A stretch of DNA of 63,675 bases, filler included, from Chrysochromulina tobinii (taxonomy: Eukaryota), in assembly GCA_001275005.1 (NCBI GenBank). It is 7 parts of 7 records of this genome, joined end to end, with 100 filler letters (N's around TTAATTAATTAA, not from the genome) between each part and the next. Parts side by side here need not be neighbours in the genome. Positions count along the whole stretch, not along the records: positions 56,112 to 61,901 come from JWZX01000710.1; 6 more parts are not named here. One strand, 5' to 3'. The notes beneath the pieces were generated by a model. That model was not told the DNA's origin. It worked only from the letters and a program-made list of their open reading frames with translations, and did not search any database. Position numbers and translations under genes: made by a program. Positions 1-63,675 of the stretch are shown here, one piece after another. How positions within the stretch are numbered: position 1 is the first letter of the stretch; each line of letters starts with the position of its first letter.

Positions 1-17
1 ACCCCCATCTCCCATCG

Positions 18-2009
18 ATGCCCCCTCATCCGCCATCGCAGCCACCGCCGCCATCGCCTCCACCTCCTTCGCCCGAGCCATCCCCACCGCCACCACCATC
101 GCCATTTCCATTGCCGCCAACGCTACCACCCTCACGGCCACCCTTCTCACCGCCACCCTCACGGCCACCACGCCCGCCTGTGCCGCCCTTGTTACCCCCA
201 CCCCCACCTCCACCCCCACCTCCGCGGTCACCGCCGCCACCGCCGCCACCGCCGCCACCGTCGCCGCCCCTACGTCCGCCTCCATCGCCACCGCCGCCCT
301 CGCCCGTGCCTCAGCTGCCACCATTGCCACCTTCGCCACCATTAGCCCCAAGCCCGTCGCCCGAACCATCTCAGCCGCCACCGCCTTCGCCCCTGATGCC
401 GCAGCCGCTCTCGCCACGTCCACCCGCACGACCCCCATCACTGCCGTCACCGCTCACGCCGCCACATCCGCCGTCGATGCCGCCATCCCTGCCGCCATCC
501 CTGCCTGCCGACCAACCTGCGTATGGAGTCTTCACGCTCATCGTCGTCGTCGACGCGACTATCGACACCTTCAACCAGACAGCCTACATCGTGGGCCTGG
601 CTGCCCTCCTCGGCAACGTGCCCAGGAGCGCGATCCAGCTCTCGGTCACCGCGGGCAGTCTCATAGTCCGTGCGACCGTACTCGTGTACAGTGCCGCCGC
701 GTACAGTTCGCTCATGGCGCGGATCAACTCCATCACGCCCGCCCAGCTCGCAGCGGCTACTGGCACTAGTGTGTTGACGATCAGCGGGGTCACTGCCACC
801 CTGCTCTTCCCATCGCCGCCACCACCGCAGGCGGCGCCACGTGTACCTTCGGAGCGTACCGACATTGCCAGTGCCGTTGTTATCTGGGCGCAATTGTGGT
901 GGCTTCTCATTGCGCTCGGGATCGGAGTGGGCGTGCTCTTGTTCGGGCTCTGGGCAAGGTGGCTCTGTTGCACCACCTCAGCGGACGAAAAGAGCCCTGC
1001 CACACCGACGCACGAGGCACCGGCGCCGATACCGGTAGACTTAGCAGCCTCGACGGAGTCTTACTTGGCGATGGCTGCGACGGCAGCGTCGCGAGAGCCG
1101 CGGCTGGCCGTGCACGGTCCCGAGGACGACGAGGAGGCGGGGGTCTACGATGAGTTTAGCGGCGGCTATTATCGCCGCGGGGATTCGTTGGTCTACGACG
1201 ATGAGACGACGCGGAGGCGGCAGAAGGCGGCGGCGATGGATCTGGACTACATGCCACCTGCCATGCCTCGGCAAGAGGACCTCGGCTCGATGAAGCCAAG
1301 CCTGCCGCCCGTCGAAGCTGCAGATGCGACCGACGTCCTCGCGCAGTTTTGGTACGATGGTTACATGGCTGGGAACGCCGCCCCAGCCCCACTTGAGCTT
1401 GGCGTAGCGGCGACTCAGCGCACACGGACCGAGCTGCGACGCCTTGCCGGCAGCCCCGGCTCGCCGGTCATGCGCACGCCGGCGCCCTCTTCACACCCAG
1501 GGCGGGAGACCTTCCGGGCGGGACGCCAACGACCGCTGGCCGCACTGCCGCCGGCGCCGCCGGCCAACCCACCGCAGCCCCCAGAGTGGGTTTTGGACGT
1601 GACGTCTCCCGTTGAGGTGACTCCTGTAGATGATTCCGCGACCGGCTTCACGCCGACGCGCAGCTCTGCGGGCTCAAGCGCCATTGAGCGTGCGCGTGCC
1701 GCCAGGCAAGCTCGGCTAGGAGGGCTAAAGTCCCGTTTCGAGACGTCCCCATTGGCGGCCGAGTCATGCGCACGGTCGCCCGTCGACCATCTCATGTCCA
1801 GATCGATGCCATCACCGTCTACGAGCCCCGACGGCTCAATGGAGCCAGCAGTCGCTCCCGGAAGCATCGCTGCCCTCAACGAAGCGCTCGTGTACACCGG
1901 CGACTACATGGCGAGTGTCGCGCCGGTTTCGTCGCTCAACGTGCCCACCGATGAGGTCCAGCCTCGACTCTTGTTCTTTGGAAATGTCACAGACACAATC
2001 CGTTTGTGA
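18..2009 (+). CDS. Proline-rich (extensin-like) single-pass membrane protein, probably 5'-partial
   Basis: 663-aa ORF: poly-Pro/Ser-Pro N-terminus, a ~100-aa globular segment, a hydrophobic helix (LWWLLIALGIGVGVLLFGLWA) and a disordered tail. Confidence 0.6.
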   Translation: MPPHPPSQPPPPSPPPPSPEPSPPPPPSPFPLPPTLPPSRPPFSPPPSRPPRPPVPPLLPPPPPPPPPPRSPPPPPPPPPPSPPLRPPPSPPPPSPVPQLPPLPPSPPLAPSPSPEPSQPPPPSPLMPQPLSPRPPARPPSLPSPLTPPHPPSMPPSLPPSLPADQPAYGVFTLIVVVDATIDTFNQTAYIVGLAALLGNVPRSAIQLSVTAGSLIVRATVLVYSAAAYSSLMARINSITPAQLAAATGTSVLTISGVTATLLFPSPPPPQAAPRVPSERTDIASAVVIWAQLWWLLIALGIGVGVLLFGLWARWLCCTTSADEKSPATPTHEAPAPIPVDLAASTESYLAMAATAASREPRLAVHGPEDDEEAGVYDEFSGGYYRRGDSLVYDDETTRRRQKAAAMDLDYMPPAMPRQEDLGSMKPSLPPVEAADATDVLAQFWYDGYMAGNAAPAPLELGVAATQRTRTELRRLAGSPGSPVMRTPAPSSHPGRETFRAGRQRPLAALPPAPPANPPQPPEWVLDVTSPVEVTPVDDSATGFTPTRSSAGSSAIERARAARQARLGGLKSRFETSPLAAESCARSPVDHLMSRSMPSPSTSPDGSMEPAVAPGSIAALNEALVYTGDYMASVAPVSSLNVPTDEVQPRLLFFGNVTDTIRL

Positions 2010-2554
2010 TGCAGTCAAGCAGAGAGGAAGCCCAACAAAGTAAGAAGCGTTGAGCGATAGGACTCGACTAGGCACTTAAAGGCGAGGAGGGACGCCGTCC
2101 CCGGCACCACACATATGGCATTCCCAGTCACGTACTCGTATAGGACCGAATAGCTATCGTATACTCTGGACCGCTGGGGAACCGCCGGGGCGCGGGGGAG
2201 AGGCTCGTTCACGAAGCGGAGGTCCGGACACACAGTATGGGACCGCGCCCGATGCCCGCCGGATCTGCGATCCGTTAACGTCAGGTGATAGGTTTAGGAC
2301 CCCGGTGTGTAACGTTAGGTGCTAAAAGCTGAGAAATTGCGTTATGATCGATAAGCTGCAGCTTGTCCCTGCACACGATAGACGGCTTGGCGTCCTTGTA
2401 ATGTGGTCGAACGGCCGCTTATCTCGCGGTCACCCCGCGCGCGCGTTATGTCTTTCACAGATCACACACTACAAATGAACTACATCTCTACTTGTATATC
2501 GTTCGGAGGTATCTCGCGTCGGCGATCGCCCGCAGCGTCCGGCGTCGATCGTCG

Positions 2555-3814
2555 TCACAACTCATCGCGCCGCCGTGAGTCAGCGTACACCTTCTTGAGC
2601 CAGTTCCGCTCCCGCGCGTCAAGGGTCGCGCGCTCGTCGCGCGGCCGCCGCTGTGGCTGGCTGCGCTTGCGCATGAGGTCATGGTAGGTCGTCTCGGCCC
2701 GTCGGTTGCCCATCTGACGCGCCTCGCCGAGCAACCGAACGGCTTCTTCGTATGCCCCCTGCCGCCAGCGCACCAAGGCAAGGTTGGATGCGGCGTGGCA
2801 GTCGTCGGCGGCCGCCCGTGCAAACTGCTCCTCAGCCGCAGTCACATTGGGCCCAGCGAGGCCGTCGGAGGCGGCGCCGCGTGCGAGCACGAGACCTAGC
2901 TCATTCTGCGCGCGAGCAAAGCCAGCGACGGCCGAGATGCGAAGGAACTCGATGCGCCCAGGTGTTCCGGGCGGGAGGCGGAAGTAGTGCAGGAAGGCAC
3001 GGATCGGGTCGCCCGCCGCGGCCGCCGCCGCGTCCCACCGGGCGTGTAGCCGACTGTCGCACCGCGCTGCATCGCCCTCGCCCTCGCCGTCGTTGCCAAA
3101 CCACGTGACCCACGACCAGCGAGAGCCGCTGTTCACGCGCACGCCGTGGAGGAGGTCGCCGGCGTGCACGACGGCATCGCCGCCGCGGTGGAGATCGAGC
3201 ATCTGCGGGCGCGCCTGCCCGCCAGTGTGCACGAACAATCCGCCCTCGTACTCGTCCTCGGTCAGCGACAGCGACACCACCACTGTCGCCAGAGCCTCGA
3301 GGTCAAAATGCTGCGGGTGCACTCGGCGCTCGGAGGGCAGGTAGCGGCGGATGAGCGACGAGCATGCGACGCAGCCGGCAGCGCCGCAGACGCCGCGCCC
3401 GTACCGTGCGGTCACGAGCGGCGCCAAGCGTTCCGTCATCAGCGTGCTCAGCAGCGGGCGGAGCGCAGCCCTCGCCGCCATCTGCTGCTTATGCCCATCA
3501 CCGCCGGGATCGGGTCCGGCGCGCCGCTGCGTCGTGTACTCGCCGTCATTCCACACCCACAATTCGTGCGCGGCGTAGCCGTCGACAGAATCCTCATGCT
3601 GCTCGAACGGAAGCGACTCCGGAAGCGCTCCGCGTATCGCACGCACCTCGTCCAAGGAGAGCAGCGATGGATGCACAACAAAGGCAGCGCTCTGGTTGAT
3701 GCGCGGCCATGACATGGATCCCTCGAGCGCGCCAGTGGCGGTCTCGTTGAACGCAGAATAGGTCTCGAAACGCGCCTCAAACGGCGGAGGCCACGTCGAG
3801 GGCAGCGACTTCAT
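2555..3814 (-). CDS. 2OG-Fe(II) oxygenase (prolyl-hydroxylase-like) with C-terminal SEL1/TPR-like repeats
   Basis: HxD (HPQHFD), distal His and Arg (LLHGVRVNSGSRWSWVTW); SEL1-like GFARAQNELG and AASNLALV; ends in RDEL. Confidence 0.7.
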   Translation of the reverse strand: MKSLPSTWPPPFEARFETYSAFNETATGALEGSMSWPRINQSAAFVVHPSLLSLDEVRAIRGALPESLPFEQHEDSVDGYAAHELWVWNDGEYTTQRRAGPDPGGDGHKQQMAARAALRPLLSTLMTERLAPLVTARYGRGVCGAAGCVACSSLIRRYLPSERRVHPQHFDLEALATVVVSLSLTEDEYEGGLFVHTGGQARPQMLDLHRGGDAVVHAGDLLHGVRVNSGSRWSWVTWFGNDGEGEGDAARCDSRLHARWDAAAAAAGDPIRAFLHYFRLPPGTPGRIEFLRISAVAGFARAQNELGLVLARGAASDGLAGPNVTAAEEQFARAAADDCHAASNLALVRWRQGAYEEAVRLLGEARQMGNRRAETTYHDLMRKRSQPQRRPRDERATLDARERNWLKKVYADSRRRDEL

Positions 3815-4086
3815 CCGAACCGCGCCTGTCTAACGTTGTGCGGATGGAAGTCGCCCGCGCGGAGAGATGGCTCTTCATTGAGGCGCGCGCGCACGTAAGT
3901 TCATTTGAATAAACCCAACACGTAACGATACGACCGAAAGTTCACATCCTCAGATTCGTACATGTATCAGTTCATGTATCGAACGATCCTCCTTCGAAAG
4001 ATGTTTGCCGCCCAGGCACCCTTCTGTGTGCCCATCATCGCTCGCACGCCGTCGAACGCAGGGCTTCGATCAGCCGAGTCCAGTGG

Positions 4087-6264
4087 ATGGACCAATTTGG
4101 CGAAGCGTACGACGATGGATCGCCCGAGTTCTCGGCGAGGGCGCGGGGCCAAGTTCGCGCGAAAGCAGCCCTTCTCGAAGTGTCGGAGTCGACGACGGCA
4201 CGCCTTCGCACAGAGCTGAGTGAGGTGAGCGTCGCAGCGGCCGCGGCCGAGCGTGCGCTGCAAGCCGCGCTCGCCGAGGCACACGCGGCCGTCGAGGAGC
4301 TGCGCTTGCGCCTGAATGATGCAGAGGCAGAGGCATCGCACCAGCGTGCCACGGCCGACGATTTACGTAGCGCACTCGCCGCGCTGACCCTCGAGTACCA
4401 TGGGGTGTGCGCGCAACTGCGGGCCGCCGACGAGGCGAAACGCAATCGGGGAGCGGCGCTGGACGACGCCCGTGCGGCGACGCTTGCCAGTGAGGCGGAG
4501 CGTGCCACGCTGCAGTCGCTGCTCGACGAGGAGCGCAGCGGCCTCACTCTCAAACGTCTCGAACAGCTGCTCACCTCGCCCTACGCCCCTGCCTCGTCCG
4601 CCGCCTCCGCCACGCAGGCGACCGTGCCCAGCCCATCGCCGGAGGCGGTGGATGCGCCACTGCCCGCGGCGGTCGGCGCGCGGCTAGCCGACCTCGCGCG
4701 CACCACCGAGAAGCGTGTTCAGGCCGCCGAGGCGGAGGCGGCGCGGTTGCAGCTGGCGCTCAACTCTGCGCCTACAGCGGAGGCCCTCTCGGCGCAGGCG
4801 CAGGCAGCCAACGACGCTCGCGCGGTTGCGCGCGCGCTGGGCATGCAGCTCAAGGAAGCCGCACGCGAGCGTCGGCAGGCAGAGGCGGCTGCCGCTGCCG
4901 CGTGCGAGAGGGCCGGGGCGGCCGAGGCAGAAAGGGAGGCTCTGTCCCAGTGCCTGACCTCTGCTGGTGTGTCGCTCCCGGAGGCCGCCGCCGCTGCCAC
5001 ACCCGCCGCTCCCGCCGCAGTGAGCTATGCACGGCCAACGTCGACGAGCGATCGGCGGCACTGCGAGGCGCCGGTACGGCGCGCGACGAGCGCGCTGCCA
5101 CGCACACAGCCGGCAGCGCGCGCGAAGACAGTGGGAGCGGCGGCGGCGGCGGCGGCGGCTCCGGTGCTTGCGCAGGCGAAGGCGAAGCGACCGCCCGTTC
5201 TCGCGACAGCAGTACCCGTCGCTAGAGCCGTCGCGAGCGCCGTCGCGAGCGCGGTTCCCCAAAAGGTCAGCTCTGTCTCGTCTGCGGCGGGCAAGGCGAG
5301 CGGCGGGGGTGGTCCTGCTCGGAGCCCTGCACACGGAGAGGCGGCGGGCGGCTGGGACCCTGGCGAGATCGGGGAGATTGGGGCGACGGCCTCGATACTG
5401 CTCGCTTTCCTCAACTCGGCGGCCGCGTTGCTCGAGCGTCCGCTACCTGGACCTGAGCTGTTCGGAAGCGACGCGAGCCACAGCGTGGCTGGTGAGGCCG
5501 ACGAGGCCGAGAGCGTCGTCACGGGTATGCATATGGCTGCGCCGATGCCCCCACGGTTGGCCGTGGCCGTGACGCGCGCGCCCGTGACGACGCTCTCGGC
5601 CGATGGGGCGGAGGCGGTACAGGCGCGTGCGGCGCAGACGCTGCGTCGGCTGAATGCATACGTCGAGCGCGCACACTCGACGGCCCCGTTGATGGCATGC
5701 GTGCACAGGTGCGCGCGTGCGCTGCGCGGGCGACGGCAGTTACGCTCGCGGGATCAGCAGCAGGCCGATGGCTCCCTTGAAGGCGTGTGTGCCGAAGTCG
5801 AGGAGCTCGTCTCCGATGAGGCGGCACGCGCCTCGGACTGGGGTGGGGTGCCCACGGCAGTGGCGAGCCATCTGATGCGCCAGCTGCAGGCCCAGCTGCA
5901 GGTGCCGTACGTGGGCGACATTTTGCCGCGCATCGCCGAGCTCACCCGTGCCGCGCGCCTCGCCCTGACCATCCTCGAGCACCTCAGGGGTGCTTTCGAC
6001 CTCCCACCGAGCGCCTCGATTGAGAGCTGCCTGGGAGCAGCCCAACGCAGCGCCCACGCGAAGCGCACCCTCGACGGGCTCAGCGCTCACCTGTGCGCGC
6101 TCGTTGGGGTCGACAGCCTCGAGGCGCTCATTCCGGCCGTGCGCCACCTGTGCCTTACCCACAAGGGCCGGGCGCTTCCCTTGACGGCGCGCGCGATGCT
6201 TGGGGGCGGCGCGTATGATGCTTATGCAACAGGGGCATATGCGGCAGCGGTGCTGGGAAAGTAG
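4087..6264 (+). CDS. Coiled-coil protein, CEP70-like C-terminus
   Basis: Long Ala/Glu/Leu heptad region; C-terminal QLQVPYVGDILPRIAEL and LVGVDSLEALIPAVRHL resemble the centrosomal CEP70 C-terminus. Confidence 0.5.
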   Translation: MDQFGEAYDDGSPEFSARARGQVRAKAALLEVSESTTARLRTELSEVSVAAAAAERALQAALAEAHAAVEELRLRLNDAEAEASHQRATADDLRSALAALTLEYHGVCAQLRAADEAKRNRGAALDDARAATLASEAERATLQSLLDEERSGLTLKRLEQLLTSPYAPASSAASATQATVPSPSPEAVDAPLPAAVGARLADLARTTEKRVQAAEAEAARLQLALNSAPTAEALSAQAQAANDARAVARALGMQLKEAARERRQAEAAAAAACERAGAAEAEREALSQCLTSAGVSLPEAAAAATPAAPAAVSYARPTSTSDRRHCEAPVRRATSALPRTQPAARAKTVGAAAAAAAAPVLAQAKAKRPPVLATAVPVARAVASAVASAVPQKVSSVSSAAGKASGGGGPARSPAHGEAAGGWDPGEIGEIGATASILLAFLNSAAALLERPLPGPELFGSDASHSVAGEADEAESVVTGMHMAAPMPPRLAVAVTRAPVTTLSADGAEAVQARAAQTLRRLNAYVERAHSTAPLMACVHRCARALRGRRQLRSRDQQQADGSLEGVCAEVEELVSDEAARASDWGGVPTAVASHLMRQLQAQLQVPYVGDILPRIAELTRAARLALTILEHLRGAFDLPPSASIESCLGAAQRSAHAKRTLDGLSAHLCALVGVDSLEALIPAVRHLCLTHKGRALPLTARAMLGGGAYDAYATGAYAAAVLGK

Positions 6265-6944
6265 CAGGAGTTCCGGTGTTGCCACTCGTCTTGCCCGTGC
6301 TATCTGCAGAGATCTCTGGCCTCGTTCGTTTGAGACGTGCTGGAGAGAGTGGTGCTCAGTGCACAGTGGTGCAGTGTTGCGTGCACCTGCACGGTCCGCG
6401 TATGTCCGCGACAACGAACGACAGCTGAAACCGGACCGGACGCAGCGGCGCAGGACGGTGTGGACCGCCGGCGACCGCCGCGACGGACACACGTTGGGTT
6501 GGATCTTGGTGAGCGCATAAGCGCGGTGGGCAGTCGGTCGGGGCGCCCGGCGCGCGGGGCCGCGAGCCCGCGTTCACCACCGCGTCACGGCCCCCGCCCG
6601 CGCTCAACATCGGACGAACTCGCCCGCCCCCCCACCCGGTTGCATGTGCTTTGCACACAGTGTTTTTAGTTATGTCTCCAAAACAGTCACGAGAACTCCG
6701 GCACATGGCACTCAGGAGACGCACCGGTGGACACCGACGCGAGATGGTACGAGCGCGTAGACTCAGGTGGACACGCGATGGTATTCCAAGACATGTCACA
6801 TGACGACAGTGCAGATGACATGGCACTCTCCGGAGCTCAAACAGACCAGAATTGGGGTCGCTTGCTGCCCTCTGCACGCAGGGTATGGGGTAGAGAGTGC
6901 CTGTTCCTGCCTCAATAGCTTTGGAGCGCTACTCAATCTGTGCC

Positions 6945-9900
6945 TCAGCTGCGCGTGAGCTGCTGCCGCTTGGCCAAGCGAGTGCCCTGGCCAGGGGATG
7001 GGGGGGAGGCCTCCTCGGCGACCTCGCCGGCGCGCCGTCGCTTGAGATCGGCTGCATGCAGCCCGACCGCAAGCACGCCGCCTTCGTCGGCGCCCCCGGC
7101 CTCTGTGGCATAGGACTGCGACGGCGACACGCGGCCCCCTGGTGGTGAGCCGAGAGAGCGACGGGCCAACTGCCGGGCTTCTGGCACGGGTGAGCTCGAG
7201 CGCGAACGTGACGAGCGAGAGTGGGACACGCCCGCCGAGGTGCCGACCTCAGTGCGATTCTCAGACGAGCTCGACGTGTTACGCCGTGTGATACCCTCGC
7301 CCTCTCGCTCACCCTCCGATGTACTGCGGTGAGGGTAAGATCTGCCGCAATACATATCCTCACGCTCCATCGGCTCCACCGAGTGCGCGCGGGCCTCGTG
7401 CGAGCTAAGGGGACGACCTGCCGTCGATGCCGACGAGATCGACGTGTCCGAGCGCCGAATGCCTTTCTCGGCCGCCCCCCCGGCACTACCGGTCTCATCG
7501 GTCGCGCCGCCGGCGGCTGCGTCCGGAGGCAATGGCGGCTGCGGATCCGGCGCTGCAACTACCGGCTCCGCATCCACCGTCGGCACGCCCATGTGCGCGC
7601 CCTGCGTTGAGAGAGACGCGCCAGCATGGCGCTTGGCATGGCGCTCGTGCTGCATCAGTGAGTCGGCTGACGGCGGGATGGGCGACGGCCCGAGAAGCGC
7701 GTCGAGCATGGCTGGCGTCGGTGCGATGGTGAGGCGTCCGTCCGCGGACAAGACGCCCTGGTGTTCGCCGAGCAACGCGCTGTGGCCGCTCATGACGGAG
7801 GCCCGTGAGCCAGAGGGCACCGTCGGCGAGTAGCGACTGCTCCCGCATGCCTCGCTCCGGGAGATGGCACGCTCCATTGTCGCGGAGGCCCGCGCGCCGT
7901 GGTGGTGGACGCCACCCAAGGCTGCAGCCGGCGCCGCGTTGGGCGCGTATGGGGCAGCAGCGGGCGTCACGTTGTCGCGAGCAGGTGCCGGCGTGGTGGA
8001 GTTGAACCAGTCGCTCGCGTCGCCTTCGTGGAGCTGCACAAAGTCCTCCACAGAGAAGTCCGCAAGCTGCTGCATCTCGAGCTCGAGATTGGACTGCGAC
8101 ATGGACGACATTCCGCCTGTGGAGGTGTCCTTCTTCATGGGGATGCCGCCCATGCGCAGTCCTTGCATATTGCCACTTCGCTGGCCGAAAAAGCCGCCTC
8201 CGCCTCCGTTGCCGCCTCCGCCTCCGTTGCCACCGCCGCCTCCGTTGCCACCACCGCCTCCGTTGCCACCACCGCCGCCACCACCGCCGAGGTAGCCACT
8301 GCCGAGCAACTCGTGGCTGCTGCCGCCGAAGCCGCGGCCGAGAAGGCCGCCGCGGAGGCCTGCCCCGCCAAAGCCAGCCGACAGGTGCGCCGACAGCTGC
8401 GGCAACAGCCCACGCGCGTTCAGGGCGGCGAAGTTGGAGGCGCCGAGGCCGACGCCTGCACCGCCCATCCCGATGCCGCTTAGCCTGGCGTGCGCGAGAC
8501 TCTCTAAATGAGAGAGGTGCTCCAGGGATGAGAGCCCTTCCCAACCGCCCAGCCCGGCGCCGCCGAGCAGCCGCGACGACGCCGATGAGCCTGAGGGCGC
8601 CGCCACGCGAGGTTGGAAGTCGCGAGGAGGCAACCCGCCATACCCCGTTAGTCCTCCATACCCTAGCCGCTCGTGGGTGGCGTCGGAGACACTCACGGAG
8701 CCGCGATTGGCGCCCAACAGGTTGCTTCCGCTGTTGTTGCGCGGCAACGTCACACCGCTGCCGTCGGTGCCGCCGTGGCCGCCAGGGCAACTAGTGCCAC
8801 CGTTGCCTCCGCCGCCGCCCACGGAGCCGCGATTGGCGCCCATCAGGTTGCTTCCGCTGTTGTTGCGCGGCAACGTCACACCGCTGCCGTCGGTGCCGCC
8901 ATGGCCGCAATGGCAACTATTGCAACTATTGCCACCTCCGCCGCCTGCTCCGCCGACGCCTCCTCCTCCTCCGCCCCCACCGCCCACCACCCCTTGCTGT
9001 GGAGCGCCCGTCTGCGTGCCCATGGGCGGTGCGTGCAACATTTCGGTGGAGCCGCTCCCCCGATTGTTACCTTGTTTGGGCGGCGGCGGCGGAGCCTTGC
9101 TCTTGGTGTCGATCTTATCGGCCGTCTTGCGCTCTGTCTCGACGCGCTTCTGCATGTGCAGCCTGTACTTTTGGAGGTGCGACTTTATGTTTTGGCGAGT
9201 GGGAGCGTTCTCGCCGTGCAGGTCCATGATCTGGGCGATGGCCTGCGGCTTCGCCTGCTCTAGCCCAAGCTCGGCCACGGCGGCCTCGAAGCGATAGTGG
9301 AGGTCGGGTGACCAGACGAAGCGCTGCTTTTGCTGCGGGCCAGGCGGGCCATCTCCTAGGCCACCCAGGCCGCCGCCGCCGCTCAGGCCGCCGCCGCCGT
9401 TCAGGCCGCCGCCGCCGCTCAGGCCGCCGCCGCTCAGGCCGCCGCCGCCGCTCAAGCCGCCGCGGCCGCCGACGCTCAGGCCGCCGCCGAGGCCGCCGCC
9501 GAGGCCGCCGCCGAAACTTCCACCCATGGCCCCACCGCCGCCGCCGCCGCCGCCGCCGAGGCCCGAAGTGCTGTCTGGGCCTCCGCCTAGGCCGCCGAGG
9601 CCGCCGAGGCCGCCGAGGCCGCCGTTCGAAGGCACGCTGCGCGAACGCATGAGCACGATGTCGCCGCCCAGGCTGCCGCCCAAGCCGCTGCCCAGACCGC
9701 TGCCAAAGCTGCCACCCATGCCGCCGCCGCTATTGCCGTTGCCGCAGCCATTGCCGCAGCCATTGCCGCCACAGTTGCCACCGTTGCCGCCGCCGCCCTC
9801 GCCTCCATTGCCGCCCGCACCGCCGGACCCGGCCAGCAGCTGCTGAGCATATTGTGAAGTGATCTGACTGACGAACCGCTCGTCTGAAGATAGACGAGGC

Positions 9901-11026
9901 AGCCCGACGCCGCCGAGGCTGCCGCCCAGAGCGCTCGCCAGCGCACCGGTACTGAATCCGCCGGATAGGCTGCCGCCGAGCCCTCCCGCGAGCCCCGCAC
10001 TCAACGAACTCGCGCCGAGGCTGCTTGAGAGATTCGCCGCGAGGCTGCCGCTGCCGAGGGGTCCGCCGCCGAGAGCACCGCCAAGCCGGCCGCCGAGCCG
10101 GCCGCCGAGCCCGCTGCCCGCCGCAAGGCTGGCGGCAAGGCTCCCCGAGAGCCCTCCCGCCAAATCTCCCGTGAGCAGACCGCTCAAGGAGTGGGCGCCG
10201 CTTCCGAGCCCGCTTCCGAGCCCGCCGCCGAGCCCACCGCCCAGGCCGCCATTCAGGCCGCCGCTTAGAGCGCCACTCAGGCCGCCGCTCAGACTGCCGA
10301 GGAGTGCACTAGAGCCAACGAGGCCATCCGCGCGATCCTGCGGCGAGGGTTAGGGGGCGCACACGCTCAGTCGCGAGAGCGTGGAGCTTTGGCAAGAATG
10401 AGGGTGCACGCACTTCACTAGCCCCCCAGTTGGGGCAAGGGCAGTTGGGGCAGGGGCAGGAGCAGGGGCCGAGTGGAGCACAAACATGCGTGTGTCGGGG
10501 TTTCGGACGTGATTGTGCGTGATTGCATCCTAAATCACGGCCGATAACGAGGCCGCCGTGCGTGTGTGTGCGGGGTGACTCGGACCTTTGCGAGCATCGC
10601 CGCGAGACGTGAATTCAGCTCGTTGCCGCCTCCCGCCGCGGGGCCAGCTGATGAACCCTTGTCTGGCCCCTCGCCCTCCATGCCGCCGCCGTGCAGCCCA
10701 TTGGGGTTGCGCAGGTGCCGCGTGAGCGGGAACATGTCGCGCATCCCCCCGATGCTGGCTCCCAATCCAAAGTATGTTGGCAGGGAGAGCGAGCGTGCGA
10801 GCGATAGGTTCTCCCCCATGGGTGGCACAGGCGTGTGCGCCGCAGCAGCCTCCCCAGCCTCATCTTGGTCGCTCAGGTCCTCCATAAAGTGCGCGAGGGC
10901 GGGCCAAGACGCGAGCTGGTCGAAATTATCATCGGCGCCGCCTCCGCGTGTCCCGCCCGCACCTTGCGGGTAGCCCGTGTGAGCTTCTCGCGCGCCTTGG
11001 TCCGGCATGGAAGTCGTCGAAGGCAT
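6945..11026 (-). CDS. GARP (SHAQKYF-class Myb-like) transcription factor, Gly-rich; predicted intron 10338-10585
   Basis: RFVWSPDLHYRFEAAVAELG...KP...TRQNIKSHLQKYR. A phase-0 GT..AG intron with a CTAAC branch motif joins ORF 10535-11026 in frame to ORF 6945-10187. Confidence 0.8.
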
Positions 11027-11244
11027 AAGATGAAGAAGGCTGAAGATGAAGAGACCTTCGACAAAATGCCAGATTTTTCATTGGCAAGGAAGTTTCGTCC
11101 GGTTTGCTTCGTTCTTCCAGCGGCAGGGGTGGGCTGTGATTGGAGTGCACGACCCACACGTGCCCCTCGCTTTGGACTGACATGTCCTACTTGACTTGAT
11201 TTGTCTTGACTTGGCTTGTCTCGCGGGTCGCGTCCTTCAAGAGA

Positions 11245-11931
11245 ATGGACGCGAGCGTCGACTTCCTCTTATCGCGGCTCGAGATGGAGTACCGCATGGT
11301 TGTGGCCGCCACGCGGCCACCCGCGCAGGCTGAGGCATCATTGCTCGAGGACGAGGAGGCTCAGGCAGATGCAGAGGCGCAGGGCTACGCAACGATTGGC
11401 TTCGACAATGAGGATGACGAGGAGGGCGAGGTCGTGGACGCCGAAGGCTACGCGTGCATGGGCGACGAGGCAGAGGAGTCCGACGACGATGGTATGCCGC
11501 GAGCTGCAGCATCCGATGATGACGCAGACAAGGAAAATACTTTTGATGCCAGCGGCGTGCCAGCGGTTTTGGAAACAGCGACAGGGGCTCCTGTGATTGA
11601 ACTCGTCGCCGCCTCTCCCATCGCAATTGTGGTACGGTTGATCTTTGGCAGAGTGACCACAACCGCGTGGGCGTCGGCAAAGACCGGGGAGGAGCCTGCT
11701 GCTGCTGATGCCGAGCCATGGGTGGTCGAGTTCCCACCACTTGCCGAGGCGCCGGTGGCGGCAGCGCCATTGCCACCCGGCCGGGCCGACGCCATCCGCC
11801 ACGTTATGGCCGGGCTGACGCTGGCGCCGCCGCCGCCTGGCTGGGCTAAGGCAGTGCCAGAAGCTGTTTGGAAGCATCGCCTCCTAAGCGCCGCGCAGCG
11901 CCGCGCAGCGTATGGGCACGACGGACTGTGA
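11245..11931 (+). CDS. MEA1 (male-enhanced antigen 1)-like acidic protein
   Basis: Acidic N-terminal half; C-terminal AIRHVMAGLTLAPPPPGWAKAVPEAVW matches the MEA1 family pattern. Confidence 0.55.
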   Translation: MDASVDFLLSRLEMEYRMVVAATRPPAQAEASLLEDEEAQADAEAQGYATIGFDNEDDEEGEVVDAEGYACMGDEAEESDDDGMPRAAASDDDADKENTFDASGVPAVLETATGAPVIELVAASPIAIVVRLIFGRVTTTAWASAKTGEEPAAADAEPWVVEFPPLAEAPVAAAPLPPGRADAIRHVMAGLTLAPPPPGWAKAVPEAVWKHRLLSAAQRRAAYGHDGL

Positions 11932-12283
11932 ATTTATTGTAACCCGAGGTCATCTCCTGTCTCTCGTTAGAGCTTAGACTTTTCCACAGCGAGCGAATTT
12001 GGCATGAATTGAAGGGATCCTGCGTATTAGTCGCACAAATAAGAGCCCACGCCAATGCACGAGACAGGACGAAGTAAATAGTAATCGGAAATCCAATATC
12101 CAATTGCGGAAATGCGAAATCGCTCCCTCGGTCAGTGTGTAGCCTGGATGTGTGGAAAGTGGAATGAAATTGCGACTTTGTGTGTGCAATATATCGCACG
12201 CACCTACGAACACGCGACGACGGCAAGTCTCGGTTACCGATTTCTCGTCAATAGTGTCGTGTGTCGTCTGCGAGATCATCATG

Positions 12284-12934
12284 TCAAACCTTCTTCCCAA
12301 CACCTCCGGTGAAGAGCTGCTGCACGCCTTCGGCCGGGCTCACATCCCAGCTTTCAATGTGGCGAACGATGAGGCCGCTCTGTTCATCAAACTCGTGGAG
12401 CACGCCCCATGGCCATGCGAGCACAGGCTTCCAAGGCAAGGCGAGGCGCAGCTTGACCAGCAGCTTCGTGCTGTAGCGCGGTGGGCTCCTCTCGATTTCG
12501 GTGGAGAGGACGCGCGTCGACGACTCGGTGATGAACCCGCCCGCCAAATTAGACAAGTTTTCGACAAAGCGCTGCTTGCCCTTGAAAGATACGAATGGAT
12601 CCGCAAATTCACACTCCTCATCGTAGAGCGCTTCATCCATGACACCCGTGAGAAAGTAAGGCCTTGGATCGCTTGGCGAGCCATCGTAGTCCATTTTGAG
12701 CCGTGAAATGGCCTCTTCGAGCGTTGACGGTGCGCGCTGCGCAGCACGTGCCGATGTTACATCGACCCCACGCACCGCTTTTGCCATCTTGCCAAAGAGC
12801 TCCGCGCCAAACCAAACGCTCTTCACCGCGAGATTGGGCTCATCGGCCTCCTTCATGGCGCATCTGATGGACGAACGCCGTGCAGCGGGCCCGCCAATCA
12901 GCAGCGCGGTGACGAGCGACGCGAAGGAGAGCAT
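12284..12934 (-). CDS. DUF2358 / SnoaL-like (NTF2-fold) protein, possibly plastid-targeted
   Basis: YFLTG...LYDEECEFADPFVSFKG...LPWKP...IVRHIESWDV; hydrophobic N-terminus MLSFASLVTALLIG followed by a basic/Ser segment. Confidence 0.75.
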   Translation of the reverse strand: MLSFASLVTALLIGGPAARRSSIRCAMKEADEPNLAVKSVWFGAELFGKMAKAVRGVDVTSARAAQRAPSTLEEAISRLKMDYDGSPSDPRPYFLTGVMDEALYDEECEFADPFVSFKGKQRFVENLSNLAGGFITESSTRVLSTEIERSPPRYSTKLLVKLRLALPWKPVLAWPWGVLHEFDEQSGLIVRHIESWDVSPAEGVQQLFTGGVGKKV

Positions 12935-13759
12935 CCGCGCCTCGAATCTGCTGCTGTGAACGCTGCTCTGAACTCTGCTGCTGCTGTGAAACGCACGACG
13001 CGCACACTCTCCTGACACCCTAGCACATGGCCTCTGTGAACTCTCTTGTAGCGCCCAACACAGCGCGCGTGTGCGTGATGCGCGCGCGGGCGGCTGTGTA
13101 CTCAATTGGTCAATTACCGCGCGTACTTGTAACATACGGCTTCGAAAACACCGGGGGAGCCGGGACACACGCGGGACACACCGGTTCAAAAACACCGGGA
13201 GGTAACAGTGTTCCCGGTATATCCGGGAACACAGTGACTGTTCCCGGTATACCGGAACGTCATTCCCAATCATTCCCTCCAAACCGGGACGTCCCCGATG
13301 TGCAAACCGAACACTGCGCTACACTGTCTCCGAAAACGCAGTGCGAAAACTGCATAACGGGAAAGACGATCTAGCGAGATACGCCGCCGCGCTTCTCCGC
13401 CGGCGCGCGGGCGCGGACCGGATCACCCTGAGCCCCTGTGTGACGCTTCGACGCCGACAAGAGGTGCAACGTCTTTTGTCGGTCAATATACACAATCGTT
13501 TGAATTTAGATTGGACGTGCAGACAGCCTGACAGGACACAGGTACACGTGTCGAGCGCGAGGAGCGTACGGACGGCTTGAGCGATTCTAGATATCTCGTC
13601 GGCGAGACGGCGCGACTAACATCGCGACCATCGTGATCGCGTATCCACCAAGCAAGGACCACCACAACCAGCACCACCACAGCACCAGCACCACACCGGC
13701 ACACCGCATGTACGGTCGTCATGTGCACCGCTTCCTCTCGACTCACACAGCTTTCTGAC

Positions 13760-14683
13760 TCACAGCTCGTCTTTGGGGGCCTCGTTCTTTTGGGGCTCGG
13801 GCATCGCCCTCTTGGCGCGGTCAGGCTGCTGAGAAACACGTCGTGCAATCGCCGGCGTCGGGAGCGGCTCGTCTTTGGGGGCCTCGTGCTTTAATGGCTC
13901 GGGCACCGCCAGCGGGAGCGGGCCATCCTTAATCAGCGGATTATCTTCCTGATGAGGATCGCACTCCTCGTCCTTTGGTGGCTCGGGCATCGCCATCGGG
14001 AGCGGTCCATCCTTAATCAGCGGATTATCTTCCTGCGTGGGATCGCCCTCCTCGGCTACCTTCTGCATGTTCTGGATGTAGGCTGGCACACGACTTCTCT
14101 CCTTCTCAAGGCGCATCAGCTCCGCCTCATATTTCTCCCTCTCTTCCTCATCTTCGAACTTGGGCTCTGGGGGGCCGGGGTCCTCTTTTGGCAATCGCCC
14201 AGCGCGCTTGTCAAGGATGGTTTGGATCATATGCTTGGCACGCTCCTCGTGGGGCACTTTGTTGGGCCACATCTTGTTTCGGGACACCACATTGAGGAAT
14301 TCTTTGAGCTCTGGCTGGGTGATGATACGGTCTCCATCCTCGTCGATCGCGTCGAAGGTGAGGTTGTACCACCCACGTCCGGCATACCACTCAGACCACC
14401 CTTCTCCCTCGTCCTTCTCGAGCGCAGCGGAGAGGGTCACCTGGATCTCCAAAAAGTGGTACAGCCACGCCTTGGCCTCCTCTTCACTCCACACGCGGTC
14501 GCCGTCGTCATCCACTATCTGGATGATCCACTCAGCGTCGTGGCCGTTCACGCCGCGCTTCGTGCCAACGTATCGCTTTGTGCGTTCGGGCGCGTTCTTC
14601 GACACCATGCCCGTCATCTGCATTACGCCTTGCGCGTTCACGAGCGCCACACTGGCAAGCAGCACGAGCAAGACACGTGTCAT
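13760..14683 (-). CDS. ER-luminal EF-hand protein
   Basis: Signal peptide MTRVLLVLLASVALVNA; EF-hand loops DDDGDRVWSEEE and DEDGDRIITQPE; C-terminal KDEL; duplicated QEDNPLIKDGPLP. Confidence 0.75.
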   Translation of the reverse strand: MTRVLLVLLASVALVNAQGVMQMTGMVSKNAPERTKRYVGTKRGVNGHDAEWIIQIVDDDGDRVWSEEEAKAWLYHFLEIQVTLSAALEKDEGEGWSEWYAGRGWYNLTFDAIDEDGDRIITQPELKEFLNVVSRNKMWPNKVPHEERAKHMIQTILDKRAGRLPKEDPGPPEPKFEDEEEREKYEAELMRLEKERSRVPAYIQNMQKVAEEGDPTQEDNPLIKDGPLPMAMPEPPKDEECDPHQEDNPLIKDGPLPLAVPEPLKHEAPKDEPLPTPAIARRVSQQPDRAKRAMPEPQKNEAPKDEL

Positions 14684-14882
14684 CGCACAAGAATCTTGAA
14701 AAACGTTTGACGATGAGGAATGCAAACAAAAAGTTTAGTTTTTTCATGTGTGAATGTGGAGTGGAAACGTGTGGAGAACTATTGATGCGGAAAACATGTC
14801 GACAATTGCATCTTCGAAGAATCCCGCCGTGGGCGCCCGCGCCCATCACTCTCCGCGCCCAGCGGGGAGTAAATTGCGCGCT

Positions 14883-15516
14883 ATGCTTGGGGAAGAAGCC
14901 ATCGTCGTCGATGATGATGCGGAAGCGTTCGACCTCAATGTCCGACGACTGCAAAAAAAGAGTGGCGGTGGCAGCGTGCTCAATCTCATTGGGTCAGAGG
15001 ATGGAAACAGGCAGAGGGAGCTGGACGGAACGGGCAAGTTGCTTGTTGGCGACGCCCTGTCTTCTCGCTCCGATTCCACATCTTTAGGGCGAGGGCCCAG
15101 TTTCTCTGGTGAGGTGCTTTCAAGCGACCCAGGCGTCAAAGATATCACGGAAGTGATCGGTGCAGAGCTCAATGGTCTGGGCACCTCAAATGTCAAAGAC
15201 TTCATGTTTCGTGCGTCTGCGAAGTCCTCGAGCGCACGCGTGCCCTCAGCTGAACCCGCTCCCGTGCCGCGTCTCACACATGTGAATTCGTCTCGTCGTC
15301 GCAGAGTTCACGTGCGAAAACCCAAAGTGCCGCGCCGAAATGTCTATCTCTGGGACCATGATGCGTGACGCTGCGCTGGAGGACATGCGCAAAAAGCAGA
15401 AGAAGAAGGGCTTTCTGAGCAAATTTCTGGGCACGGACAAAATTTCGGTCGGTGTCGAGTGCGCCAAGTGCCAAAGGGTTCACAATCTTGCGGTTCCCGA
15501 CGGCGTGCTCGGATAA
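14883..15516 (+). CDS. Small hypothetical protein with a putative Zn ribbon; predicted intron 15211-15304
   Basis: Splicing GTGCGT..CGCAG gives ...KDFMFQFTCENPKCRAE...VECAKCQRVHNLAVPDGVLG*. Exon 2 is not in the ORF track. Confidence 0.5.
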
Positions 15517-16460
15517 AGCGATCGTGTTCCACGCTGGAATTTGGGGAGGAGGAGATCCGAATGTGCTGTGGGCCGCTGCGGCGCGCGGTGGGGCCATGCC
15601 GCAACGATCTTATGCGAACCTTTGGGCGCATCGCATGGATCTCGTTCGATCCGACGTATCCCCATCGCGAGCGCGTTACCGTGATTTGCGCCGCCCCGCT
15701 CCGCCGCCGCCGCGCGCGACGGCCCGCACCACTGTGCAACACGATAATCGGACACGAATGCGCAGATACTCGTAATGCAGACAGTGTCTATGAGCTGGCT
15801 TGCAATCGAGTGAGTTTCTTTGACGCGCACATTCCGCGCATACGCCATACCAACGCCATACCGCGCCCCCGTGAGCGCGCCCGCCGCCGCGCGCGTCGGC
15901 TCGTCGGATCGGCGTCCGCGGCGCGGGCGCGCGGGCCCCCGCGCGCGGGGCGCCACGCGTGCACGCCGTTGACGGTTCCGGTTGACCGTTTTCGGTCGTC
16001 GTTTCGGTCGTAACGCAGTGAGAACTCCCCCGCCCCCCCCCGCCTCTCGCGGTCCTGCGTACACCAGATAGATCTCAGATGGCATGTGATTTTTCCGACA
16101 CAGACAGTTGGCCATGCCCACCCCTCCGTCGCATGAGTGCGGTATCCCGCGCCGAGCGCGCTTACGAGCGGCTCTTCCACTACCCTACGCCCTCGCGATA
16201 TGATTCACCGCGTCCGCCGGCGCCGCGTGTCACCCCTGCCCCAATTCATATCAACACACCCGCCGCACATACGGCGAGACGACAGCTCTCCTTGGCGAGA
16301 AGGAGAGGCTGAGGTCTTCATGGGGCTGCGCGGCGGTTTGAGCGGCTCACGTGCTCTTTCACACAAACGAGGGGGATGCACGATCTCGCGTCGAGATCTC
16401 GCGGCCATGCTGCGGACACCGTGCCGCCCAGGCCAACGGCCCCCGGCCCATCACTCCGTC

Positions 16461-17600
16461 TCAGGCGGTGAGGACGACAGTGGGGGGCGCGTCCTCCTCA
16501 GTAGCACTCTCGTAGTCGGACACCCTAGAAGAGGGCACGGCGTCGACCGACGGCTCGGACGGCGCCGGCTTGAGGGGCTCCTCCTCCTTCAGGGGGAGGA
16601 GCGACTTGCCCTCGGCGACGATGGCCGAGCCGACGCGCTTGAGGCGCTCGAGGAAGTCCTGCAGTGAGAACCCCTCCACCTTGTACAGCTCGACGCCCGA
16701 TTTGGCCTCCGCCTCCATCTGCTTCAGCAGGGAGGAGGACATCGCGGCTACTTTCTGCTTGACGGCCTCGAGCTCAATGGCCGATGCCATCCCGTAGCCC
16801 TGCGCGACGAGCGCCTTCACCTGCGCCATGTGCGTCTCGAGCTCTTCCGCCAGCGCCGTCGCCGCCGTCTTCACCTTGTCCGCGCCCTTCTGCGCCGCCG
16901 CCGAGGCGACGACGGGCAGCTCCTTAATGAGGCGGGCCATGTCGGCCTGGAACTCGGCCGTCTTGACGTTCCACTGCTCGCGGTACGCCTTAACCTTCTC
17001 GTACTTGATCAGGTCGACGGCCTTCTCCTTGAGCGCCGCCACCTTCTCGACCGGGTACTCGCGGGCCTCGTTGAAGGCCTCGAGCATCTTCTCAACCTTC
17101 TCAGACTTACGCAGCTCCTCGAGCTTGGCCACATACGGCGCCGCCGTCTCCTTGACCGATGAGATGTACGGCGCGAGGTACGGAGACGCGAGCTCCTTGC
17201 CCTCCTCGAGCAGCTGCTTGCGGCCCTGCGCATGTCGAAAGGCAGCCGGGGGGAGCACGGGGAAAATCAGAATCCTTATCGACAATGGCGGAGTCTCACT
17301 CAGGGGCAAATACAGTGGGGGGCGAAATAGGACGAATGCGGCGGAGCATACATCGGCATTGCCAGCCTTCTCGATGTAAGGCGCGGCCATCTCCTTCACG
17401 ACGGTCGCCTTCTCGGACAGGCCCTTGTAAGTGGTCGCCTCAGCCACATATTGAATCACCTTCGTGGCCTTCGCTTCATCTACCATTTTGGAGAGCAGCT
17501 TGTTGGCGCCCGCGCTAACCAGGAGGTCGGCAACAAGCTGCGGGCGCGTATCGACGTCGGTATACAGCTGAGAGACGGTCGTCTTGATGTCGGCGAGCAT
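16461..17600 (-). CDS. Amphipathic-helical (apolipoprotein/lipid-droplet-like) hypothetical protein; predicted in-frame intron 17226-17351
   Basis: Strong codon bias and repeated APY motifs; a 126-nt GTATGC..GCAG segment of discordant composition interrupts the Lys/Glu/Ala-rich protein. Confidence 0.6.
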   Translation of the reverse strand: MLADIKTTVSQLYTDVDTRPQLVADLLVSAGANKLLSKMVDEAKATKVIQYVAEATTYKGLSEKATVVKEMAAPYIEKAGNADVCSAAFVLFRPPLYLPLSETPPLSIRILIFPVLPPAAFRHAQGRKQLLEEGKELASPYLAPYISSVKETAAPYVAKLEELRKSEKVEKMLEAFNEAREYPVEKVAALKEKAVDLIKYEKVKAYREQWNVKTAEFQADMARLIKELPVVASAAAQKGADKVKTAATALAEELETHMAQVKALVAQGYGMASAIELEAVKQKVAAMSSSLLKQMEAEAKSGVELYKVEGFSLQDFLERLKRVGSAIVAEGKSLLPLKEEEPLKPAPSEPSVDAVPSSRVSDYESATEEDAPPTVVLTA

Positions 17601-17688
17601 GGCGAGCTTGACTGACCGCCTCGATTGAAGAGAATCTGTGGCGCTGAGCGAATCTGGGATTCTGCTGAAGTGTTCTCTTTTACGCGAT

Positions 17689-17780
17689 CAGGTTTGCGAA
17701 AGGGTCAGTTGAATCGACACACAAGGTACCGACCAGGTTTGCGAATGGGACAGTTGAATCGACACACAAGGTACCGACCA
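17689..17780. repeat. 45-bp tandem duplication
   Basis: caggtttgcga..cagttgaatcgacacacaaggtaccgacca twice with period 45. Confidence 0.85.
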
Positions 17781-17931
17781 ACCACTACCACACGAAACAC
17801 AGGACAGACGGGCGCTGTCACCGCGGTCGCGTCGCTCGGTGGAGGTATTGGGGTTTTTTTCGATACAAGAAAAGGCTCTTTTCGATACAAGATATCATTA
17901 TATATCATTACATATCACGTTGCTATCATTG

Positions 17932-18031
17932 NNNNNNNNNNNNNNNNNNNNNNNNNNNNNNNNNNNNNNNNNNNNTTAATTAATTAANNNNNNNNNNNNN
18001 NNNNNNNNNNNNNNNNNNNNNNNNNNNNNNN
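17932..18031. other. Artificial contig linker
   Basis: N-run + TTAATTAATTAA (stops in all six frames) + N-run. Confidence 0.98.
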
Positions 18032-21000
18032 GCTCCGGCGGCAGCAGCGCAGGCGGCGGCAGCGCAGGCGGCAGCCGCGGCAGCGCCACAGGGAAATCCG
18101 GCGGCTGCGGCAGCGGCGGCGGCGGCGCCGACACCACCCGCGGTCGCCGCGATGCCAAGCCTCGGAGACGGCATCGCGCCGGTAGCCGACCCATCGCAGG
18201 CGGGCTCGAAGCAGACGGCCCCGGGCGTGCTCACGCGCTCTACTGAGTCCTTCAAGGTGCTCACCGAATGTCCGCTGATCGTGATGCTCCTCTTCCAGCT
18301 CTACCCGCGCTACATCCAGGTGACCATCCCGTCGCTCATCCCGATGATGGTGCAGACGCTTGCCCTCCGCCCGCCGCGCGGCTCGGCGCGCCATCGGCTC
18401 GCATGTGCCGACTTCATGGCGGCACAGGTCAAGACGCTCTCCTTCCTGACGTACCTGCTCCGTGCCTTCGCCGACTTAATGCGCCAGTACCAAGAGTCGA
18501 TCCCCAAGTGCGTGATCCAGTTGCTGCTCATGTGCCCGCCCGAGTCGGCCTCGATCCGCAAGGACATCCTCGTCGCGACGCGCCACATCCTAGCCACCGA
18601 CTTCCGTGTGGGCTTCTTCTCACAGATCGACGTGCTGCTCGACGAGAAGGTTCTGATCGGCTCTGGCGCGTCGGCGGCGGCGCGCTCACACGAAACGCTC
18701 CGGCCGCTTGCGTGCTCGACGCTCGCCGACCTCGTGCACCACGTGCGCGGCGAGCTCGGGATCAAGCACCTCTCGCGCGTCGTCTACATCTTCTCGTGCA
18801 ACATCCATGACTCGTCGCTTCCCATTGGAATCCAGACGACCTCGGTCCGGCTGCTGCTCAATTTGGTCGAAAACATCTTCCACAAGAACGACGCCGAGGG
18901 GCGCGCGCTGCTCGTGCGCATCCTGCACTGCCTCGTGTGCAAGTTCGCCACGTTCAAGGGCCAGATCGCCAAGCAGATCGAGGCGCGCAAAAAGGAAATG
19001 GACGAGGCCGACGCCGCCAAGGGCGAGGGTGGCGCGCCGGCGCCCGCGGTGGTGGCGGCGATCACGGACTCGAGCGCGCTCGCCGATCCGGCGGCGATGG
19101 CGGTGCTCGAGAAGGCGAAGGCGGTGGATAAGGATAAGGGCGGCGACAAGGACGGCAAGGGCGATAAGAGGACGGAGAGCAAGGAGGTGAAGCAGATGCT
19201 CAAGACGATGATCCTGGGCGTGAAGACGGTCGTGTGGTCCGTCTCGAACTCTCGCCAGCCGCAGTCGGCGGGCGCCCAAAAGGGCATGTCCGAGTCGGAG
19301 TGCCTGCTTGTGGCGCGGCTGCTCAAGAGCGGCCTCGAGTGCTTCGCCATCTACTCGTCCGGCCCCGAGGCGTCGTCTCAGGAGGAGAAGGATGTTCTCG
19401 ACTATTTTGCGGGCGTCTTCACGGTGCTCGACGTGCGCAACTTCACGCAGGTCTTCTCGCAGCAGGTCGGCTTCATGTACACGCGCGTGCTCAAGAATAA
19501 CACGATGTCGACCATGCTGCAGCACTTTCTCGCCAACTCAACGGTCTCGCGCGCCTTTGCGGACCTGCTGCTCGCCTTTCTTGTCGAGCGCATCGGAGCG
19601 CTTGGCAACCCTGATGATCCGTCCGCGGCGGTGCTGCTCCGGCTCTTCAAGCTCGTCTTCGGCTCCGTCACTCTCTTCCCTGAAAACGAGCCGCTGCTGC
19701 GTCCGCACCTGCCCACGATCGTCACGCAGGCTATGCGGCACGCCGCACACGCCGCGCAGCCCGCCAACTTCTTCTCGCTGCTGCGCGCCCTCTTCAAATC
19801 GATCGGTGGGGGCAAGTTTGAGCAGCTCTACAAGGAGTTCCTGCCCCTGCTGCCCTCTCTGCTCCAGGGCCTCATCGGCGCGCATGCGGCCTCGCACCAG
19901 CTGCACGTGCGCGAGCTGCTGCTCGAGCTGTGCCTCACGCTGCCCGCACGCCTCTCGTCGCTCCTGCCGTACCTGCAGCTGCTCATGCGGCCGGTGCTGC
20001 ATGCGCTGCGCGCGTCGCACGAGCTCATCTCACTCGCGCTGCGCACGCTCGAATTTTGGATTGACCATCTGCATCCAGGCTTCCTCGCCCCGCTGCTTTC
20101 GCCCGTGATGCGGCAGCTGCTGCTCGCGCTCACGCAGCAGCTGCTGCCCGCGCCGCACCCATTCGGTCCGTCGGCTCTGCGCATTCTGGGCAAGCTCGGC
20201 GGCCGTAACCGGCAGTCGCTGCACATGCGCGAGCCCCTCCCGTGCACTGGCACGGCTGCGCCCATCTTCTCCGTCCTCATCCCGCCGCTCGTGGCGCCGG
20301 GCACACTCACCGATGCCAGCGCGCCGGCGGGCGCCACCAGGCCCGCTACGCCGATCAAGCTGCCACTCGACGCGGTGCTCGAGAGGGCGCTCGACCTGCT
20401 GCAGACGGGCGGCAAGCCGCCGAAGCCCACGCCGCCCTCGTCCTTCTCGTCCTCATCGTCGGCGGCCGCTGGGTCCGCCGCCGCCGTCGCTGTGCAGGCG
20501 GCCGCCGACGCACCGTTGAAGGAGGCGTTCTCTCTCGTGCGTGCGTGCGTCTGCCGCCTCGTGACAGCGGCCGCTGACGCCCCTGTCGCCGCCGACGCGA
20601 AGATCGCCATTCATGGCGTCGCCGATGCGATGATGGTGGATGCGATGGAGGTGGACAGGGCCTCAACGGCCGCGGGCTCCAAAGACCTGGTGATGTGGAC
20701 TGTCGATGTCAAGCCCGTGGCCTCCGCGGCTGACGGAGCCCCGGCGACGGCGATCACTATCAAGGCGATCGAACGTTTCGAGGCCGAAGAGGCGATGCTC
20801 GCGACGCTCTACCGTTCGATTACGCTCGCCGCCGCGTCGCCAGCGCTGCAGGAGCAAGCAACCGAGCTCCTCGTCAGTCTCGCGCGCCACACGGCCCTTC
20901 TCATCCAGGCCGAGGCTGGAGAGGGCGCGCCGGCGACGACTCGGCTCTCGGCGCGCCCTCGGTGCTTTGTGCAGGGGCTGCTCGGCGCGCTCGGCACCTC

Positions 21001-24000
21001 CTCGCTGCCCGAGCTGCCGAGCCGCGTCCTCGACGCGCTCACGGCCCTTCTCGATGCGGTGGGCACCGTCGCCGCCGGCAGCGTCCCGCACGGCGATGCC
21101 GCGGCCGCGGAGGCCGCATCCGAATCGATGCGCTGCGCTGTCGGCGAAGACCTCTTCGAGTCTCTCGTGCACCTCTGCTACACGTGCGAGTCGCCGTGCC
21201 GCTCGGCGGTGCTCAAGGCACTCCAGCTCATGTGCGAGACGCTGCCCGCGCACTGGGTGCTTTCGCACGAGATGGCGCTCTCGGCGGCGCTCCTGCACCT
21301 GTGCGAAGACCTCGCACGCCCAGACGATGCGGCCGCGAGCTCCGCGCTCCTCGTGGTCGCGATGAAGCGCTGCCACGGCGCTGACGCTCCCGCGACGCTC
21401 GCGGCCGAGTCGCCCGCCGTCTCGAAGCGCGTGGTCGCGGTGCTGGCATCCGGCCTCTCTGCGTGCTCGGGCGGCACACGGGAGGCGGCCAAGATGGCAC
21501 TGCGCACACTCGCGGGGCTGCTCGACGTCAAGGTGGGGGAGCTCCTTGCGCCTCTGCGTGACTCGCACCTGGCGCCGCTGCTCGCGCGCAAGCTGCGGGC
21601 GCTCGCGCTGCCCACACAGGTGGCCGTGACCGAGGCGGTCTCCTTCTGCCTCAAGGAGTCATCTCACGGCGAGGGCGCCGCCGAGCTGCTGCCCCTCGGG
21701 CCGCCGCTGCTCTCGTTTCTCACGGACGCGCTTCTCTCGGCCGAAGGCGAGGAGACGGGCCGTGACCAGCCGAGATTGCTCGGTCCCTACGCGCGCGGCA
21801 TCTCGCTCGACGTACGCGGCCGCCCTCGCAGCTCCCTCGCAGCTCCCTACCTTGCCCCCCCCCAACTCCCTACCTTTTCCGCGTGGCAAGGGACGATTTC
21901 CTTAGTCTCGTTCGTCGTAGCAGCCAACAACTGCTCTGACGATCACCTTAACTACTGCTGATGCCATCGCCCAACGGCCATGCTATGCTCGCTGCTGCGC
22001 CGCCGCCGCCGCTTCCCCTCTGCCGTCCCCAGCCGTGCCCCCAGCTGGCTGGCCGCCCACCTTTCTGTGAAGATAACACCACACTGGATCATTCAATCTC
22101 ATTGCGGCCGCAACCGAAAGGTTTACTGGCCGACCACCGTGGGGCCTACCGAGAAAGACGCTGCAGCTGATTCCCTCTGCGCTGCTGCCTCTGCGCCGAC
22201 CCTCTCTCTCCCTTTCTGTGAAGATAACACCACACTGGATCATTCAATCTCATTGCGGCCGCAACCGAAAGGTTTACTGGCCGACCACCGTGGGGCCTAC
22301 CGAGAAAGACGCTGCAGCTGATTCCCTCTGCGCTGCTGCCTCTGCGCCGACCCTCTCTCTTTCTCTCCCCTCTCTCCTCTCTTTCCCTGACGCGTCCCAT
22401 GCGCTCTCCGCCCACCCCAACGCGTCCGCAGGTGCGCCTGCGCGTCGTCTCCATCGAGCTGCTGTGCGCAGCGATGTCCTCCGAAGCGCTCAAGGCGCCT
22501 CCGCACAATGAGCTTCGCGGGCGCATGATTGCATGCTTCTTCAAGTCTCTCACGGTGCGCTCGGACGATGTGGTCGCGGTGGCGCGCAACGCGCTCGCGT
22601 ACCTCATCGACGATATGAAGGAGAAGCTCCAGAAGGAGCTGCTGCAGTCGTCCCTCCGTCCCATTCTGCTCAACCTCGCCGACTACCGCAAGCTGTCGGT
22701 GCCATTGCTTCAGGGCCTCTCGCGCCTACTCTCGCTGCTGTCCAACTTTTTCAACCTGACGCTCGGGGAGAAGCTGCTCGAGCACCTGCGCCGCTGGACC
22801 GACCCCGAGACAGTCAACAAAGCAAAGGCCTTCAAACCGGGCGACGAGATCAAGATCCCGTGCGCCATCCTGGCGCTCTTCCACCTGTTACCGCCCGCTC
22901 CGGGCAAGTTGCTCGACCAGCTGGTCACTGTGACAATGGACCTCGATGCCGGGCTGCCCGGCTCGGCCCATGGCGGTCGCTTCTGGTCGCAGTACCGTGA
23001 GGCGCTCCTGCCGTACATGAATCGACACGCGCCCGAGGCGGTCGCGTACTTCCTCGACCGATTGCAAGAGACGCGCTTCTTCCGCATGCTCCTCTCGTAC
23101 GTCAAATGTCCTGAGGCCGAGCCGGTGCGCAGGGAGCTCGCCAACCACGCGACGAAGCTCCTCATCTTCTCCTTCGAACCCCAGCACGCGGCCGTTGCCG
23201 CGGAGGCCGCGCGCCAAGCCGCGGCCGCCGCGGCGGCGGCGGCGGGCGCTCCGCCGCCGCCCGCGCCGCCCCCTCAAGCCCCGATCACCCCGGCCAAGGC
23301 GGCGGAGCTGCGCGTGCAGGGCATCGTGCTGGTGCACGCGCTGGTCAAGCGCGTACCCTCCTGGCTGCCCTCGCAGCCGGCGGTGCTCACCAAGCTGATC
23401 GAGCTGTGGCAGAGCGCCGAGCGCAAGCAGCGGCTTGGGCAGGAGGAGCACACGCCCCTCGACCAGCTCGGCGAGTCGAAGCTGCTTGTCAAGTGCTTCA
23501 TGGCGTACTGCCGCTTCCACACTCAGAGCGGCAAGGGGCTGGGCGACCGGCAGGTGGAGCTTCTCTTCCTGATGCTCCCCATATTCTCGGAGCATTCGCT
23601 CGTCAACTATGGCTTCCTCAAAGCGTTTTACCTCGAGGAGGTGGCCGTCACGTACGAGCCCAAGCACAAGGCGGCCATCGTGCGCCACTTTCTGACCCTC
23701 TTCTCGAAGCCCACGTGCCCGACCGAGGACAACGTGCACGCGCTGCAGCTGCTCGTGTTGCCGCTGCTCACTGAGGCGTTCAAACGCGGCGAGGCGGGCG
23801 AGATGCTCGCGACCGACATCATCAACGCTGTGATCACGTCGCTCCTCGGCGGCGAGCATCTGCCCAATTACGACGAGGCGCTGCGCATCGAGCTGCTCAA
23901 GCTCGCCACGCTGCTCATCGAGCACGCGTCCGATCACCTCGTCGAGCACCGCAAGGAGCTCATCAAGTTTGCCTGGAACCATCTGAAGAGCGACGACACG

Positions 24001-27000
24001 CAGTCGAAGCAGTGCGCGTACGTCAACGTGTGCCGCTTCATTCAAGTGTACGACACGCCGCCCAAGATCATTCTGCAGGTGTACGTGGCGCTGCTGCGCA
24101 CCTTCCAGCCGGACGCGCGCACCCTCGTCAAGCAGGCGCTCGACATCCTCACGCCCGCGCTGCCCAAGCGGCTGCCCGCGGGCGACCACAAGTACCCGAC
24201 TTGGATCAAGTGGACCAAGAAGATCATCGTCGAGGAGGGACACTCGCTTCCACAACTCATCCACATCTTGCAACTCGTTGTGCGCCATCCCGCCCTCTTT
24301 TACTCCAGCTCTGCGCAGTTCGTGCCGCAGATGGTCAACTCCCTCAACCGGATCGGGCTCTCGCCCAACTGCTCCGTTGAGAACCGGCGGCTCGCCGTCG
24401 AGCTCGCGGCGCTCATCATCGCATGGGAGCACCAGCGCTGCTCGAACATCAAGCAGCCGCTGCCGGGGGCCGGCGCGCCCGACGCGGCAGCGGCACCAGC
24501 GGCTTCTGCGCCGCCTGCCGCGGCACCGGCGGCCGCTGCACCGCCCGCCGCTGCAGGCACGCCGCCGCCGGCCAATGCCGTGGTGCCCGCCGCAGCGCCG
24601 GCTGCAGCGACGATGCCGGTGGACGAAGAGTTCAAACCGTCGCCGGCCATCATCGAGGTGCTCATTAACTTCCTGATCCGCGTGGCACTGATCGCGGCCG
24701 ATGGCAAGGACCCCGCTTCCCACACGCTCTCGGAGCAGTGCATCGGTCTCCTCGACGCAGGGCTCGCGGTCTGGCAGGATGCCAACATCAAGCTCGCCCA
24801 CTTTGAGAAGCAGATCAGCTCGGCGCAGGATCAGCTCTCGGCGCTGCTGACTGGCATCAGCGTGCTGCGCATCATCCTTCTCAAGCAGCCCTCCTTCTTC
24901 CTGCACTCACTCGGCGCGCTGCAGACGTTGCTCCGGCCCGCTTTCGAGACCCACATCAACGATCCGCGCATGGTCGCTGCCCTTTCGGCCTTCATCACCA
25001 TTGCTGTGCCCGCGCTCGACACCGCTGCTACCGTCTTCGCTTCGCAGGGCAACATCGCAGCGCTGCGTCGGTCGGCTGGAAGCACCGTACCGCCCAAGGC
25101 TGACCTCGAGGCCGCTTTCAAGCGCCTGCTTGGCGCCGCCGACGTGACGACGGGCCTACTCAGCTGGCATGAGGTGGCACAGGCGTGCCGTCATGACGAG
25201 ACTCTGCGAGGGCTGCTCGGCCTCCCGAAGCAGCTCTCCTCGGCGCCGAAGACGGACGAGCCGAGCGTCGCGGGCGTCAAGCGCAGCGCCGACGGCAGCG
25301 CCGCCCCCACGCCCGAAGATCCGGCCGCCAAGCGAATCAAATTGGAGACCGGTGAGGTCGCACCGGGCGCTCCCGCGTCGGGCGCTGCACCGGGCGCTCG
25401 GGCACCGGCGGCCGTTGACGATGCGAGTGCCGAGCAGATGGCAATGCTAATCGTGAAGCTGGGGAGCGATGAGGCCAAGACGCTCAGCCTCGCCGACTTT
25501 TGCCGCCTCTTCGGTCCGCTGCTGCCGACCCCCGCCCTGCCCCCGGCTGCCACTGCAGGCGCGCCCACCCCACCCGTCGCGGACGTGCAGACGTTTGTGC
25601 GCTGGGTGAGCGACGTAGTGGGCGCAGGCCTGCGCAGCACGACCCGCGAGGTGGCACACGTGTCGGGCAACGCGCAGTTGCTCCTTGCGCTCTCCAAGAG
25701 GCGACCCGCCGTCCTAGGCGACCACCTTATGTCGCTGCGCGAGCTCATCGTACGGCTTGGCAAGGATCCGGCCATCGTGCGCGGCGGCAGCGGCCAGCCG
25801 CAGCCGGTGCAGCCGGTGCAGCCGGCGCAGCCGGCGCAGCCGGCGCAGCCGGCGCAGCCAGCGCAGCCGCAGCCGGCGGCGGCGGCCAACAACGTCGCCT
25901 CCGATGCGGACCTCGGCCTCAAGACACTTAAGTTAGGAGTTGAGTTGCTCGCGGCGTATGTGAGCATCACCCTCTCCAAGGACGAGACCGCCGACGCCGA
26001 GGCGCGCGCTCGGCTCAACGCGCCGCTGCATGCGCTCATCGACGCCAAGGCCGACCCCGAGCTGCTCGCCAAGGTGACGGCGCTCGTCACGCCCTGGCTG
26101 ACTGCACCGCTCTCGCCCACCTCGATGGACGTCAAGACTCGGGCGGCCTTCATTAGCCGGATGGCGTGCTATGAGCAGATCGCAAACGCGCCGCTGCAGG
26201 CCGCGTACCTGAACATCGTCAAGCAGATGTTCACCGACACGGCGCTCGCGCGGCGCGAGTTGCTCGACCGCATCGAGGCCGCCTTCATGTTTGGGCTGCG
26301 AGCGCGCGATGCGACGCTGCGCAACGCCTTCTTCGACATCTTCCACCGCTCGGTGGGGCGTACGGCCGGCCAGCGCATTTTCTTCCTCGTGCAGACGCAG
26401 GACGCGGAGTCGCTCGCTTCGACGGCTTGGCTACGCCATGCGCTCTCGCTGCTGCTCGCGACCTCCGACCTACGCGCGCCCTTCGGGCTGCCCGCGGCCG
26501 GGCTGCACCTGCCGCCGCTCCGGCTGCATGACCCCGGGTGCGCGAGCGCCGTGTCGGGCGGCGCGCCGAGCGCTCTCGCGAGTCTGCTCGCGCACGAGCG
26601 CGCCTTTTTGAGCGCGAGCGCGGCGCACGGCTCGACGGGCGAGCTGCTCTCGTCGATGGCCGAGCTGCTGCTCGATGACAAGGCGACGCCGCTCGTGTAC
26701 GACCTGTGGGTCAGCGTGCTGCCGCAGGTATGGCAGCAGCTTACGTCCTCTGAGCAGGAGAGCCTCGTCAAGCCGATCATCCAGCTGCTGAGCAAGGACG
26801 CGCCGCCTCGCCAGTCTGCGTCGCGCCCGAACACGGTCCAGGCATGGCTGCATGCCCTCTCGCGCTGTAAGCCGATGCCCAAGCTGCCTGCACCCATCCT
26901 CAAGTACCTCGCGCGCGCGTACGGCGCGTGGCACCTCGTGTGGCCGATGCTGCAGCACCAGGCGCTGCACTACCCGACGGAGCAGCAGTGGTACGACGCG

Positions 27001-28652
27001 CTCGGCGAGCTCGCCACGCAGCTGCACGATCGCGACCTGCACGCGGCGCTCTGGGCCAAGCGCTCGACCCACGACGAGTCGCGCCGCGCGCTTGCGCTCG
27101 AGCAGTACGGCGCGTGGCACGCGGCGCAGGCTGCGTACGTGGATTGCATGCATCGCTGGCAGAGCGGCGACGTGCAGCTGATCAACACGCCGCGGGCCGA
27201 GCTCGGGCTGTGGGAGCAGGGGCTCATCCGATGCGCCAAGAACCTCAACCAGTGGGAGCTGCTCACCGAGTTCGCCAAGTCCATGCCCAATGCGCAGCCC
27301 ACCCTGCTCATGGAGTGCTCGTGGAAGATTGGCGACTGGGAGCGTCTCAAGGACCTCTTCGCCAAGTACTCGCTGCCCGAGCAGCCACGCATCAAGATGC
27401 TCCAAACGTACGCGGCCATCCACGAGGGCAAGCTGCCCGACGCCGAGCAGCGGTGCAACGAGGGCATTCAGGCCGCGCTCCTTCAGTGGACGGCGCTCCC
27501 GTCGCTCGACGCGTCGACGCACACGCCGCTGCTCCAGATCTTCCAGCAGTTCCAGGAGCTGCAGGAGTCGGCGCAGATGCTGCTTGAGATCTCGAACGCG
27601 CAGCGCGCGCAATCGGCGCCCGACCTGTCCTCCATCCTCACCACGTGGCGCGAGCGGCTGCCGAACCGTTGGGAGGACCTGCCGGCATGGAACGACCTCG
27701 TCTCGTGGCGTAACCACATGTTCTCGCACATCAACAACGTGCTCACGCGCGTCGCCACCGACAACCCGCAGGTGAGCGCGGCCGCGATGCAGGAGCTCAT
27801 CTGGACCAACACGCGCTTCGCGCACGTGGCGCGACGCCAGTCGCTGCCCGAGGCCTGCGTCAACATCATCTCGAAGATCCAGTCGGTGCACTCGGGCATC
27901 CCCGCGGCCGACCTGAACGACGCGTTCGCCAAGCTGCGCGAGCAGGCGCGTGCGTGCCTGCAGCTGCCAAACCACACGCCGCAGGGCCTCGATCTCCTCA
28001 ATCGCACCGACATCCGTAACCTCTCGGCGGCTCAGCGCTCCGAGCTCTACCTGACCAAAGCTGAGTTGCTCCTCGCTGGGCCGGTTGGCCTTCAAAGCGA
28101 CCAGGACGGCGCCGACCTCGACGAGGTCTCGGCAGCGCTCGCCTCGTCCATTTTCATGAACCCCGCGCAGCCCAAGGCGTGGCTGCTCTGGGGCCACTGG
28201 TGCGACAAGCGCGCCAGGCGCGATGGCGGCTACGCGCCCACGCCGGCCAAGCCCAAGGCCGACGGTGCATCCGAGGGAATCAAGACCGATGAGGCGGCGG
28301 CCGCGGGCGCCTCGTGGGCGGAGCGCGCGCTCGCATGCTACATGCAGTCGGCGCTTCATCGCAGGGAGTCGTCCGCTTCGATGCTGCCACGTGCGCTCGA
28401 GCTGATGCGTGACGCGCCAGACGCGACATCCCGCGGGGCCCTTGCCAAGGTCTTTGGCGACCATTGCGACGGCGTGCCTCTGTGGGAGTGGTTACCCTGG
28501 CTGCCGCAGCTCCTGTGCCACCTGCCGAATGTGGAGGGCAAGCAGGTCCAACACGTGCTGCTGCGCGTGGCGCGCGCCTACCCGCAGGCCCTCTACTATC
28601 CGCTGCGCACCTACGTGACCGAGGGGCCGCAGACCGGCAGCGCGCCCGAGCC
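18032..28652 (+). CDS. TRRAP: TRRAP/Tra1 (PIKK-family SAGA/NuA4 scaffold), partial at both ends; intron 21812-22431
   Basis: SFKVLTECPLIVMLLFQ, AQVKTLSFL, RKDILVATRHIL, LCLTLPARLSSLLPYL, RKELIKFAW; FAT-domain WRERLPNRWEDLPAWNDLVSWR and YPQALYYPLR. A phase-0 GTACGC..GCAG intron joins the two ORFs; the frame is open to both contig edges. Confidence 0.95.
21881..21970 (+). ncRNA. Candidate intronic C/D-box snoRNA (18S guide)
   Basis: Terminal stem TGGCA/TGCCA, variant box C GGGACGA (21890), C' TGACGA (21937), box D CTGA (21958); GTCTCGTTCGT (21905-21915) is antisense to conserved 18S ACGAACGAGAC. Confidence 0.65.
22061..22157 (+). ncRNA. Candidate intronic C/D-box snoRNA, copy 1
   Basis: Stem CTTTC/GAAAG, box C-like GTGAAGA, box D-like CCGA; CACTGGATCATTCAATC is antisense to 18S GAUUGAAUGAUCCGGUG (one G:U); AACC-GAAA-GGTT tetraloop hairpin. 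Confidence 0.55.
22212..22308 (+). ncRNA. Candidate intronic C/D-box snoRNA, copy 2 (151-bp tandem duplicate)
   Basis: Identical to 22061-22157 at offset 151. Confidence 0.5.
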
Positions 28653-28752
28653 NNNNNNNNNNNNNNNNNNNNNNNNNNNNNNNNNNNNNNNNNNNNTTAA
28701 TTAATTAANNNNNNNNNNNNNNNNNNNNNNNNNNNNNNNNNNNNNNNNNNNN
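28653..28752. other. Artificial contig linker
   Basis: N-run + TTAATTAATTAA + N-run. Confidence 0.98.
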
Positions 28753-29068
28753 CGGGACCGGGAGCATAACGCTATTTGCGCTAAGTCCTGTCTCCAACGG
28801 TCCTCCATCTGCGCTTGCTCTGACTCCCAATGGTCCTAACACCCAGAACCATATGTGGTTATAGATGAGGTTTATATGTACCCGACCGGACCGTAAATCG
28901 GTACGGGACGAGTGATTGCCTGCGTCTCCTTTCCTGTCGGGAAGGTCCGCCAGTAACCATATGTGGTTATAGATTAGGCTCATATGTGTGCCCGACCAGA
29001 ACCATGAGTGGTACAGGACGGGTTGAGGCGGTCCTTCTTTTTTTACATCCATGTTTGTTCATGAATTA

Positions 29069-29720
29069 CGCGACCCTTGACGGGCGTGCGGGACTGAAGG
29101 TTGCTCCTTTCACCTTTTACGTTCACGTTCGTGCATGAACAACCGCGACCCTTGACTGGTCGCGGGACTGAAGGATACTCACACGACCCTGAGGATGAGT
29201 GGGTGATTGCGGTCCTTTCGATTATATTCACGTGAGCGCACATGAAACACCGCGTCCCTTGACGGGTCGCGGGACTGCCGCCCGCCGCTGCTGCTGCTGC
29301 TGCTGCTCTGCTCGCTGCTGTCGCTGCTCGACGGGCGCGCCCAGCGAGAGGGCGCGCTCGCGTCTCTGTTTGTCTCGTCGCCGGCGTGCGCGCCGGGCTC
29401 GACGAGATATGAGCTGCGTCATGTTTACACTCATGTCCGTACATGAGTCACCGCAACCCTTTGCGGGCCGTGGGACTGACGCTCGGCGCTGCTGTCGCTG
29501 CTGCTGTTCCGCGCGCGCATGTCGCTGCCCTTCGAGCGCGCGCCGCGAGAGCGCGCACTCGCGCCGGTCGGGGGGGATGGGAGGCTCCCGTCCGTCGCCT
29601 TGCGCCATGTGTACGTTCATGTTCGTACGTGAAGCGGGCTCCGCGGCCCGTCGGCGGGCCGTGGGACTGTCGCTCGTCGCTGCTGCTGCTGCCGTCGCTG
29701 CGCTGCTGCTGCTGTTCTGC
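29069..29720. repeat. Degenerate repeat array with a hairpin core, followed by (GCT)n tracts
   Basis: Core cgcgacccttgacgggtcgcgggactg variants start at 29069, 29144, 29251, 29452 and 29642. Confidence 0.7.
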
Positions 29721-30414
29721 GCGCTGCTAGCTGCTGCGATCGCTGCTGCGCGAGGTGGCGCGTCGTGGCTCTGCCCCTGGAGAAGAGGCGAGACATTGTC
29801 GCTGTCGGTGACGCTGCACGAAGAGATCGAGCCGAGCAAAGGCACGGCCAAACGCGCTCATGGCCTTGTGCGGCTTGCGCTCGACATGTCGAGAGCGTAG
29901 CTCCGATTTCCATGGTGAAATTCGAGCGGAGCGCTCGACCCCATCGTCACTGGTGACGGTGTTACGGGGTGCGTCGGCCTGGGCCGGCCGTCGGTGCGGA
30001 ACTCGAAAGCCGCTTTCGAGGCATATAGTCGGGCCATCGCCCGCAACAGTCTGCCCCTGTCGCTTGCTGTATTCTTCTTGTCATCAAGCGTCACGTGAGC
30101 GATCGTCGCGTGATCGTAGCCGATCCGCATCGGTCACGTGACGCTTGATAAATCTCCTGAGGGAAGGAGGTGTCGCAAGGTGCCATTGGGTTCGTCAATG
30201 GGTTCTGTGGGGAGGCGCTCGGTACTAGCGCCGCTCTGTGCACGGTGCGTTCACACTGTGTCATCGCCTAATATTACGAGGGGGATTGGGTCATCCACTT
30301 CGCCCTTCAGGCGTTGCAGCTTCACGCCACACCCGCCAATCCGTCTCCGCACAAAACGACGAGAAGTCAAGCACGTCCCCTTCCAAAAGAGCTAAGCCCA
30401 AGCGCCCGATCACT

Positions 30415-32163
30415 ATGGCGACACCGACCAAGGTCCAGAGCGGCGTGGCTTGGGACCGCCTCTCGAGCAAGGACCGCTTCGGGTTTGGCACGGGCGGAAT
30501 CTATACGGCCCCAACGACGCCCCTCTCTCCGAGCCCGCGCGGCAACAACATCCCCTCTGAGCTTACGACTGCAAAGGTGAATTGGGGCACCGTGAAGACG
30601 CCGGGCAAGACGCCGAGCAAGATCCCGGTTTCAAAGTCCCTGACGCCCACCTTCAAGTCGACCATCGACCGCTTTGCCATTCCAGACGGCATCTTTGCAG
30701 ACTCCCTCGTCGGTGGCCCCGGTGTTGGTGACTACAACCCAAAGCTGCCGGCTACCAGTGACGAGCTGCCCGGCCCGGTGCTGAAAGCGCCGAAGTATCC
30801 CGCGGGCGAACGCCTCTGCGGCCCAGGCACCATCTACGCTGCAGCCGCCTTCACGAACGCGCCGGCCCCGGGTGCTTATGATCCGACCCCGCTGAGCCGA
30901 GGCACCCTCTCCGCCTCGGGCGAGAGCGCCTCGTTCCGCGCGAACACGCCTCGCTTCGCTTGCGGCGGCATCTACAAGGAGGCCATCGGTGAACCACAGT
31001 TCCCACCGTTGCAATCGCCCGAGCCCGAAGACGGCATGCGCCTCGATACGACGACTGCCGCCTTCAAGGGACCCGCCTTCAAGGACGGCGCCGGCGACCG
31101 CTTCGATGATGGCCACGGGATCTATCAGGCGGCTGCAGCGCAGACCCCGGGCGTTGGAGCGTACGAGGCGGCGGCCGCGTTCGATAAGATGCAGCCCTTT
31201 GGCGGAAGCTTCTCAGACGGCGCCGCGTCGATCTTCCGCTCGACGACCGACCGCTTCATCGGCCGTGGCGGCGTGCATGAGGGCACACTCGCGGCGGTGC
31301 CAGGGGTAGGCTGCTACGAAACCGAGCTCGCGGCCAAGGTGCGGGGAGCGGTCAAGCTGCAGGCAGCACAGCGCCGTCGCCAGAGCCGCGGCATCTTTTC
31401 ACAGCTTCGCAAGGAGCATGCCTCAACGCCCGGTCCGATGGACTGTCAGCCGGGGCAGACGCCTCGGCAGCTCACGGCATCGAAGTTGAAGATGGCTACC
31501 GTGAGCGCCAAGACGAGCGCCGTGGGGAGCGCCAAGGAGAGCGCGCCTGCACCGTCCCTGCCGTGCGCGCCGCCGCCACCGCCCCGTGTGTGTCACTCGA
31601 GCGCCGTGGGGAGCGCCGTGGTGAGCCCCAAGGTCGCGCCCAAGGCTCCCAAGGTCGCGTCCAAGGCGGTCGGGCTGGCCGATGCGGCCCCTGTTCCGGC
31701 CTCTGCTCCTGCGACCAAGCTGCCTCGCGAGTCGGACGGCGGTTTCAAGTTTCGTCGATCTGGCTCAACCCCGTCCAAGCCGGTGCTGGCGCCCTCGCCC
31801 TCGCCCATGCGCGCGGTCACAAAGTCCCCCGGCCACAAGCCCTCTTTTTCCCAGGCGGTGAGCCTCGACTCGCTCTTCGACTGCGAGGAGGACGAGGCCA
31901 CCCTGCGGACCGCGCCCGACACGACGCTACCGACGCTCGAGCCAGCGAGCGCCGTGACGAGCGCCGACACCGCGGTGGCGCGCTTGTCAAAGGTCTCGTT
32001 TGGCGACACAGCGAGTGGCGAGTGGCTCTTTTCACAGCTCGAGCGCATTTCGGGCGAGGGCAAGGTGGCCAAGGAGGACTACTACGACGCGGCGAGCGGA
32101 TGGGACATCTCGGGCCTTCGCGAGGACATCCAGATTCACATGGACCAGTGTGGTAGTGCCTGA
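30415..32163 (+). CDS. SHIPPO/ODF3-like PG-repeat (flagellar) protein with an IQ-like motif
   Basis: Repeats GPGVGDYNP, APAPGAYDP, TPGVGAYE, VPGVGCYE with F-x-S-x-x-x-RF spacers; AVKLQAAQRRR. Confidence 0.65.
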   Translation: MATPTKVQSGVAWDRLSSKDRFGFGTGGIYTAPTTPLSPSPRGNNIPSELTTAKVNWGTVKTPGKTPSKIPVSKSLTPTFKSTIDRFAIPDGIFADSLVGGPGVGDYNPKLPATSDELPGPVLKAPKYPAGERLCGPGTIYAAAAFTNAPAPGAYDPTPLSRGTLSASGESASFRANTPRFACGGIYKEAIGEPQFPPLQSPEPEDGMRLDTTTAAFKGPAFKDGAGDRFDDGHGIYQAAAAQTPGVGAYEAAAAFDKMQPFGGSFSDGAASIFRSTTDRFIGRGGVHEGTLAAVPGVGCYETELAAKVRGAVKLQAAQRRRQSRGIFSQLRKEHASTPGPMDCQPGQTPRQLTASKLKMATVSAKTSAVGSAKESAPAPSLPCAPPPPPRVCHSSAVGSAVVSPKVAPKAPKVASKAVGLADAAPVPASAPATKLPRESDGGFKFRRSGSTPSKPVLAPSPSPMRAVTKSPGHKPSFSQAVSLDSLFDCEEDEATLRTAPDTTLPTLEPASAVTSADTAVARLSKVSFGDTASGEWLFSQLERISGEGKVAKEDYYDAASGWDISGLREDIQIHMDQCGSA

Positions 32164-33077
32164 GGGAGACTGAGGGGAGGATTCACATGGGAGGGCGGAG
32201 AGGGGAACCGTGCCGGACAGTGCGCGTGAGGCATGGGCAAGCAGTGGCACGCGAGCAGTGGCACGCGAGGTGTACACCCAGACCAGAGTCCAGAGACAGC
32301 CTGAACGTGCGACGTAGGTGCGAGAGCGGAGAAGCAGAGAAGTAGGTGACAGAGCGAGATGTGAGCGAACGGAGGAGGTACGATGACGCCGTCCGCAATT
32401 GGTTGTCGGTGGATGGGGTTCCGGGCGCGCCGGTCGCATACGCACACTCCCCGGCGCCTCCCGCGCCCCGCGATCGCCCACCCACCGCCCCCCCGCCACC
32501 CCCATCGCCCATGGGGCCACCCCCCCTGCCGCGAGGAGAAAGCGAGTTGAAGAACAAAAAGAGAAGCCACAAGTTGGGATGACGGATATTCGGTAACCAA
32601 AAGCAATGCCAATGTGCGGTCTGAGAGAGTTATCAAAATCCCAGCAGCTTGCGTCGCGTCGTGCCCACGCCTATTGCGTATTGGGCGGGGGTGTTGGCGG
32701 TGGGGTCGGTGGCGGCGGCTGCGTCAGGGAGGTTGGCGCGGGTGGTGGGTGCGGGGGTGGTGGTGGCGGCGGGGGCGGTGCTGGCGGTGGGGGCGTTGGC
32801 GGCGGTGGCGGCGGCGGGGGCGGCGTGTGTGGTGGCGGTGGCGATGGCGGGGCCTATTGGCCCACGCGGCCGCGGCCAACGGGCGCCGGGGTTGCGTCGG
32901 GGCGAGCGGTGCCTTGACGCCTCCTGGTCCCGGACACTCGACCCACGAGCGCCGCTCGACTCGGTCGCCGCGGGTGTGGGGGGCGACTGTCTGACTGGCA
33001 AAGTCTTGACTTGACTTGACTTGAACTTGATTTGCCCGCTCGAGTTCACCCTCAGAAGTTCCTCCACATCTGAGGCT

Positions 33078-35465
33078 ATGGAGGGGGACTCGGAGGAGGA
33101 CTGGGTGGAGGTGGTGAAGGCAGAGGAGGCGATGGAGGAGGGCTGCGGCTCTTCGAGCGAGCTGGAGAGCGCGCTCAAGAACGCGAGCGCCAACAAGAGC
33201 GTGGATGCCACTTTGGTGCGCGAGGCGGTGCTCAAGCTGTCCAAGCTGGAAATGTCGCGCGGTGCAGCGGCAAGTGCTCCAGCAGTTGCCGAGGGTCCAT
33301 CATCCAATCCGGTGGGTGCTTCCATCGGACACCATGGTCTGGTACAGGGCAAGAACGCCAGCGGCAACTGGAACGAGGCGGGCGAGTCCCAGTACGATTG
33401 CCCTGCTGACTGTGACGAGTTGGTGGCTCGGCACGAGATGGAGCCCTGGGTGGAGGTGGCGATGCCGGACGACGCCGGCATCGAGTACAGCGCGCTCGCT
33501 GCGGACATCGCGGCCGATAACATGGCAGCTCACATCGCTGCCGTCGCGGACTCCGAGGAGAGAGAGCCGATGTCGACCGTGGGGATGTCCCTTCAGGAGG
33601 AGACGGATGCTATCCGACGACGCGGCAGCGATGGCGGTGGTGCTGCAAGCGATGCTGGGAGCTCAAGGGGTGGAAGGGGTCGTGGGAGCTCGACGGCGGG
33701 CTCGGAGGAGGCCTCGGATACAGGCGCGACCTCGCTGGCTCGCAAGGGCGGAGGAGGCGGCGAAGCAGGAGGCGTGCCAGCCAAAGAGCCCGAGTACGAC
33801 ACTGTGCAATATGCCGTCACAGGACCTGCGGTCGTGGAAGATGTTGCGATGAGCTTCGCGGTGCAAGTCTGGGCGATGATGGTTGCCAACGTGGCCTTGT
33901 TCAAGGACGCGCTTGATACGACGGAGAAGCGCTACGCGCATACCTTGGATAGGCTCGAGCGGGCCGTGACGGACTTCGAGGTGACCGTGCTCGTCACAGG
34001 TTGCATCGTTGAGCCCGCGACACAATGTATGCACTGGAATCGGAAGATCAAAGCTGTTCACCATGAAGTCTTCATCCCGCAACAGCTGTCCGACACTTAT
34101 CTCTTCGGAACAGTAATCATCCGGCCGATTCCATCCTCTCCACAGCGCCCCATTCTGTTTACGGCACCCTTCAAGATCTTCCGCAGAGCCGAGAGCATGC
34201 AGCCTCGCACCTCGCCGTATCCACATACCGCCTCGAGCGTGCTCCAGGGATCTGATGCGATCCTCCAGAGGCTCAATGAGATCCAGCACCAGCTCTGCAT
34301 CCAGCAGGAGCAGATTGCCACGGCCGTCTCCGCCGGCTTATCCGCAAGCGCCACTGCAGGTCGCGCATCGTGCGCCGCACACGACGCGGTCGCGGCCGCC
34401 CAGGCACTGCAGAGGAAGCTAGGGGTGCGTCCCGATCTCGTCGAGAAGGTGAAGCGGGCGAGCGTGCGCATTGGCCTCCTCGACCGCGCCAAGTGCCGGC
34501 TCCTCGAGCTCGGATCCGGCACCATCATCGACGCCGGTGCGGGTGCGCCGAGGAACCAGGTGCTCACCGTGGCCCACCTCTTCGTCGATCCAGTCGCCTG
34601 TACACAGGGTAACCCGCACTACCTCGAACCGATCTGGACCAAGTTCGGATATCCCACAGCCATCGACTGGACGTCCGACGTGGCGCCGCTGATCCTGGCG
34701 ATTGGGATGTGGGAGGCGGATGATCAGCCCTCACGATGGATGTGGTGGGCCGAGCTCGTCACCCCCCTCGCCACGCTGCAGGAAAAGTGCCAGAGTCCCC
34801 ATGCACCCCACAGCATGACGCACATGCTTGATCTGGCCGTGCTTCGCATCTGCGGCCGCCTCGAGCTCACGCCTGATGTCTTCCAAGGCTTCGGGATGGA
34901 CTACTCGGTCGTCGCGAAGCATCCAGCGATGGCCAGCCTCGCTGGGGCGAGCTCGCCGCTCCCTGCCGGGGTCCAGCTCGGAGACCCTGACGCGCTCCAG
35001 GTCAATGCAGACCTGATCACCGTCTTCGGATGGTTCTCACGGGTGGCTCGTCCCCCGACTGCCGCCCCTGCCGCACACGACGCCGGGATCGAATACGGCG
35101 TGCTCGCTGCGGACATCGCGGCAGATAACATGGCAGCTCACATCGCTGCCGCTGCGGACTCCGAGCTGCCTTCGGAAGTCACGCTTTTCGCGCCCCAAGC
35201 GCTCGCTCTCGTGGCCAAGAGTCACGGGCTGTTGCAGGTATCGGCCGTGCTGCACAGCGGAGGCAGCGGAGGCGCCGCAGTTGATTATCTTGGCCGCCTG
35301 GTGGCCGTGAGCAGGAGGTCGAACCTGCCGGCGCTGCCACCGAAGAAGAAGTGCATGGGCTACTTGCGCATGGTGAGCTGGCTGTTGCCTGAGCACGGTC
35401 TTGTCTTCAGCGAGTTGCCTCAGGCGGCTCGTGATGCGACCTCGCCGTATCCACATACCGCCTCG
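33078..35465 (+). CDS. Multidomain protein with a trypsin-like serine protease domain, 3'-partial
   Basis: Catalytic triad motifs GSGTII..VLTVAHLF, DLAVLRI, HSGGSGG..VD..GRLVAV, preceded by a coiled coil; frame open to the contig end. Confidence 0.75.
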
Positions 35466-35565
35466 NNNNNNNNNNNNNNNNNNNNNNNNNNNNNNNNNNN
35501 NNNNNNNNNTTAATTAATTAANNNNNNNNNNNNNNNNNNNNNNNNNNNNNNNNNNNNNNNNNNNN
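35466..35565. other. Artificial contig linker
   Basis: N-run + TTAATTAATTAA + N-run. Confidence 0.98.
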
Positions 35566-38500
35566 GCGCGCGGGCCGGCACACTGAGAGTGGTCTCCACT
35601 GAAAGCGGAGTGCCGGGCCGCAGAGATGCGCGCTGCTGCCGAGAGGGGGCGAGGCGAGAGGCTGTGAAACAGCCGAAGAGCGCGGCACCCGTAGAGCTGG
35701 GGCCTTAGGGCTCGAGCTCGATGTCGCGATCGGCGTCGCGTGCAGCCTTGCCCAGGGCGCCGGCCGCGATTGAGGTTTGAAGGTGGGCCACCCATTCATC
35801 AGCGTCGAGCCGGGGAAGGTTGGCCGCGGTAGTGGAGTCGACGAGCTGGTCCATGGACGAGATGATCCAGGCGGTGCGCTCGATGTCGTTCATCCTCGCG
35901 TAGATGAGGAGCGCTTCCTCGCTCTTCCAGCGAAGGATGGCCATGATGCGCTCGGGGGGGCAGCCCGCGGCGTACAGCGCACAGGCAAGGTAGATGCGGA
36001 AGGAGTGCACGGAGAAGCACGCGCACTCCGCCTCGGTGAGTCCAGCCCCCTCGCGCAGCGCCTTGACGAAGAGGCGGTCCAGCAGGTCGTGATGCCACTC
36101 GACGCCCAGCGTCGGCCCGAAGAGCGGCGTGAGGGGGGCGGTTGCGGCAGTAAGGCCGGCCCGCAGCGCGGCCGTGGTGAGGGCCGCGAGCGAGCGACAC
36201 GCGTTGCGCGCGGCAACGGACGAGAATGGGAGCCACGACGGCTTGGAGCCGAAGAACTCGCCAAACGCATCGTTCTTGAGGGAACCGAACACAAGCCAGC
36301 AGCCGTCGCCCTCAGTGATGGGGAGGATCTCGGTGAGGGTGGGGAGAGCGGTGATGATCCCTCCCACGCGCCACTTCAAGCTCGCAAAGGTGAGGCGGCC
36401 CTTCTTGAAAGCGGTCGCTTTGTGCGCCTTCGAGACGTCTCCCTTGCGCATGCCGGTCTCGGCGAGCGTCTCCACCGTCGCCCGGAAGGCGACCAGCGAG
36501 TACGAGGTCCAGTCCCATGGGGCGCGCAGCATGGCCAAGATAAGGACGTTGGTGAGCGGATTCTTTCGCGAGGGTGCGAGGGAATCAGTGCCATGGAGCT
36601 CGACATACTGGCGCAGCATTCCTGTAACAACCTGAACGGCGATGGTGAACGGCGCCATCTTGTATCCGCGCTTCTTGTGCTCACGCGCCACCGCGTAGAG
36701 CTTGTTGAGGGCGTTCCGCGGGTTAGCCGCCGGATCCTTCTTGGATCTCGGCTGCATCCGTGCGTACATGTGGAGCAGCGCGAGCGCCGGTAGGATGAGC
36801 TCACGACGGTGACCTACCGGGTCGAGTCCCGTATTGGCCGCGACGTCCGTGCGCCACATCGGCGTCCCGAGTGCCGCGCACGCCTTGCGCCACGCCTCGA
36901 GATGATACTTGTCCTTCTCGTTCGTGGAGTCCGCGAAGGCGGACTCGAGGTGCTCGCGCATGACGTCAAGCAGTCCCGCAAGCTCTTCCTCGCGACCTGG
37001 TAGAAGAGCCATAGGCGAGTCGTCTTGAAGAAGAGCCGCCTCCCAGGTCGTCGGTGCACGAGCCGCAGGGGTGGCGGCTTGGACGGGTGCCGGCCAGCGT
37101 TGCTGCCGCGCCCCAGAGCGCATACCCACCGGCCGAAGCGCCGGTGCCAGCGACAGCTGAGGAGTCAGGCGCCCGGGAGGGCGCGTGAGCGGCGGTGGAG
37201 CTCCCGTGGTCGTCCGCAGCGGCGTGGGCACTGCCGTCCGCCAAGGCATGGGAGGCGTCAGGGGGGGCGGCCCGAGGTTGGGCTGCGATGCCGGCGGCCT
37301 GCTCGTCAAGAATGGCGGCGGTTTCGTGCGCGCGCCGTCACCTGCGACCGTCGATGAGAACTCGGCACCGATGCAGAGCTCGGTGTCGGTGAGCCCGTGC
37401 GAGGATGCCACCGCGGCGCCAGTGAGGAGGGCGGCCATGACGCCCCGCGCTGCCCGTGCGACACGTGCGGGCGCGGGCGCAATGCGAGGGCGCGCGCGTG
37501 CGCCGGCGCGAGCGAGAAGGGGCACCGATGCTGCGCGGGTAGTCCGCGGCGGCGAGGGCGGCGGCACCACATGGGCAGCCGGGTGCGCGATGGTCGCGGC
37601 AGGCGGCGGGCGCGCCGATCTGTCAAGCGCAAGCATCTCGAGCTCGCGCTGCTCAGTGGAGAGGGCATCAAAGTAGTCAGCGACGCGTTCCATATATGCA
37701 AGGAAAGCGGCGGGAACGTCACGCTTCACCGGCGCGAGGCGGAGGTGGCGCATAACTTCACGCAGCTCGTCATCACGCCCGCGGCTGCCCATGTCACAGA
37801 TCGGATTCCCGACACCGTACTCGTGCGAGCAGTAGCACCGGTTCAGGACAGCCTTGACCTCCAGAAGCTCGAGCATCTCGTCGTGCATGAAGCGCATGAG
37901 GCGGCTCTCGCGAACCGCCGACGCCAGGATTGTCGGGACGACGAGTGAGTCGCCAGGGATGGCGATGCCAACTGCACCAGCAAGATCGGCTGCGAACGTG
38001 ATGAGGCCGAATGGCCCTTGGCCGGCAAACTCAAGAGCGACAATGGGCCATTGCGCGTAGCGCGTGCCCAGCAGCGGCAGGGTGGCGTAGTAGCCGTAGA
38101 GGTTGGTGGTGATGCCCGGGCAGCCCGTGCCCTTGAGCGCCGCGTCCGAGTGGATGCGGTGCATCACTTGGCCGGTCGGTGGGCGGCTGTGGAAGACCGA
38201 GCCCAGCATCGAGGAGCCCGTCCGTGACTCGAGAGCCCCAGTCCAGGCGACGAAGGCACGCGATGAGCGGCGCGTAAGCGGAACCCGAAGTCCGTCATCG
38301 AGTTTGGCACCCCCCCGGCGCTCGACGAGCCGATCGCCCTGTGCGGCCATCGCGCGGACGGCCAGGGCGCCCTGCTCAAGAAGCGCCTGCTGGTGCAGGA
38401 AGGGGTCGGATACGGCGGAGAGCAGTGGGCGCAGCCCGGCCAGCCACACGCGATGGCCGAGGATGTGCGTGCAATTCCCGTCCGCACGCGGCGCCGTGTC

Positions 38501-41500
38501 GAGACCATCAGAGGTTGGGCGAGCTGCGATGGCCGCCGTGGCTGGATGGTGCCAGATAGAGCCTTGCTCCGGATGAGTTGCCGACAGGTGCTCGAGGCCG
38601 TAGATGACGTGGGCGTCGGCCGCCGCTGCTATCGCCGTAAGGGCGAAGTGAGCAAGTGCCGTTTCATCGCGGACAGACCGAGCGAAGGCGCGCGGGATCG
38701 GCGTGATCCCACCAGGTTCCGCAGGCGAACGCAGCCGCGGGATATGGTGGGAGGAATAGGTGCGGGAGGGAGGGGCAGCGAACACGATGGCGTACACGCG
38801 CGCCTCGATCTCGCCCAGCAGCTGGTGCTGCACCTCTCGGCGCCGTAGGTCGAACTGATCCCCATTGGCAATGTCGTAGTTGACCACCGTAAAGCCGAGC
38901 GTCTCTCCGAGGGCAAGGAGGTCGAGCGTGCCATGCTGTGCGCGACCACCAAAAAGGAAGAGGGCTCTGGTACGCCCCATGGGCGCGCGCACAGGAGCCC
39001 CTACCGCCTCAGCCGCAGTGCGGATGCGATGCAGAGTGTCGATGCCGTCGTAGAAATTGTACATCAGCTGCTTGGGCAGGACCAGAGTGAAGACAAAGTG
39101 GTGCAGGAGCCCACCGAGCTCTCGCATCTCGCGGACAGTGAGCGTGCCGGCCTGTGCGCCGCGAAGAGCCGTGAGTGCTTTGAGCACTTTGGCTGGTGAG
39201 AGGTAGGAGAGGAGCGCGGTAGCAAGGTACTGCCCCCCAACCCACTCGCCTTGAACTCCGACGCAGCGTTTGCACGGGTCGCTGCGCCGGAGGTTAGCGG
39301 CGGTACACTCGCGCCCCCAGTGCTCCGTCGCGTCGCAGAGGAGGACGGGCCCGATTGTGAAGATCCGCGGGTCATCCGTATAGCCGAAGGCGATGAGGAG
39401 GTACCCTTGCACATGCGCGCCCACTTCGAGCTCGGCGGCGACCTGTGCGCGCACGGCGAGCCACCCGGCGAAGGCGGGGCAATCGGCCGCCCACTTGTCA
39501 TATGTCGCGAGGTGATCACGGTGGAAATCATCCTGAAACTTGTTGCAATACTCGGTGACATAGCCTTGGGCGTACCGCGACGAGGGCACCGTGCCCATGC
39601 TCACACAACCCGCCTGGATGAGAGTAAGTGCGACATCGGGCGTATCAGCGAGAAGGCACGCGATGAGACGCGTGATGAGCTCTTGGGTGATCGCGGACGG
39701 GTCGAGCAGCATCAACTGCATGTAGATGCGCTGTCGGAAGCTCACAGCGAGTTGATGAAAGAATTTCGCAAAGTCGTCACCAAAGCTGAGCACGTCGAGG
39801 CCAAGCATCTCCGCCGGCGGCGTGAGGACGACGATCGCGAGGGTGAGCATAAAGAAGAAGGGCTTGAGCTCCGGCGGTAGGATAGGTGCGCCAAATCCAC
39901 TCCCCGGGGTCGGCCCAAATGGGCGGTACGGTGGGCGAGCGCTGATCGCCTGTACGCTGAATCGGGCAGGGTCGCGCCTCACGTCGCCTGCGGAAGCGAG
40001 CTCGCGCGCACGGAGCGCTCTATCGAGTTGTGAGCCGATGCTCGCGTTGAGGGAGAGAACAGGGGCTGCCGTCCCGAAGGTCGTCATGGCGCCAGCGGGG
40101 GGTGCCGTGTCGTTGTTGACCATGCGCCACGATGTCAGGTTGCTCTTCACGACACACCCCACGCACGAGAATCTGCCTGGTGCAGTGAGCAGGTTGAGCC
40201 GACCCTGTGCCAAAGAGGCCGCCGAGCGTGCCGCAAACCATCCTGCGTCGATCATTTCGCGCAGCGTCTCATGTACAGAAGCGAAGCCGTCGGCAATCGA
40301 GGACATGGGCGGGATCATAACCAGCTGCCCGCCGAGTTGCGTGAAGAACTCGACCCCGTGGGTGGTGCAGGCGTCGCGCAGTGCGGCGTCCGGTGAGCCC
40401 TTGAGGAGGTTGGCGGCATAGGTGGGGTCGAGGCTGAAATTGGGCGCGCGAGAGAGGTCCGCGAGCGCAATGCGCTCGCCGTCGTGGCAGAGCACATGGC
40501 CGGCGGCGATGAGCGCCGCTGCCCACGGGTAGCACGAATTCTCATCAAGGTTGCACGCGAACAGCTTCGGCTTTGGGCAGCCCTGGGCACGTCCCGTCTT
40601 GGCTGCATGCAGCAGCCACCGCCATGTAGCTTGTTGGCATTCAAGAGCGGCTGCATAGGCACCTGGTAGCAGGACGGTGTCCCAGTCGAGTGCATCTGAC
40701 GGGACGCAGCCTGAGGGCGGCGGGGGCGGCAGGGGCGGCAGCGGTGACGATGCAACCGATGGCACGTATGGGAACGGGACACGATGCAGGCGGGTGTCGC
40801 TCGCCGAGTAGCACTGGCTACGCAGCGTCGCGTTGATGGCATTGAGCTGCAGTGGCTTACACACCGCCAGCCATCCGGCGCACTCAGCGCGGTCGACGGG
40901 GGAGCGTGTGGTGTCGGCAATGCGCCGTTCGTATTCATGGCGCAGCGCGCGCATGCTCGCCTGAGCTTTCTCCACGACCGTGTCCCATGGGACTGGGTGA
41001 GCACGCGCCTCGACGAGCACTTGCTGGGGCTCGAGTGCCAGCTCGGGCTGAGCCCCCACACGTACGCCGTCAGGAAGAGCAGCCGTGGGCTGGCGGAAGG
41101 CACACGCTCGCGCAAGCGCAAGAGCGGCCACACGAGCGACCGTCGCGTCGCCGTGGAGAGCGGCGAGCGTCGCCCACGCGATATTGTTCGAGGATTGAGC
41201 CTGTGTCAAGGGAGTGCGGGTCCATTCATCCGTGACGTCGCGTGCGGTCATCTCCCAGTCCATCGGCGGCGGGTCGGTGATGAGGGCGCCCGAAACAACC
41301 AAGCCCAGCGTCTCGATCTCGAAATAGTAGAAGGCGTGCACGTCCGTCCGGCCGGGGAAGAGCGCCGCCGCCCATCTCGCCGCGTCCGCGTAGTCAGTCT
41401 CACGCGAGATAAAGGATCGGCGCTTGCCAAAATAAGCCTCGCCACACTCGTCGAGCGGTAGACCAATCCGAGGTGCCGTGCCGTCAAAGATGAGGGGCAC

Positions 41501-41743
41501 GAACACATGCGCCGATGCAGCCTTGGCCGAGGCAGTGAGCTGGACCGTTGGGACTTGGGTCGGGTCGAGCCCGGGCGGCTTGTCCGCCCACGACGCAGTT
41601 TTCGTCGTGGAGCCCTGCAGTGCGATCGAAGACGGCTGTGCGCCCACCCCGAGCCTGCTGCCTTCATCCTTGACGGTCACCATCGAGGGATCCCGCACGT
41701 GGTTTAGACAAGAGATAACCGCAGTGTTCTCAAGTGTATCCAC
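35566..41743 (-). mobile_element. DIRS-like tyrosine-recombinase retrotransposon (termini not captured)
   Basis: The whole contig is one ORF with RT, RNase H and tyrosine recombinase in DIRS order. Confidence 0.88.
35705..41743 (-). CDS. Polyprotein: RT - C5-MTase-like insert - RNase H - tyrosine recombinase
   Basis: RT: DDFAKFFHQL, CVSMGTVPSS, YTDD (~39371-39382). RNase H: IHSDAA, ALEF, GDS, NPICDMGSR. YR: ETGMRKGD, LKND, HSFR, ILRWKS, LIYARM. Insert: LFLFGG..YDI..FDL..AAPPSRTYS. Confidence 0.9.
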   Translation of the reverse strand: MDTLENTAVISCLNHVRDPSMVTVKDEGSRLGVGAQPSSIALQGSTTKTASWADKPPGLDPTQVPTVQLTASAKAASAHVFVPLIFDGTAPRIGLPLDECGEAYFGKRRSFISRETDYADAARWAAALFPGRTDVHAFYYFEIETLGLVVSGALITDPPPMDWEMTARDVTDEWTRTPLTQAQSSNNIAWATLAALHGDATVARVAALALARACAFRQPTAALPDGVRVGAQPELALEPQQVLVEARAHPVPWDTVVEKAQASMRALRHEYERRIADTTRSPVDRAECAGWLAVCKPLQLNAINATLRSQCYSASDTRLHRVPFPYVPSVASSPLPPLPPPPPSGCVPSDALDWDTVLLPGAYAAALECQQATWRWLLHAAKTGRAQGCPKPKLFACNLDENSCYPWAAALIAAGHVLCHDGERIALADLSRAPNFSLDPTYAANLLKGSPDAALRDACTTHGVEFFTQLGGQLVMIPPMSSIADGFASVHETLREMIDAGWFAARSAASLAQGRLNLLTAPGRFSCVGCVVKSNLTSWRMVNNDTAPPAGAMTTFGTAAPVLSLNASIGSQLDRALRARELASAGDVRRDPARFSVQAISARPPYRPFGPTPGSGFGAPILPPELKPFFFMLTLAIVVLTPPAEMLGLDVLSFGDDFAKFFHQLAVSFRQRIYMQLMLLDPSAITQELITRLIACLLADTPDVALTLIQAGCVSMGTVPSSRYAQGYVTEYCNKFQDDFHRDHLATYDKWAADCPAFAGWLAVRAQVAAELEVGAHVQGYLLIAFGYTDDPRIFTIGPVLLCDATEHWGRECTAANLRRSDPCKRCVGVQGEWVGGQYLATALLSYLSPAKVLKALTALRGAQAGTLTVREMRELGGLLHHFVFTLVLPKQLMYNFYDGIDTLHRIRTAAEAVGAPVRAPMGRTRALFLFGGRAQHGTLDLLALGETLGFTVVNYDIANGDQFDLRRREVQHQLLGEIEARVYAIVFAAPPSRTYSSHHIPRLRSPAEPGGITPIPRAFARSVRDETALAHFALTAIAAAADAHVIYGLEHLSATHPEQGSIWHHPATAAIAARPTSDGLDTAPRADGNCTHILGHRVWLAGLRPLLSAVSDPFLHQQALLEQGALAVRAMAAQGDRLVERRGGAKLDDGLRVPLTRRSSRAFVAWTGALESRTGSSMLGSVFHSRPPTGQVMHRIHSDAALKGTGCPGITTNLYGYYATLPLLGTRYAQWPIVALEFAGQGPFGLITFAADLAGAVGIAIPGDSLVVPTILASAVRESRLMRFMHDEMLELLEVKAVLNRCYCSHEYGVGNPICDMGSRGRDDELREVMRHLRLAPVKRDVPAAFLAYMERVADYFDALSTEQRELEMLALDRSARPPPAATIAHPAAHVVPPPSPPRTTRAASVPLLARAGARARPRIAPAPARVARAARGVMAALLTGAAVASSHGLTDTELCIGAEFSSTVAGDGARTKPPPFLTSRPPASQPNLGPPPLTPPMPWRTAVPTPLRTTTGAPPPLTRPPGRLTPQLSLAPALRPVGMRSGARQQRWPAPVQAATPAARAPTTWEAALLQDDSPMALLPGREEELAGLLDVMREHLESAFADSTNEKDKYHLEAWRKACAALGTPMWRTDVAANTGLDPVGHRRELILPALALLHMYARMQPRSKKDPAANPRNALNKLYAVAREHKKRGYKMAPFTIAVQVVTGMLRQYVELHGTDSLAPSRKNPLTNVLILAMLRAPWDWTSYSLVAFRATVETLAETGMRKGDVSKAHKATAFKKGRLTFASLKWRVGGIITALPTLTEILPITEGDGCWLVFGSLKNDAFGEFFGSKPSWLPFSSVAARNACRSLAALTTAALRAGLTAATAPLTPLFGPTLGVEWHHDLLDRLFVKALREGAGLTEAECACFSVHSFRIYLACALYAAGCPPERIMAILRWKSEEALLIYARMNDIERTAWIISSMDQLVDSTTAANLPRLDADEWVAHLQTSIAAGALGKAARDADRDIELEP

Positions 41744-41843
41744 NNNNNNNNNNNNNNNNNNNNNNNNNNNNNNNNNNNNNNNNNNNNTTAATTAATTAAN
41801 NNNNNNNNNNNNNNNNNNNNNNNNNNNNNNNNNNNNNNNNNNN
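41744..41843. other. Artificial contig linker
   Basis: N-run + TTAATTAATTAA + N-run. Confidence 0.98.
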
Positions 41844-42245
41844 CAGGCTCGGGAATGCGCCCCCCCCGACCGTGCCGCGTGTTGGTGCCGCACGTGAAAA
41901 CGAGCGGCGCCGCATGTCTCGTTGAGGTGAAACCAGTGAAGAGGTCTGGCCGCAGCGGCGAACCCACCCAGGGGTGTGTGAAACTATGTGTGAAATCACC
42001 GCCTAACCTTGGCCGCATACCCCCATACCCTAAAAAGCGGCCTGCGGCCGCCTGCTGGAACATACCCCCATACCAAAATTTCGGTCAGACGATCATACCC
42101 TGACCCCCACCTATTCGGAATCCCGTGTGCCTTTTTTGGGTCTGAAAGTTGTGACTCTGTTCATACAAAAGTTCATACGCGCGGCCGGTCATGGCACTTT
42201 TCGTCGCTGTGTTGTTGGAAGAAGAACACCCGAGTGCGCGCTGAT

Positions 42246-43088
42246 TCAATCCACAGCTACGAAGCGTGCTTGTGCGCGACTGCCGCTGCCTCCAACGCGC
42301 CCACCGCCATGAAAACGGGTACCGCGACCCCCGGAGCTGAACAACGCGGGCCAGGTACTGCGAGGCAGCGCGCACCATGCCCATCCGGCAAGTGCGCCTC
42401 CGAGGTGCCCCAGGAAGGAGACGTGGCGGTGTAGCACGCTCGAGAGGACAACATCGAGCCAGATAGCATGCCGGCGGCTCACAACAAAGGTGCCGTGTAC
42501 GAGGGTCATCTCGTTCGCCTGGGGCTCCATATACGCGACCGCTGACATCGCGTACAGCACCCCCGAGAAGCCGACGGCACACGAGAGCGTGCCAAGCTCG
42601 AGGCTCTCTGCTAGCCGGCCGAGGAGGACTGCGAGCGTCCCCGACGCGAGGATGCTGTATCCGAGGAATAGGCTAAAACGTGCGGTGCCCATTCGGTCCT
42701 CGAGCATTGATCCCTTCCAAATCAGGGCGGCAGTGTTGTAATAGAGATGGAGGTCGTCAATGTGTAGCAGCGTCGAAAGCGTAAGTCGGCGAACGGCCTC
42801 ACTCCACCGATCGAAAGCGCTGCGACGACTGTTAAATAGAAGCGCAAAGTATGTGTCTTGTGACTCCGACAAGAGGCTGAACATGGCGCGGCTGCTGATG
42901 CACACGTCCGTGGTTTCATAGGGTACCAAGTCGGGAAAGAGGTGGATGCCAATCAGCGCAACTGCGACGACTGTTACCAGCTGCCCTGGCTGGATCGGCA
43001 GGCGCTGGTACTGGTCGTAGAGCCTAGATAGCAGCAGGAGTTGAAGGGCGGTCTGCGCTGCGTCGCGGCGAGAGTCGCGACGGCCCAT
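42246..43088 (-). CDS. Rhomboid intramembrane serine protease (RHBDD1/RBL14-like)
   Basis: HIDDLHLYYN, AVGFSGVLY (catalytic Ser), SFLGHLGG (catalytic His). Confidence 0.88.
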   Translation of the reverse strand: MGRRDSRRDAAQTALQLLLLSRLYDQYQRLPIQPGQLVTVVAVALIGIHLFPDLVPYETTDVCISSRAMFSLLSESQDTYFALLFNSRRSAFDRWSEAVRRLTLSTLLHIDDLHLYYNTAALIWKGSMLEDRMGTARFSLFLGYSILASGTLAVLLGRLAESLELGTLSCAVGFSGVLYAMSAVAYMEPQANEMTLVHGTFVVSRRHAIWLDVVLSSVLHRHVSFLGHLGGALAGWAWCALPRSTWPALFSSGGRGTRFHGGGRVGGSGSRAQARFVAVD

Positions 43089-43293
43089 GGCTTTCTCCTT
43101 TCACTACTTGCGTACTTCAGAAATGTCGTTCCGAAGGAAGTTTCCGGCACGAGCGCATGCGTCATCAATCCACACGCGGAAACGGGGGACGTCGAATCAA
43201 CCATACCCCGAGACCTCGAGACATCATGCGTAGGGTCCCTAGAGGACGAGTCTTGAGTGGACGACTCCGGACCCGACAGTGCTCGCTTTCGGC

Positions 43294-44871
43294 TCAGATG
43301 ACCTTGAGCTGGATGAGCCCGCCGGCAATGTCGTCGAGGAGCTGCACATCAGCGGCCTTGTACGGCCGGTCGGTCGAGCGCCTCGCCTCATCGAGCGTCG
43401 TGGCGGCGAGAGTGGGCTTGAAGGCCGCGCGCATGTCCTCGGGCGTCCCTGCATGAGCCTCAAAGTGCGAGGGCACGATCACCTTGAAGTCCCAGTTGGT
43501 GACGATGTCGTTCACCCAGCGGCTCAGCTCCGGCTTCACACGATCCGACCGGTAGATGAGCGAGTCGGTCACGGGAGCGACGATCCAGCGACCTTTGAGT
43601 GCCGCAAATGAAGGCGCCGGTGTCACGAGAGAGTCTGGACTCGGGCCGAAGAAGAGGGAGAGGAGTACGTTGCGCTCCCAGCCTCGCTGAACCACCTCGG
43701 CATCCGTGCCCTGGCGCATCCCGTCCGCCCACAGCTCATCCACAGTCTGAGCGGCGGTGCCGCGCCAGTTGACGGCACCTGCTCCCTTGAGGATGAGGTT
43801 CCCGAGAGAGTTGGTGTCACGTGCATTGTCGCCGATGGCACGCAGGTTACCCTCATCGTAAATCTTGGTGGGCGCGCCGGGCACGTAGATGAGCGCATCC
43901 GTCAGCGCGAGCGTCTTCGTGTCCTTGTGCAGCACCGCCGCCTCATTGGCCGCGTACCCTAGGCCGAGGCGCCGTGATGGGCGTAGTAGCTTCACTTCGA
44001 ACTCGTCTGTCAGGTCAGGCGCGTTCGCGTACGCTGCGGAGCCGGCGGCGGTGTCGGTGAGGTCGCCGCCGCCCGTGCCTTTTGTGTCGATGCCCAGCAG
44101 CGGCGCCGGCAGGTCGACCGGAAAGGACCACTGGTCCGGCACAGCCCACACCTTAGCCTCGGGGAAGCGCCTGGCGAACGGCCCGACGAACACCTTGTGC
44201 TCGTACGGGGTGGCGCCGAGGAGGATGTGGGCGACGCCTTTGCTGTCGAGCGCCTTGAGCTGCGCGAGGAACTCGTCCGTGGGTGCCACAGGGTTGTACA
44301 CGAGCAGGTGGTTGTCACGCATGCGGAAAACGGTACAGCGCACGTTGGCTGAGATGCCCGACAGTCGGATCTCCTGCTCAAACGAGTAGACGCGCCCCTT
44401 GACGAGCTCGCTCTCGACGGTCTTGCGCTCCGTGAATGGGCCAAGTGGGAAGGGGAAGCCGGTGAACAGAAGGTACTTTTGGCTAGGCGGCTTGGGAGCA
44501 GCGGGTGCGTCTGCGGCCGCGAGGCTCATTGTCGTGGGCAGCGCGCCGGCTGCGGCGGGAGGCTCGCCGCGCCGCTGCGGCGCCAAGGCCACCATCGCGG
44601 GCGGCTCGGGGGCAGCCATCATTGGAGCAGGTGGGAGCATGCTGCTCACCACCAGCGCGAGCGTCAACAGCGTGCGCACCAAGGTAGGAGGCGCCGCGCT
44701 GCTGCTGCTGCTGCCTCCGCTGGTCGTCGCCGTCGCCTTGCCAAAAGTAGGACCCTGCAGCCGCGCGACGGGTGCGGGCGACCTGCACGACATGAAAGTG
44801 CTCTTGCATGCAGCTATTTGAGAGGGCACTAACGACGGCAGTGCCGGCACTGAGAGCCCAGCTGCGTGCAT
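43294..44871 (-). CDS. DUF4336-family (metallo-beta-lactamase-like fold) algal/cyanobacterial protein
   Basis: PLGPFTERKT, LLVYNPVAPT, EHKVFVGPFARRFPEAKVW..PDQWSFP, WDFKVIVPSHF; long N-terminal presequence-like region. Confidence 0.8.
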   Translation of the reverse strand: MHAAGLSVPALPSLVPSQIAACKSTFMSCRSPAPVARLQGPTFGKATATTSGGSSSSSAAPPTLVRTLLTLALVVSSMLPPAPMMAAPEPPAMVALAPQRRGEPPAAAGALPTTMSLAAADAPAAPKPPSQKYLLFTGFPFPLGPFTERKTVESELVKGRVYSFEQEIRLSGISANVRCTVFRMRDNHLLVYNPVAPTDEFLAQLKALDSKGVAHILLGATPYEHKVFVGPFARRFPEAKVWAVPDQWSFPVDLPAPLLGIDTKGTGGGDLTDTAAGSAAYANAPDLTDEFEVKLLRPSRRLGLGYAANEAAVLHKDTKTLALTDALIYVPGAPTKIYDEGNLRAIGDNARDTNSLGNLILKGAGAVNWRGTAAQTVDELWADGMRQGTDAEVVQRGWERNVLLSLFFGPSPDSLVTPAPSFAALKGRWIVAPVTDSLIYRSDRVKPELSRWVNDIVTNWDFKVIVPSHFEAHAGTPEDMRAAFKPTLAATTLDEARRSTDRPYKAADVQLLDDIAGGLIQLKVI

Positions 44872-44975
44872 GAAATACAGCCTAATGCAATCGGAGATCA
44901 GTCAAGTCAAGGAAATTTCGAGCGGCGGGATTCCCCACAACCAGACGGTAAAAAATCTACGGCGTCCAAGTGGGC

Positions 44976-47804
44976 TCACCCGACCTGCACGTAAGCCACG
45001 TCCACCTCCGCTCCGGCGCGCACGAGCACGTCGATCCAGGCGAGCTGTCCGTCCCGTAGCGCGTCGCCGGGGCCCTTGACCTCGACGAATCGCGCCGCGC
45101 CGCGCGGGGCAGAGGGGCTAGGGGGTGCGAGGAGCAGCAGGTCGGGGGCGCCGTGTTGGGACCCCACGTAGTCGAGCGCGAGCGTGCGACAGATAGTGCT
45201 CACGACGGCGCCCCCGAGGGCTTCGAGCGCGTGCGCGGTGAGCGCTGTGTCGAGCGCCCCCCACTGGACGCCGATGGCGGCCTCGCCGTAGTGCTCCTTG
45301 TATGCGCGAGCCCAGCGCTCGACCGCTTCGCCGCGCTCGATGGCCTCAAGGGTCGCTTCAATGGCGTGCACTCGACGGCGGTAAAAGGCGCCCCCGCCCT
45401 CCAAAAGGTCCAGCGGCGCGTCGGCCATGGCGCCCGCGACGGCGCCAGGCCCGTGCGTCGGTGCAAACAGGCAATCCCATAGCAGCAGAGCGAAGGTGGA
45501 CAGGAAGAGTCCGTTCTCGAGGTGCACGCCACGCGTCCACTGCACGCCGCCGCCGCCGCCGCCGGTGCCGCCGTCGCCGTCGCCACCGCCGCGCAGGTAC
45601 CACTCCATGGCAAAGTCCTCAACGCCCACGGCAGCGCCCCTCCCACCCTCCCATCCAGTGCGTCGTCCGGCGCCGCCCTCCACCTCATCCCGCACGCTCG
45701 CGGCCAGACGCATCTCGCGCCCCGAGATGCGCACCTCGCGCGCAGCTCGCAGCTCAGGCAGCTTCGGCTTCTTCCAGCGGCGGGGCGCGACCGCGAGCTT
45801 CTGGAGCATCCGACGGACAGCGACCATCTGCGCTCGGCTGAGCTCGAAGGTATCTCGGCTGAGCTCGAAGGTAGCTCGGCTGAGCTCGAAGTGGTCGTCG
45901 TGGCTCTCTGCGGTCGCATCGGCAGCCGGTGCTGCAGCCGGCGGCATGGGGCCCGTCATCTCGACACAATCCGCGGCGCGTAGCCGACCGTCGGTCGCAT
46001 GGGCGGCTTCGCACAATCGGAGCGCTGCAAGCTTGGAGCCGTCGCTGTTCAGGTCACGCACCAGCTGCATAAAGGCCCCCGCTCGCACCGCGCACGGGAG
46101 CACGTCGCACCCAAGCAACGAGCGCAGTCGAGCGACGGAGTCGGGCTTGCGTCCGTCACGCCGCAGCTGCGCACATCCGGCAAGCACCGCACGCGCGAGG
46201 ACAGCGGCCGCAAACGAGGCACTCCCACCTCCCATCTCCCACACCGTGCCGGGCGCCGCGAGGTGCATCAGCCGCGCGTGCGCCTCGTCGGCCGCGCTCA
46301 ACACGACGCTCGCCGTTGCGGATGTCCCTAGACCCGCCTCCATGCGGTCGGTGAGCGCCAGGCAAGCCAGGAGATGCTCGAGGTCGTCGCGGCATCGCAG
46401 GCGGCGCACCGCCGCCGACGCCAAAGGGGCCGCCGACGGCAGCGCCGCCGACGCGTGTGCAGGCGCCGTGGCGAGCGCCGCGGCCCCTCCGAATCGAGTG
46501 TGGGTGGTGAGGCCCGCATGGCCCCTGAGCATGCAAGCTGCCTCTTCTGGGCGGTAGCCGCAATTGACGAACCCGACGACGCTGAGCCGATGCAGCGCGC
46601 TCGCCACCTCTGGGCGCAGCCGCACGCACGGACCGAGCGCCTGCAGCAGAGGCGACAGGTCGGGCTTCCGCCGTCGGCCGAGAGCTGCCACCAACTGCTG
46701 CGCTAGCACGCTGTTGAGCGAGGGGCCGGGCTCCGCACCGGTAACGGCACCGGCGGCGCCCGCGGCACCCGCAGCGCCGTCGCGGGCGCTGCTCGACGGT
46801 GGCACGCCGGACGACGAGCCGATGGCAAGCGCGGCGGCCGCGGGCGGGCCTAGGCCCGTCTGCGTGTGCAACTCGCGTAGCACGCGCACGGGGAGAGTCG
46901 CTAGAGGTGTGAGAAGTGACGGGAGCGAGGGCGGCGGTGAGGGCGGCGGCGAGCTTCGCAACACCTCGAGGAGCTCGTAGGCCTCGCAGTCCTCGAGTGC
47001 GGATGCCCACGCCGCCGCGCACACCGCGGACGGAGCGGCGCCACCCGATGCGGCGCCCGATGCTGCCAGTGGAGCGGGGAGCGTCTGCAACCGCACCCAC
47101 ACCCCAGGCGAAGCCAGCGCGTGTGCAGTCAGGGCGGCGCTCTGTCGAGCGCTCGCGAGGTGCTGTGCGATCATCGTCTCGGTGGCCGTGAGCAGCGGCG
47201 AGGGCGGTGCCGGCGCCTCGGCAGGTGCGGTAAGGCAGCCCTCGGGCGTCGCGAGCATGAGCAGCACGTGCCGGCACAGCAGCGCAAGAGCGCCGCCTAC
47301 GCCGCCCTCACCCGCGTCGCCGCCCTCTCTCCGCCCGCCGCCGTTTGCACTGCTGCCGCTGCTGCCTCGCATCGACACCCAGCTGTTGCGTCGGCGCAGG
47401 TCGCAGCAGAGCGCGGTGCCACCACCTGGGTAGCACACATCATGCAGCCGGTTGGTGTACGCCGGCATGTAAGCCGCGAAGGTCAATTCTTGCGAGGCGA
47501 CCACAGTTACGGCAGGCGGCGCAGGCGCGATACCAAATGCGCGAGCGAGTGGTGTGCTCAGCAGCGCGGGAGAGGTGCTCGACGGCGGTGGTGGCGGCGT
47601 CACAGTGAGCGTCACAGCTGTCGGCCGTGCGGACGGTGCTTCGGCTGGGGCTCCAGTCATCGGAGTCGTCAGGCTCGGCGCCGCCGCAGAGGAGACTTCG
47701 GCTGCGTCCAAATGGCTGTCCAGGTGCTCATTAATCTTGAAAGCGGGCACGCAGGCGGAGCACATCGGGCACTGCACGAAGCGCGACATCGCCTCCTTTC
47801 CCAA
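44976..47804 (-). CDS. FAN1: Fanconi-associated nuclease 1-like
   Basis: N-terminal UBZ finger CPMC..INEHLD; C-terminal VRR_NUC: HLENG, GAPDL, FVEVKGPGDAL..GQLAWI. Confidence 0.85.
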   Translation of the reverse strand: MGKEAMSRFVQCPMCSACVPAFKINEHLDSHLDAAEVSSAAAPSLTTPMTGAPAEAPSARPTAVTLTVTPPPPPSSTSPALLSTPLARAFGIAPAPPAVTVVASQELTFAAYMPAYTNRLHDVCYPGGGTALCCDLRRRNSWVSMRGSSGSSANGGGRREGGDAGEGGVGGALALLCRHVLLMLATPEGCLTAPAEAPAPPSPLLTATETMIAQHLASARQSAALTAHALASPGVWVRLQTLPAPLAASGAASGGAAPSAVCAAAWASALEDCEAYELLEVLRSSPPPSPPPSLPSLLTPLATLPVRVLRELHTQTGLGPPAAAALAIGSSSGVPPSSSARDGAAGAAGAAGAVTGAEPGPSLNSVLAQQLVAALGRRRKPDLSPLLQALGPCVRLRPEVASALHRLSVVGFVNCGYRPEEAACMLRGHAGLTTHTRFGGAAALATAPAHASAALPSAAPLASAAVRRLRCRDDLEHLLACLALTDRMEAGLGTSATASVVLSAADEAHARLMHLAAPGTVWEMGGGSASFAAAVLARAVLAGCAQLRRDGRKPDSVARLRSLLGCDVLPCAVRAGAFMQLVRDLNSDGSKLAALRLCEAAHATDGRLRAADCVEMTGPMPPAAAPAADATAESHDDHFELSRATFELSRDTFELSRAQMVAVRRMLQKLAVAPRRWKKPKLPELRAAREVRISGREMRLAASVRDEVEGGAGRRTGWEGGRGAAVGVEDFAMEWYLRGGGDGDGGTGGGGGGVQWTRGVHLENGLFLSTFALLLWDCLFAPTHGPGAVAGAMADAPLDLLEGGGAFYRRRVHAIEATLEAIERGEAVERWARAYKEHYGEAAIGVQWGALDTALTAHALEALGGAVVSTICRTLALDYVGSQHGAPDLLLLAPPSPSAPRGAARFVEVKGPGDALRDGQLAWIDVLVRAGAEVDVAYVQVG

Positions 47805-48198
47805 GTGTGAACGTTCACACGTTAACGTTCACGTTAAATTGCCAAGAAAGAACAGTGATCAAAGAAAGGGGTTTCGATCCGAATTCGAGTTGTCCTCGCC
47901 GCCCGCACGGAAGTGACACCTCAAAGTTATATCTTTTGTTTTTCAGCGCCCTCGGCCTCGCTGGTCGGACGCTGCTCGCTGACGCTTAACCAACGCGAGC
48001 AAACGTCCGATCCCACAGGACCCAGCACCTGATGCGGCTTCAAAAGTTCAAATTGGATGCGGCTATATTATATTAATCCAGTCGACTCACGGCTGTTGAG
48101 TGTTGTCCCCGGCGCGTGCTGTCCTCCTGTACATCTACTCGCGCTACATAGTACGTCGTAGTACGCTATTTCCGGGATTGCGTTCACCTCGCGTTCAT

Positions 48199-49770
48199 TC
48201 ACATACGCTGCGCCAGCACGCTCGGCTTCGAATGCGCAGTGGCGGTACTTGGCCGCGAGGGCGGCGCTCGTGCTCCTGCTGCCACAGCCACAGGAGTACT
48301 CAGCGGCGGCGGCGGCAAGATCGCGGCCCCGGCGGCAGCAAGCGGCTGCAGGAGCGTGCTCTCCACCCAGGCAGCGACCACCTGCTGAGCGCGTTGACGC
48401 GCCTGTTGTATGCGCGTACTCGTAACTATTGCTACGGCTGCGCGTGACTCGGCTCTTGCCTCTCTCGCCACCTGTGGAGAACCTGGTTGTGAAGCTTCAT
48501 GCGGCACCCGAAGGGCGACGGACGATTGATGGGGCATGATCACGGGCATCCTCCGTCGGGGGGTGCGGGCAGAGTCGCGGGGTCGGGGCGTCACGCGAGG
48601 CGTACGCGAGCGGGCACTGGCCTGAGGCTGGTGGCGCAGAAGGGTCGATGCATGACGGGCTTCGGTCGCTTCCTCCAGAATTAGCGCTTCCTCGAGAAGG
48701 AAGAGCTCGCTGGCGGACAGCACATTGCCGGCGCGGTGCTTCGCCCCCACCGCTTGCCCGGCGCCGGAGCGCATCGGCTTCGTAGACGGCAAGGTCGATG
48801 CATGGATCGATGCATGCACGTGTCGCCACTGCTCCGTGCCGTGGCGGCTGTTATGGCGGCTGTGCGACCCCTCGTCAAGCTCTTTCTTCTCCTCGTTGTC
48901 TCCACTCGTTCGTTTTGAGAGGAGCTGCCCCTGCAGCAGCTGCTGCTGCCGCTGCTGCTGCCGCTGCTGCCGCTGCTGCTGCAGCTGCTGCAGCATCTGC
49001 TGCTGCTGCTGCTGCTGCCGACGCCGGCATGCGTGCTCCTGCTCCGTGCGCTCCTGCAGCTGCGCCCTGCGCCGTGCCGCCTCGCGCTGCGAAACCTCGG
49101 CGTCCCGCGCCATCGCGGCCATCTCCCCAACGTACCCCGGGCGCGACGCCGCATGCAGATTCGCCTCCCAGCGCTCGCGTAGACCAGACAGCACCTCCGC
49201 CTGCGAATGAATGGCACTTTGCTTCGCTTGCAAGCGCAGCTTCGCCACCGTGCGCTTAGCGAGCCGGCGACGCATGGCGCTCTGCAGGCGCACGACTGCC
49301 TTCACACGCACGCGCTTGTTGTTCTGCTCTGCTGCCTGCTTGCTCGCCTTCTTGCCTGAGCGACTACGGGGCTGCGCCGCCGCCGCCTTCCCCGCGACAG
49401 CGACCAGCACGGAATCAGGGAGCGTGGTCTTCGGATCCAGGGGCGGCGAAGGCGTCCGTGCCCCCAGCCCGTTGGATTCTGATGAGGATGCCACACTTCT
49501 ACTGAGCATCTCTGAAGAGGTCGACGAGAACGCTGTCGAGCTCGCCCAAGTGCTTCCGGTGGAAGTGCTCGTGAAGGGCGAGCTAGAGGGCGTCGACGAG
49601 TTCGTCATCCCCCGCGCCGGCAGGGCGAAGCTCGTGCGCTTCGGCATCGCGAATTGGCATGGCTTTTGCTTCGCGACGATGTTCAAGAAATTCAGACCGT
49701 CAAATGCGTGGGATGGAAGTTGAGTTTCTTGAAATGCATGTCTTTTCTTTGACATGCAAGACCAAGGCAT
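48199..49770 (-). CDS. Low-complexity protein with an IQ calmodulin-binding motif and poly-Q
   Basis: AVVRLQSAMRRRLAKR; Gln-rich coiled coil; start codon uncertain. Confidence 0.5.
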   Translation of the reverse strand: MPWSCMSKKRHAFQETQLPSHAFDGLNFLNIVAKQKPCQFAMPKRTSFALPARGMTNSSTPSSSPFTSTSTGSTWASSTAFSSTSSEMLSRSVASSSESNGLGARTPSPPLDPKTTLPDSVLVAVAGKAAAAQPRSRSGKKASKQAAEQNNKRVRVKAVVRLQSAMRRRLAKRTVAKLRLQAKQSAIHSQAEVLSGLRERWEANLHAASRPGYVGEMAAMARDAEVSQREAARRRAQLQERTEQEHACRRRQQQQQQQMLQQLQQQRQQRQQQRQQQLLQGQLLSKRTSGDNEEKKELDEGSHSRHNSRHGTEQWRHVHASIHASTLPSTKPMRSGAGQAVGAKHRAGNVLSASELFLLEEALILEEATEARHASTLLRHQPQASARSRTPRVTPRPRDSARTPRRRMPVIMPHQSSVALRVPHEASQPGSPQVAREARAESRAAVAIVTSTRIQQARQRAQQVVAAWVESTLLQPLAAAGAAILPPPPLSTPVAVAAGARAPPSRPSTATAHSKPSVLAQRM

Positions 49771-50149
49771 TTAGTCACGCCGCGAGAGACGAAATAGGGC
49801 TTCAAAACTGGTCAAGTTCTGAACGGCTCATCTGAAACCAAATTTCGATATGGCCAATTCACGCCCGCGGCGCCAACGGCAGCCCGTGGAAACTCTGGAG
49901 CTCCACAGCGTCGCTTTTTTGTGCGCTGCTGCTGCCGACGCCGCGCCGGGCCAGTATCAGGGCCGTGGCCAATCCCGCTGCGCACGCCGCCCCCAACCGT
50001 GGGCCCAGCACCCTAGCCTTCTCGAGGATGAAAGTCAAGATCTCTAGCTTGTACCGAACCTTTGTGGGGATGCGGAGGGAACTTCGGTAACTGAGACACT
50101 CGAAGCGCGTTTGCTGCGCTATTCTCGCAGACTTTCGCTTACTTCAATC

Positions 50150-51987
50150 ATGATGGGTGATGCGTTTGCCCCCGTCAATCTCTACGAGCAGGGCAGTCAG
50201 GAGGCCAGGGGCGAGCAGGCTCGCATGGTGCGCACTCGCGCTTACGCACGCTGCCCCGCCCTTCGCGCACATGCAGCACGAGTGGCTTGTCGAGGAGGAT
50301 TGAAGTTAAGAGATGTACCAAACCTTGATGGGAATGCGGAGTCATCCTTCGGCAGACTGAGACAAGCACACGCCCGCTATACCTTTTGCACGCCCCCCAC
50401 GAGTGCCCGAAAGGGTGAGCGGGCCGCTCACCACGCTTCGCTGCCGCCCTCCCGGAAGCCTTCGCGCAGGCCTCCATCGTCGGCGCACTCGCGATCGCCG
50501 ACCTTGTCAAGTCGTCCCTCGGGCCCAAGGGCATGGACAAGATCCTCCAGTCGACGAGCCGGGGCGGCAACGTGTCGGTGACCAACGACGGCGCGACGAT
50601 CCTCAAGTCGGTGCTCATCGACAACCCGGCGGCCAAGGTCCTCATCGACATCTCCAAGGTGCAGGACGACGAGGTGGGCGATGGCACCACCTCTGTGTGC
50701 GTGCTCGCGGGCGAGTTCCTGCGCCAGGCGGCCGAGCTCATCGAGAAGAAGATGCACCCGCAGACAGTGGTGGCGGGGTACCGGCTGGCGCGGGACGCGG
50801 CGCTCAAGGCGCTCGACACCGCCGCCGTCGACCACTCCAAGTCGCCCGAGGACTTCCGCCAGGACCTGATCAACATCGCCAAGACGGTGCTCTCCTCGAA
50901 GGTTGTCGCGCAGGACAAGGAGCACTTTGCCGAGATCGCGGTGCAGGCGGTGCTCAAGCTCAAGGGGAGCACGAACCTCGACCAGATCCAGATCATCAAG
51001 CGCATCGGCGGCACGCTCACCGACTCGTACCTCGACCCCGACGGCTTCCTCCTCGACAAGAAGATCTCGGTCGGCTGCCCCAAGCGCATGACCAACTGCA
51101 AGGTCATCGTGGCCAACACGCCCATGGACACGGACAAGGTCAAGATTTACGGCGCCAAGGTGAAGGTGGACTCGGTGGCCAAGGTGGCCGAGATCGAGGC
51201 GGCCGAGAAGGCCAAGATGCTCGACAAGGTCGACCGCATCCTCGCGCACGGGTGCAACGTCTTTTGCAACCGGCAGCTCATCTACAACCTGCCGGAGCAG
51301 CGGATGGCCGACGCGGGCGTGATGGCCATCGAGCACACCGACTTCGACGGCACCGAGCGGCTCGCGCTCGTGCTCGGCGCAGACATCGTCTCCACATTCG
51401 ACACGCCCGATAATGTCAAGCTCGGCCGGTGCGACCTGATCGAGGAGGTCATGATCGGCGAGGACAAGCTCATTCGCTTCTCGGGCTGCCCCAACTCGCA
51501 GGCCTCGTCCATCGTCATCCGTGGCGCCAACGAGCACGTCGTGGACGAGGCGCACCGCTCGCTGCACGACGCGCTCTGCGTGCTCTCGCAGACGGTCAAG
51601 AACACGTGCATCATCCCCGGCGGAGGTGCCACCGAGATGCTCATGGCGCAGGCCGTCGATGAAGCTTCCCAAGAGATCGGAGGCAAGCAGTCGCTCGCCA
51701 TGGAGGCGTACGCCCGCGCGCTGCGTGCGATGCCCATGCACATTGCGGACAACGCGGGATACGACTCGGCCGAGCTCGTCGCCGAGCTACGTGCGAAGCA
51801 CTTTGCGGGCAAGCACTCGTTTGGGCTGCAGATGGACACGGGCACCGTAGAGGACATGTGGGCCCACGGCATCTGCGACTCGTACCAGGTCAAGAAGCAG
51901 GTGGTCATTTCTTCGTCCGAGGCGGCCGAGATGATCCTGCGCGTGGACGACATCGTGCAGTGCGCCCCGCGCAACCGCCAGCAATAG
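50150..51987 (+). CDS. CCT2: T-complex protein 1 subunit beta; intron 50228-50469
   Basis: [72 protein letters not shown]; phase-0 GTGCGC..GCAG intron. Confidence 0.97.
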
Positions 51988-52282
51988 AGAGCGTGCGCCG
52001 TGGGCGGGCACGCCGCTGGGCGCCACCAGGGGCCGGAAGAGCACTGAGAAGCTCGCCGGGGTCAGCCGCGAGGCACCCGACATCCGGGGGCGACTGTACG
52101 GGGGCGACGCCGACGGGGCGAGTCTCCAGCCGGCACGGACTGGAGTCTCCACCCGGACGAACAGCAACGCGACACAGGGTGGGGCTGCACTTCCTCTATG
52201 TGTCACACAATGTGTTCGGGACGCTCTGTGGAGTGTCTCGAGGGGACCGAGTTGGCGGCCGAGTCTTAATGGCATCTTTAAC

Positions 52283-54040
52283 ATGGTCTTCACAGTCGAG
52301 TTCACACGAGGTCCGACGGAAATGCCTGAATCGGCCGCCCGAGCGATGCCCAAGGCCAAGCCGGCGAAAGGCTTCGGCACGGCCACCGTGGCGCCCAACC
52401 CTCAAGATGAATGCAGCTTCGAGACGACTGTTTTCGACAAATACGAGATCAATTTTAGCGCCAAGGCCATCCGGTACTCTGTGCAGGTCATTCGGAAGCC
52501 GAAGATCATTGAGCCGTTTGGGCTGAGCATCGTGTTTCACGAGGCGCTGCCAGAGTCGTGGAAGACCGATCCGCCGTCTCGCCTGCTGATGGGATTGGGC
52601 ATGGCTGTGATCTCGCACGTGTGGACAGGCTTTTGCACGCCGACGATCATCGTGCGTGCCGGGCGGCTCTCACCCGATGATGTCCGATTCTGGCAAGATG
52701 TGTACACGTATGGGCTCTGCGAGCACTTCCTCATCAATCAAATCGAAAGCCTGGACGGCCGCGCCGGCGGCACGCTCATCGTTGACATCCGTGTCGTTGT
52801 CGATTCCGACGAGTCCAAGACGACACCGCAACCCGCCGCCACCACGTCCGCTGCGCCGCCACCCGCCGCGGCGGTTTCAGTACCGAAGCGCGTCATGGTG
52901 CCGGTAGGCGGCGGCAAGGACAGCGCGACCGTCCTGCAGCTGATGCGCAAGGCGGGCGTGGCGCAGGTCGTGCCTTTCTTCCTTGCCGATCCGACGGGCG
53001 AATGGCAGCAGTGTTGGCGCTACCGTGCCGTGTGCGCGGCGGCGGGTACGGAAGCGCCGTGCATCGTGGACTTCGACTGGCCGTCCGCCAATTACCAGCG
53101 GTTCCACGCGATCAAGCGCTCGCGCCCGGGAATGCAGAACAAGTGGGACAACTCCGCGCGGCTATGGGCGGCTCTCTGCGCCTTTACCGCCGCAACTGCG
53201 GCGCTCGTGCGCGACTGCGAGTACGTGGCCGTTGGCAACGAACGATCAGCCAATTTAGGCAACGGCGTCTCATGGGGCGGCCACGTTGTGAACCATCAGT
53301 ACGACAAGAGCTTCGCCTTCGAGGCGCGCGCGCACGCGTACTTGCGACCGTGCGGCGTGTACTACTTCTCGGCCTTGATGCACCTGTGGGACGTGCAGGT
53401 CGTCGAGCACTTTTGTCGGCTGGCGCGTGCCTTCGTGCCGCTCATCATCTCGTGCAACGAGCCGCTCGGCCGCGCCAATTCTCGCTGGTGTGGCCAGTGC
53501 GAAAAGTGCGCCTTCGTCTTCGCCATGCTTTCAGCCTTTTTATCGCTTCCGCACGAAGCGATGGCCGTCTGGGGCGATGACCTGCTCGAAACCACCGAAA
53601 TCTTTCCGAGATTTGATGAGCTCTGCGGGCGACGCGAGCAAGTGCGTCTCCCCGACGGCCGCATGCTCCCTGGGCGCTTGGCGCTACAAAACACCCCTCC
53701 AGGGCCCGAGTCCCGCTGCCTGCGCTACTGCCCAGGCTGCGACTCTCTCAAGCCCCTCGACTGCGTTGGCACCGTCGAGGAGGCGAAGCTTGCTCTTTGG
53801 CTTGCGCGCCGGCGCCGTCTCGAGCACATGGCCAGCGGAGGCGGCGGCGGCGGCGGGCTGCCAAAGTACTTTTCGTCGCATGGCCCGTGGAAGCAGGTGC
53901 AGGCGGAGCTGGATCGAGCACCGGAGGCCTCCCTCGCGCTCTTGGACGAATGGAATGACGACAACCTGCTGCCTTCGTGGCTCGAGCCCACGTGTCGCGA
54001 GCTCTTTCAGGAGCGCGTCAGGGTCACACCCGTAAAGTAG
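52283..54040 (+). CDS. murL: MurL-family (UDP-MurNAc-L-Ala-L-Glu epimerase-like) PP-loop ATPase
   Basis: VPVGGGKDS, GNERSAN, VNHQYDKSFAFE, ISCN, WCGQCEKCAFVF, KPLDCVGT appear in the order seen in bacterial MurL. Confidence 0.8.
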   Translation: MVFTVEFTRGPTEMPESAARAMPKAKPAKGFGTATVAPNPQDECSFETTVFDKYEINFSAKAIRYSVQVIRKPKIIEPFGLSIVFHEALPESWKTDPPSRLLMGLGMAVISHVWTGFCTPTIIVRAGRLSPDDVRFWQDVYTYGLCEHFLINQIESLDGRAGGTLIVDIRVVVDSDESKTTPQPAATTSAAPPPAAAVSVPKRVMVPVGGGKDSATVLQLMRKAGVAQVVPFFLADPTGEWQQCWRYRAVCAAAGTEAPCIVDFDWPSANYQRFHAIKRSRPGMQNKWDNSARLWAALCAFTAATAALVRDCEYVAVGNERSANLGNGVSWGGHVVNHQYDKSFAFEARAHAYLRPCGVYYFSALMHLWDVQVVEHFCRLARAFVPLIISCNEPLGRANSRWCGQCEKCAFVFAMLSAFLSLPHEAMAVWGDDLLETTEIFPRFDELCGRREQVRLPDGRMLPGRLALQNTPPGPESRCLRYCPGCDSLKPLDCVGTVEEAKLALWLARRRRLEHMASGGGGGGGLPKYFSSHGPWKQVQAELDRAPEASLALLDEWNDDNLLPSWLEPTCRELFQERVRVTPVK

Positions 54041-54359
54041 CCACGCCTGTCCCCCTGGGTGTTCTTGGATGCCACTGCACCCACAGAGCCTGAAGCAGTT
54101 TCGTGTCCGTCGACCGGCACGGCCCCCCGGCCGGGGAGAGGGAGGATCCCCCATCGGCGCATCGCATCTTCGTGCCGCGAGTGCCACGCGTGTCCCGTCC
54201 ATTGCAAGCGCCTGTACAGCTGCACTGTAACGCTCTCACACATTGATAGTCTACATCCAAAAGGAACTTTAGTACGAAGTAGAAGTATTAATTTCGAGCA
54301 ACGAGGCGCAAGCCTCATCGCATCCTCTCAACCTCTCGATCCGGAACTCACGTCAGAAC

Positions 54360-56011
54360 TCACCGACGTTCAGCCAAAAGAACCGCTTCCCAAAGTGCCT
54401 GCAAATCAGGAGGGAGTTGGTCATGGTCCTCTTCATCTTGCTTTGAGGGAGGGTGCGCTGCCACGACGTTGCGCTGGCCTGAATCCGCTGAACCTACAGT
54501 TGCTTCGGGAGGGTCAGCCTTTTCCTCGGCCTGGTCGTCTGAATCCTGGCAGACTGCCAGCCGAGCAGGCTGCCAGCCTGCTCCCCCCCAAGCCAAGGGC
54601 GAGGGTGCATCTGCATCAGTTGCTTTGAGAGGTTCCTCCTTCTCCTCGCCCTGGTTGTCTGAAGCCTCGGTCGCGGGTGCATCTGCATCAGTTGCTATGA
54701 GAGGTGCCTCCTTCTCCTCGCCTTGATCTTCTGAAGCCTCGGTCGCGGGTGCATCTGCATCAGTTGCTTCGAGAGGTGCCTCCTTCTCCTCGCCCTGATC
54801 GTCTGAAGCCTCGGTCGCGGGTGCATCTACATCAGTTGCTTCGAGAGGGCCCTCCATTTCATTATGGACATCTTGAAGAGACGACCCATCCGCGCGAGCG
54901 ATGGAAGGCCTCGAGAGTGGTTGGTCGACCGCTTGAGTAGGCTCGCACAGCACAGAAATTGGTGCGTCAACCTTCAAAGGAGCCGAAGGCATCGTGGCTC
55001 CCTGAACTGCCGCCCAGAGCGAATGTAGTTCTCGAGGGACTGGAGCTCCAGAAGCCTGAACCGCTTCCCAAATCACCTGCAAACCAGGAGTTCTAGGCAT
55101 CTGACCACTCGTACTTGGGGTGCTCGTCGAGGTTCGAGGGAGGCGGGTATGGCAGAAAAGCTCGGCCCTCTTGGCATCAATCTGGATGGGTGTCAGCATG
55201 GGTGCCACCCGCCGGGTGCGAGGAAGGCTTTTGAGGGCGAGGGGGGAGGGCTGGACCCCAGGAGGTGGGCGCACTGGTTGGGCATTGACGGCGGCAACGC
55301 CGCTCGAAGGAATACGATGCTGACCAGCATCGGCTCGTCGAGTGGCTGGTTCCCTCCACAGCTCGTCCCTCGACGTTTCCCTCGATTCTCTCCGAGAGTG
55401 CCCCTGCGAGCCCGACGTAGGCGACCCCATCTCAAAGAGCCCCGCCATTGGAGAGCGGACCGAATCTCGGACCGAATCTCGGAGCGCCAATTCGCTCTGC
55501 AACGCTGCCTCGAGATCGCCAACGCGCTCCAGTCGCGACGATGATGACTTGCGGCGGCAGCAACGGTAGTATAGGGCAACCCCCCCCAAGAGGGTAAGAC
55601 ATCCAGCAAGCGCAGCAAGCACTTGGTTGTTGACGAGTCGGAGCTCCATCAGCCAGTCTACTGCTTTGTGGGGCAGCGGCAGCATCGGCGGCGGTGGCGA
55701 TGGCGCGTTGAAGGCGACCGTTCGGCGCGAGGACTGAACAGACAGCACCTGAACGCCCAATCTGATTGATAGGTCTGCTAGCGTGCCGTCGCACGAGGCG
55801 CTAACGGAGGTGCAGTTGCGCACCATGGCGGCGGCATTGGGCGCGGCGCGCGGCAGCACGATGGTAGCCTCGACGGCCACGCTGCTGGCTTGTACAACAA
55901 GCGAGACGCACTCGGGATATGCACCCGCCTGCTCATCTACCCAAACCGCCAGCTGGTTTGCGAGCGTCCGCCGACTAGCGTCATCGTCGTATTCGGTCAC
56001 CATGCTGGCGA
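54360..56011 (-). CDS. Single-pass membrane protein with a Pro stretch and acidic repeats, 5'-partial
   Basis: TM helix VLAALAGCLTLLGGVALYY then RCCRRK; architecture similar to the gene at 18-2009. Confidence 0.55.
54604..54847. repeat. 72-bp coding tandem repeat (~3.5 copies)
   Basis: Encodes PLEATDADAPATEASEDQGEEKEA variants. Confidence 0.85.
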
Positions 56012-56111
56012 NNNNNNNNNNNNNNNNNNNNNNNNNNNNNNNNNNNNNNNNNNNNTTAATTAATTAANNNNNNNNNNNNNNNNNNNNNNNNNNNNNNNNN
56101 NNNNNNNNNNN
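56012..56111. other. Artificial contig linker
   Basis: N-run + TTAATTAATTAA + N-run. Confidence 0.98.
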
Positions 56112-56307
56112 CACCAGCGTGTCCCCAGACTCTCATCTTCGGCCGACCGAAGGCCACACACCGGCCCAAGGCAACGCACGCGTGAGCGCGGGCACGTACC
56201 CCCCCACCCCTCATATCACATTGGGGCCGGGAGGTGGAGTGAGCGTGGGGGGACCGCGAAGAAACTGAACTGAACTGAACGAGCCGAATTCCGCGTCCTT
56301 TCGCTTC

Positions 56308-58044
56308 ATGTCCTCAGATGCGCGCGTCGGCCTCGCCGAGGCGCGTCGGCCTCCTCGTCCGAGCCTCGGCGGCGCCGAGAGGCTGGTCGGGTCGCCGCCC
56401 ATGGTTGCCCAGGCGCGCCGCAAGGTGCCCGTCGTGCAGCTCTTTCTCAACCTTGAAGGGCTGCCGCGCTGCCGCATGCGCGTGGCAGTGCTCGGCGACG
56501 GCAATATGGAGCTCGCGGGAACGCGCCCATCCGAGCGGCTCGACCCCATGTTCGAGGAGCACCTGGAGCTTTTTGGCAATGCGGCGGGCAAGGATTCGTC
56601 GCAGCTGCTAACCTTTGTGGTGCAGCACGTCGGGCCAGGCGAGCGCTGGCGCGAGGCAACCATCAGAACGATTGCGACAGCGCACATCGCGAGCGACGAG
56701 CTACGCCGCGCGGGCCATAACAACCCACACGAGGGCGCGGCAGTGCCGCTGCCGCTGCGGCTCGTCGAGGACGCGTGGCCCGAGGGTGCTCCTCCACACG
56801 CGTCCCTCTCCTACGGCGACCAGCGCCAGCCGGCGCGCCCGACGCTCCACTGCTACGTGCACGCGGGCTACCACTACCAGTCGTCGCGACGGCATTCGTT
56901 CGGAGCGTCGCCTCGCCGGAGTATCTCGGGCGGCGTGGATGAGGCGCCCGAGCACTCGCCTCGGGCAAGCATGGCCATGCCCTCGCGCCGGCCGATCCTC
57001 GAGCTCGCGTACGCGTGTACACCTGGCGGCGGCTCGACGCGCGCGCTCGTGCTCCATGTGCGCGGCCGGAACACGAGCTCGCACCGCGCCGTGCGCCTCG
57101 GCCGCGCGAGCTTGCATTTGGGCGGCGTGCCAGGCGGTGGCATGGGCGCTTGGGAGCTCATACCCAACGACGCGGCTGTCGCCACTACCGATGGCGCCAC
57201 CCTCCCCCCCGGCGGTCGCTTCGAGAGTCATCTTCTCTTGCAATGGGTGTCTCCCGGCGCGGTCACGAGAAGCCGGGAAGGGAGCTGTAGCAGCATGAGA
57301 AGCCGGGAGAATAGTCTCGGCGGCGGCTTGGGCAGCGGCTTGGGCAGCGGCTTGGGCAGTGCGAGGAGCAGAGAAGGTAGTCTTGGCGGCAGCGGCGGCT
57401 CGGGCGGAGGCGCGGCGTACGAGTCGCAGCTCGCCGAGCTCCGTGTCGGCTATGCGATCGAGCCCCTCTCCTTCTCCGAGGACGATGAGGGCGAGGGTAT
57501 CGGCGACGGCGAGCCGGCTCAGGGCGCCGTCGCGGGTGCGGTTGCTGCGAGCAGCTCAGGTCCGCGTGTGCGCAGCGTGCAGGTGAGCCTGCCTCCACTG
57601 GTCGCGCTGCAGCCCTTTAGCATCCGCACACACGGCCTCTCGCCGGAGGGCTTGCGTGTGGGCGGGCTGGCCGAGCTCGAGCTTGAGCTCGCGTGGCCGA
57701 CGCTCGCTGCGGCAGCGGCGGGGCGCGGCGCCGCGTGGATGCAGCCGTGGAGCGTCGTGGCTGAGCTCCTACCGAGCTCCGATTGGATTCTCCTCGGACT
57801 CTATCGACAGCCCTTCCCGGTGGGGCTCGAGCGTGCCGCACGTGATTCCGTCGTGCTGCGTTGGCGACTGCTGGCGCTCACCGCGGGCTACGTGCCGCTG
57901 CCCGCGCTCACGCTGCACAAGCTGCCCAACGCAGCCGAGCCTGGCGTGGGCGTGGGGCAGGGCATCGAGCTGCCCATGCCGGCGTATCTGATGGGCTCGA
58001 CTGTCCTTGTGGCCGCAAAGGACGCGGTGGTCGAGGTGGTTTGA
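56308..58044 (+). CDS. TRAPPC10/11-like C-terminal region (probably a last exon)
   Basis: Terminal WILLG...VVLRWRLLALTAGYVPLPALTL pattern typical of TRAPP large-subunit C-terminal domains. Confidence 0.5.
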   Translation: MSSDARVGLAEARRPPRPSLGGAERLVGSPPMVAQARRKVPVVQLFLNLEGLPRCRMRVAVLGDGNMELAGTRPSERLDPMFEEHLELFGNAAGKDSSQLLTFVVQHVGPGERWREATIRTIATAHIASDELRRAGHNNPHEGAAVPLPLRLVEDAWPEGAPPHASLSYGDQRQPARPTLHCYVHAGYHYQSSRRHSFGASPRRSISGGVDEAPEHSPRASMAMPSRRPILELAYACTPGGGSTRALVLHVRGRNTSSHRAVRLGRASLHLGGVPGGGMGAWELIPNDAAVATTDGATLPPGGRFESHLLLQWVSPGAVTRSREGSCSSMRSRENSLGGGLGSGLGSGLGSARSREGSLGGSGGSGGGAAYESQLAELRVGYAIEPLSFSEDDEGEGIGDGEPAQGAVAGAVAASSSGPRVRSVQVSLPPLVALQPFSIRTHGLSPEGLRVGGLAELELELAWPTLAAAAAGRGAAWMQPWSVVAELLPSSDWILLGLYRQPFPVGLERAARDSVVLRWRLLALTAGYVPLPALTLHKLPNAAEPGVGVGQGIELPMPAYLMGSTVLVAAKDAVVEVV

Positions 58045-58323
58045 GAGATCTAGCTCTTAGGTATCCCGTCCTACGGGTCTCGTGATCCTCTTCATAGTCG
58101 AGGTGTCGTGATCCTCTCTTCATAGCCGATACCGTGTGATAGGAGTACAGTATCAGTATGATCAGAGGTATCTCGACATCGTCGCTGTGTCCTGTGTGCG
58201 AGTGGCGGCTCCCTTACTCTGAGTTCGTCCGGCCATTATATTGGCCTATACCGAAAACACCTCACCTAGACCTACATGTATCCTGACGGCCGCACAACGG
58301 TGCAAAACGGACCCCTCCCTCTA

Positions 58324-58457
58324 CCTAACCCTAACCCAGGCAAGGAGCCGGAAGCGGAACTCCCTGCTCTGCCACCACAACCCAGGCAAGGAGCCGTAAC
58401 CCTGCTCTGCCACCACCCTAACCCAGGCAAGGAACCGGAACCCTGCTCTGCCACCAC
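58324..58457. repeat. Three ~50-bp degenerate tandem units containing telomere-like CCTAAC
   Basis: aacccaggcaagga(g/a)ccg...ccctgctctgccaccac three times; cctaaccctaaccc at the start. Confidence 0.75.
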
Positions 58458-58713
58458 GGACTAACTCACGAACGACCCCGTCAGACCGTCGGCGCATACA
58501 TGCACACATCTCACTTGCCTCTTGCGGCGCCGCCCGTCGGACCGTCGGCGACAAACACAAGGCCTACACCCTCCAGAGGACTGCTCTGAGTCACGACTTA
58601 ATCACAAGCATCCCGTCGGACCGTCGGCGCAAACGTGCACACTTGCGGCGCCGGCGGTTTCATCACGACTCGACCCGAACCCGAGCGCCGAACCCGAGCG
58701 CCGAACCCGAACC

Positions 58714-61700
58714 TTAAATGGAATCCGCAGATTCTGCCGTCACCCCCTCAACCCCCGACCCGGCAGTAGTAGTCGCTGGACTTTTGTAGTCGCCACGATT
58801 GGCCTTTGCGCCGCAGAGTGCACCTTCGGGTCTGAAGCGACGGAAGTCCATCACGCTTCCCATCACGAAGCGTACGAGCGCGACCGTGGTGCAGACATGC
58901 AAGCAAAGTTCGATCCACCCCTTTGAAGGGTCGGTCCGAAGCTGATCAGACAGACCATGCGCCACGGCTGGCAGGTGAGTGTAGAAGGCTACTGCCGTCA
59001 GCCCCAAACTGATCACCATTTGGGATAGCCAGCCGAGCTTGATGATCGGACGGTCGAGCCACGCAACCCAGCCTTGGGGGATGTTAAAGTCGGTGTGAAG
59101 ACGGTTGAATGCCCAGCCGAGCTTATACACAACACTTGGCACGTGGCTCGGTGCGACGGCATGGTGGCCGAGCGCGCCTGCGAGCCGATTCCACTCAAGG
59201 AGCCAATTGCCTGCGCTCAGTACTTGTGTGATTCTGAGCCCCGCATGGCAGAGGCAGAGGACGAGGACCAGCTCTGGAATGCCCGAGGCCGCGAGAATCC
59301 AGAAAAGGGTGCCAATCGTGCCAGCGGTCGCAGCGGCGAGCCCACCCTTCCGGTCAGCGCGAACTTGGGCAATACACGCCGACTGGATGGCGGTGAAGCC
59401 GCCGACCGCGCCAACCAGCGCGCGTGCCCAGGTGAGAGGGAACCAGAGAGGGAGCGTGCCGCAGAGCAGTACGACACCGACGTGCGACGAGATCCCGGCG
59501 TATCCCAAGGCCGAGTTGGGGGAGACACCTTCCATCGACCGAATGAGGAGGCCGGTCACGGGGAATTGGGACGATTTGATGAGGGCACTGATGACAAGGC
59601 CGGCAGCGCAGATGTCCTTCGAGTTTGCCGGATAATGGTCGAGCTTCGCCTGCATTGCGCCCGCGGAGAGGGTTGGATACCAGGATGGGTATGCGTTCGG
59701 GAGAGCGAATGCGGCGGCGAGCAGAAGGCCGATGTCCGACAGACAGTAGACGAGGAATGCGAAAGTCGCGTTATCTCGAGCAGTCGGCCGGTCCGAGAAA
59801 GCGCCTATGAGGAAGAAGGACGCGAAGCCAAGACACGCCCATCCGAGCGACATCTCATGGAGATCCGATGCCGAGACTACCAGATTGAAGCCAACGAGCA
59901 ACATCGTCGAGAGGATTGCAAATCGGCCAAACATCGTCTCGCCCGTCAAGTAGCGGTGAGAGAAGACGAGGACGCACAGGGTGATGGCGGTGGCGCACGC
60001 CGAGACGGCCGGAGCGGCCGCCAACATTGGCGGGCGGGCTTCTTTGAACGTCATGCCCATCGGACCGGCGCACGATACGATGGCTCCCGCCATGCAGAGG
60101 AGCGTTTCCGCGAGCTCTTTGATGGCCAACCTGCCGTACCAGTTCATCTGAGGGGCTGGCGAGACGTGCTCGACCTTAGCCGTGGTGGGCGGGTAGACCA
60201 ACTTGGCGGTGTGGGTCGTGTGGGTGGTTGAGCCCGAGACAGTATGGGTGGCTGCACCCGGAGGGAGGTCGTACGCGTCGGGCGAGAGCAGCTTGAAGCT
60301 GCCGCCTTCCTGGCGATAGAAGTCCTTGGAAACTGGGTCTCTGATCACCATGCGCACCCAGTCGTTGTACACCAGGTTGGCGAGCTCGTTGCGCCGTTTG
60401 AGGACGTCCTCGACGCGTGAGACGGGCGCGTCGATCACGTAGAGTGCGCGCACCGGTGTTTGCCACTCCCCCATTTGGGTGGGTAAACCGACGAGGAGGT
60501 CGCCGGCTGAGCCTTGGCTCACTCCGAAGTGGCCAACGAGGTTCATGGGCGCTTTGGTGCCCGCTCCCCCGCTGATGGTGGAGAAGAGGTACTCGAGGTT
60601 GATGCCGGATGCGACGATGAGGGCGGGGGCGAGGATGGTCTCCAGATTGGATCCTCGGTCATCGTCGTTGAACGGGTCGTACGAGGGGAGGAAGGGGCGA
60701 CGATCGAGGAAGCAGCCTTTAGTGAGGACTCTCCGACCAACGACGACGCTCGCATTGGTCGCATGGCCGAGCTCGGGCCGCGCCTGGCCGATATCGACGG
60801 AGCGCGTCTTCACATGCGCGATCGCCTGCGCTGGGGTCGAAATCTGCTCGGTGCCGAAGCCTACGATGCCGATAAACTTGGCGGAGCGCTCGAGGGCGTT
60901 CTTGCAGCGTGAATTTTCGAGGATGGCGATGGCGCGCTCGAGAGCCTGCTTATGAGTCGCAGGCACGGCCTCCAAATCATACAGCTCGACGAGGTCGGCG
61001 GTCGTGTCGTGATAGCCTCCTACAAACCACGTGTCACTGGGGATGACAATGCCGAATTTTTCATCGAGTGCCTGCCGGATCGCGGGGTCGTTTGCGCAGC
61101 GCGCAAACATCCTCGCGTTCGCGCCGCCCGAGCGCCCTCCACACGCGCCGCAGTTGTACGCAGCGTCGAAGGGGTTGTTGACGGTGCGAGAGCCGTGGGC
61201 CAGCGCGATGACAAGCGGAGCAAAGTGCTGACGAATACCAATGTTATGAAACATCTGCTTGAGGCGCGCGGCCGCCTCTTCTGTAGTGAACGGGATGTCA
61301 AAGTCCGTTTCGGATGGGGGCACGAAGCATTCCATGCACATGTCCGCGAGCTTGCGCCGCGCCGTCGGCAGGCAGGATACCATCCACAGGTGTACAAGGT
61401 TGCAGACGCTGAGGCTTGCGCCGCAAACCAGCGAGGTGAAGGGGTTCAACGACCAGGTTTCGAAGAGCCAGCCGAAGCGAGCGACGAGCCGAGCGCGCGC
61501 AGTGTGCTTTGGGTTCTTCTCGACCTCGACCATCTTGTGGCCCGCGGGGGGCACGGAGCCCTCGGGGGCGGAGATCCACTCCTTGGAGCCCGGGCACGCC
61601 TTGTAGTGGCGGATGGCGAGATGGAAGAAGCCGGGCACGCCGAAGGTCTCGATCTCGTTCGCCGAGGTCGCGCATGCCTCGATGTAGCGGCGGAATGAGC

Positions 61701-61901
61701 ACTCGCGCTCGTCGAAGCACGTGTAGAACATCAGCGACGGACGCTCCTTGGGCGGCGGCGTGGTTCCATCTGTAGGGTACCGCGCGGCTTGCGCGCTCGC
61801 GGGCGACGCCAGCGTGTTGTTGTTGATGGTGTTGAGCATGATCCTCTCGTACTCATCCTCGAGCTTCTCGAGGCCGGCGTGCGTCTCGCGTGTCAGGGGT
61901 A
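58714..61901 (-). CDS. dabA-dabB: DabA (DUF2309) - DabB (NuoL/ND5-like) fusion, putative inorganic carbon transporter; 5'-partial
   Basis: DabA: CFDERECSFRRYIE, ETFGVPGFF, HGSRTVNNPFDAAYNCGACGG, HDTT, RPELG, SYDP, INLEY, GDL..GLP.Q, LVYNDWV. Then a multi-TM region with LIKSSQFP..SMEGVSPNSALGYAG. Frame open to the contig edge. Confidence 0.92.
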
Positions 61902-62001
61902 NNNNNNNNNNNNNNNNNNNNNNNNNNNNNNNNNNNNNNNNNNNNTTAATTAATTAANNNNNNNNNNNNNNNNNNNNNNNNNNNNNNNNNNNNNNNNNNN
62001 N
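61902..62001. other. Artificial contig linker
   Basis: N-run + TTAATTAATTAA + N-run. Confidence 0.98.
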
Positions 62002-62346
62002 TGAGTGACCGGCGCGCTCCGTCCGAAAGTGAAATGCCTGAGGCGTCCTGCTGCCGCGTGCCCCGCGCGGGGTGTAAGGAGCGTAAGCTCATATATATCA
62101 TTACCGTAGTAGACTGATATGAGACTGATAATCTCCGTGTGAATCGTCGTGCTATGCAGGTCCCGCTAGTACATCCGTACGGATATAGGAATATGCCATT
62201 AATTGAATATCTCACTGTTAGAGTTAGTGTACGACAGAACACAGCGATCACAGTACACAGCTTACGCTCCTTACACCCCGCGCGGGGCACGCGGCAGCAG
62301 GACGCCTCAGGCATTTCACTTTCGGACGGAGCGCGCCGGTCACTCA
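62002..62346. repeat. 88-bp inverted repeat around a 169-bp AT-richer spacer
   Basis: 62002-62089 is the reverse complement of 62259-62346. Confidence 0.9.
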
Positions 62347-63223
62347 TCACGACCTCGGATGTGCGATGTATCACGCTCAGAAGCCGAGCACGAGAGCAGC
62401 GCGACGCAAGGGAGTACGCCTCAGGAACGTCCGGGGTGAGCATGTTCTGCTCGTCGTCCACAGGCACAAGTGTTGGATGTTGGGTCCGTTGCGCCGTGCC
62501 ACCGCCAGAGCAGGAAAAGCGTTACCGCGTGCAGCCCGCTAATGCACAGGTTGCTGATTGCAACAGGGTTGGCACCACCTGCAGCAGAGCTTGGCTCACG
62601 TACCAGGGCTGTAGTGATCGGTGTCGACACTTTGTACATGATTTGTGTTGCAAGCAGTGCAGCCACCATGTACTGTATCGCTGCGTTACTCGGACTCCGA
62701 TAGTGCATCGCGAAGAGAAGAATAGACATGATAAGGATTGCGAAATAGATTGAGAGTAAGATGCCTCTGCCCGCTGTTGGTGTACCCCAAGCATAAACTA
62801 CGGGCTCCCGAGGTGCCGAATGCGATTAGCACTGTACAGACGGCAATTAGGATGACGATGTTTGCCGTAAGAGAAATGCGCACAAAAGCCTTGCGTGTCT
62901 GTGGCTGGTCCTTCCACATGCGAGAGGACGGGCGAAGCAAACACGGCCCCTTCGGATCCTCTTCGGATTTTGGGTCGCGATCTCCGATCTATGTTGCAGC
63001 GATCTCGGCTTTTTCGAGATCCGAGGGCAGACTTTTTCAGGTGTTGCAGATTGTCGCCATCAGGAAGCACGCGACGTTTTGAGCGACTTGACGATAACTG
63101 ATACATTTCGGCGATGCCGGACTCTGTGAAAAAAATCAGGGGACGGCGCGGCCGCTCCGGTGCTGTTGTGCTTTTTGTTGCATGTTAAGTTACACTGTTA
63201 CAGAATTGTTCAGCGGACTAATT

Positions 63224-63675
63224 TTAGTGATCTCTATCGATCGTGGGCTTACTCGTTGGCAACGCCTCGACGTCTACTCGACGCAATCTCAACAACGCCG
63301 CCTCCATCATCCGTCGACTCGCATCACCAAAAGCCGTGGACGTGCGGTAGTCGCCCCAACCATAGATCATTGATCTGAGCTGCGCATACATGTAAGCCCG
63401 CGCTCTGAGTGCGCTGTCCTCTCCGCCAAAGCCAATGACAATGTCATGGAAAAGGTCGCGAACGCCTTGGCTCGAATTCTGGTCGTAGAGCTCTTTTTCG
63501 TCGATCATCGGAAAGACAGACCAGTTCATCCAGAGGGCCGAAAAGGGCAGATGAGGAAAACTTGGACCAACAACTTTGAACCAGCCTTTGTTGCGGCACG
63601 GCGGTTCACAGAGACCAAACAGGCGTCTGCCGACGATAATGGGCACGCAGCCGGCAGCAAAAGCGTCGAATGTGC
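63224..63675 (-). CDS. Exostosin/GT47 glycosyltransferase C-terminal part (runs off the window)
   Basis: Extending the ORF upstream gives TFDAFAAGCVPIIVG, then LPFS...NWS and a Y...DA tail, the GT47 signature order. Confidence 0.7.
   Translation of the reverse strand, partial: TFDAFAAGCVPIIVGRRLFGLCEPPCRNKGWFKVVGPSFPHLPFSALWMNWSVFPMIDEKELYDQNSSQGVRDLFHDIVIGFGGEDSALRARAYMYAQLRSMIYGWGDYRTSTAFGDASRRMMEAALLRLRRVDVEALPTSKPTIDRDH

Follow-up and report, generated by a model that had tools for sequence, protein, structure and literature searches.

A probably non-catalytic C5-methyltransferase-type insertion between the likely reverse transcriptase and RNase H regions of a haptophyte retrotransposon

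Introduction

Why retrotransposons repeatedly capture DNA methyltransferases is a standing question. For SymbioDIRS-Dnmt3, methylation of the cDNA in cis has been proposed (de Mendoza et al. 2018, PMC5890265); the available sections of that paper report purifying selection on, and activity of, retrotransposon DNMTs and call their role unclear. The main text of a second report (bioRxiv 10.64898/2026.05.21.726589) describes DAM-carrying DIRS and LTR elements together with EpiLTRs, with methyltransferase modules repeatedly exchanged between retrotransposon lineages and discordant RT and methylase trees; the words "Chrysochromulina", "Ngaro" and "inactive" are absent from it. Ngaro-like, PAT-like and VIPER-like tyrosine-recombinase (YR) retrotransposons are described, in the accessible portion of PMC6681497, as having split direct repeats (A1...B1-A2-B2) that are near-identical at insertion, and as encoding RT, RNase H and a tyrosine recombinase, with subgroups assigned by RT/RH phylogeny. 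Our search of the open-access literature found no haptophyte YR element with a C5-methylase and no retrotransposon DNMT lacking its catalytic Cys.

The locus analysed here is a tyrosine-recombinase retrotransposon with split direct repeats from the haptophyte Chrysochromulina tobinii. Its polyprotein carries a C5-methyltransferase-like insertion with Ser in place of the catalytic Cys.

Results

The window (the whole stretch of DNA analysed, 63,675 nt with filler) contains on its minus strand a single ORF of 2,012 aa (35705–41743), the 3′ two-thirds of a 2,988-aa polyprotein whose 5′ end is truncated by a contig edge. This ORF is uninterrupted and 97.5% identical to residues 973–2988 of the protein P0003. 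As in the window, P0003, P0013, P0024, P0030 and P0031 each have a single ORF with no separate recombinase, and members of the protein cluster carry Chrysochromulina labels. The tyrosine recombinase core (35885–36460, minus strand) displays the R-H-R-W-Y motifs (R in ETGMRKGD, HSFR, W, Y). It matches PF00589 at E = 3.6e-5, its 24.1 bits falling short of the curated 27.1 threshold, and Phage_integrase was the sole result of a Pfam scan of the ORF; among relatives, P0033 (E = 7e-9) and P0024 (E = 1.2e-4) match the phrog_1 integrase profile.

Upstream of the recombinase lie a Pro/Ala/Arg-rich linker (36950–37700, approximate limits, minus strand), used below as an in-frame control, and an RNase-H-like region (37781–38155, minus strand; HSDAA, ALEF, GDSL, NPICDMGSR). 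The RT-like region, which extends to the insertion point (39044–40130, minus strand), was delimited by aligning motif order with relatives (WRMVNN, DDFAKFFHQ, SMGTVPSS, YTDD at 39385–39368 and the thumb LGGLLHHF). RT and RNase H gave no Pfam, PHROG or PDB profile match, and the C-terminal part of the RNase-H-like region matched the RNase H profile of relatives (E = 1.7e-5); on motif order, both identities are likely. Because RT profile-profile alignments between element groups are not significant, the RNase H tail excepted, we do not trust the deep branches of the RT tree, which carry a long-branch warning.

The preliminary description had placed a methyltransferase-like domain between RT and RNase H, and the spacing from YxDD to RNase H bears this out: it is 411–451 aa in the six proteins of the insertion group and 186–216 aa in 13 insertion-less relatives. 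The insert likely sits in the RT thumb/connection, before RNase H. Comparison with relatives sets the whole in-frame insertion with its linkers at 253 aa (38285–39043, minus strand); the same insertion spans 280–281 aa in relatives that keep the Cys. Within it, homology, AF2 modelling and structure search delimit a degenerate C5-DNA-methyltransferase-like Rossmann domain (38339–38971, minus strand).

The motifs first described for this domain all lie in one minus-strand frame; their numbers are labels that we carry over by presumption from C5-methyltransferases. Motif I-like RALFLFGG (38945–38968; family consensus LxLF[SA]G) is kept, as are, in close copies, the acidic residues of the motif II/III-like NYD and FDL (38840–38884; VNYDI at 38884–38870, FDL from 38854). 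Motif IV, IVFAAPPSRTYS (38788–38753), carries TCC, a Ser codon, where the catalytic Cys would stand (38765–38767). The motif VI-like YGLEHL (38585–38602) is followed by an 11-aa deletion, with SIWHH at 38560–38546. A degenerate motif VIII region (38456–38509) has lost the family's FxQC...QKxT and has a further 4-aa deletion in the window lineage. Finally, the motif X remnant (38399–38419) has SAVSDPF in place of AAAYYP, and a deletion of ~25–30 aa before it took out the CxC..H segment.

By direct sequence comparison, the window insert has no Pfam, PHROG or NCBIfam match, a word-based protein search found no match, and PDB sequence searches gave nothing significant. Among 1.84 billion proteins, however, we identified 73 relatives at E ≤ 1e-3, 72 of which were aligned (P0089 failed to align and was dropped). 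Eighteen of 46 alignment members match phrog_757, "DNA methyltransferase" (best E = 2.5e-10), and the insertion-group profile aligns with relatives carrying an N-terminal methylase over 240 columns (probability 100, E = 2.4e-39). The AF2 model of the insert, built from the family alignment, is a Rossmann fold with pLDDT 90; modelling RT, insert and RNase H together from 10 sequences gave a poor result (pLDDT 48), in which the insert alone folded and for which the Foldseek search was uninformative. For the insert itself, the top nine Foldseek matches in the PDB are DNMT1/MET1 (E = 1.4e-3 to 3.4e-3, none ≤ 1e-3), and a separate search recovered viral cytosine methyltransferases (E = 1–3e-4).

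That the insert is instead some other Rossmann domain, such as a short-chain dehydrogenase, would fit the VIA comparison, in which SDR dehydrogenases (Z 10.1, 10.0) tie with the top two matches, DNMT3A/B (Z 10.5, 10.3; rmsd 3.8, 183 aligned). It would also fit the lack of any PF00145 match in the insert or its 72 relatives (which have no RT match either; E 0.01) and the dependence of the model on the family alignment. We nonetheless regard it as highly improbable given the correctly spaced PC and ENP of the relatives, the phrog_757 matches and the Foldseek results, to which ESM Atlas adds, as leads only, named neighbours carrying PF00145 (scores 0.85–0.86). A C5-methyltransferase-type ancestry, as originally proposed, is supported by the profile link to relatives, the Rossmann model and the DNMT structural matches, with a resemblance beyond chance.

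We then compared the catalytic position across copies. Cys is kept in 67 of the 72 aligned wider relatives, six of them elements that share the insertion, confirming that Ser replaces it in the window. The 13 close proteins that cover the site, several of them near-identical, have Ala (7), Thr (5) or Ser (1) and never Cys, and the codons at all seven loci are TCC (three), ACC (two) or GCC (two). Among the variant rows listed, the Thr base is found in covering contigs of all four DNA runs. Since the nearest siblings have Thr, deeper ones Ala and none Cys, Ser most simply derives from Thr; the remark that a single base separates TCC from TGC, though correct to the letter, is misleading.

In P0028–P0033, which share the insertion, Cys, QC/QKYT, CxC..H and YP are retained where covered, though the Pro before Cys is Leu or Arg in 5/6 same-insertion Cys-keeping relatives; motif VIII in the wider family reads KxT. 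QC, KxT and YP patterns occur in 0/14 close proteins, whereas among the 72 relatives, many of them fragments, they occur in 36, 40 and 31 (CxC/H counts were not used, owing to chance matches in close copies). The losses of motif VIII, the Cys/His segment and motif X are common to all siblings. Motif VI keeps its Glu but reads EHL in the window, EHP in same-insertion relatives and mostly ENP in the wider family. No close copy that covers the site has the Cys of PPC, so sibling alignment places the loss at the level of the subfamily, across which the domain is likely to be catalytically dead. The element would then carry a pseudo-enzyme, as the preliminary description had suggested, and its Cys-keeping relatives are putative methylases.

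Could Ser be a recent lesion in one decaying copy of an otherwise active methylase? The single base separating TCC from TGC and the existence of damaged family copies (P0004, L003–L005 and contigs of runs X1 and X3, with frameshifts or deletions) are what this would predict. It is contradicted by the absence of any close sibling with Cys, by three other losses shared by all siblings and by the uninterrupted window ORF, and is almost certainly wrong.

The mobility of the Ser-bearing copy bears on the same point. The L001 element is intact, arranged A-ORF-B-A-B with 2,988 codons and no stop, and its A (261 nt) and B (211 nt) repeats are each 100% identical within the pair. An empty-site contig joins the L001 flanks without target duplication, which together with the split repeats and the recombinase agrees with the order DIRS (YR retrotransposons). 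An intact Ser copy with identical terminal repeats and an empty-site allele must therefore have moved recently, and the element likely spreads without methylating its own DNA. The idea of decaying cargo confined to this copy does not survive these observations, together with Ser, Thr or Ala in 13/13 proteins and at 7/7 loci. Other copies have different flanks, and copies of the element are mosaic.

RNA-run contigs cover the element in patches in 4/4 runs, which is no demonstration of transcription. CpG observed/expected is 1.09 in the element and 1.04 and 1.18 in its flanks, indicating no depletion; this value comes from a Cys-less element alone and is uninformative about the methylase.

To gauge constraint on the insert, we calculated pN/pS from three haplotypes, two of which are damaged copies; L006 was excluded because its match is inverted relative to its flanks. 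The insert core gave 0.25 (CI 0.15–0.39), or 0.29 with transition correction, compared with 0.46–0.51 for the insert tail, 0.05–0.06 for RT, 0.07–0.08 for the recombinase and 0.49–0.52 for the linker; a separate estimate for the RNase-H-like region, on 6 changes, was ~0.07. The core rate is ~4–5 times that of RT or recombinase and about half that of the linker, and the core is tighter than the linker at bootstrap P 0.02–0.03, with boundaries picked after looking. The methylase/RT divergence ratio is 2.3–7.0 in three Cys-less pairs versus 0.8–1.6 in Cys-keeping within-group pairs; at short range it is 0.6–2.5 in six members of a Cys-keeping cluster. On these values, purifying selection on the insert core is relaxed.

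From P0003 to P0024, the SAM-side FGG, D and DL persist, as do the Glu of motif VI and the Arg-rich segment that follows motif IV; the stretch LRSPxEPxGIxPIPRAFAR is kept with motifs I–III in copies whose inserts differ by up to 23%. These features, the high-confidence fold and a core pN/pS of 0.25–0.29, under the linker value, would be expected of a repurposed pseudo-enzyme that binds SAM, an RNA/DNA hybrid or a host protein (a decoy role towards the host's methylation machinery, for instance), with selection keeping its surface. DNMT3L is an example of such a decoy-like, Cys-less mode. Against this stand the 2–7 fold rise in rate relative to RT once Cys was lost, the drift of the Cys site among Ala, Thr and Ser, and the nature of the lost segments: from C5-methyltransferase structures, motif VIII, CxC..H and motif X would be expected to supply DNA contacts and SAM-pocket closure. 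Repurposing is possible but doubtful, and the DNA-binding or decoy role first suggested found no positive support, the lost parts including predicted DNA contacts.

The retained SAM-side motifs and Rossmann fold, and a structure search that separates the insert poorly from other Rossmann enzymes, could also suit a methylase that acts on some other acceptor through direct attack, with no need for a catalytic Cys. This is very unlikely: the residue at the nucleophile position varies (Ala/Thr/Ser), motif X is eroded, selection is relaxed and the sequence displays no N4/N6-type catalytic motif.

Discussion

The explanation we favour, and think reasonably probable, is an old C5-type methylase insertion in a likely RT thumb/connection loop, likely dead subfamily-wide and likely persisting as a folded structural vestige. 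The ancestral domain may have methylated new cDNA in cis, tethered between polymerase and RNase H, an activity that would have become dispensable in this subfamily. Stops and frameshifts in the insert would kill the element because RNase H and recombinase lie downstream in the same frame; the only changes tolerated would be amino-acid replacements and in-frame losses after which the fold stays compact and its two ends remain neighbours. Under such tolerance, the active-site and substrate-side parts would erode while the Rossmann core stayed. A pure vestige might be removable by a clean in-frame deletion, but we found no copy that lacks the domain in this way, and residual function would give the same pattern of kept SAM-side motifs and core constraint.

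The insertion group forms one side of a branch in the RT and methylase trees alike, and the insertion is common to distant elements that keep Cys, so insertion at the RT site looks like one old event. The independent capture put forward in the preliminary description has to be qualified. Other elements, however, carry the same methylase family upstream of very different RTs, which makes inter-element transfer likelier than fresh capture from a host. With the phrog_757 matches, a viral origin of the methylase is a possible lead. Neither the insert nor P0028 had a relative among viral contigs, and tblastn of the relatives against phages and plasmids found no match. A bolder version, which we judge unlikely, is that a phage-type, Pfam-invisible methylase module hopped among at least three very distant algal YR-retrotransposon lineages and in one of them landed inside RT. 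There it would have turned into an accessory without catalysis, one that binds SAM or nucleic acid or diverts host silencing as a decoy and on which the actively spreading element still depends; the transposon would in effect have made its own equivalent of DNMT3L. Cys-less DNMT paralogues such as DNMT3L likewise have a C5-methyltransferase fold with catalytic motifs lost, but DNMT3L serves its host as a cofactor of demonstrated function, whereas any comparable role of the window insert is conjectural.

Elements of the same architecture, some with the catalytic Cys and some without it yet still inserting, provide a natural control, which suggests that, in this host at least, the element can do without methylase activity. 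The polyprotein also illustrates that a retrotransposon tolerates a folded domain of 250–280 aa at the insertion position. If the insert is a vestige only, it makes a good evolutionary case study and adds no new mechanism.

Like SymbioDIRS-Dnmt3 as described in the available text of PMC5890265, the element is a YR retrotransposon whose repeats are arranged A-coding-B-A-B and whose C5-methyltransferase-type domain shares an ORF with the likely RT and RNase H. SymbioDIRS has two Pol types in that text, and an RT-DNMT-RNase H order may have been published for them. By that same text, SymbioDIRS-Dnmt3 is a dinoflagellate element with a separate recombinase ORF, whereas ours is a haptophyte element with one 2,988-aa ORF. 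Its methylase is detectable with PF00145, belongs to the Dnmt3 clade, has conserved catalytic residues and RT-like purifying selection, and is active in yeast; the window insert has no PF00145 match, its nearest profile is a phage methylase family, its Cys is lost and selection on it is relaxed. That profile, phrog_757, comprises short phage DNA methyltransferases and is the best match for Cys-keeping relatives (profile positions 11–163 of 247); the window insert and the same-site P0024, P0028, P0030 and P0033 do not match it. The elements covered by the main text of bioRxiv 10.64898/2026.05.21.726589 carry adenine (DAM) enzymes or, in LTR elements, a DNMT4-sister domain, whereas the window domain is C5-type. 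With the elements of PMC6681497, as far as its accessible portion describes them, the element shares split direct repeats and a tyrosine recombinase, and likely RT and RNase H, and it differs from them in its single ORF and internal methylase insertion. With it, the range of methylase-bearing YR elements reaches haptophytes, by way of a methylase family missed by PF00145 searches.

A C5-methyltransferase-type domain within a retrotransposon ORF

The motifs that a preliminary description had named in the insert (core 38339-38971, minus strand) are each in frame and in their assigned places, and codon 38767-38765 is TCC, encoding Ser at the catalytic-Cys position. Taken alone, the insert has no match in Pfam, PHROG, NCBIfam or PDB sequences. 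A full HMMER scan found 73 relatives; among the 72 that align, 67 carry Cys at the window's Ser position, and in relatives ENP or EHP follows the Cys motif at the expected spacing. The phage DNA-methyltransferase family phrog_757 is matched by 18 of 46 aligned members (best E 2.5e-10), and none of the 72 relatives matches PF00145 at E 0.01.

The Rossmann fold on which the preliminary description depended is present in the AF2 model of the insert (pLDDT 90). Foldseek placed DNMT1/MET1 in the top nine rows, with E just above 1e-3, and viral cytosine methyltransferases matched the model at E 1-3e-4. A VIA search ranked DNMT3A and DNMT3B first (Z 10.5 and 10.3), tied with short-chain dehydrogenases. 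Because of this tie, the modeled structure alone indicates only a Rossmann fold that best resembles a C5-methyltransferase. At the sequence level the family motifs settle this predicted identity, and a non-methylase origin is unlikely.

The insert sits in a 6,178-base piece (35566-41743) of the window, in which N spacers join separate contigs; the piece is almost wholly occupied by one minus-strand ORF of 2,012 codons that is open at its 5′ end. The full-length form, P0003 (2,988 aa), has an identical insert; its 90% cluster has 56 members, two of the 15 listed bearing the label Chrysochromulina tobinii or C. parva. The sibling locus L001 holds a whole copy, in which an ORF of 2,988 codons without stops lies between repeat A (2069-2329) and repeat B (11569-11779), followed by second copies of A (11780-12040) and B (12055-12265), both pairs being 100% identical. 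PMC6681497 describes this split-direct-repeat plan for Ngaro, PAT and VIPER elements, with repeats expected to be near-identical at the time of insertion; it also occurs in SymbioDIRS-Dnmt3, the dinoflagellate tyrosine recombinase retrotransposons with Dnmt3 (PMC5890265). In sequencing run X16, one contig joins both L001 flanks across the element without target duplication, so this insertion site is polymorphic. Different flanks surround the copies in L003, L004/L005 and contigs of two further runs. The window copy is mosaic: up to and including the insert it resembles L001, and further downstream it is 99.8% like L006, reflecting either recombination or chimeric assembly.

The tyrosine recombinase is backed by profile matches. 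The putative RT and RNase H, which had no match in profile searches and were not folded by AF2, are assigned only by the order of their motifs and the strength of purifying selection on them. Ahead of the RT, P0003 1-1500 (~1,500 aa, comprising a gag-like portion plus a conserved block before the RT) has no Pfam match, is conserved in the Cys-keeping proteins P0030/P0031 and is under purifying selection.

Repeat A of L001 starts with the telomere-like hexamer TTAGGG (2069-2074). At L003, the last bases of the left flank are GAGAG, similar to GAGAC at the end of the element itself; this similarity may stem from a target preference of the recombinase. At L006 2404-3120 the match runs opposite to the flanks on both sides, with the switch falling exactly on the limits of the query, probably a retrieval artefact.

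Elsewhere in the window, one ORF at 58717-61899 (-) joins DabA (PF10070, E 7.5e-129) to a DabB-like Proton_antipo_M membrane domain, giving a DAB-type inorganic carbon pump in fused form; the contig, in an otherwise eukaryote-looking set, may be bacterial, or the ORF may have been transferred. Eukaryotic genes include Tra1/TRRAP, a eukaryotic marker, in two long ORFs at 18032-28650 (+; Tra1_central, Tra1_ring, FAT), and a cpn60/TCP-1 chaperonin (50419-51984, +). A VRR-NUC (FAN1-like) protein (44979-47828, -) and a DUF4336 protein (43297-44901, -) are also encoded. Several ORFs of 500-1,100 codons (6945-10349 -, 3913-6261 +, 33015-35465 + and others) have no Pfam match; some of these are possibly shadow ORFs of GC-rich genes.

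Position and history of the insertion

The insertion lies between the thumb motif YNFYDG and VPLT. In the insertion group (the window's subfamily plus P0028-P0033), 411-451 aa separate YxDD from the RNase H Asp, versus 186-216 aa in 13 relatives with the same methylase upstream of the RT. The insertion is 253-257 aa long in the subfamily versus 280-281 aa in P0030, P0031 and P0033. A single branch separates the group from the remaining sequences in the RT-RNase H tree (100/100, with a long-branch warning) and likewise in the methylase tree (support 100), so one old insertion is the simplest reading.

Identity between the two architectures is 26-35% in the methylase core and only 15-18% in RT-RNase H. 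Methylase profiles match at E 2.4e-39; the RT-RNase H profile comparison is not significant except for the RNase H tail. We infer that the methylase module passed from one element lineage to another, distant one, a kind of movement described for DAM domains (bioRxiv 10.64898/2026.05.21.726589). Records labelled Chrysochromulina contain further elements of this methylase family. In P0057, P0065 and P0079, which have the methylase upstream of the RT, a DUF4326 domain lies in front of it.

Subfamily-wide loss of catalytic features

Comparison with siblings, suggested earlier as a search for an intact PPC, found no Cys in any of 13 covering subfamily proteins (Ala 7, Thr 5, Ser 1). The codon is TCC, ACC or GCC at all seven loci, and the Thr base is read by covering contigs in four of four DNA runs. 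The earliest-branching copies have Ala and those nearest the window Thr, which on the simplest view makes Ser the last residue to arise; the codon is TCC as described, but its being one base from TGC is incidental. An 11-aa deletion after motif VI, the loss of motif VIII and a ~25-30 aa deletion before an eroded motif X are also common to all siblings. Since the Cys loss and the erosion of motifs VIII and X are subfamily-wide, decay of the methylase in this copy alone is unlikely. By established C5-methyltransferase chemistry, a domain with such losses cannot form the covalent C6 adduct. Catalysis without the Cys is unlikely.

P0028-P0033 share the insertion and keep the Cys (PLC in four, PRC, NPC); where covered, they have EHP/EQP, QC..QKYT, the CxC..H segment and YP. 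Leu or Arg replaces Pro before the Cys in P0028-P0032, and motif VIII is KxT throughout the wider methylase family. Even these Cys-keeping elements may thus be atypical enzymes.

Relaxed constraint on the methylase core

Across three haplotypes, pN/pS was 0.25 in the core (0.29 with transition correction), 0.46-0.51 in the tail, 0.49-0.52 in the linker, 0.05-0.06 in the RT and 0.07-0.08 in the recombinase. The core is set apart from the RT with bootstrap P<0.001, while its difference from the linker is weaker (P 0.02-0.03); the comparison covers few haplotypes, two of them damaged, with mosaic copies and region boundaries set after inspection. The methylase/RT divergence ratio is 2.3-7.0 in three Cys-less pairs versus 0.8-1.6 in Cys-keeping pairs, and 0.6-2.5 in a short-range control within a Cys-keeping cluster.

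We favor, with moderate confidence, a history in which the ancestral domain would have acted on nascent cDNA, methylating it in cis in the way that PMC5890265 proposes for SymbioDIRS. This activity would then have become dispensable in the window's subfamily, and the domain would persist because, trapped in frame with RNase H and the recombinase downstream of it, it has to remain folded. The main rival, a non-catalytic role, would fit the retained SAM-side residues and a core rate below the linker's; the parts lost, however, are those expected to touch DNA, and we consider such a role less likely.

Comparison with known elements

The finding is real. Our search of open-access literature found no haptophyte case and no Cys-less case, and in the passages of PMC12344493 covered, streptophytes and dinoflagellates are the only groups for which retrotransposon DNMT3s are listed. 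The position of the methylase may already be present in Symbiodinium elements, and hence not be new. Unlike SymbioDIRS-Dnmt3 as defined, the element has a single ORF and a methylase with neither a PF00145 match nor the catalytic Cys, and so falls outside that family. In its workings it would resemble a SymbioDIRS-Dnmt3 element after loss of methylase activity.

What the first reader, a model, noticed from the sequence alone, without database searches (positions are those of the whole stretch)
58714..61901. Eukaryotic single-chain DAB inorganic-carbon pump: DabA fused N-terminally to DabB
Seen: one ORF of over 1060 aa. Its first ~520 aa carry the DUF2309/DabA motifs, including the beta-carbonic-anhydrase-like Zn ligands Cys (61719-61717), Asp (61713-61711), His (61197-61195) and Cys (61152-61150; 15 residues after His). 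A Thr/His-rich linker follows, then a multi-TM NuoL/ND5-like antiporter domain. The same contig carries a TRAPP-subunit-like gene and telomere-like repeats. Known: DabAB/MpsAB are prokaryotic two-subunit, membrane-potential-coupled CO2/bicarbonate accumulation systems, normally encoded with the membrane subunit first. To my knowledge they are not characterised in eukaryotes. Inference: a horizontally acquired, A-B-fused energised carbonic anhydrase that could be an unrecognised component of an algal CO2-concentrating mechanism. A one-gene pump would also be attractive for engineering. The N-terminus, and so the targeting signal, is cut off by the contig edge.
Basis: partly seen in the sequence, partly recalled or inferred. 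Interest (0 to 1): 0.93.

Follow-up and report, generated by a model that had tools for sequence, protein, structure and literature searches.

The report
Eukaryotic one-chain DAB carbon pump
A freshwater alga transcribes one nuclear gene that joins a zinc carbonic-anhydrase head to a complex-I-type membrane channel, and the same fusion occurs in a fungus, amoebae and other protists, where it likely turns CO2 into bicarbonate at mitochondrial, plastid or cell membranes, a job so far described only for bacterial and archaeal pumps.

Summary
One ORF (58714-61901, minus strand) carries DabA (PF10070, intact Cys-Asp-Arg/His/Cys site) before a NuoL-like domain. A 100%-identical metagenome contig supplies the missing 5' end (1481 aa, no intron). 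RNA contigs span the junction, and the neighbouring gene is spliced. The host is a Chrysochromulina (haptophyte).

It is not an algal oddity. About 100 A-before-B fusions form one clade that includes a chytrid, Paulinella, an ancyromonad, an amoebozoan and Amoebophrya. Their sister is the untested bacterial dabA-nuoL-nuoM operon type; no such fusion was found in prokaryotes.

Many members have mitochondrial-type presequences, a haptophyte-like subclade has plastid-type ones, and this copy starts with a hairpin resembling plasma-membrane H+-ATPase TM1-2.

The channel keeps Asp178/Lys229/Lys305/His338. Several residues that enforce coupling in DAB1/DAB2 are changed, however, and this copy is among the most divergent. 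Best reading (0.5): a rewired, gradient-coupled CO2 hydratase. Main rival: an uncoupled, membrane-tethered carbonic anhydrase. No activity or location is shown. My literature searches found no eukaryotic DAB.

The parts
58714..61901 (-). 3' 1061 codons of a 1481-codon, intron-free gene: [TM hairpin]-DabA-linker-NuoL-like TM2-11-NuoM-like terminal hairpin. The first 420 codons lie beyond the contig edge and are read from locus L085:6741-8000
   Evidence: (L085 100% identical over 3187 nt)
60355..61863 (-). DabA catalytic core (aa 13-515 of the window frame), double beta-carbonic-anhydrase fold
   Evidence: PF10070 E 7.5e-129; 9rd0_A E 2.8e-51; model matches CsoSCA 8thm_A Z 12.4, rmsd 4.7, 291 aligned and 1ddz_B Z 10.7, rmsd 4.7, 274 aligned
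61705..61719 (-). Cys61-x-Asp63-x-Arg65: first Zn ligand and Asp-Arg dyad
   Evidence: invariant in the 100-101 of 122 homologues that cover the columns
61150..61197 (-). His235 and Cys250, Zn ligands
   Evidence: invariant in the 111 of 122 homologues that cover the columns
61324..61512 (-). finger/elbow helix pair; lacks the DabA2 Glu444 equivalent, carries a eukaryote-specific acidic residue (Glu147)
60763..60771 (-). Leu377 and His379 in place of Trp656 and Leu658 of the DAB 'RPEWGL' motif
   Evidence: role of these sites from 10.64898/2026.05.01.722082 and 10.64898/2026.03.13.711513
60154..60264 (-). Thr/His-rich flexible linker replacing the stop/start junction and TM1 of the membrane subunit
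   Evidence: pLDDT <50 at aa 552-580; membrane domain aligns to NuoL from residue 23-26 on
59089..60153 (-). NuoL-like membrane domain TM2-TM11 with Asp722 (NuoL D178), Lys775 (K229), Tyr800/His806 (H254 site and +6), Asp849/Lys851 (D303/K305), His885 (H338), Arg889 (K342); E144 and H334 sites lost
   Evidence: PF00361; Z 21.8, rmsd 3.8, 330 aligned to 7p7l_L; residue counts; NuoL numbering read from the alignment
58852..59043 (-). C-terminal two-helix hairpin, likely derived from TM12-13 of the operon's third, NuoM-like subunit; family has Asp/Glu after the G-x-P-x-T-P break (72 of 79), this copy has Ala980
   Evidence: hhalign P 62.5%, E 7e-5 to the tail of long bacterial DabB, which matches the third subunit at P 99%
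58545..58713 (-). transcribed stretch past the stop codon (likely 3' UTR)
   Evidence: RNA contigs of two runs end at 58545 and 58568
61902..62001 (.). assembly spacer (44 N + TTAATTAATTAA + 44 N); DNA beyond it is another contig

Best explanation
The gene encodes a one-chain DabA-plus-NuoL-like protein of a eukaryote-wide family, which likely works as a membrane-bound carbonic anhydrase whose CO2-to-bicarbonate step is predicted to be driven by proton flow through its own channel. Shown: nuclear location, transcription as one unspliced message, intact zinc site, both folds, one eukaryotic clade, sister relation to bacterial dabA-nuoL-nuoM operons. Inferred: (1) the operon was fused once, losing TM1 so that the channel starts on the same side as the enzyme, and keeping only the last hairpin of the third subunit; (2) the head faces the negative side of the membrane, CO2 diffuses to the buried zinc, and H+ entering through the channel (terminal acid, Arg/His of TM11, His+6, Lys229/Asp178) moves the head through the conserved Asn-Asp bridge so that bicarbonate is released on that side; (3) location is set by a swapped N-terminus: mitochondrial matrix side in most heterotrophs (bicarbonate for carboxylases, recapture of respired CO2), plastid in a haptophyte-like subclade, and plasma membrane or another secretory membrane for this copy, where it would trap CO2 as cytosolic bicarbonate in low-carbon fresh water.
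For: Zn ligands invariant. AF2 model of both domains pTM 0.87, pLDDT 83 with beta-CA and NuoL folds. Channel residues kept over great distances: D178 92/93, K229 93/93, K305 92/93, H338 92/93, Arg at K342 93/93, His at +6 from the H254 site 92/93. Head-to-channel bridge named in the DAB1 preprint kept: N530 97/97, N901 97/97, G911 96/97, D277 as Asp/Glu 93/93. E144 is lost in all 93 eukaryotic rows but present in 87/87 bacterial sisters, the same change that favours DAB2 activity (Ile151). Acidic residue in the terminal hairpin in 72/79. Targeting: 23 of 38 N-terminal extensions outside the algal subclade pass an Arg-rich, acid-free rule, against 51 of 1110 internal windows and 0 of 11 bacterial DabA; signal-plus-transit-like N-termini in the sister subclade; TIGR01647 TM1-2 match, E 3e-4 to 8e-4, the only hit among 18,950 models.
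Against: No activity, location or CO2 response was measured. The His essential in both solved pumps (DabB2 H260, by offset NuoL H254) is Tyr in 86/93; the finger Glu444, essential in DAB2, is absent; Trp656, His684 and Pro704, where single changes uncouple DAB2, and Cys494 of DAB1 are replaced in nearly all family members; Leu658 is His in 97/97. NuoL H334 is lost in 93/93. The bacterial sister clade has no functional test in the papers I read. This copy lacks the terminal acid, departs at 28 of 258 conserved columns (third most of 80) and shows pN/pS 0.46-0.67 among five close copies. The targeting calls come from a home-made rule on automatically called starts, and the P3A match is weak (no PDB or Pfam hit; sister P0002 does not hit the model).
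Confidence: 0.5

Rival explanations
1. The family is a loosely coupled or uncoupled beta-carbonic anhydrase tethered to a membrane; the NuoL-like part anchors or regulates it, or moves protons only to buffer those released by hydration.
For: His at the Leu658/Leu825 site (97/97), the position of the hydrogen-bond donor of ordinary beta-CAs and of the proposed CsoSCA proton shuttle; natural replacements at Trp656, His684, Pro704, Cys494, sites where laboratory mutations uncouple DAB; loss of H254, H334, E144 and Glu444.
Against: Five buried charged channel residues and the Asn-Asp bridge are kept in 92-97 of 93-97 rows, which a mere anchor would not need; Leu658Gln did not uncouple DAB2; most of the same changes are shared with the bacterial sisters, which keep a whole extra channel subunit (79 of 121 loci).
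Confidence: 0.27
2. The family works as a pump, but this Chrysochromulina copy is under relaxed selection or changing function after duplication and retargeting.
For: 28 of 258 conserved columns changed; pN/pS about 0.6; two near-identical copies with different upstream flanks in the same samples; differences cluster in TM4-5; terminal acid lost.
Against: Open 1481-codon frame in L085 and L081 and 1485 in L082; zinc site and core channel residues intact; transcribed in all 5 RNA runs laid, which were chosen as holders; pN/pS between copies 98-99% identical includes unpurged polymorphism; L083 has a frame break near the 3' end whose cause was not examined.
Confidence: 0.12
3. The coupling runs the other way: hydration of respired CO2 (in mitochondria) or the released proton is used to move H+ or Na+ outward, serving pH or membrane-potential control rather than carbon capture.
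For: Many members look mitochondrial and sit in non-photosynthetic hosts; such ion export was proposed for YbcC operons in PMC5700660 and a Na+ link for MpsAB is cited in 10.64898/2026.03.13.711513.
Against: CO2 hydration offers little free energy near equilibrium (own knowledge); both solved pumps consume the gradient.
Confidence: 0.08
4. The gene is bacterial contamination or a misassembly of two adjacent bacterial genes.
For: No intron; closest non-fused relatives are bacterial operons in the same order.
Against: Independent contigs 97-100% identical carry the same fusion among eukaryote-type genes; the upstream neighbour is spliced at GT..AG in 4 of 4 RNA runs; GC3 0.77 lies at the low end of the window's genes, 0.77-0.93; 7 of 12 other fused loci have eukaryote-type neighbours; 0 of 80 GTDB loci are fused; named eukaryotes carry it.
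Confidence: 0.02

Closest known systems
'Clade C' ybcC/dabA-nuoL-nuoM(-sulP) operons of bacteria (COGNAT, PMC5700660; gene-neighbourhood description only)
   Same: Sister group in all trees; dabA first; His at the Leu658 site, no finger Glu, Tyr at the H254 site with His at +6, Arg at K342; tail of the third subunit recognisable in the eukaryotic C-terminus.
   Different: Two or three genes (0 of 80 fused) against one chain; TM1 lost; E144 and H334 kept in bacteria, lost in eukaryotes; organelle-type N-terminal extensions only in eukaryotes.
DAB2 (DabA2/DabB2) of Halothiobacillus neapolitanus, PDB 9rd0; 10.64898/2026.03.13.711513; 10.1101/476713
   Same: PF10070 + PF00361; Cys2His zinc site with Asp-Arg dyad; finger helices; K229/D178 pair kept and E144 lost.
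   Different: Two chains, membrane gene first in DAB2-like loci; needs Glu444 and His260; has Trp656/Leu658; prokaryotic.
DAB1 (DabA1/DabB1/DabC) of Thermocrinis albus; 10.64898/2026.05.01.722082
   Same: Same head and channel; a NuoM-related extra part; N700, N901, G911, D277 bridge residues kept.
   Different: Three chains; DabC has no channel residues, whereas the eukaryotic hairpin usually keeps an acid; DWxxxRPEWGL Trp/Trp/Leu and NNPYESALDC Glu/Asp replaced.
Natural one-chain DAC of Acidimicrobium ferrooxidans and other actinobacteria (PMC6689103)
   Same: Both domains on one polypeptide.
   Different: Membrane part first (as in P0336, and as implied by the B-to-A engineered fusion said to mirror it); an independent fusion in the opposite order; bacterial.
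MpsAB of Staphylococcus aureus (PMC6689103, PMC8552792)
   Same: Same two families; shows that heterotrophs use such systems for bicarbonate supply.
   Different: Two genes; proposed Na+/bicarbonate cotransport; not compared residue by residue here.

Membership tests
DAB/DAC family (broad) | PF10070 domain with Cys-x-Asp-x-Arg ... His-x14-Cys zinc site | tested here: met
DAB/DAC family (broad) | NuoL-like PF00361 partner with conserved channel residues | tested here: met
   (D178, K229, K305, H338, Arg at K342)
DAB/DAC family (broad) | Energy-dependent, one-way CO2 hydration; rescue of CA-free E. coli | not testable with these tools
   needs expression and uptake assays
DAB2 type | Finger glutamate (Glu444) | tested here: not met
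   Glu in 34/34 DAB2-like and 12/12 DAB1-like rows; Leu/Ala/Gly/Thr lead the column in the 97 eukaryotic rows; Cys or Ala in this copy depending on the alignment
DAB1 and DAB2 types | DWxxxRPEWGL motif (Trp816, Trp823/656, Leu825/658) | tested here: not met
   RPELGH here; His 97/97, Leu 96/97 at the Trp site
DAB1 and DAB2 types | Essential channel His (DabB2 H260, Ta H229) | tested here: not met
   Tyr 86/93 with His six residues later 92/93; equivalence to NuoL H254 inferred from the K235/K229 offset
Bacterial clade C (dabA-first) lineage | Groups with dabA-first operons in a tree | tested here: met
   SH 1.0 (FastTree, 208 of 259 rows) and SH-aLRT 100 (IQ-TREE LG+G4 and LG+C20, 49 of 57 rows)
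Bacterial clade C (dabA-first) lineage | Signature residues (His at L658, Tyr/His shift, Arg at K342, no finger Glu) | tested here: met
Bacterial clade C (dabA-first) lineage | NuoM-like third part | tested here: inconclusive
   only a two-helix remnant; P 62.5% to long DabB tails, P 2.9% directly to the third subunit
Algal CO2-concentrating-mechanism component | Plastid targeting signal on this copy | tested here: not met
   N-terminus is polar, then a TM hairpin at aa 70-112; plastid-type signals are in the sister subclade
Algal CO2-concentrating-mechanism component | Induced by low CO2 and needed for growth in air | not testable with these tools
   runs are held as contigs, which give no expression level

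The most novel reading that the evidence does not exclude
Eukaryotes have had, since early in their history, a nucleus-encoded, proton-gradient-driven carbonic anhydrase built on a complex-I subunit: in the mitochondrial inner membrane of many protists and an early-branching fungus, redirected to the plastid in haptophytes as an unrecognised one-gene CO2 pump of their carbon-concentrating mechanism, and to the cell surface in Chrysochromulina by borrowing the first two helices of the plasma-membrane H+-ATPase.
Probability: 0.35. Interest if true: 0.95.

Novelty: new variant of a known kind. Interest (0 to 1): 0.85.

Why it matters
The DAB papers I read describe these complexes in bacteria and haloarchaea only. 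A eukaryote-wide, single-origin family puts an energised carbonic anhydrase candidate into mitochondria and plastids. It also gives haptophytes, whose carbon-concentrating machinery is poorly known, a concrete testable component, one copy of it in a cultured genus.

The family is a natural experiment on DAB coupling: it has changed the residues that two 2026 structures call essential or coupling-critical while keeping the rest of the channel. A naturally eukaryotic one-gene version with organelle targeting is the form wanted for chloroplast engineering, if it proves to be one-way. If it is only a tethered CA, it is still a new CA architecture in eukaryotes.

Tried and rejected
- No whole genome is held for the window, so copy number, other carbonic anhydrases and a plastid-type paralogue in this organism could not be checked.
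- Bacterial contamination: rejected.
- 'TRAPP-like' neighbour and telomere array: not supported.
- A mitochondrial (alphaproteobacterial) origin is not supported: 38 of 401 sampled genomes of that class have DabA, and of the 30 loci fetched 28 were membrane-gene-first and 2 unassigned; two Caulobacterales loci of the dabA-first type exist. The donor within the dabA-first clade is unresolved.
- A single-sequence fold of the N-terminal 553 residues failed (pLDDT 35) and was not used.
- Foldseek and VIA did not list 9rd0; that library ends in April 2026, so this says nothing.
- The N-terminal hairpin has no PDB or Pfam hit.
- Support values printed were displaced by re-rooting; only those are used. 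The 'DabB part' GC3 was out of frame; the corrected value is 0.74.
- The raw-read run X21 did not cover the gene.
- The Atlas returned bacterial or unrecorded one-chain DAB clusters at 0.89-0.90; a lead only.
- Ten second-round cluster look-ups gave no organism names.
- The Paulinella gene-transfer paper I tried is not held.
Full report
OBSERVATION. The window is a string of contigs joined by 100-nt spacers; the gene lies on contig 56112-61901 and runs off its edge. The frame 58714-61901 (-) is open for 1061 codons and carries PF10070 at aa 13-515 and PF00361 at aa 677-901. The four ligand codons are at the stated places and align with C351, D353, H524 and C539 of DabA2, the residues whose mutation abolishes rescue in 10.1101/476713 (passages). 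The neighbour's TRAPP label and the telomere array were not confirmed.

IT IS A NUCLEAR, TRANSCRIBED EUKARYOTIC GENE. Seven of ten window-derived proteins looked up were in the collection, and four of those seven clusters list Chrysochromulina tobinii or C. parva members. These genes are on other contigs of the window; the DAB contig has the same GC (0.64) and a GC3 of 0.77 against 0.77-0.93. Metagenome locus L085 is 100% identical over 3187 nt and supplies the start: 1481 codons, no intron. L081 is 99.5% identical, and L082/L084/L086 form a second copy (about 98%), with a different upstream flank in L084/L086. All 20 indexed holders are freshwater, lake, subsurface or mixed-culture runs. In two RNA runs, contigs cover 58545/58568-61901 and not the downstream neighbour gene. 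In four RNA runs laid on L085, the upstream neighbour is joined across GT..AG introns in all four, the DAB contigs begin at 6742-6870 (ATG at 6741), show no joint, and one contig per run bridges the DabA/membrane junction. These runs are of one year and type and may be one campaign; contigs give no expression level.

IT BELONGS TO A EUKARYOTE-WIDE FAMILY. A homologue search gave 153 hits; 108 of the 120 listed carry both Pfam domains. Two further searches added a few more. Of ten clusters looked up, six named an organism: Hyaloraphidium curvatum, Paulinella chromatophora, P. micropora, Fabomonas tropica, Amoebophrya sp. and Clydonella sp.. That these are a chytrid-grade fungus, two photosynthetic rhizarians, an ancyromonad, a parasitic dinoflagellate relative and an amoebozoan is my own knowledge. 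A second batch of ten named none. For 12 metagenome loci with the fusion, 45 of 65 flanking ORFs were scanned; seven loci have eukaryote-type neighbours (Integrator 3, Rsa3, CASTOR, mitochondrial carrier, Ca-dependent kinase, Cns1, TBCC) and five are uninformative. In an index-free search of 1.84 billion representatives, 11 of 133 new proteins had both parts, A first, 10 of them with the family's motifs, and 121 had the DabA part only. The family is patchy: few named genomes carry it, and most members are unnamed contigs.

ORIGIN. In GTDB, 0 of the best 80 loci (of 589 found in 37 of 64 parts) are fused, but 76 have the membrane gene directly after dabA; the other 4 end at a contig edge. They come from Planctomycetota, Verrucomicrobiota, Myxococcota, Bacteroidota, Bdellovibrionota and some Proteobacteria. 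Of 121 such loci, 79 have a third NuoM-like gene, 14 have its tail fused to DabB, and 28 show neither, most at a locus edge. This is 'clade C' of the COGNAT survey (PMC5700660, passages). On a DabA-core tree of 259 non-redundant rows all 97 fusions are one clade (SH 1.0) joined to the dabA-first bacteria (SH 1.0), with DAB1-like and DAB2-like rows outside. A 57-row A+B tree under LG+C20 agrees (100 and 100) and leaves the donor open. So the fusion arose once. Whether it spread by descent from an early eukaryote with many losses or by transfer between eukaryotes is not decided. The window's protein sits with P0002, next to a plastid-signal clade, inside a group that also holds Amoebophrya (99, 99, 100).

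ANATOMY. The model (pTM 0.87) has a double beta-CA head (CsoSCA 8thm_A, Z 12.4, rmsd 4.7, 291 aligned) and a NuoL-like domain whose alignment starts at NuoL residue 23-26. TM1 is therefore gone. Since NuoL TM1 starts on the outer side (own knowledge), dropping it is what an A-before-B fusion needs to keep the head on the inner side. The last two helices align with the tail of long bacterial DabB (P 62.5%, E 7e-5), itself derived from the third subunit (P 99%); the direct match to the third subunit is weak (P 2.9%). An Asp/Glu follows the helix break in 72 of 79 members, at about the place of NuoL K399/D400, which the DAB2 finger Glu444 is said to replace. This copy has Ala there.

COUPLING RESIDUES, FOR AND AGAINST. 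Kept in the family: D178 92/93, K229 93/93, K305 92/93, H338 92/93, Arg for K342 93/93, and the bridge N530 97/97, N901 97/97, G911 96/97, D277 as Asp/Glu 93/93 that the DAB1 preprint links to coupling (10.64898/2026.05.01.722082, parts 2-4 of 6 read). E144 is lost in all eukaryotic rows and kept in 87/87 bacterial sisters, as in DAB2 where its loss helps activity (10.64898/2026.03.13.711513, parts 1-2 and sections 8, 10 read). Changed: the His essential in both pumps is Tyr (86/93) with a new His six residues on (92/93); finger Glu444 is absent (the two preprints disagree on whether it carries protons); H334 is lost; Leu658 is His in 97/97, the residue ordinary beta-CAs have; and Trp656, His684, Pro704 and Cys494, where mutations uncouple the enzyme, are replaced in nearly all members. 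Most of these changes are shared with the bacterial sisters. The pattern fits a rewired pump or a relaxed one; sequence cannot decide.

TARGETING. By a simple rule (three or more Arg, net +3, at most one acid in the first 30 residues), 23 of 38 extensions outside the algal subclade look like mitochondrial presequences, against 51 of 1110 internal windows, 0 of 11 bacterial DabA and 1 of 15 in the algal subclade; 11 further proteins had no extension, probably miscalled starts. Eight proteins or loci of the sister subclade begin, by eye, with a hydrophobic signal and a Ser/Arg/Pro-rich stretch (P0003/L089, P0005, P0010, P0028, P0201, L092, L095, L097), the pattern of complex-plastid targeting (own knowledge); the rule itself flagged only two of them. 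This copy instead has 69 polar residues and two TM helices (aa 70-112). I recalled a likeness to TM1-2 of plasma-membrane H+-ATPases and tested it: TIGR01647 positions 24-80, E 3e-4 to 8e-4, the only NCBIfam hit; nothing in PDB or Pfam. P0002 has a similar hairpin but no model hit. A secretory or plasma-membrane location is therefore a moderate inference.

THIS COPY IS DIVERGENT. It departs at 28 of 258 columns conserved in 90% of the family, third most of 80, and pN/pS among five close copies is 0.46-0.67. Tests should include more conserved members.

WHAT IS IN PRINT. Ten full-text searches (DUF2309+eukaryot; DabA/PF10070/fusion; DabA+DabB+eukaryot+inorganic carbon; MpsAB+eukaryot; Chrysochromulina+carbon concentrating+carbonic anhydrase; UPF0753; PF10070; DIC-accumulating complex; C. 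tobin+transcriptome+bicarbonate; DabA+mitochondri+carbonic anhydrase+protist) listed no paper on a eukaryotic DAB. 'Eukary' does not occur in the two 2026 structure preprints or the 2018 preprint. Passages of PMC10880623, PMC8552792, PMC6689103 and PMC13399641 place the family in prokaryotes. The C. tobin genome paper (PMC4580454) has no DUF2309 in its text and no DUF2309, UPF0753, PF10070 or YbcC in 9 supplements. The library lacks most subscription papers, including the Scott-lab DAC surveys (recalled, not seen), and bioRxiv supplements were not seen, so a passing mention cannot be excluded. One-chain bacterial DABs are known. Earlier notes of this scan cover the bacterial sister clade but no eukaryotic case.

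VERDICT. Real, well supported as a gene and as a family; a new variant of the DAB kind, outside the DAB1 and DAB2 types and outside prokaryotes. Mechanism: gradient-coupled CO2 hydration 0.5, tethered uncoupled CA 0.27, relaxed copy 0.12, reverse coupling 0.08, artefact 0.02. Interest 0.85.

Noticed in passing
window 35705-41743 (-): 2012-aa ORF with a weak tyrosine-recombinase match near its end (PF00589, E 0.0012); possibly a DIRS-like or other mobile element
   Followed up: no
window 17984-21961 and 22228-28704 (+): Tra1/TRRAP gene with its central and ring domains in two long ORFs on one contig, each touching a contig edge
   Followed up: no
window 6945-10349 (-): Gly-rich protein with a GARP/Myb-like domain (PF00249, E 0.003)
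   Followed up: no
window 56269-58044 (+): Neighbour ORF with no Pfam hit; Atlas look-alikes are NPHP4-like C2/Ig proteins at a weak 0.76; not covered by RNA contigs in two runs
   Followed up: partly
window 58362-58457 and 58675-58710: 41-bp and 13-bp tandem repeats downstream of the gene, with scattered GGGTTA units; one 13-bp unit is missing in two RNA runs
   Followed up: partly
L084, L086 against L081, L085: Two copies about 98% identical with different upstream genes; amino-acid differences cluster in TM4-5, and several RNA and DNA contigs carry alternative letters at window 59901-59937
   Followed up: partly
L085:5291-6557 (+): Upstream neighbour has two acceptor sites for its second intron (5909 and 5935) in RNA contigs
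   Followed up: no
L110-L113 (P0098 cluster, 86 members): A second, distant freshwater family member (38% identity) whose conserved start lies upstream in another frame, suggesting an intron; host unknown
   Followed up: partly
L070:9451-11649 (+): SulP-like gene directly after the dabA-dabB pair, judged from the sequence printed, as described for clade C
   Followed up: no
window 51935-54040 (+): 701-aa ORF with a PVGGGKDS loop and a CxxCxxC motif resembling a MurL-type PP-loop enzyme (resemblance recalled; no Pfam hit at E<=1)
   Followed up: no
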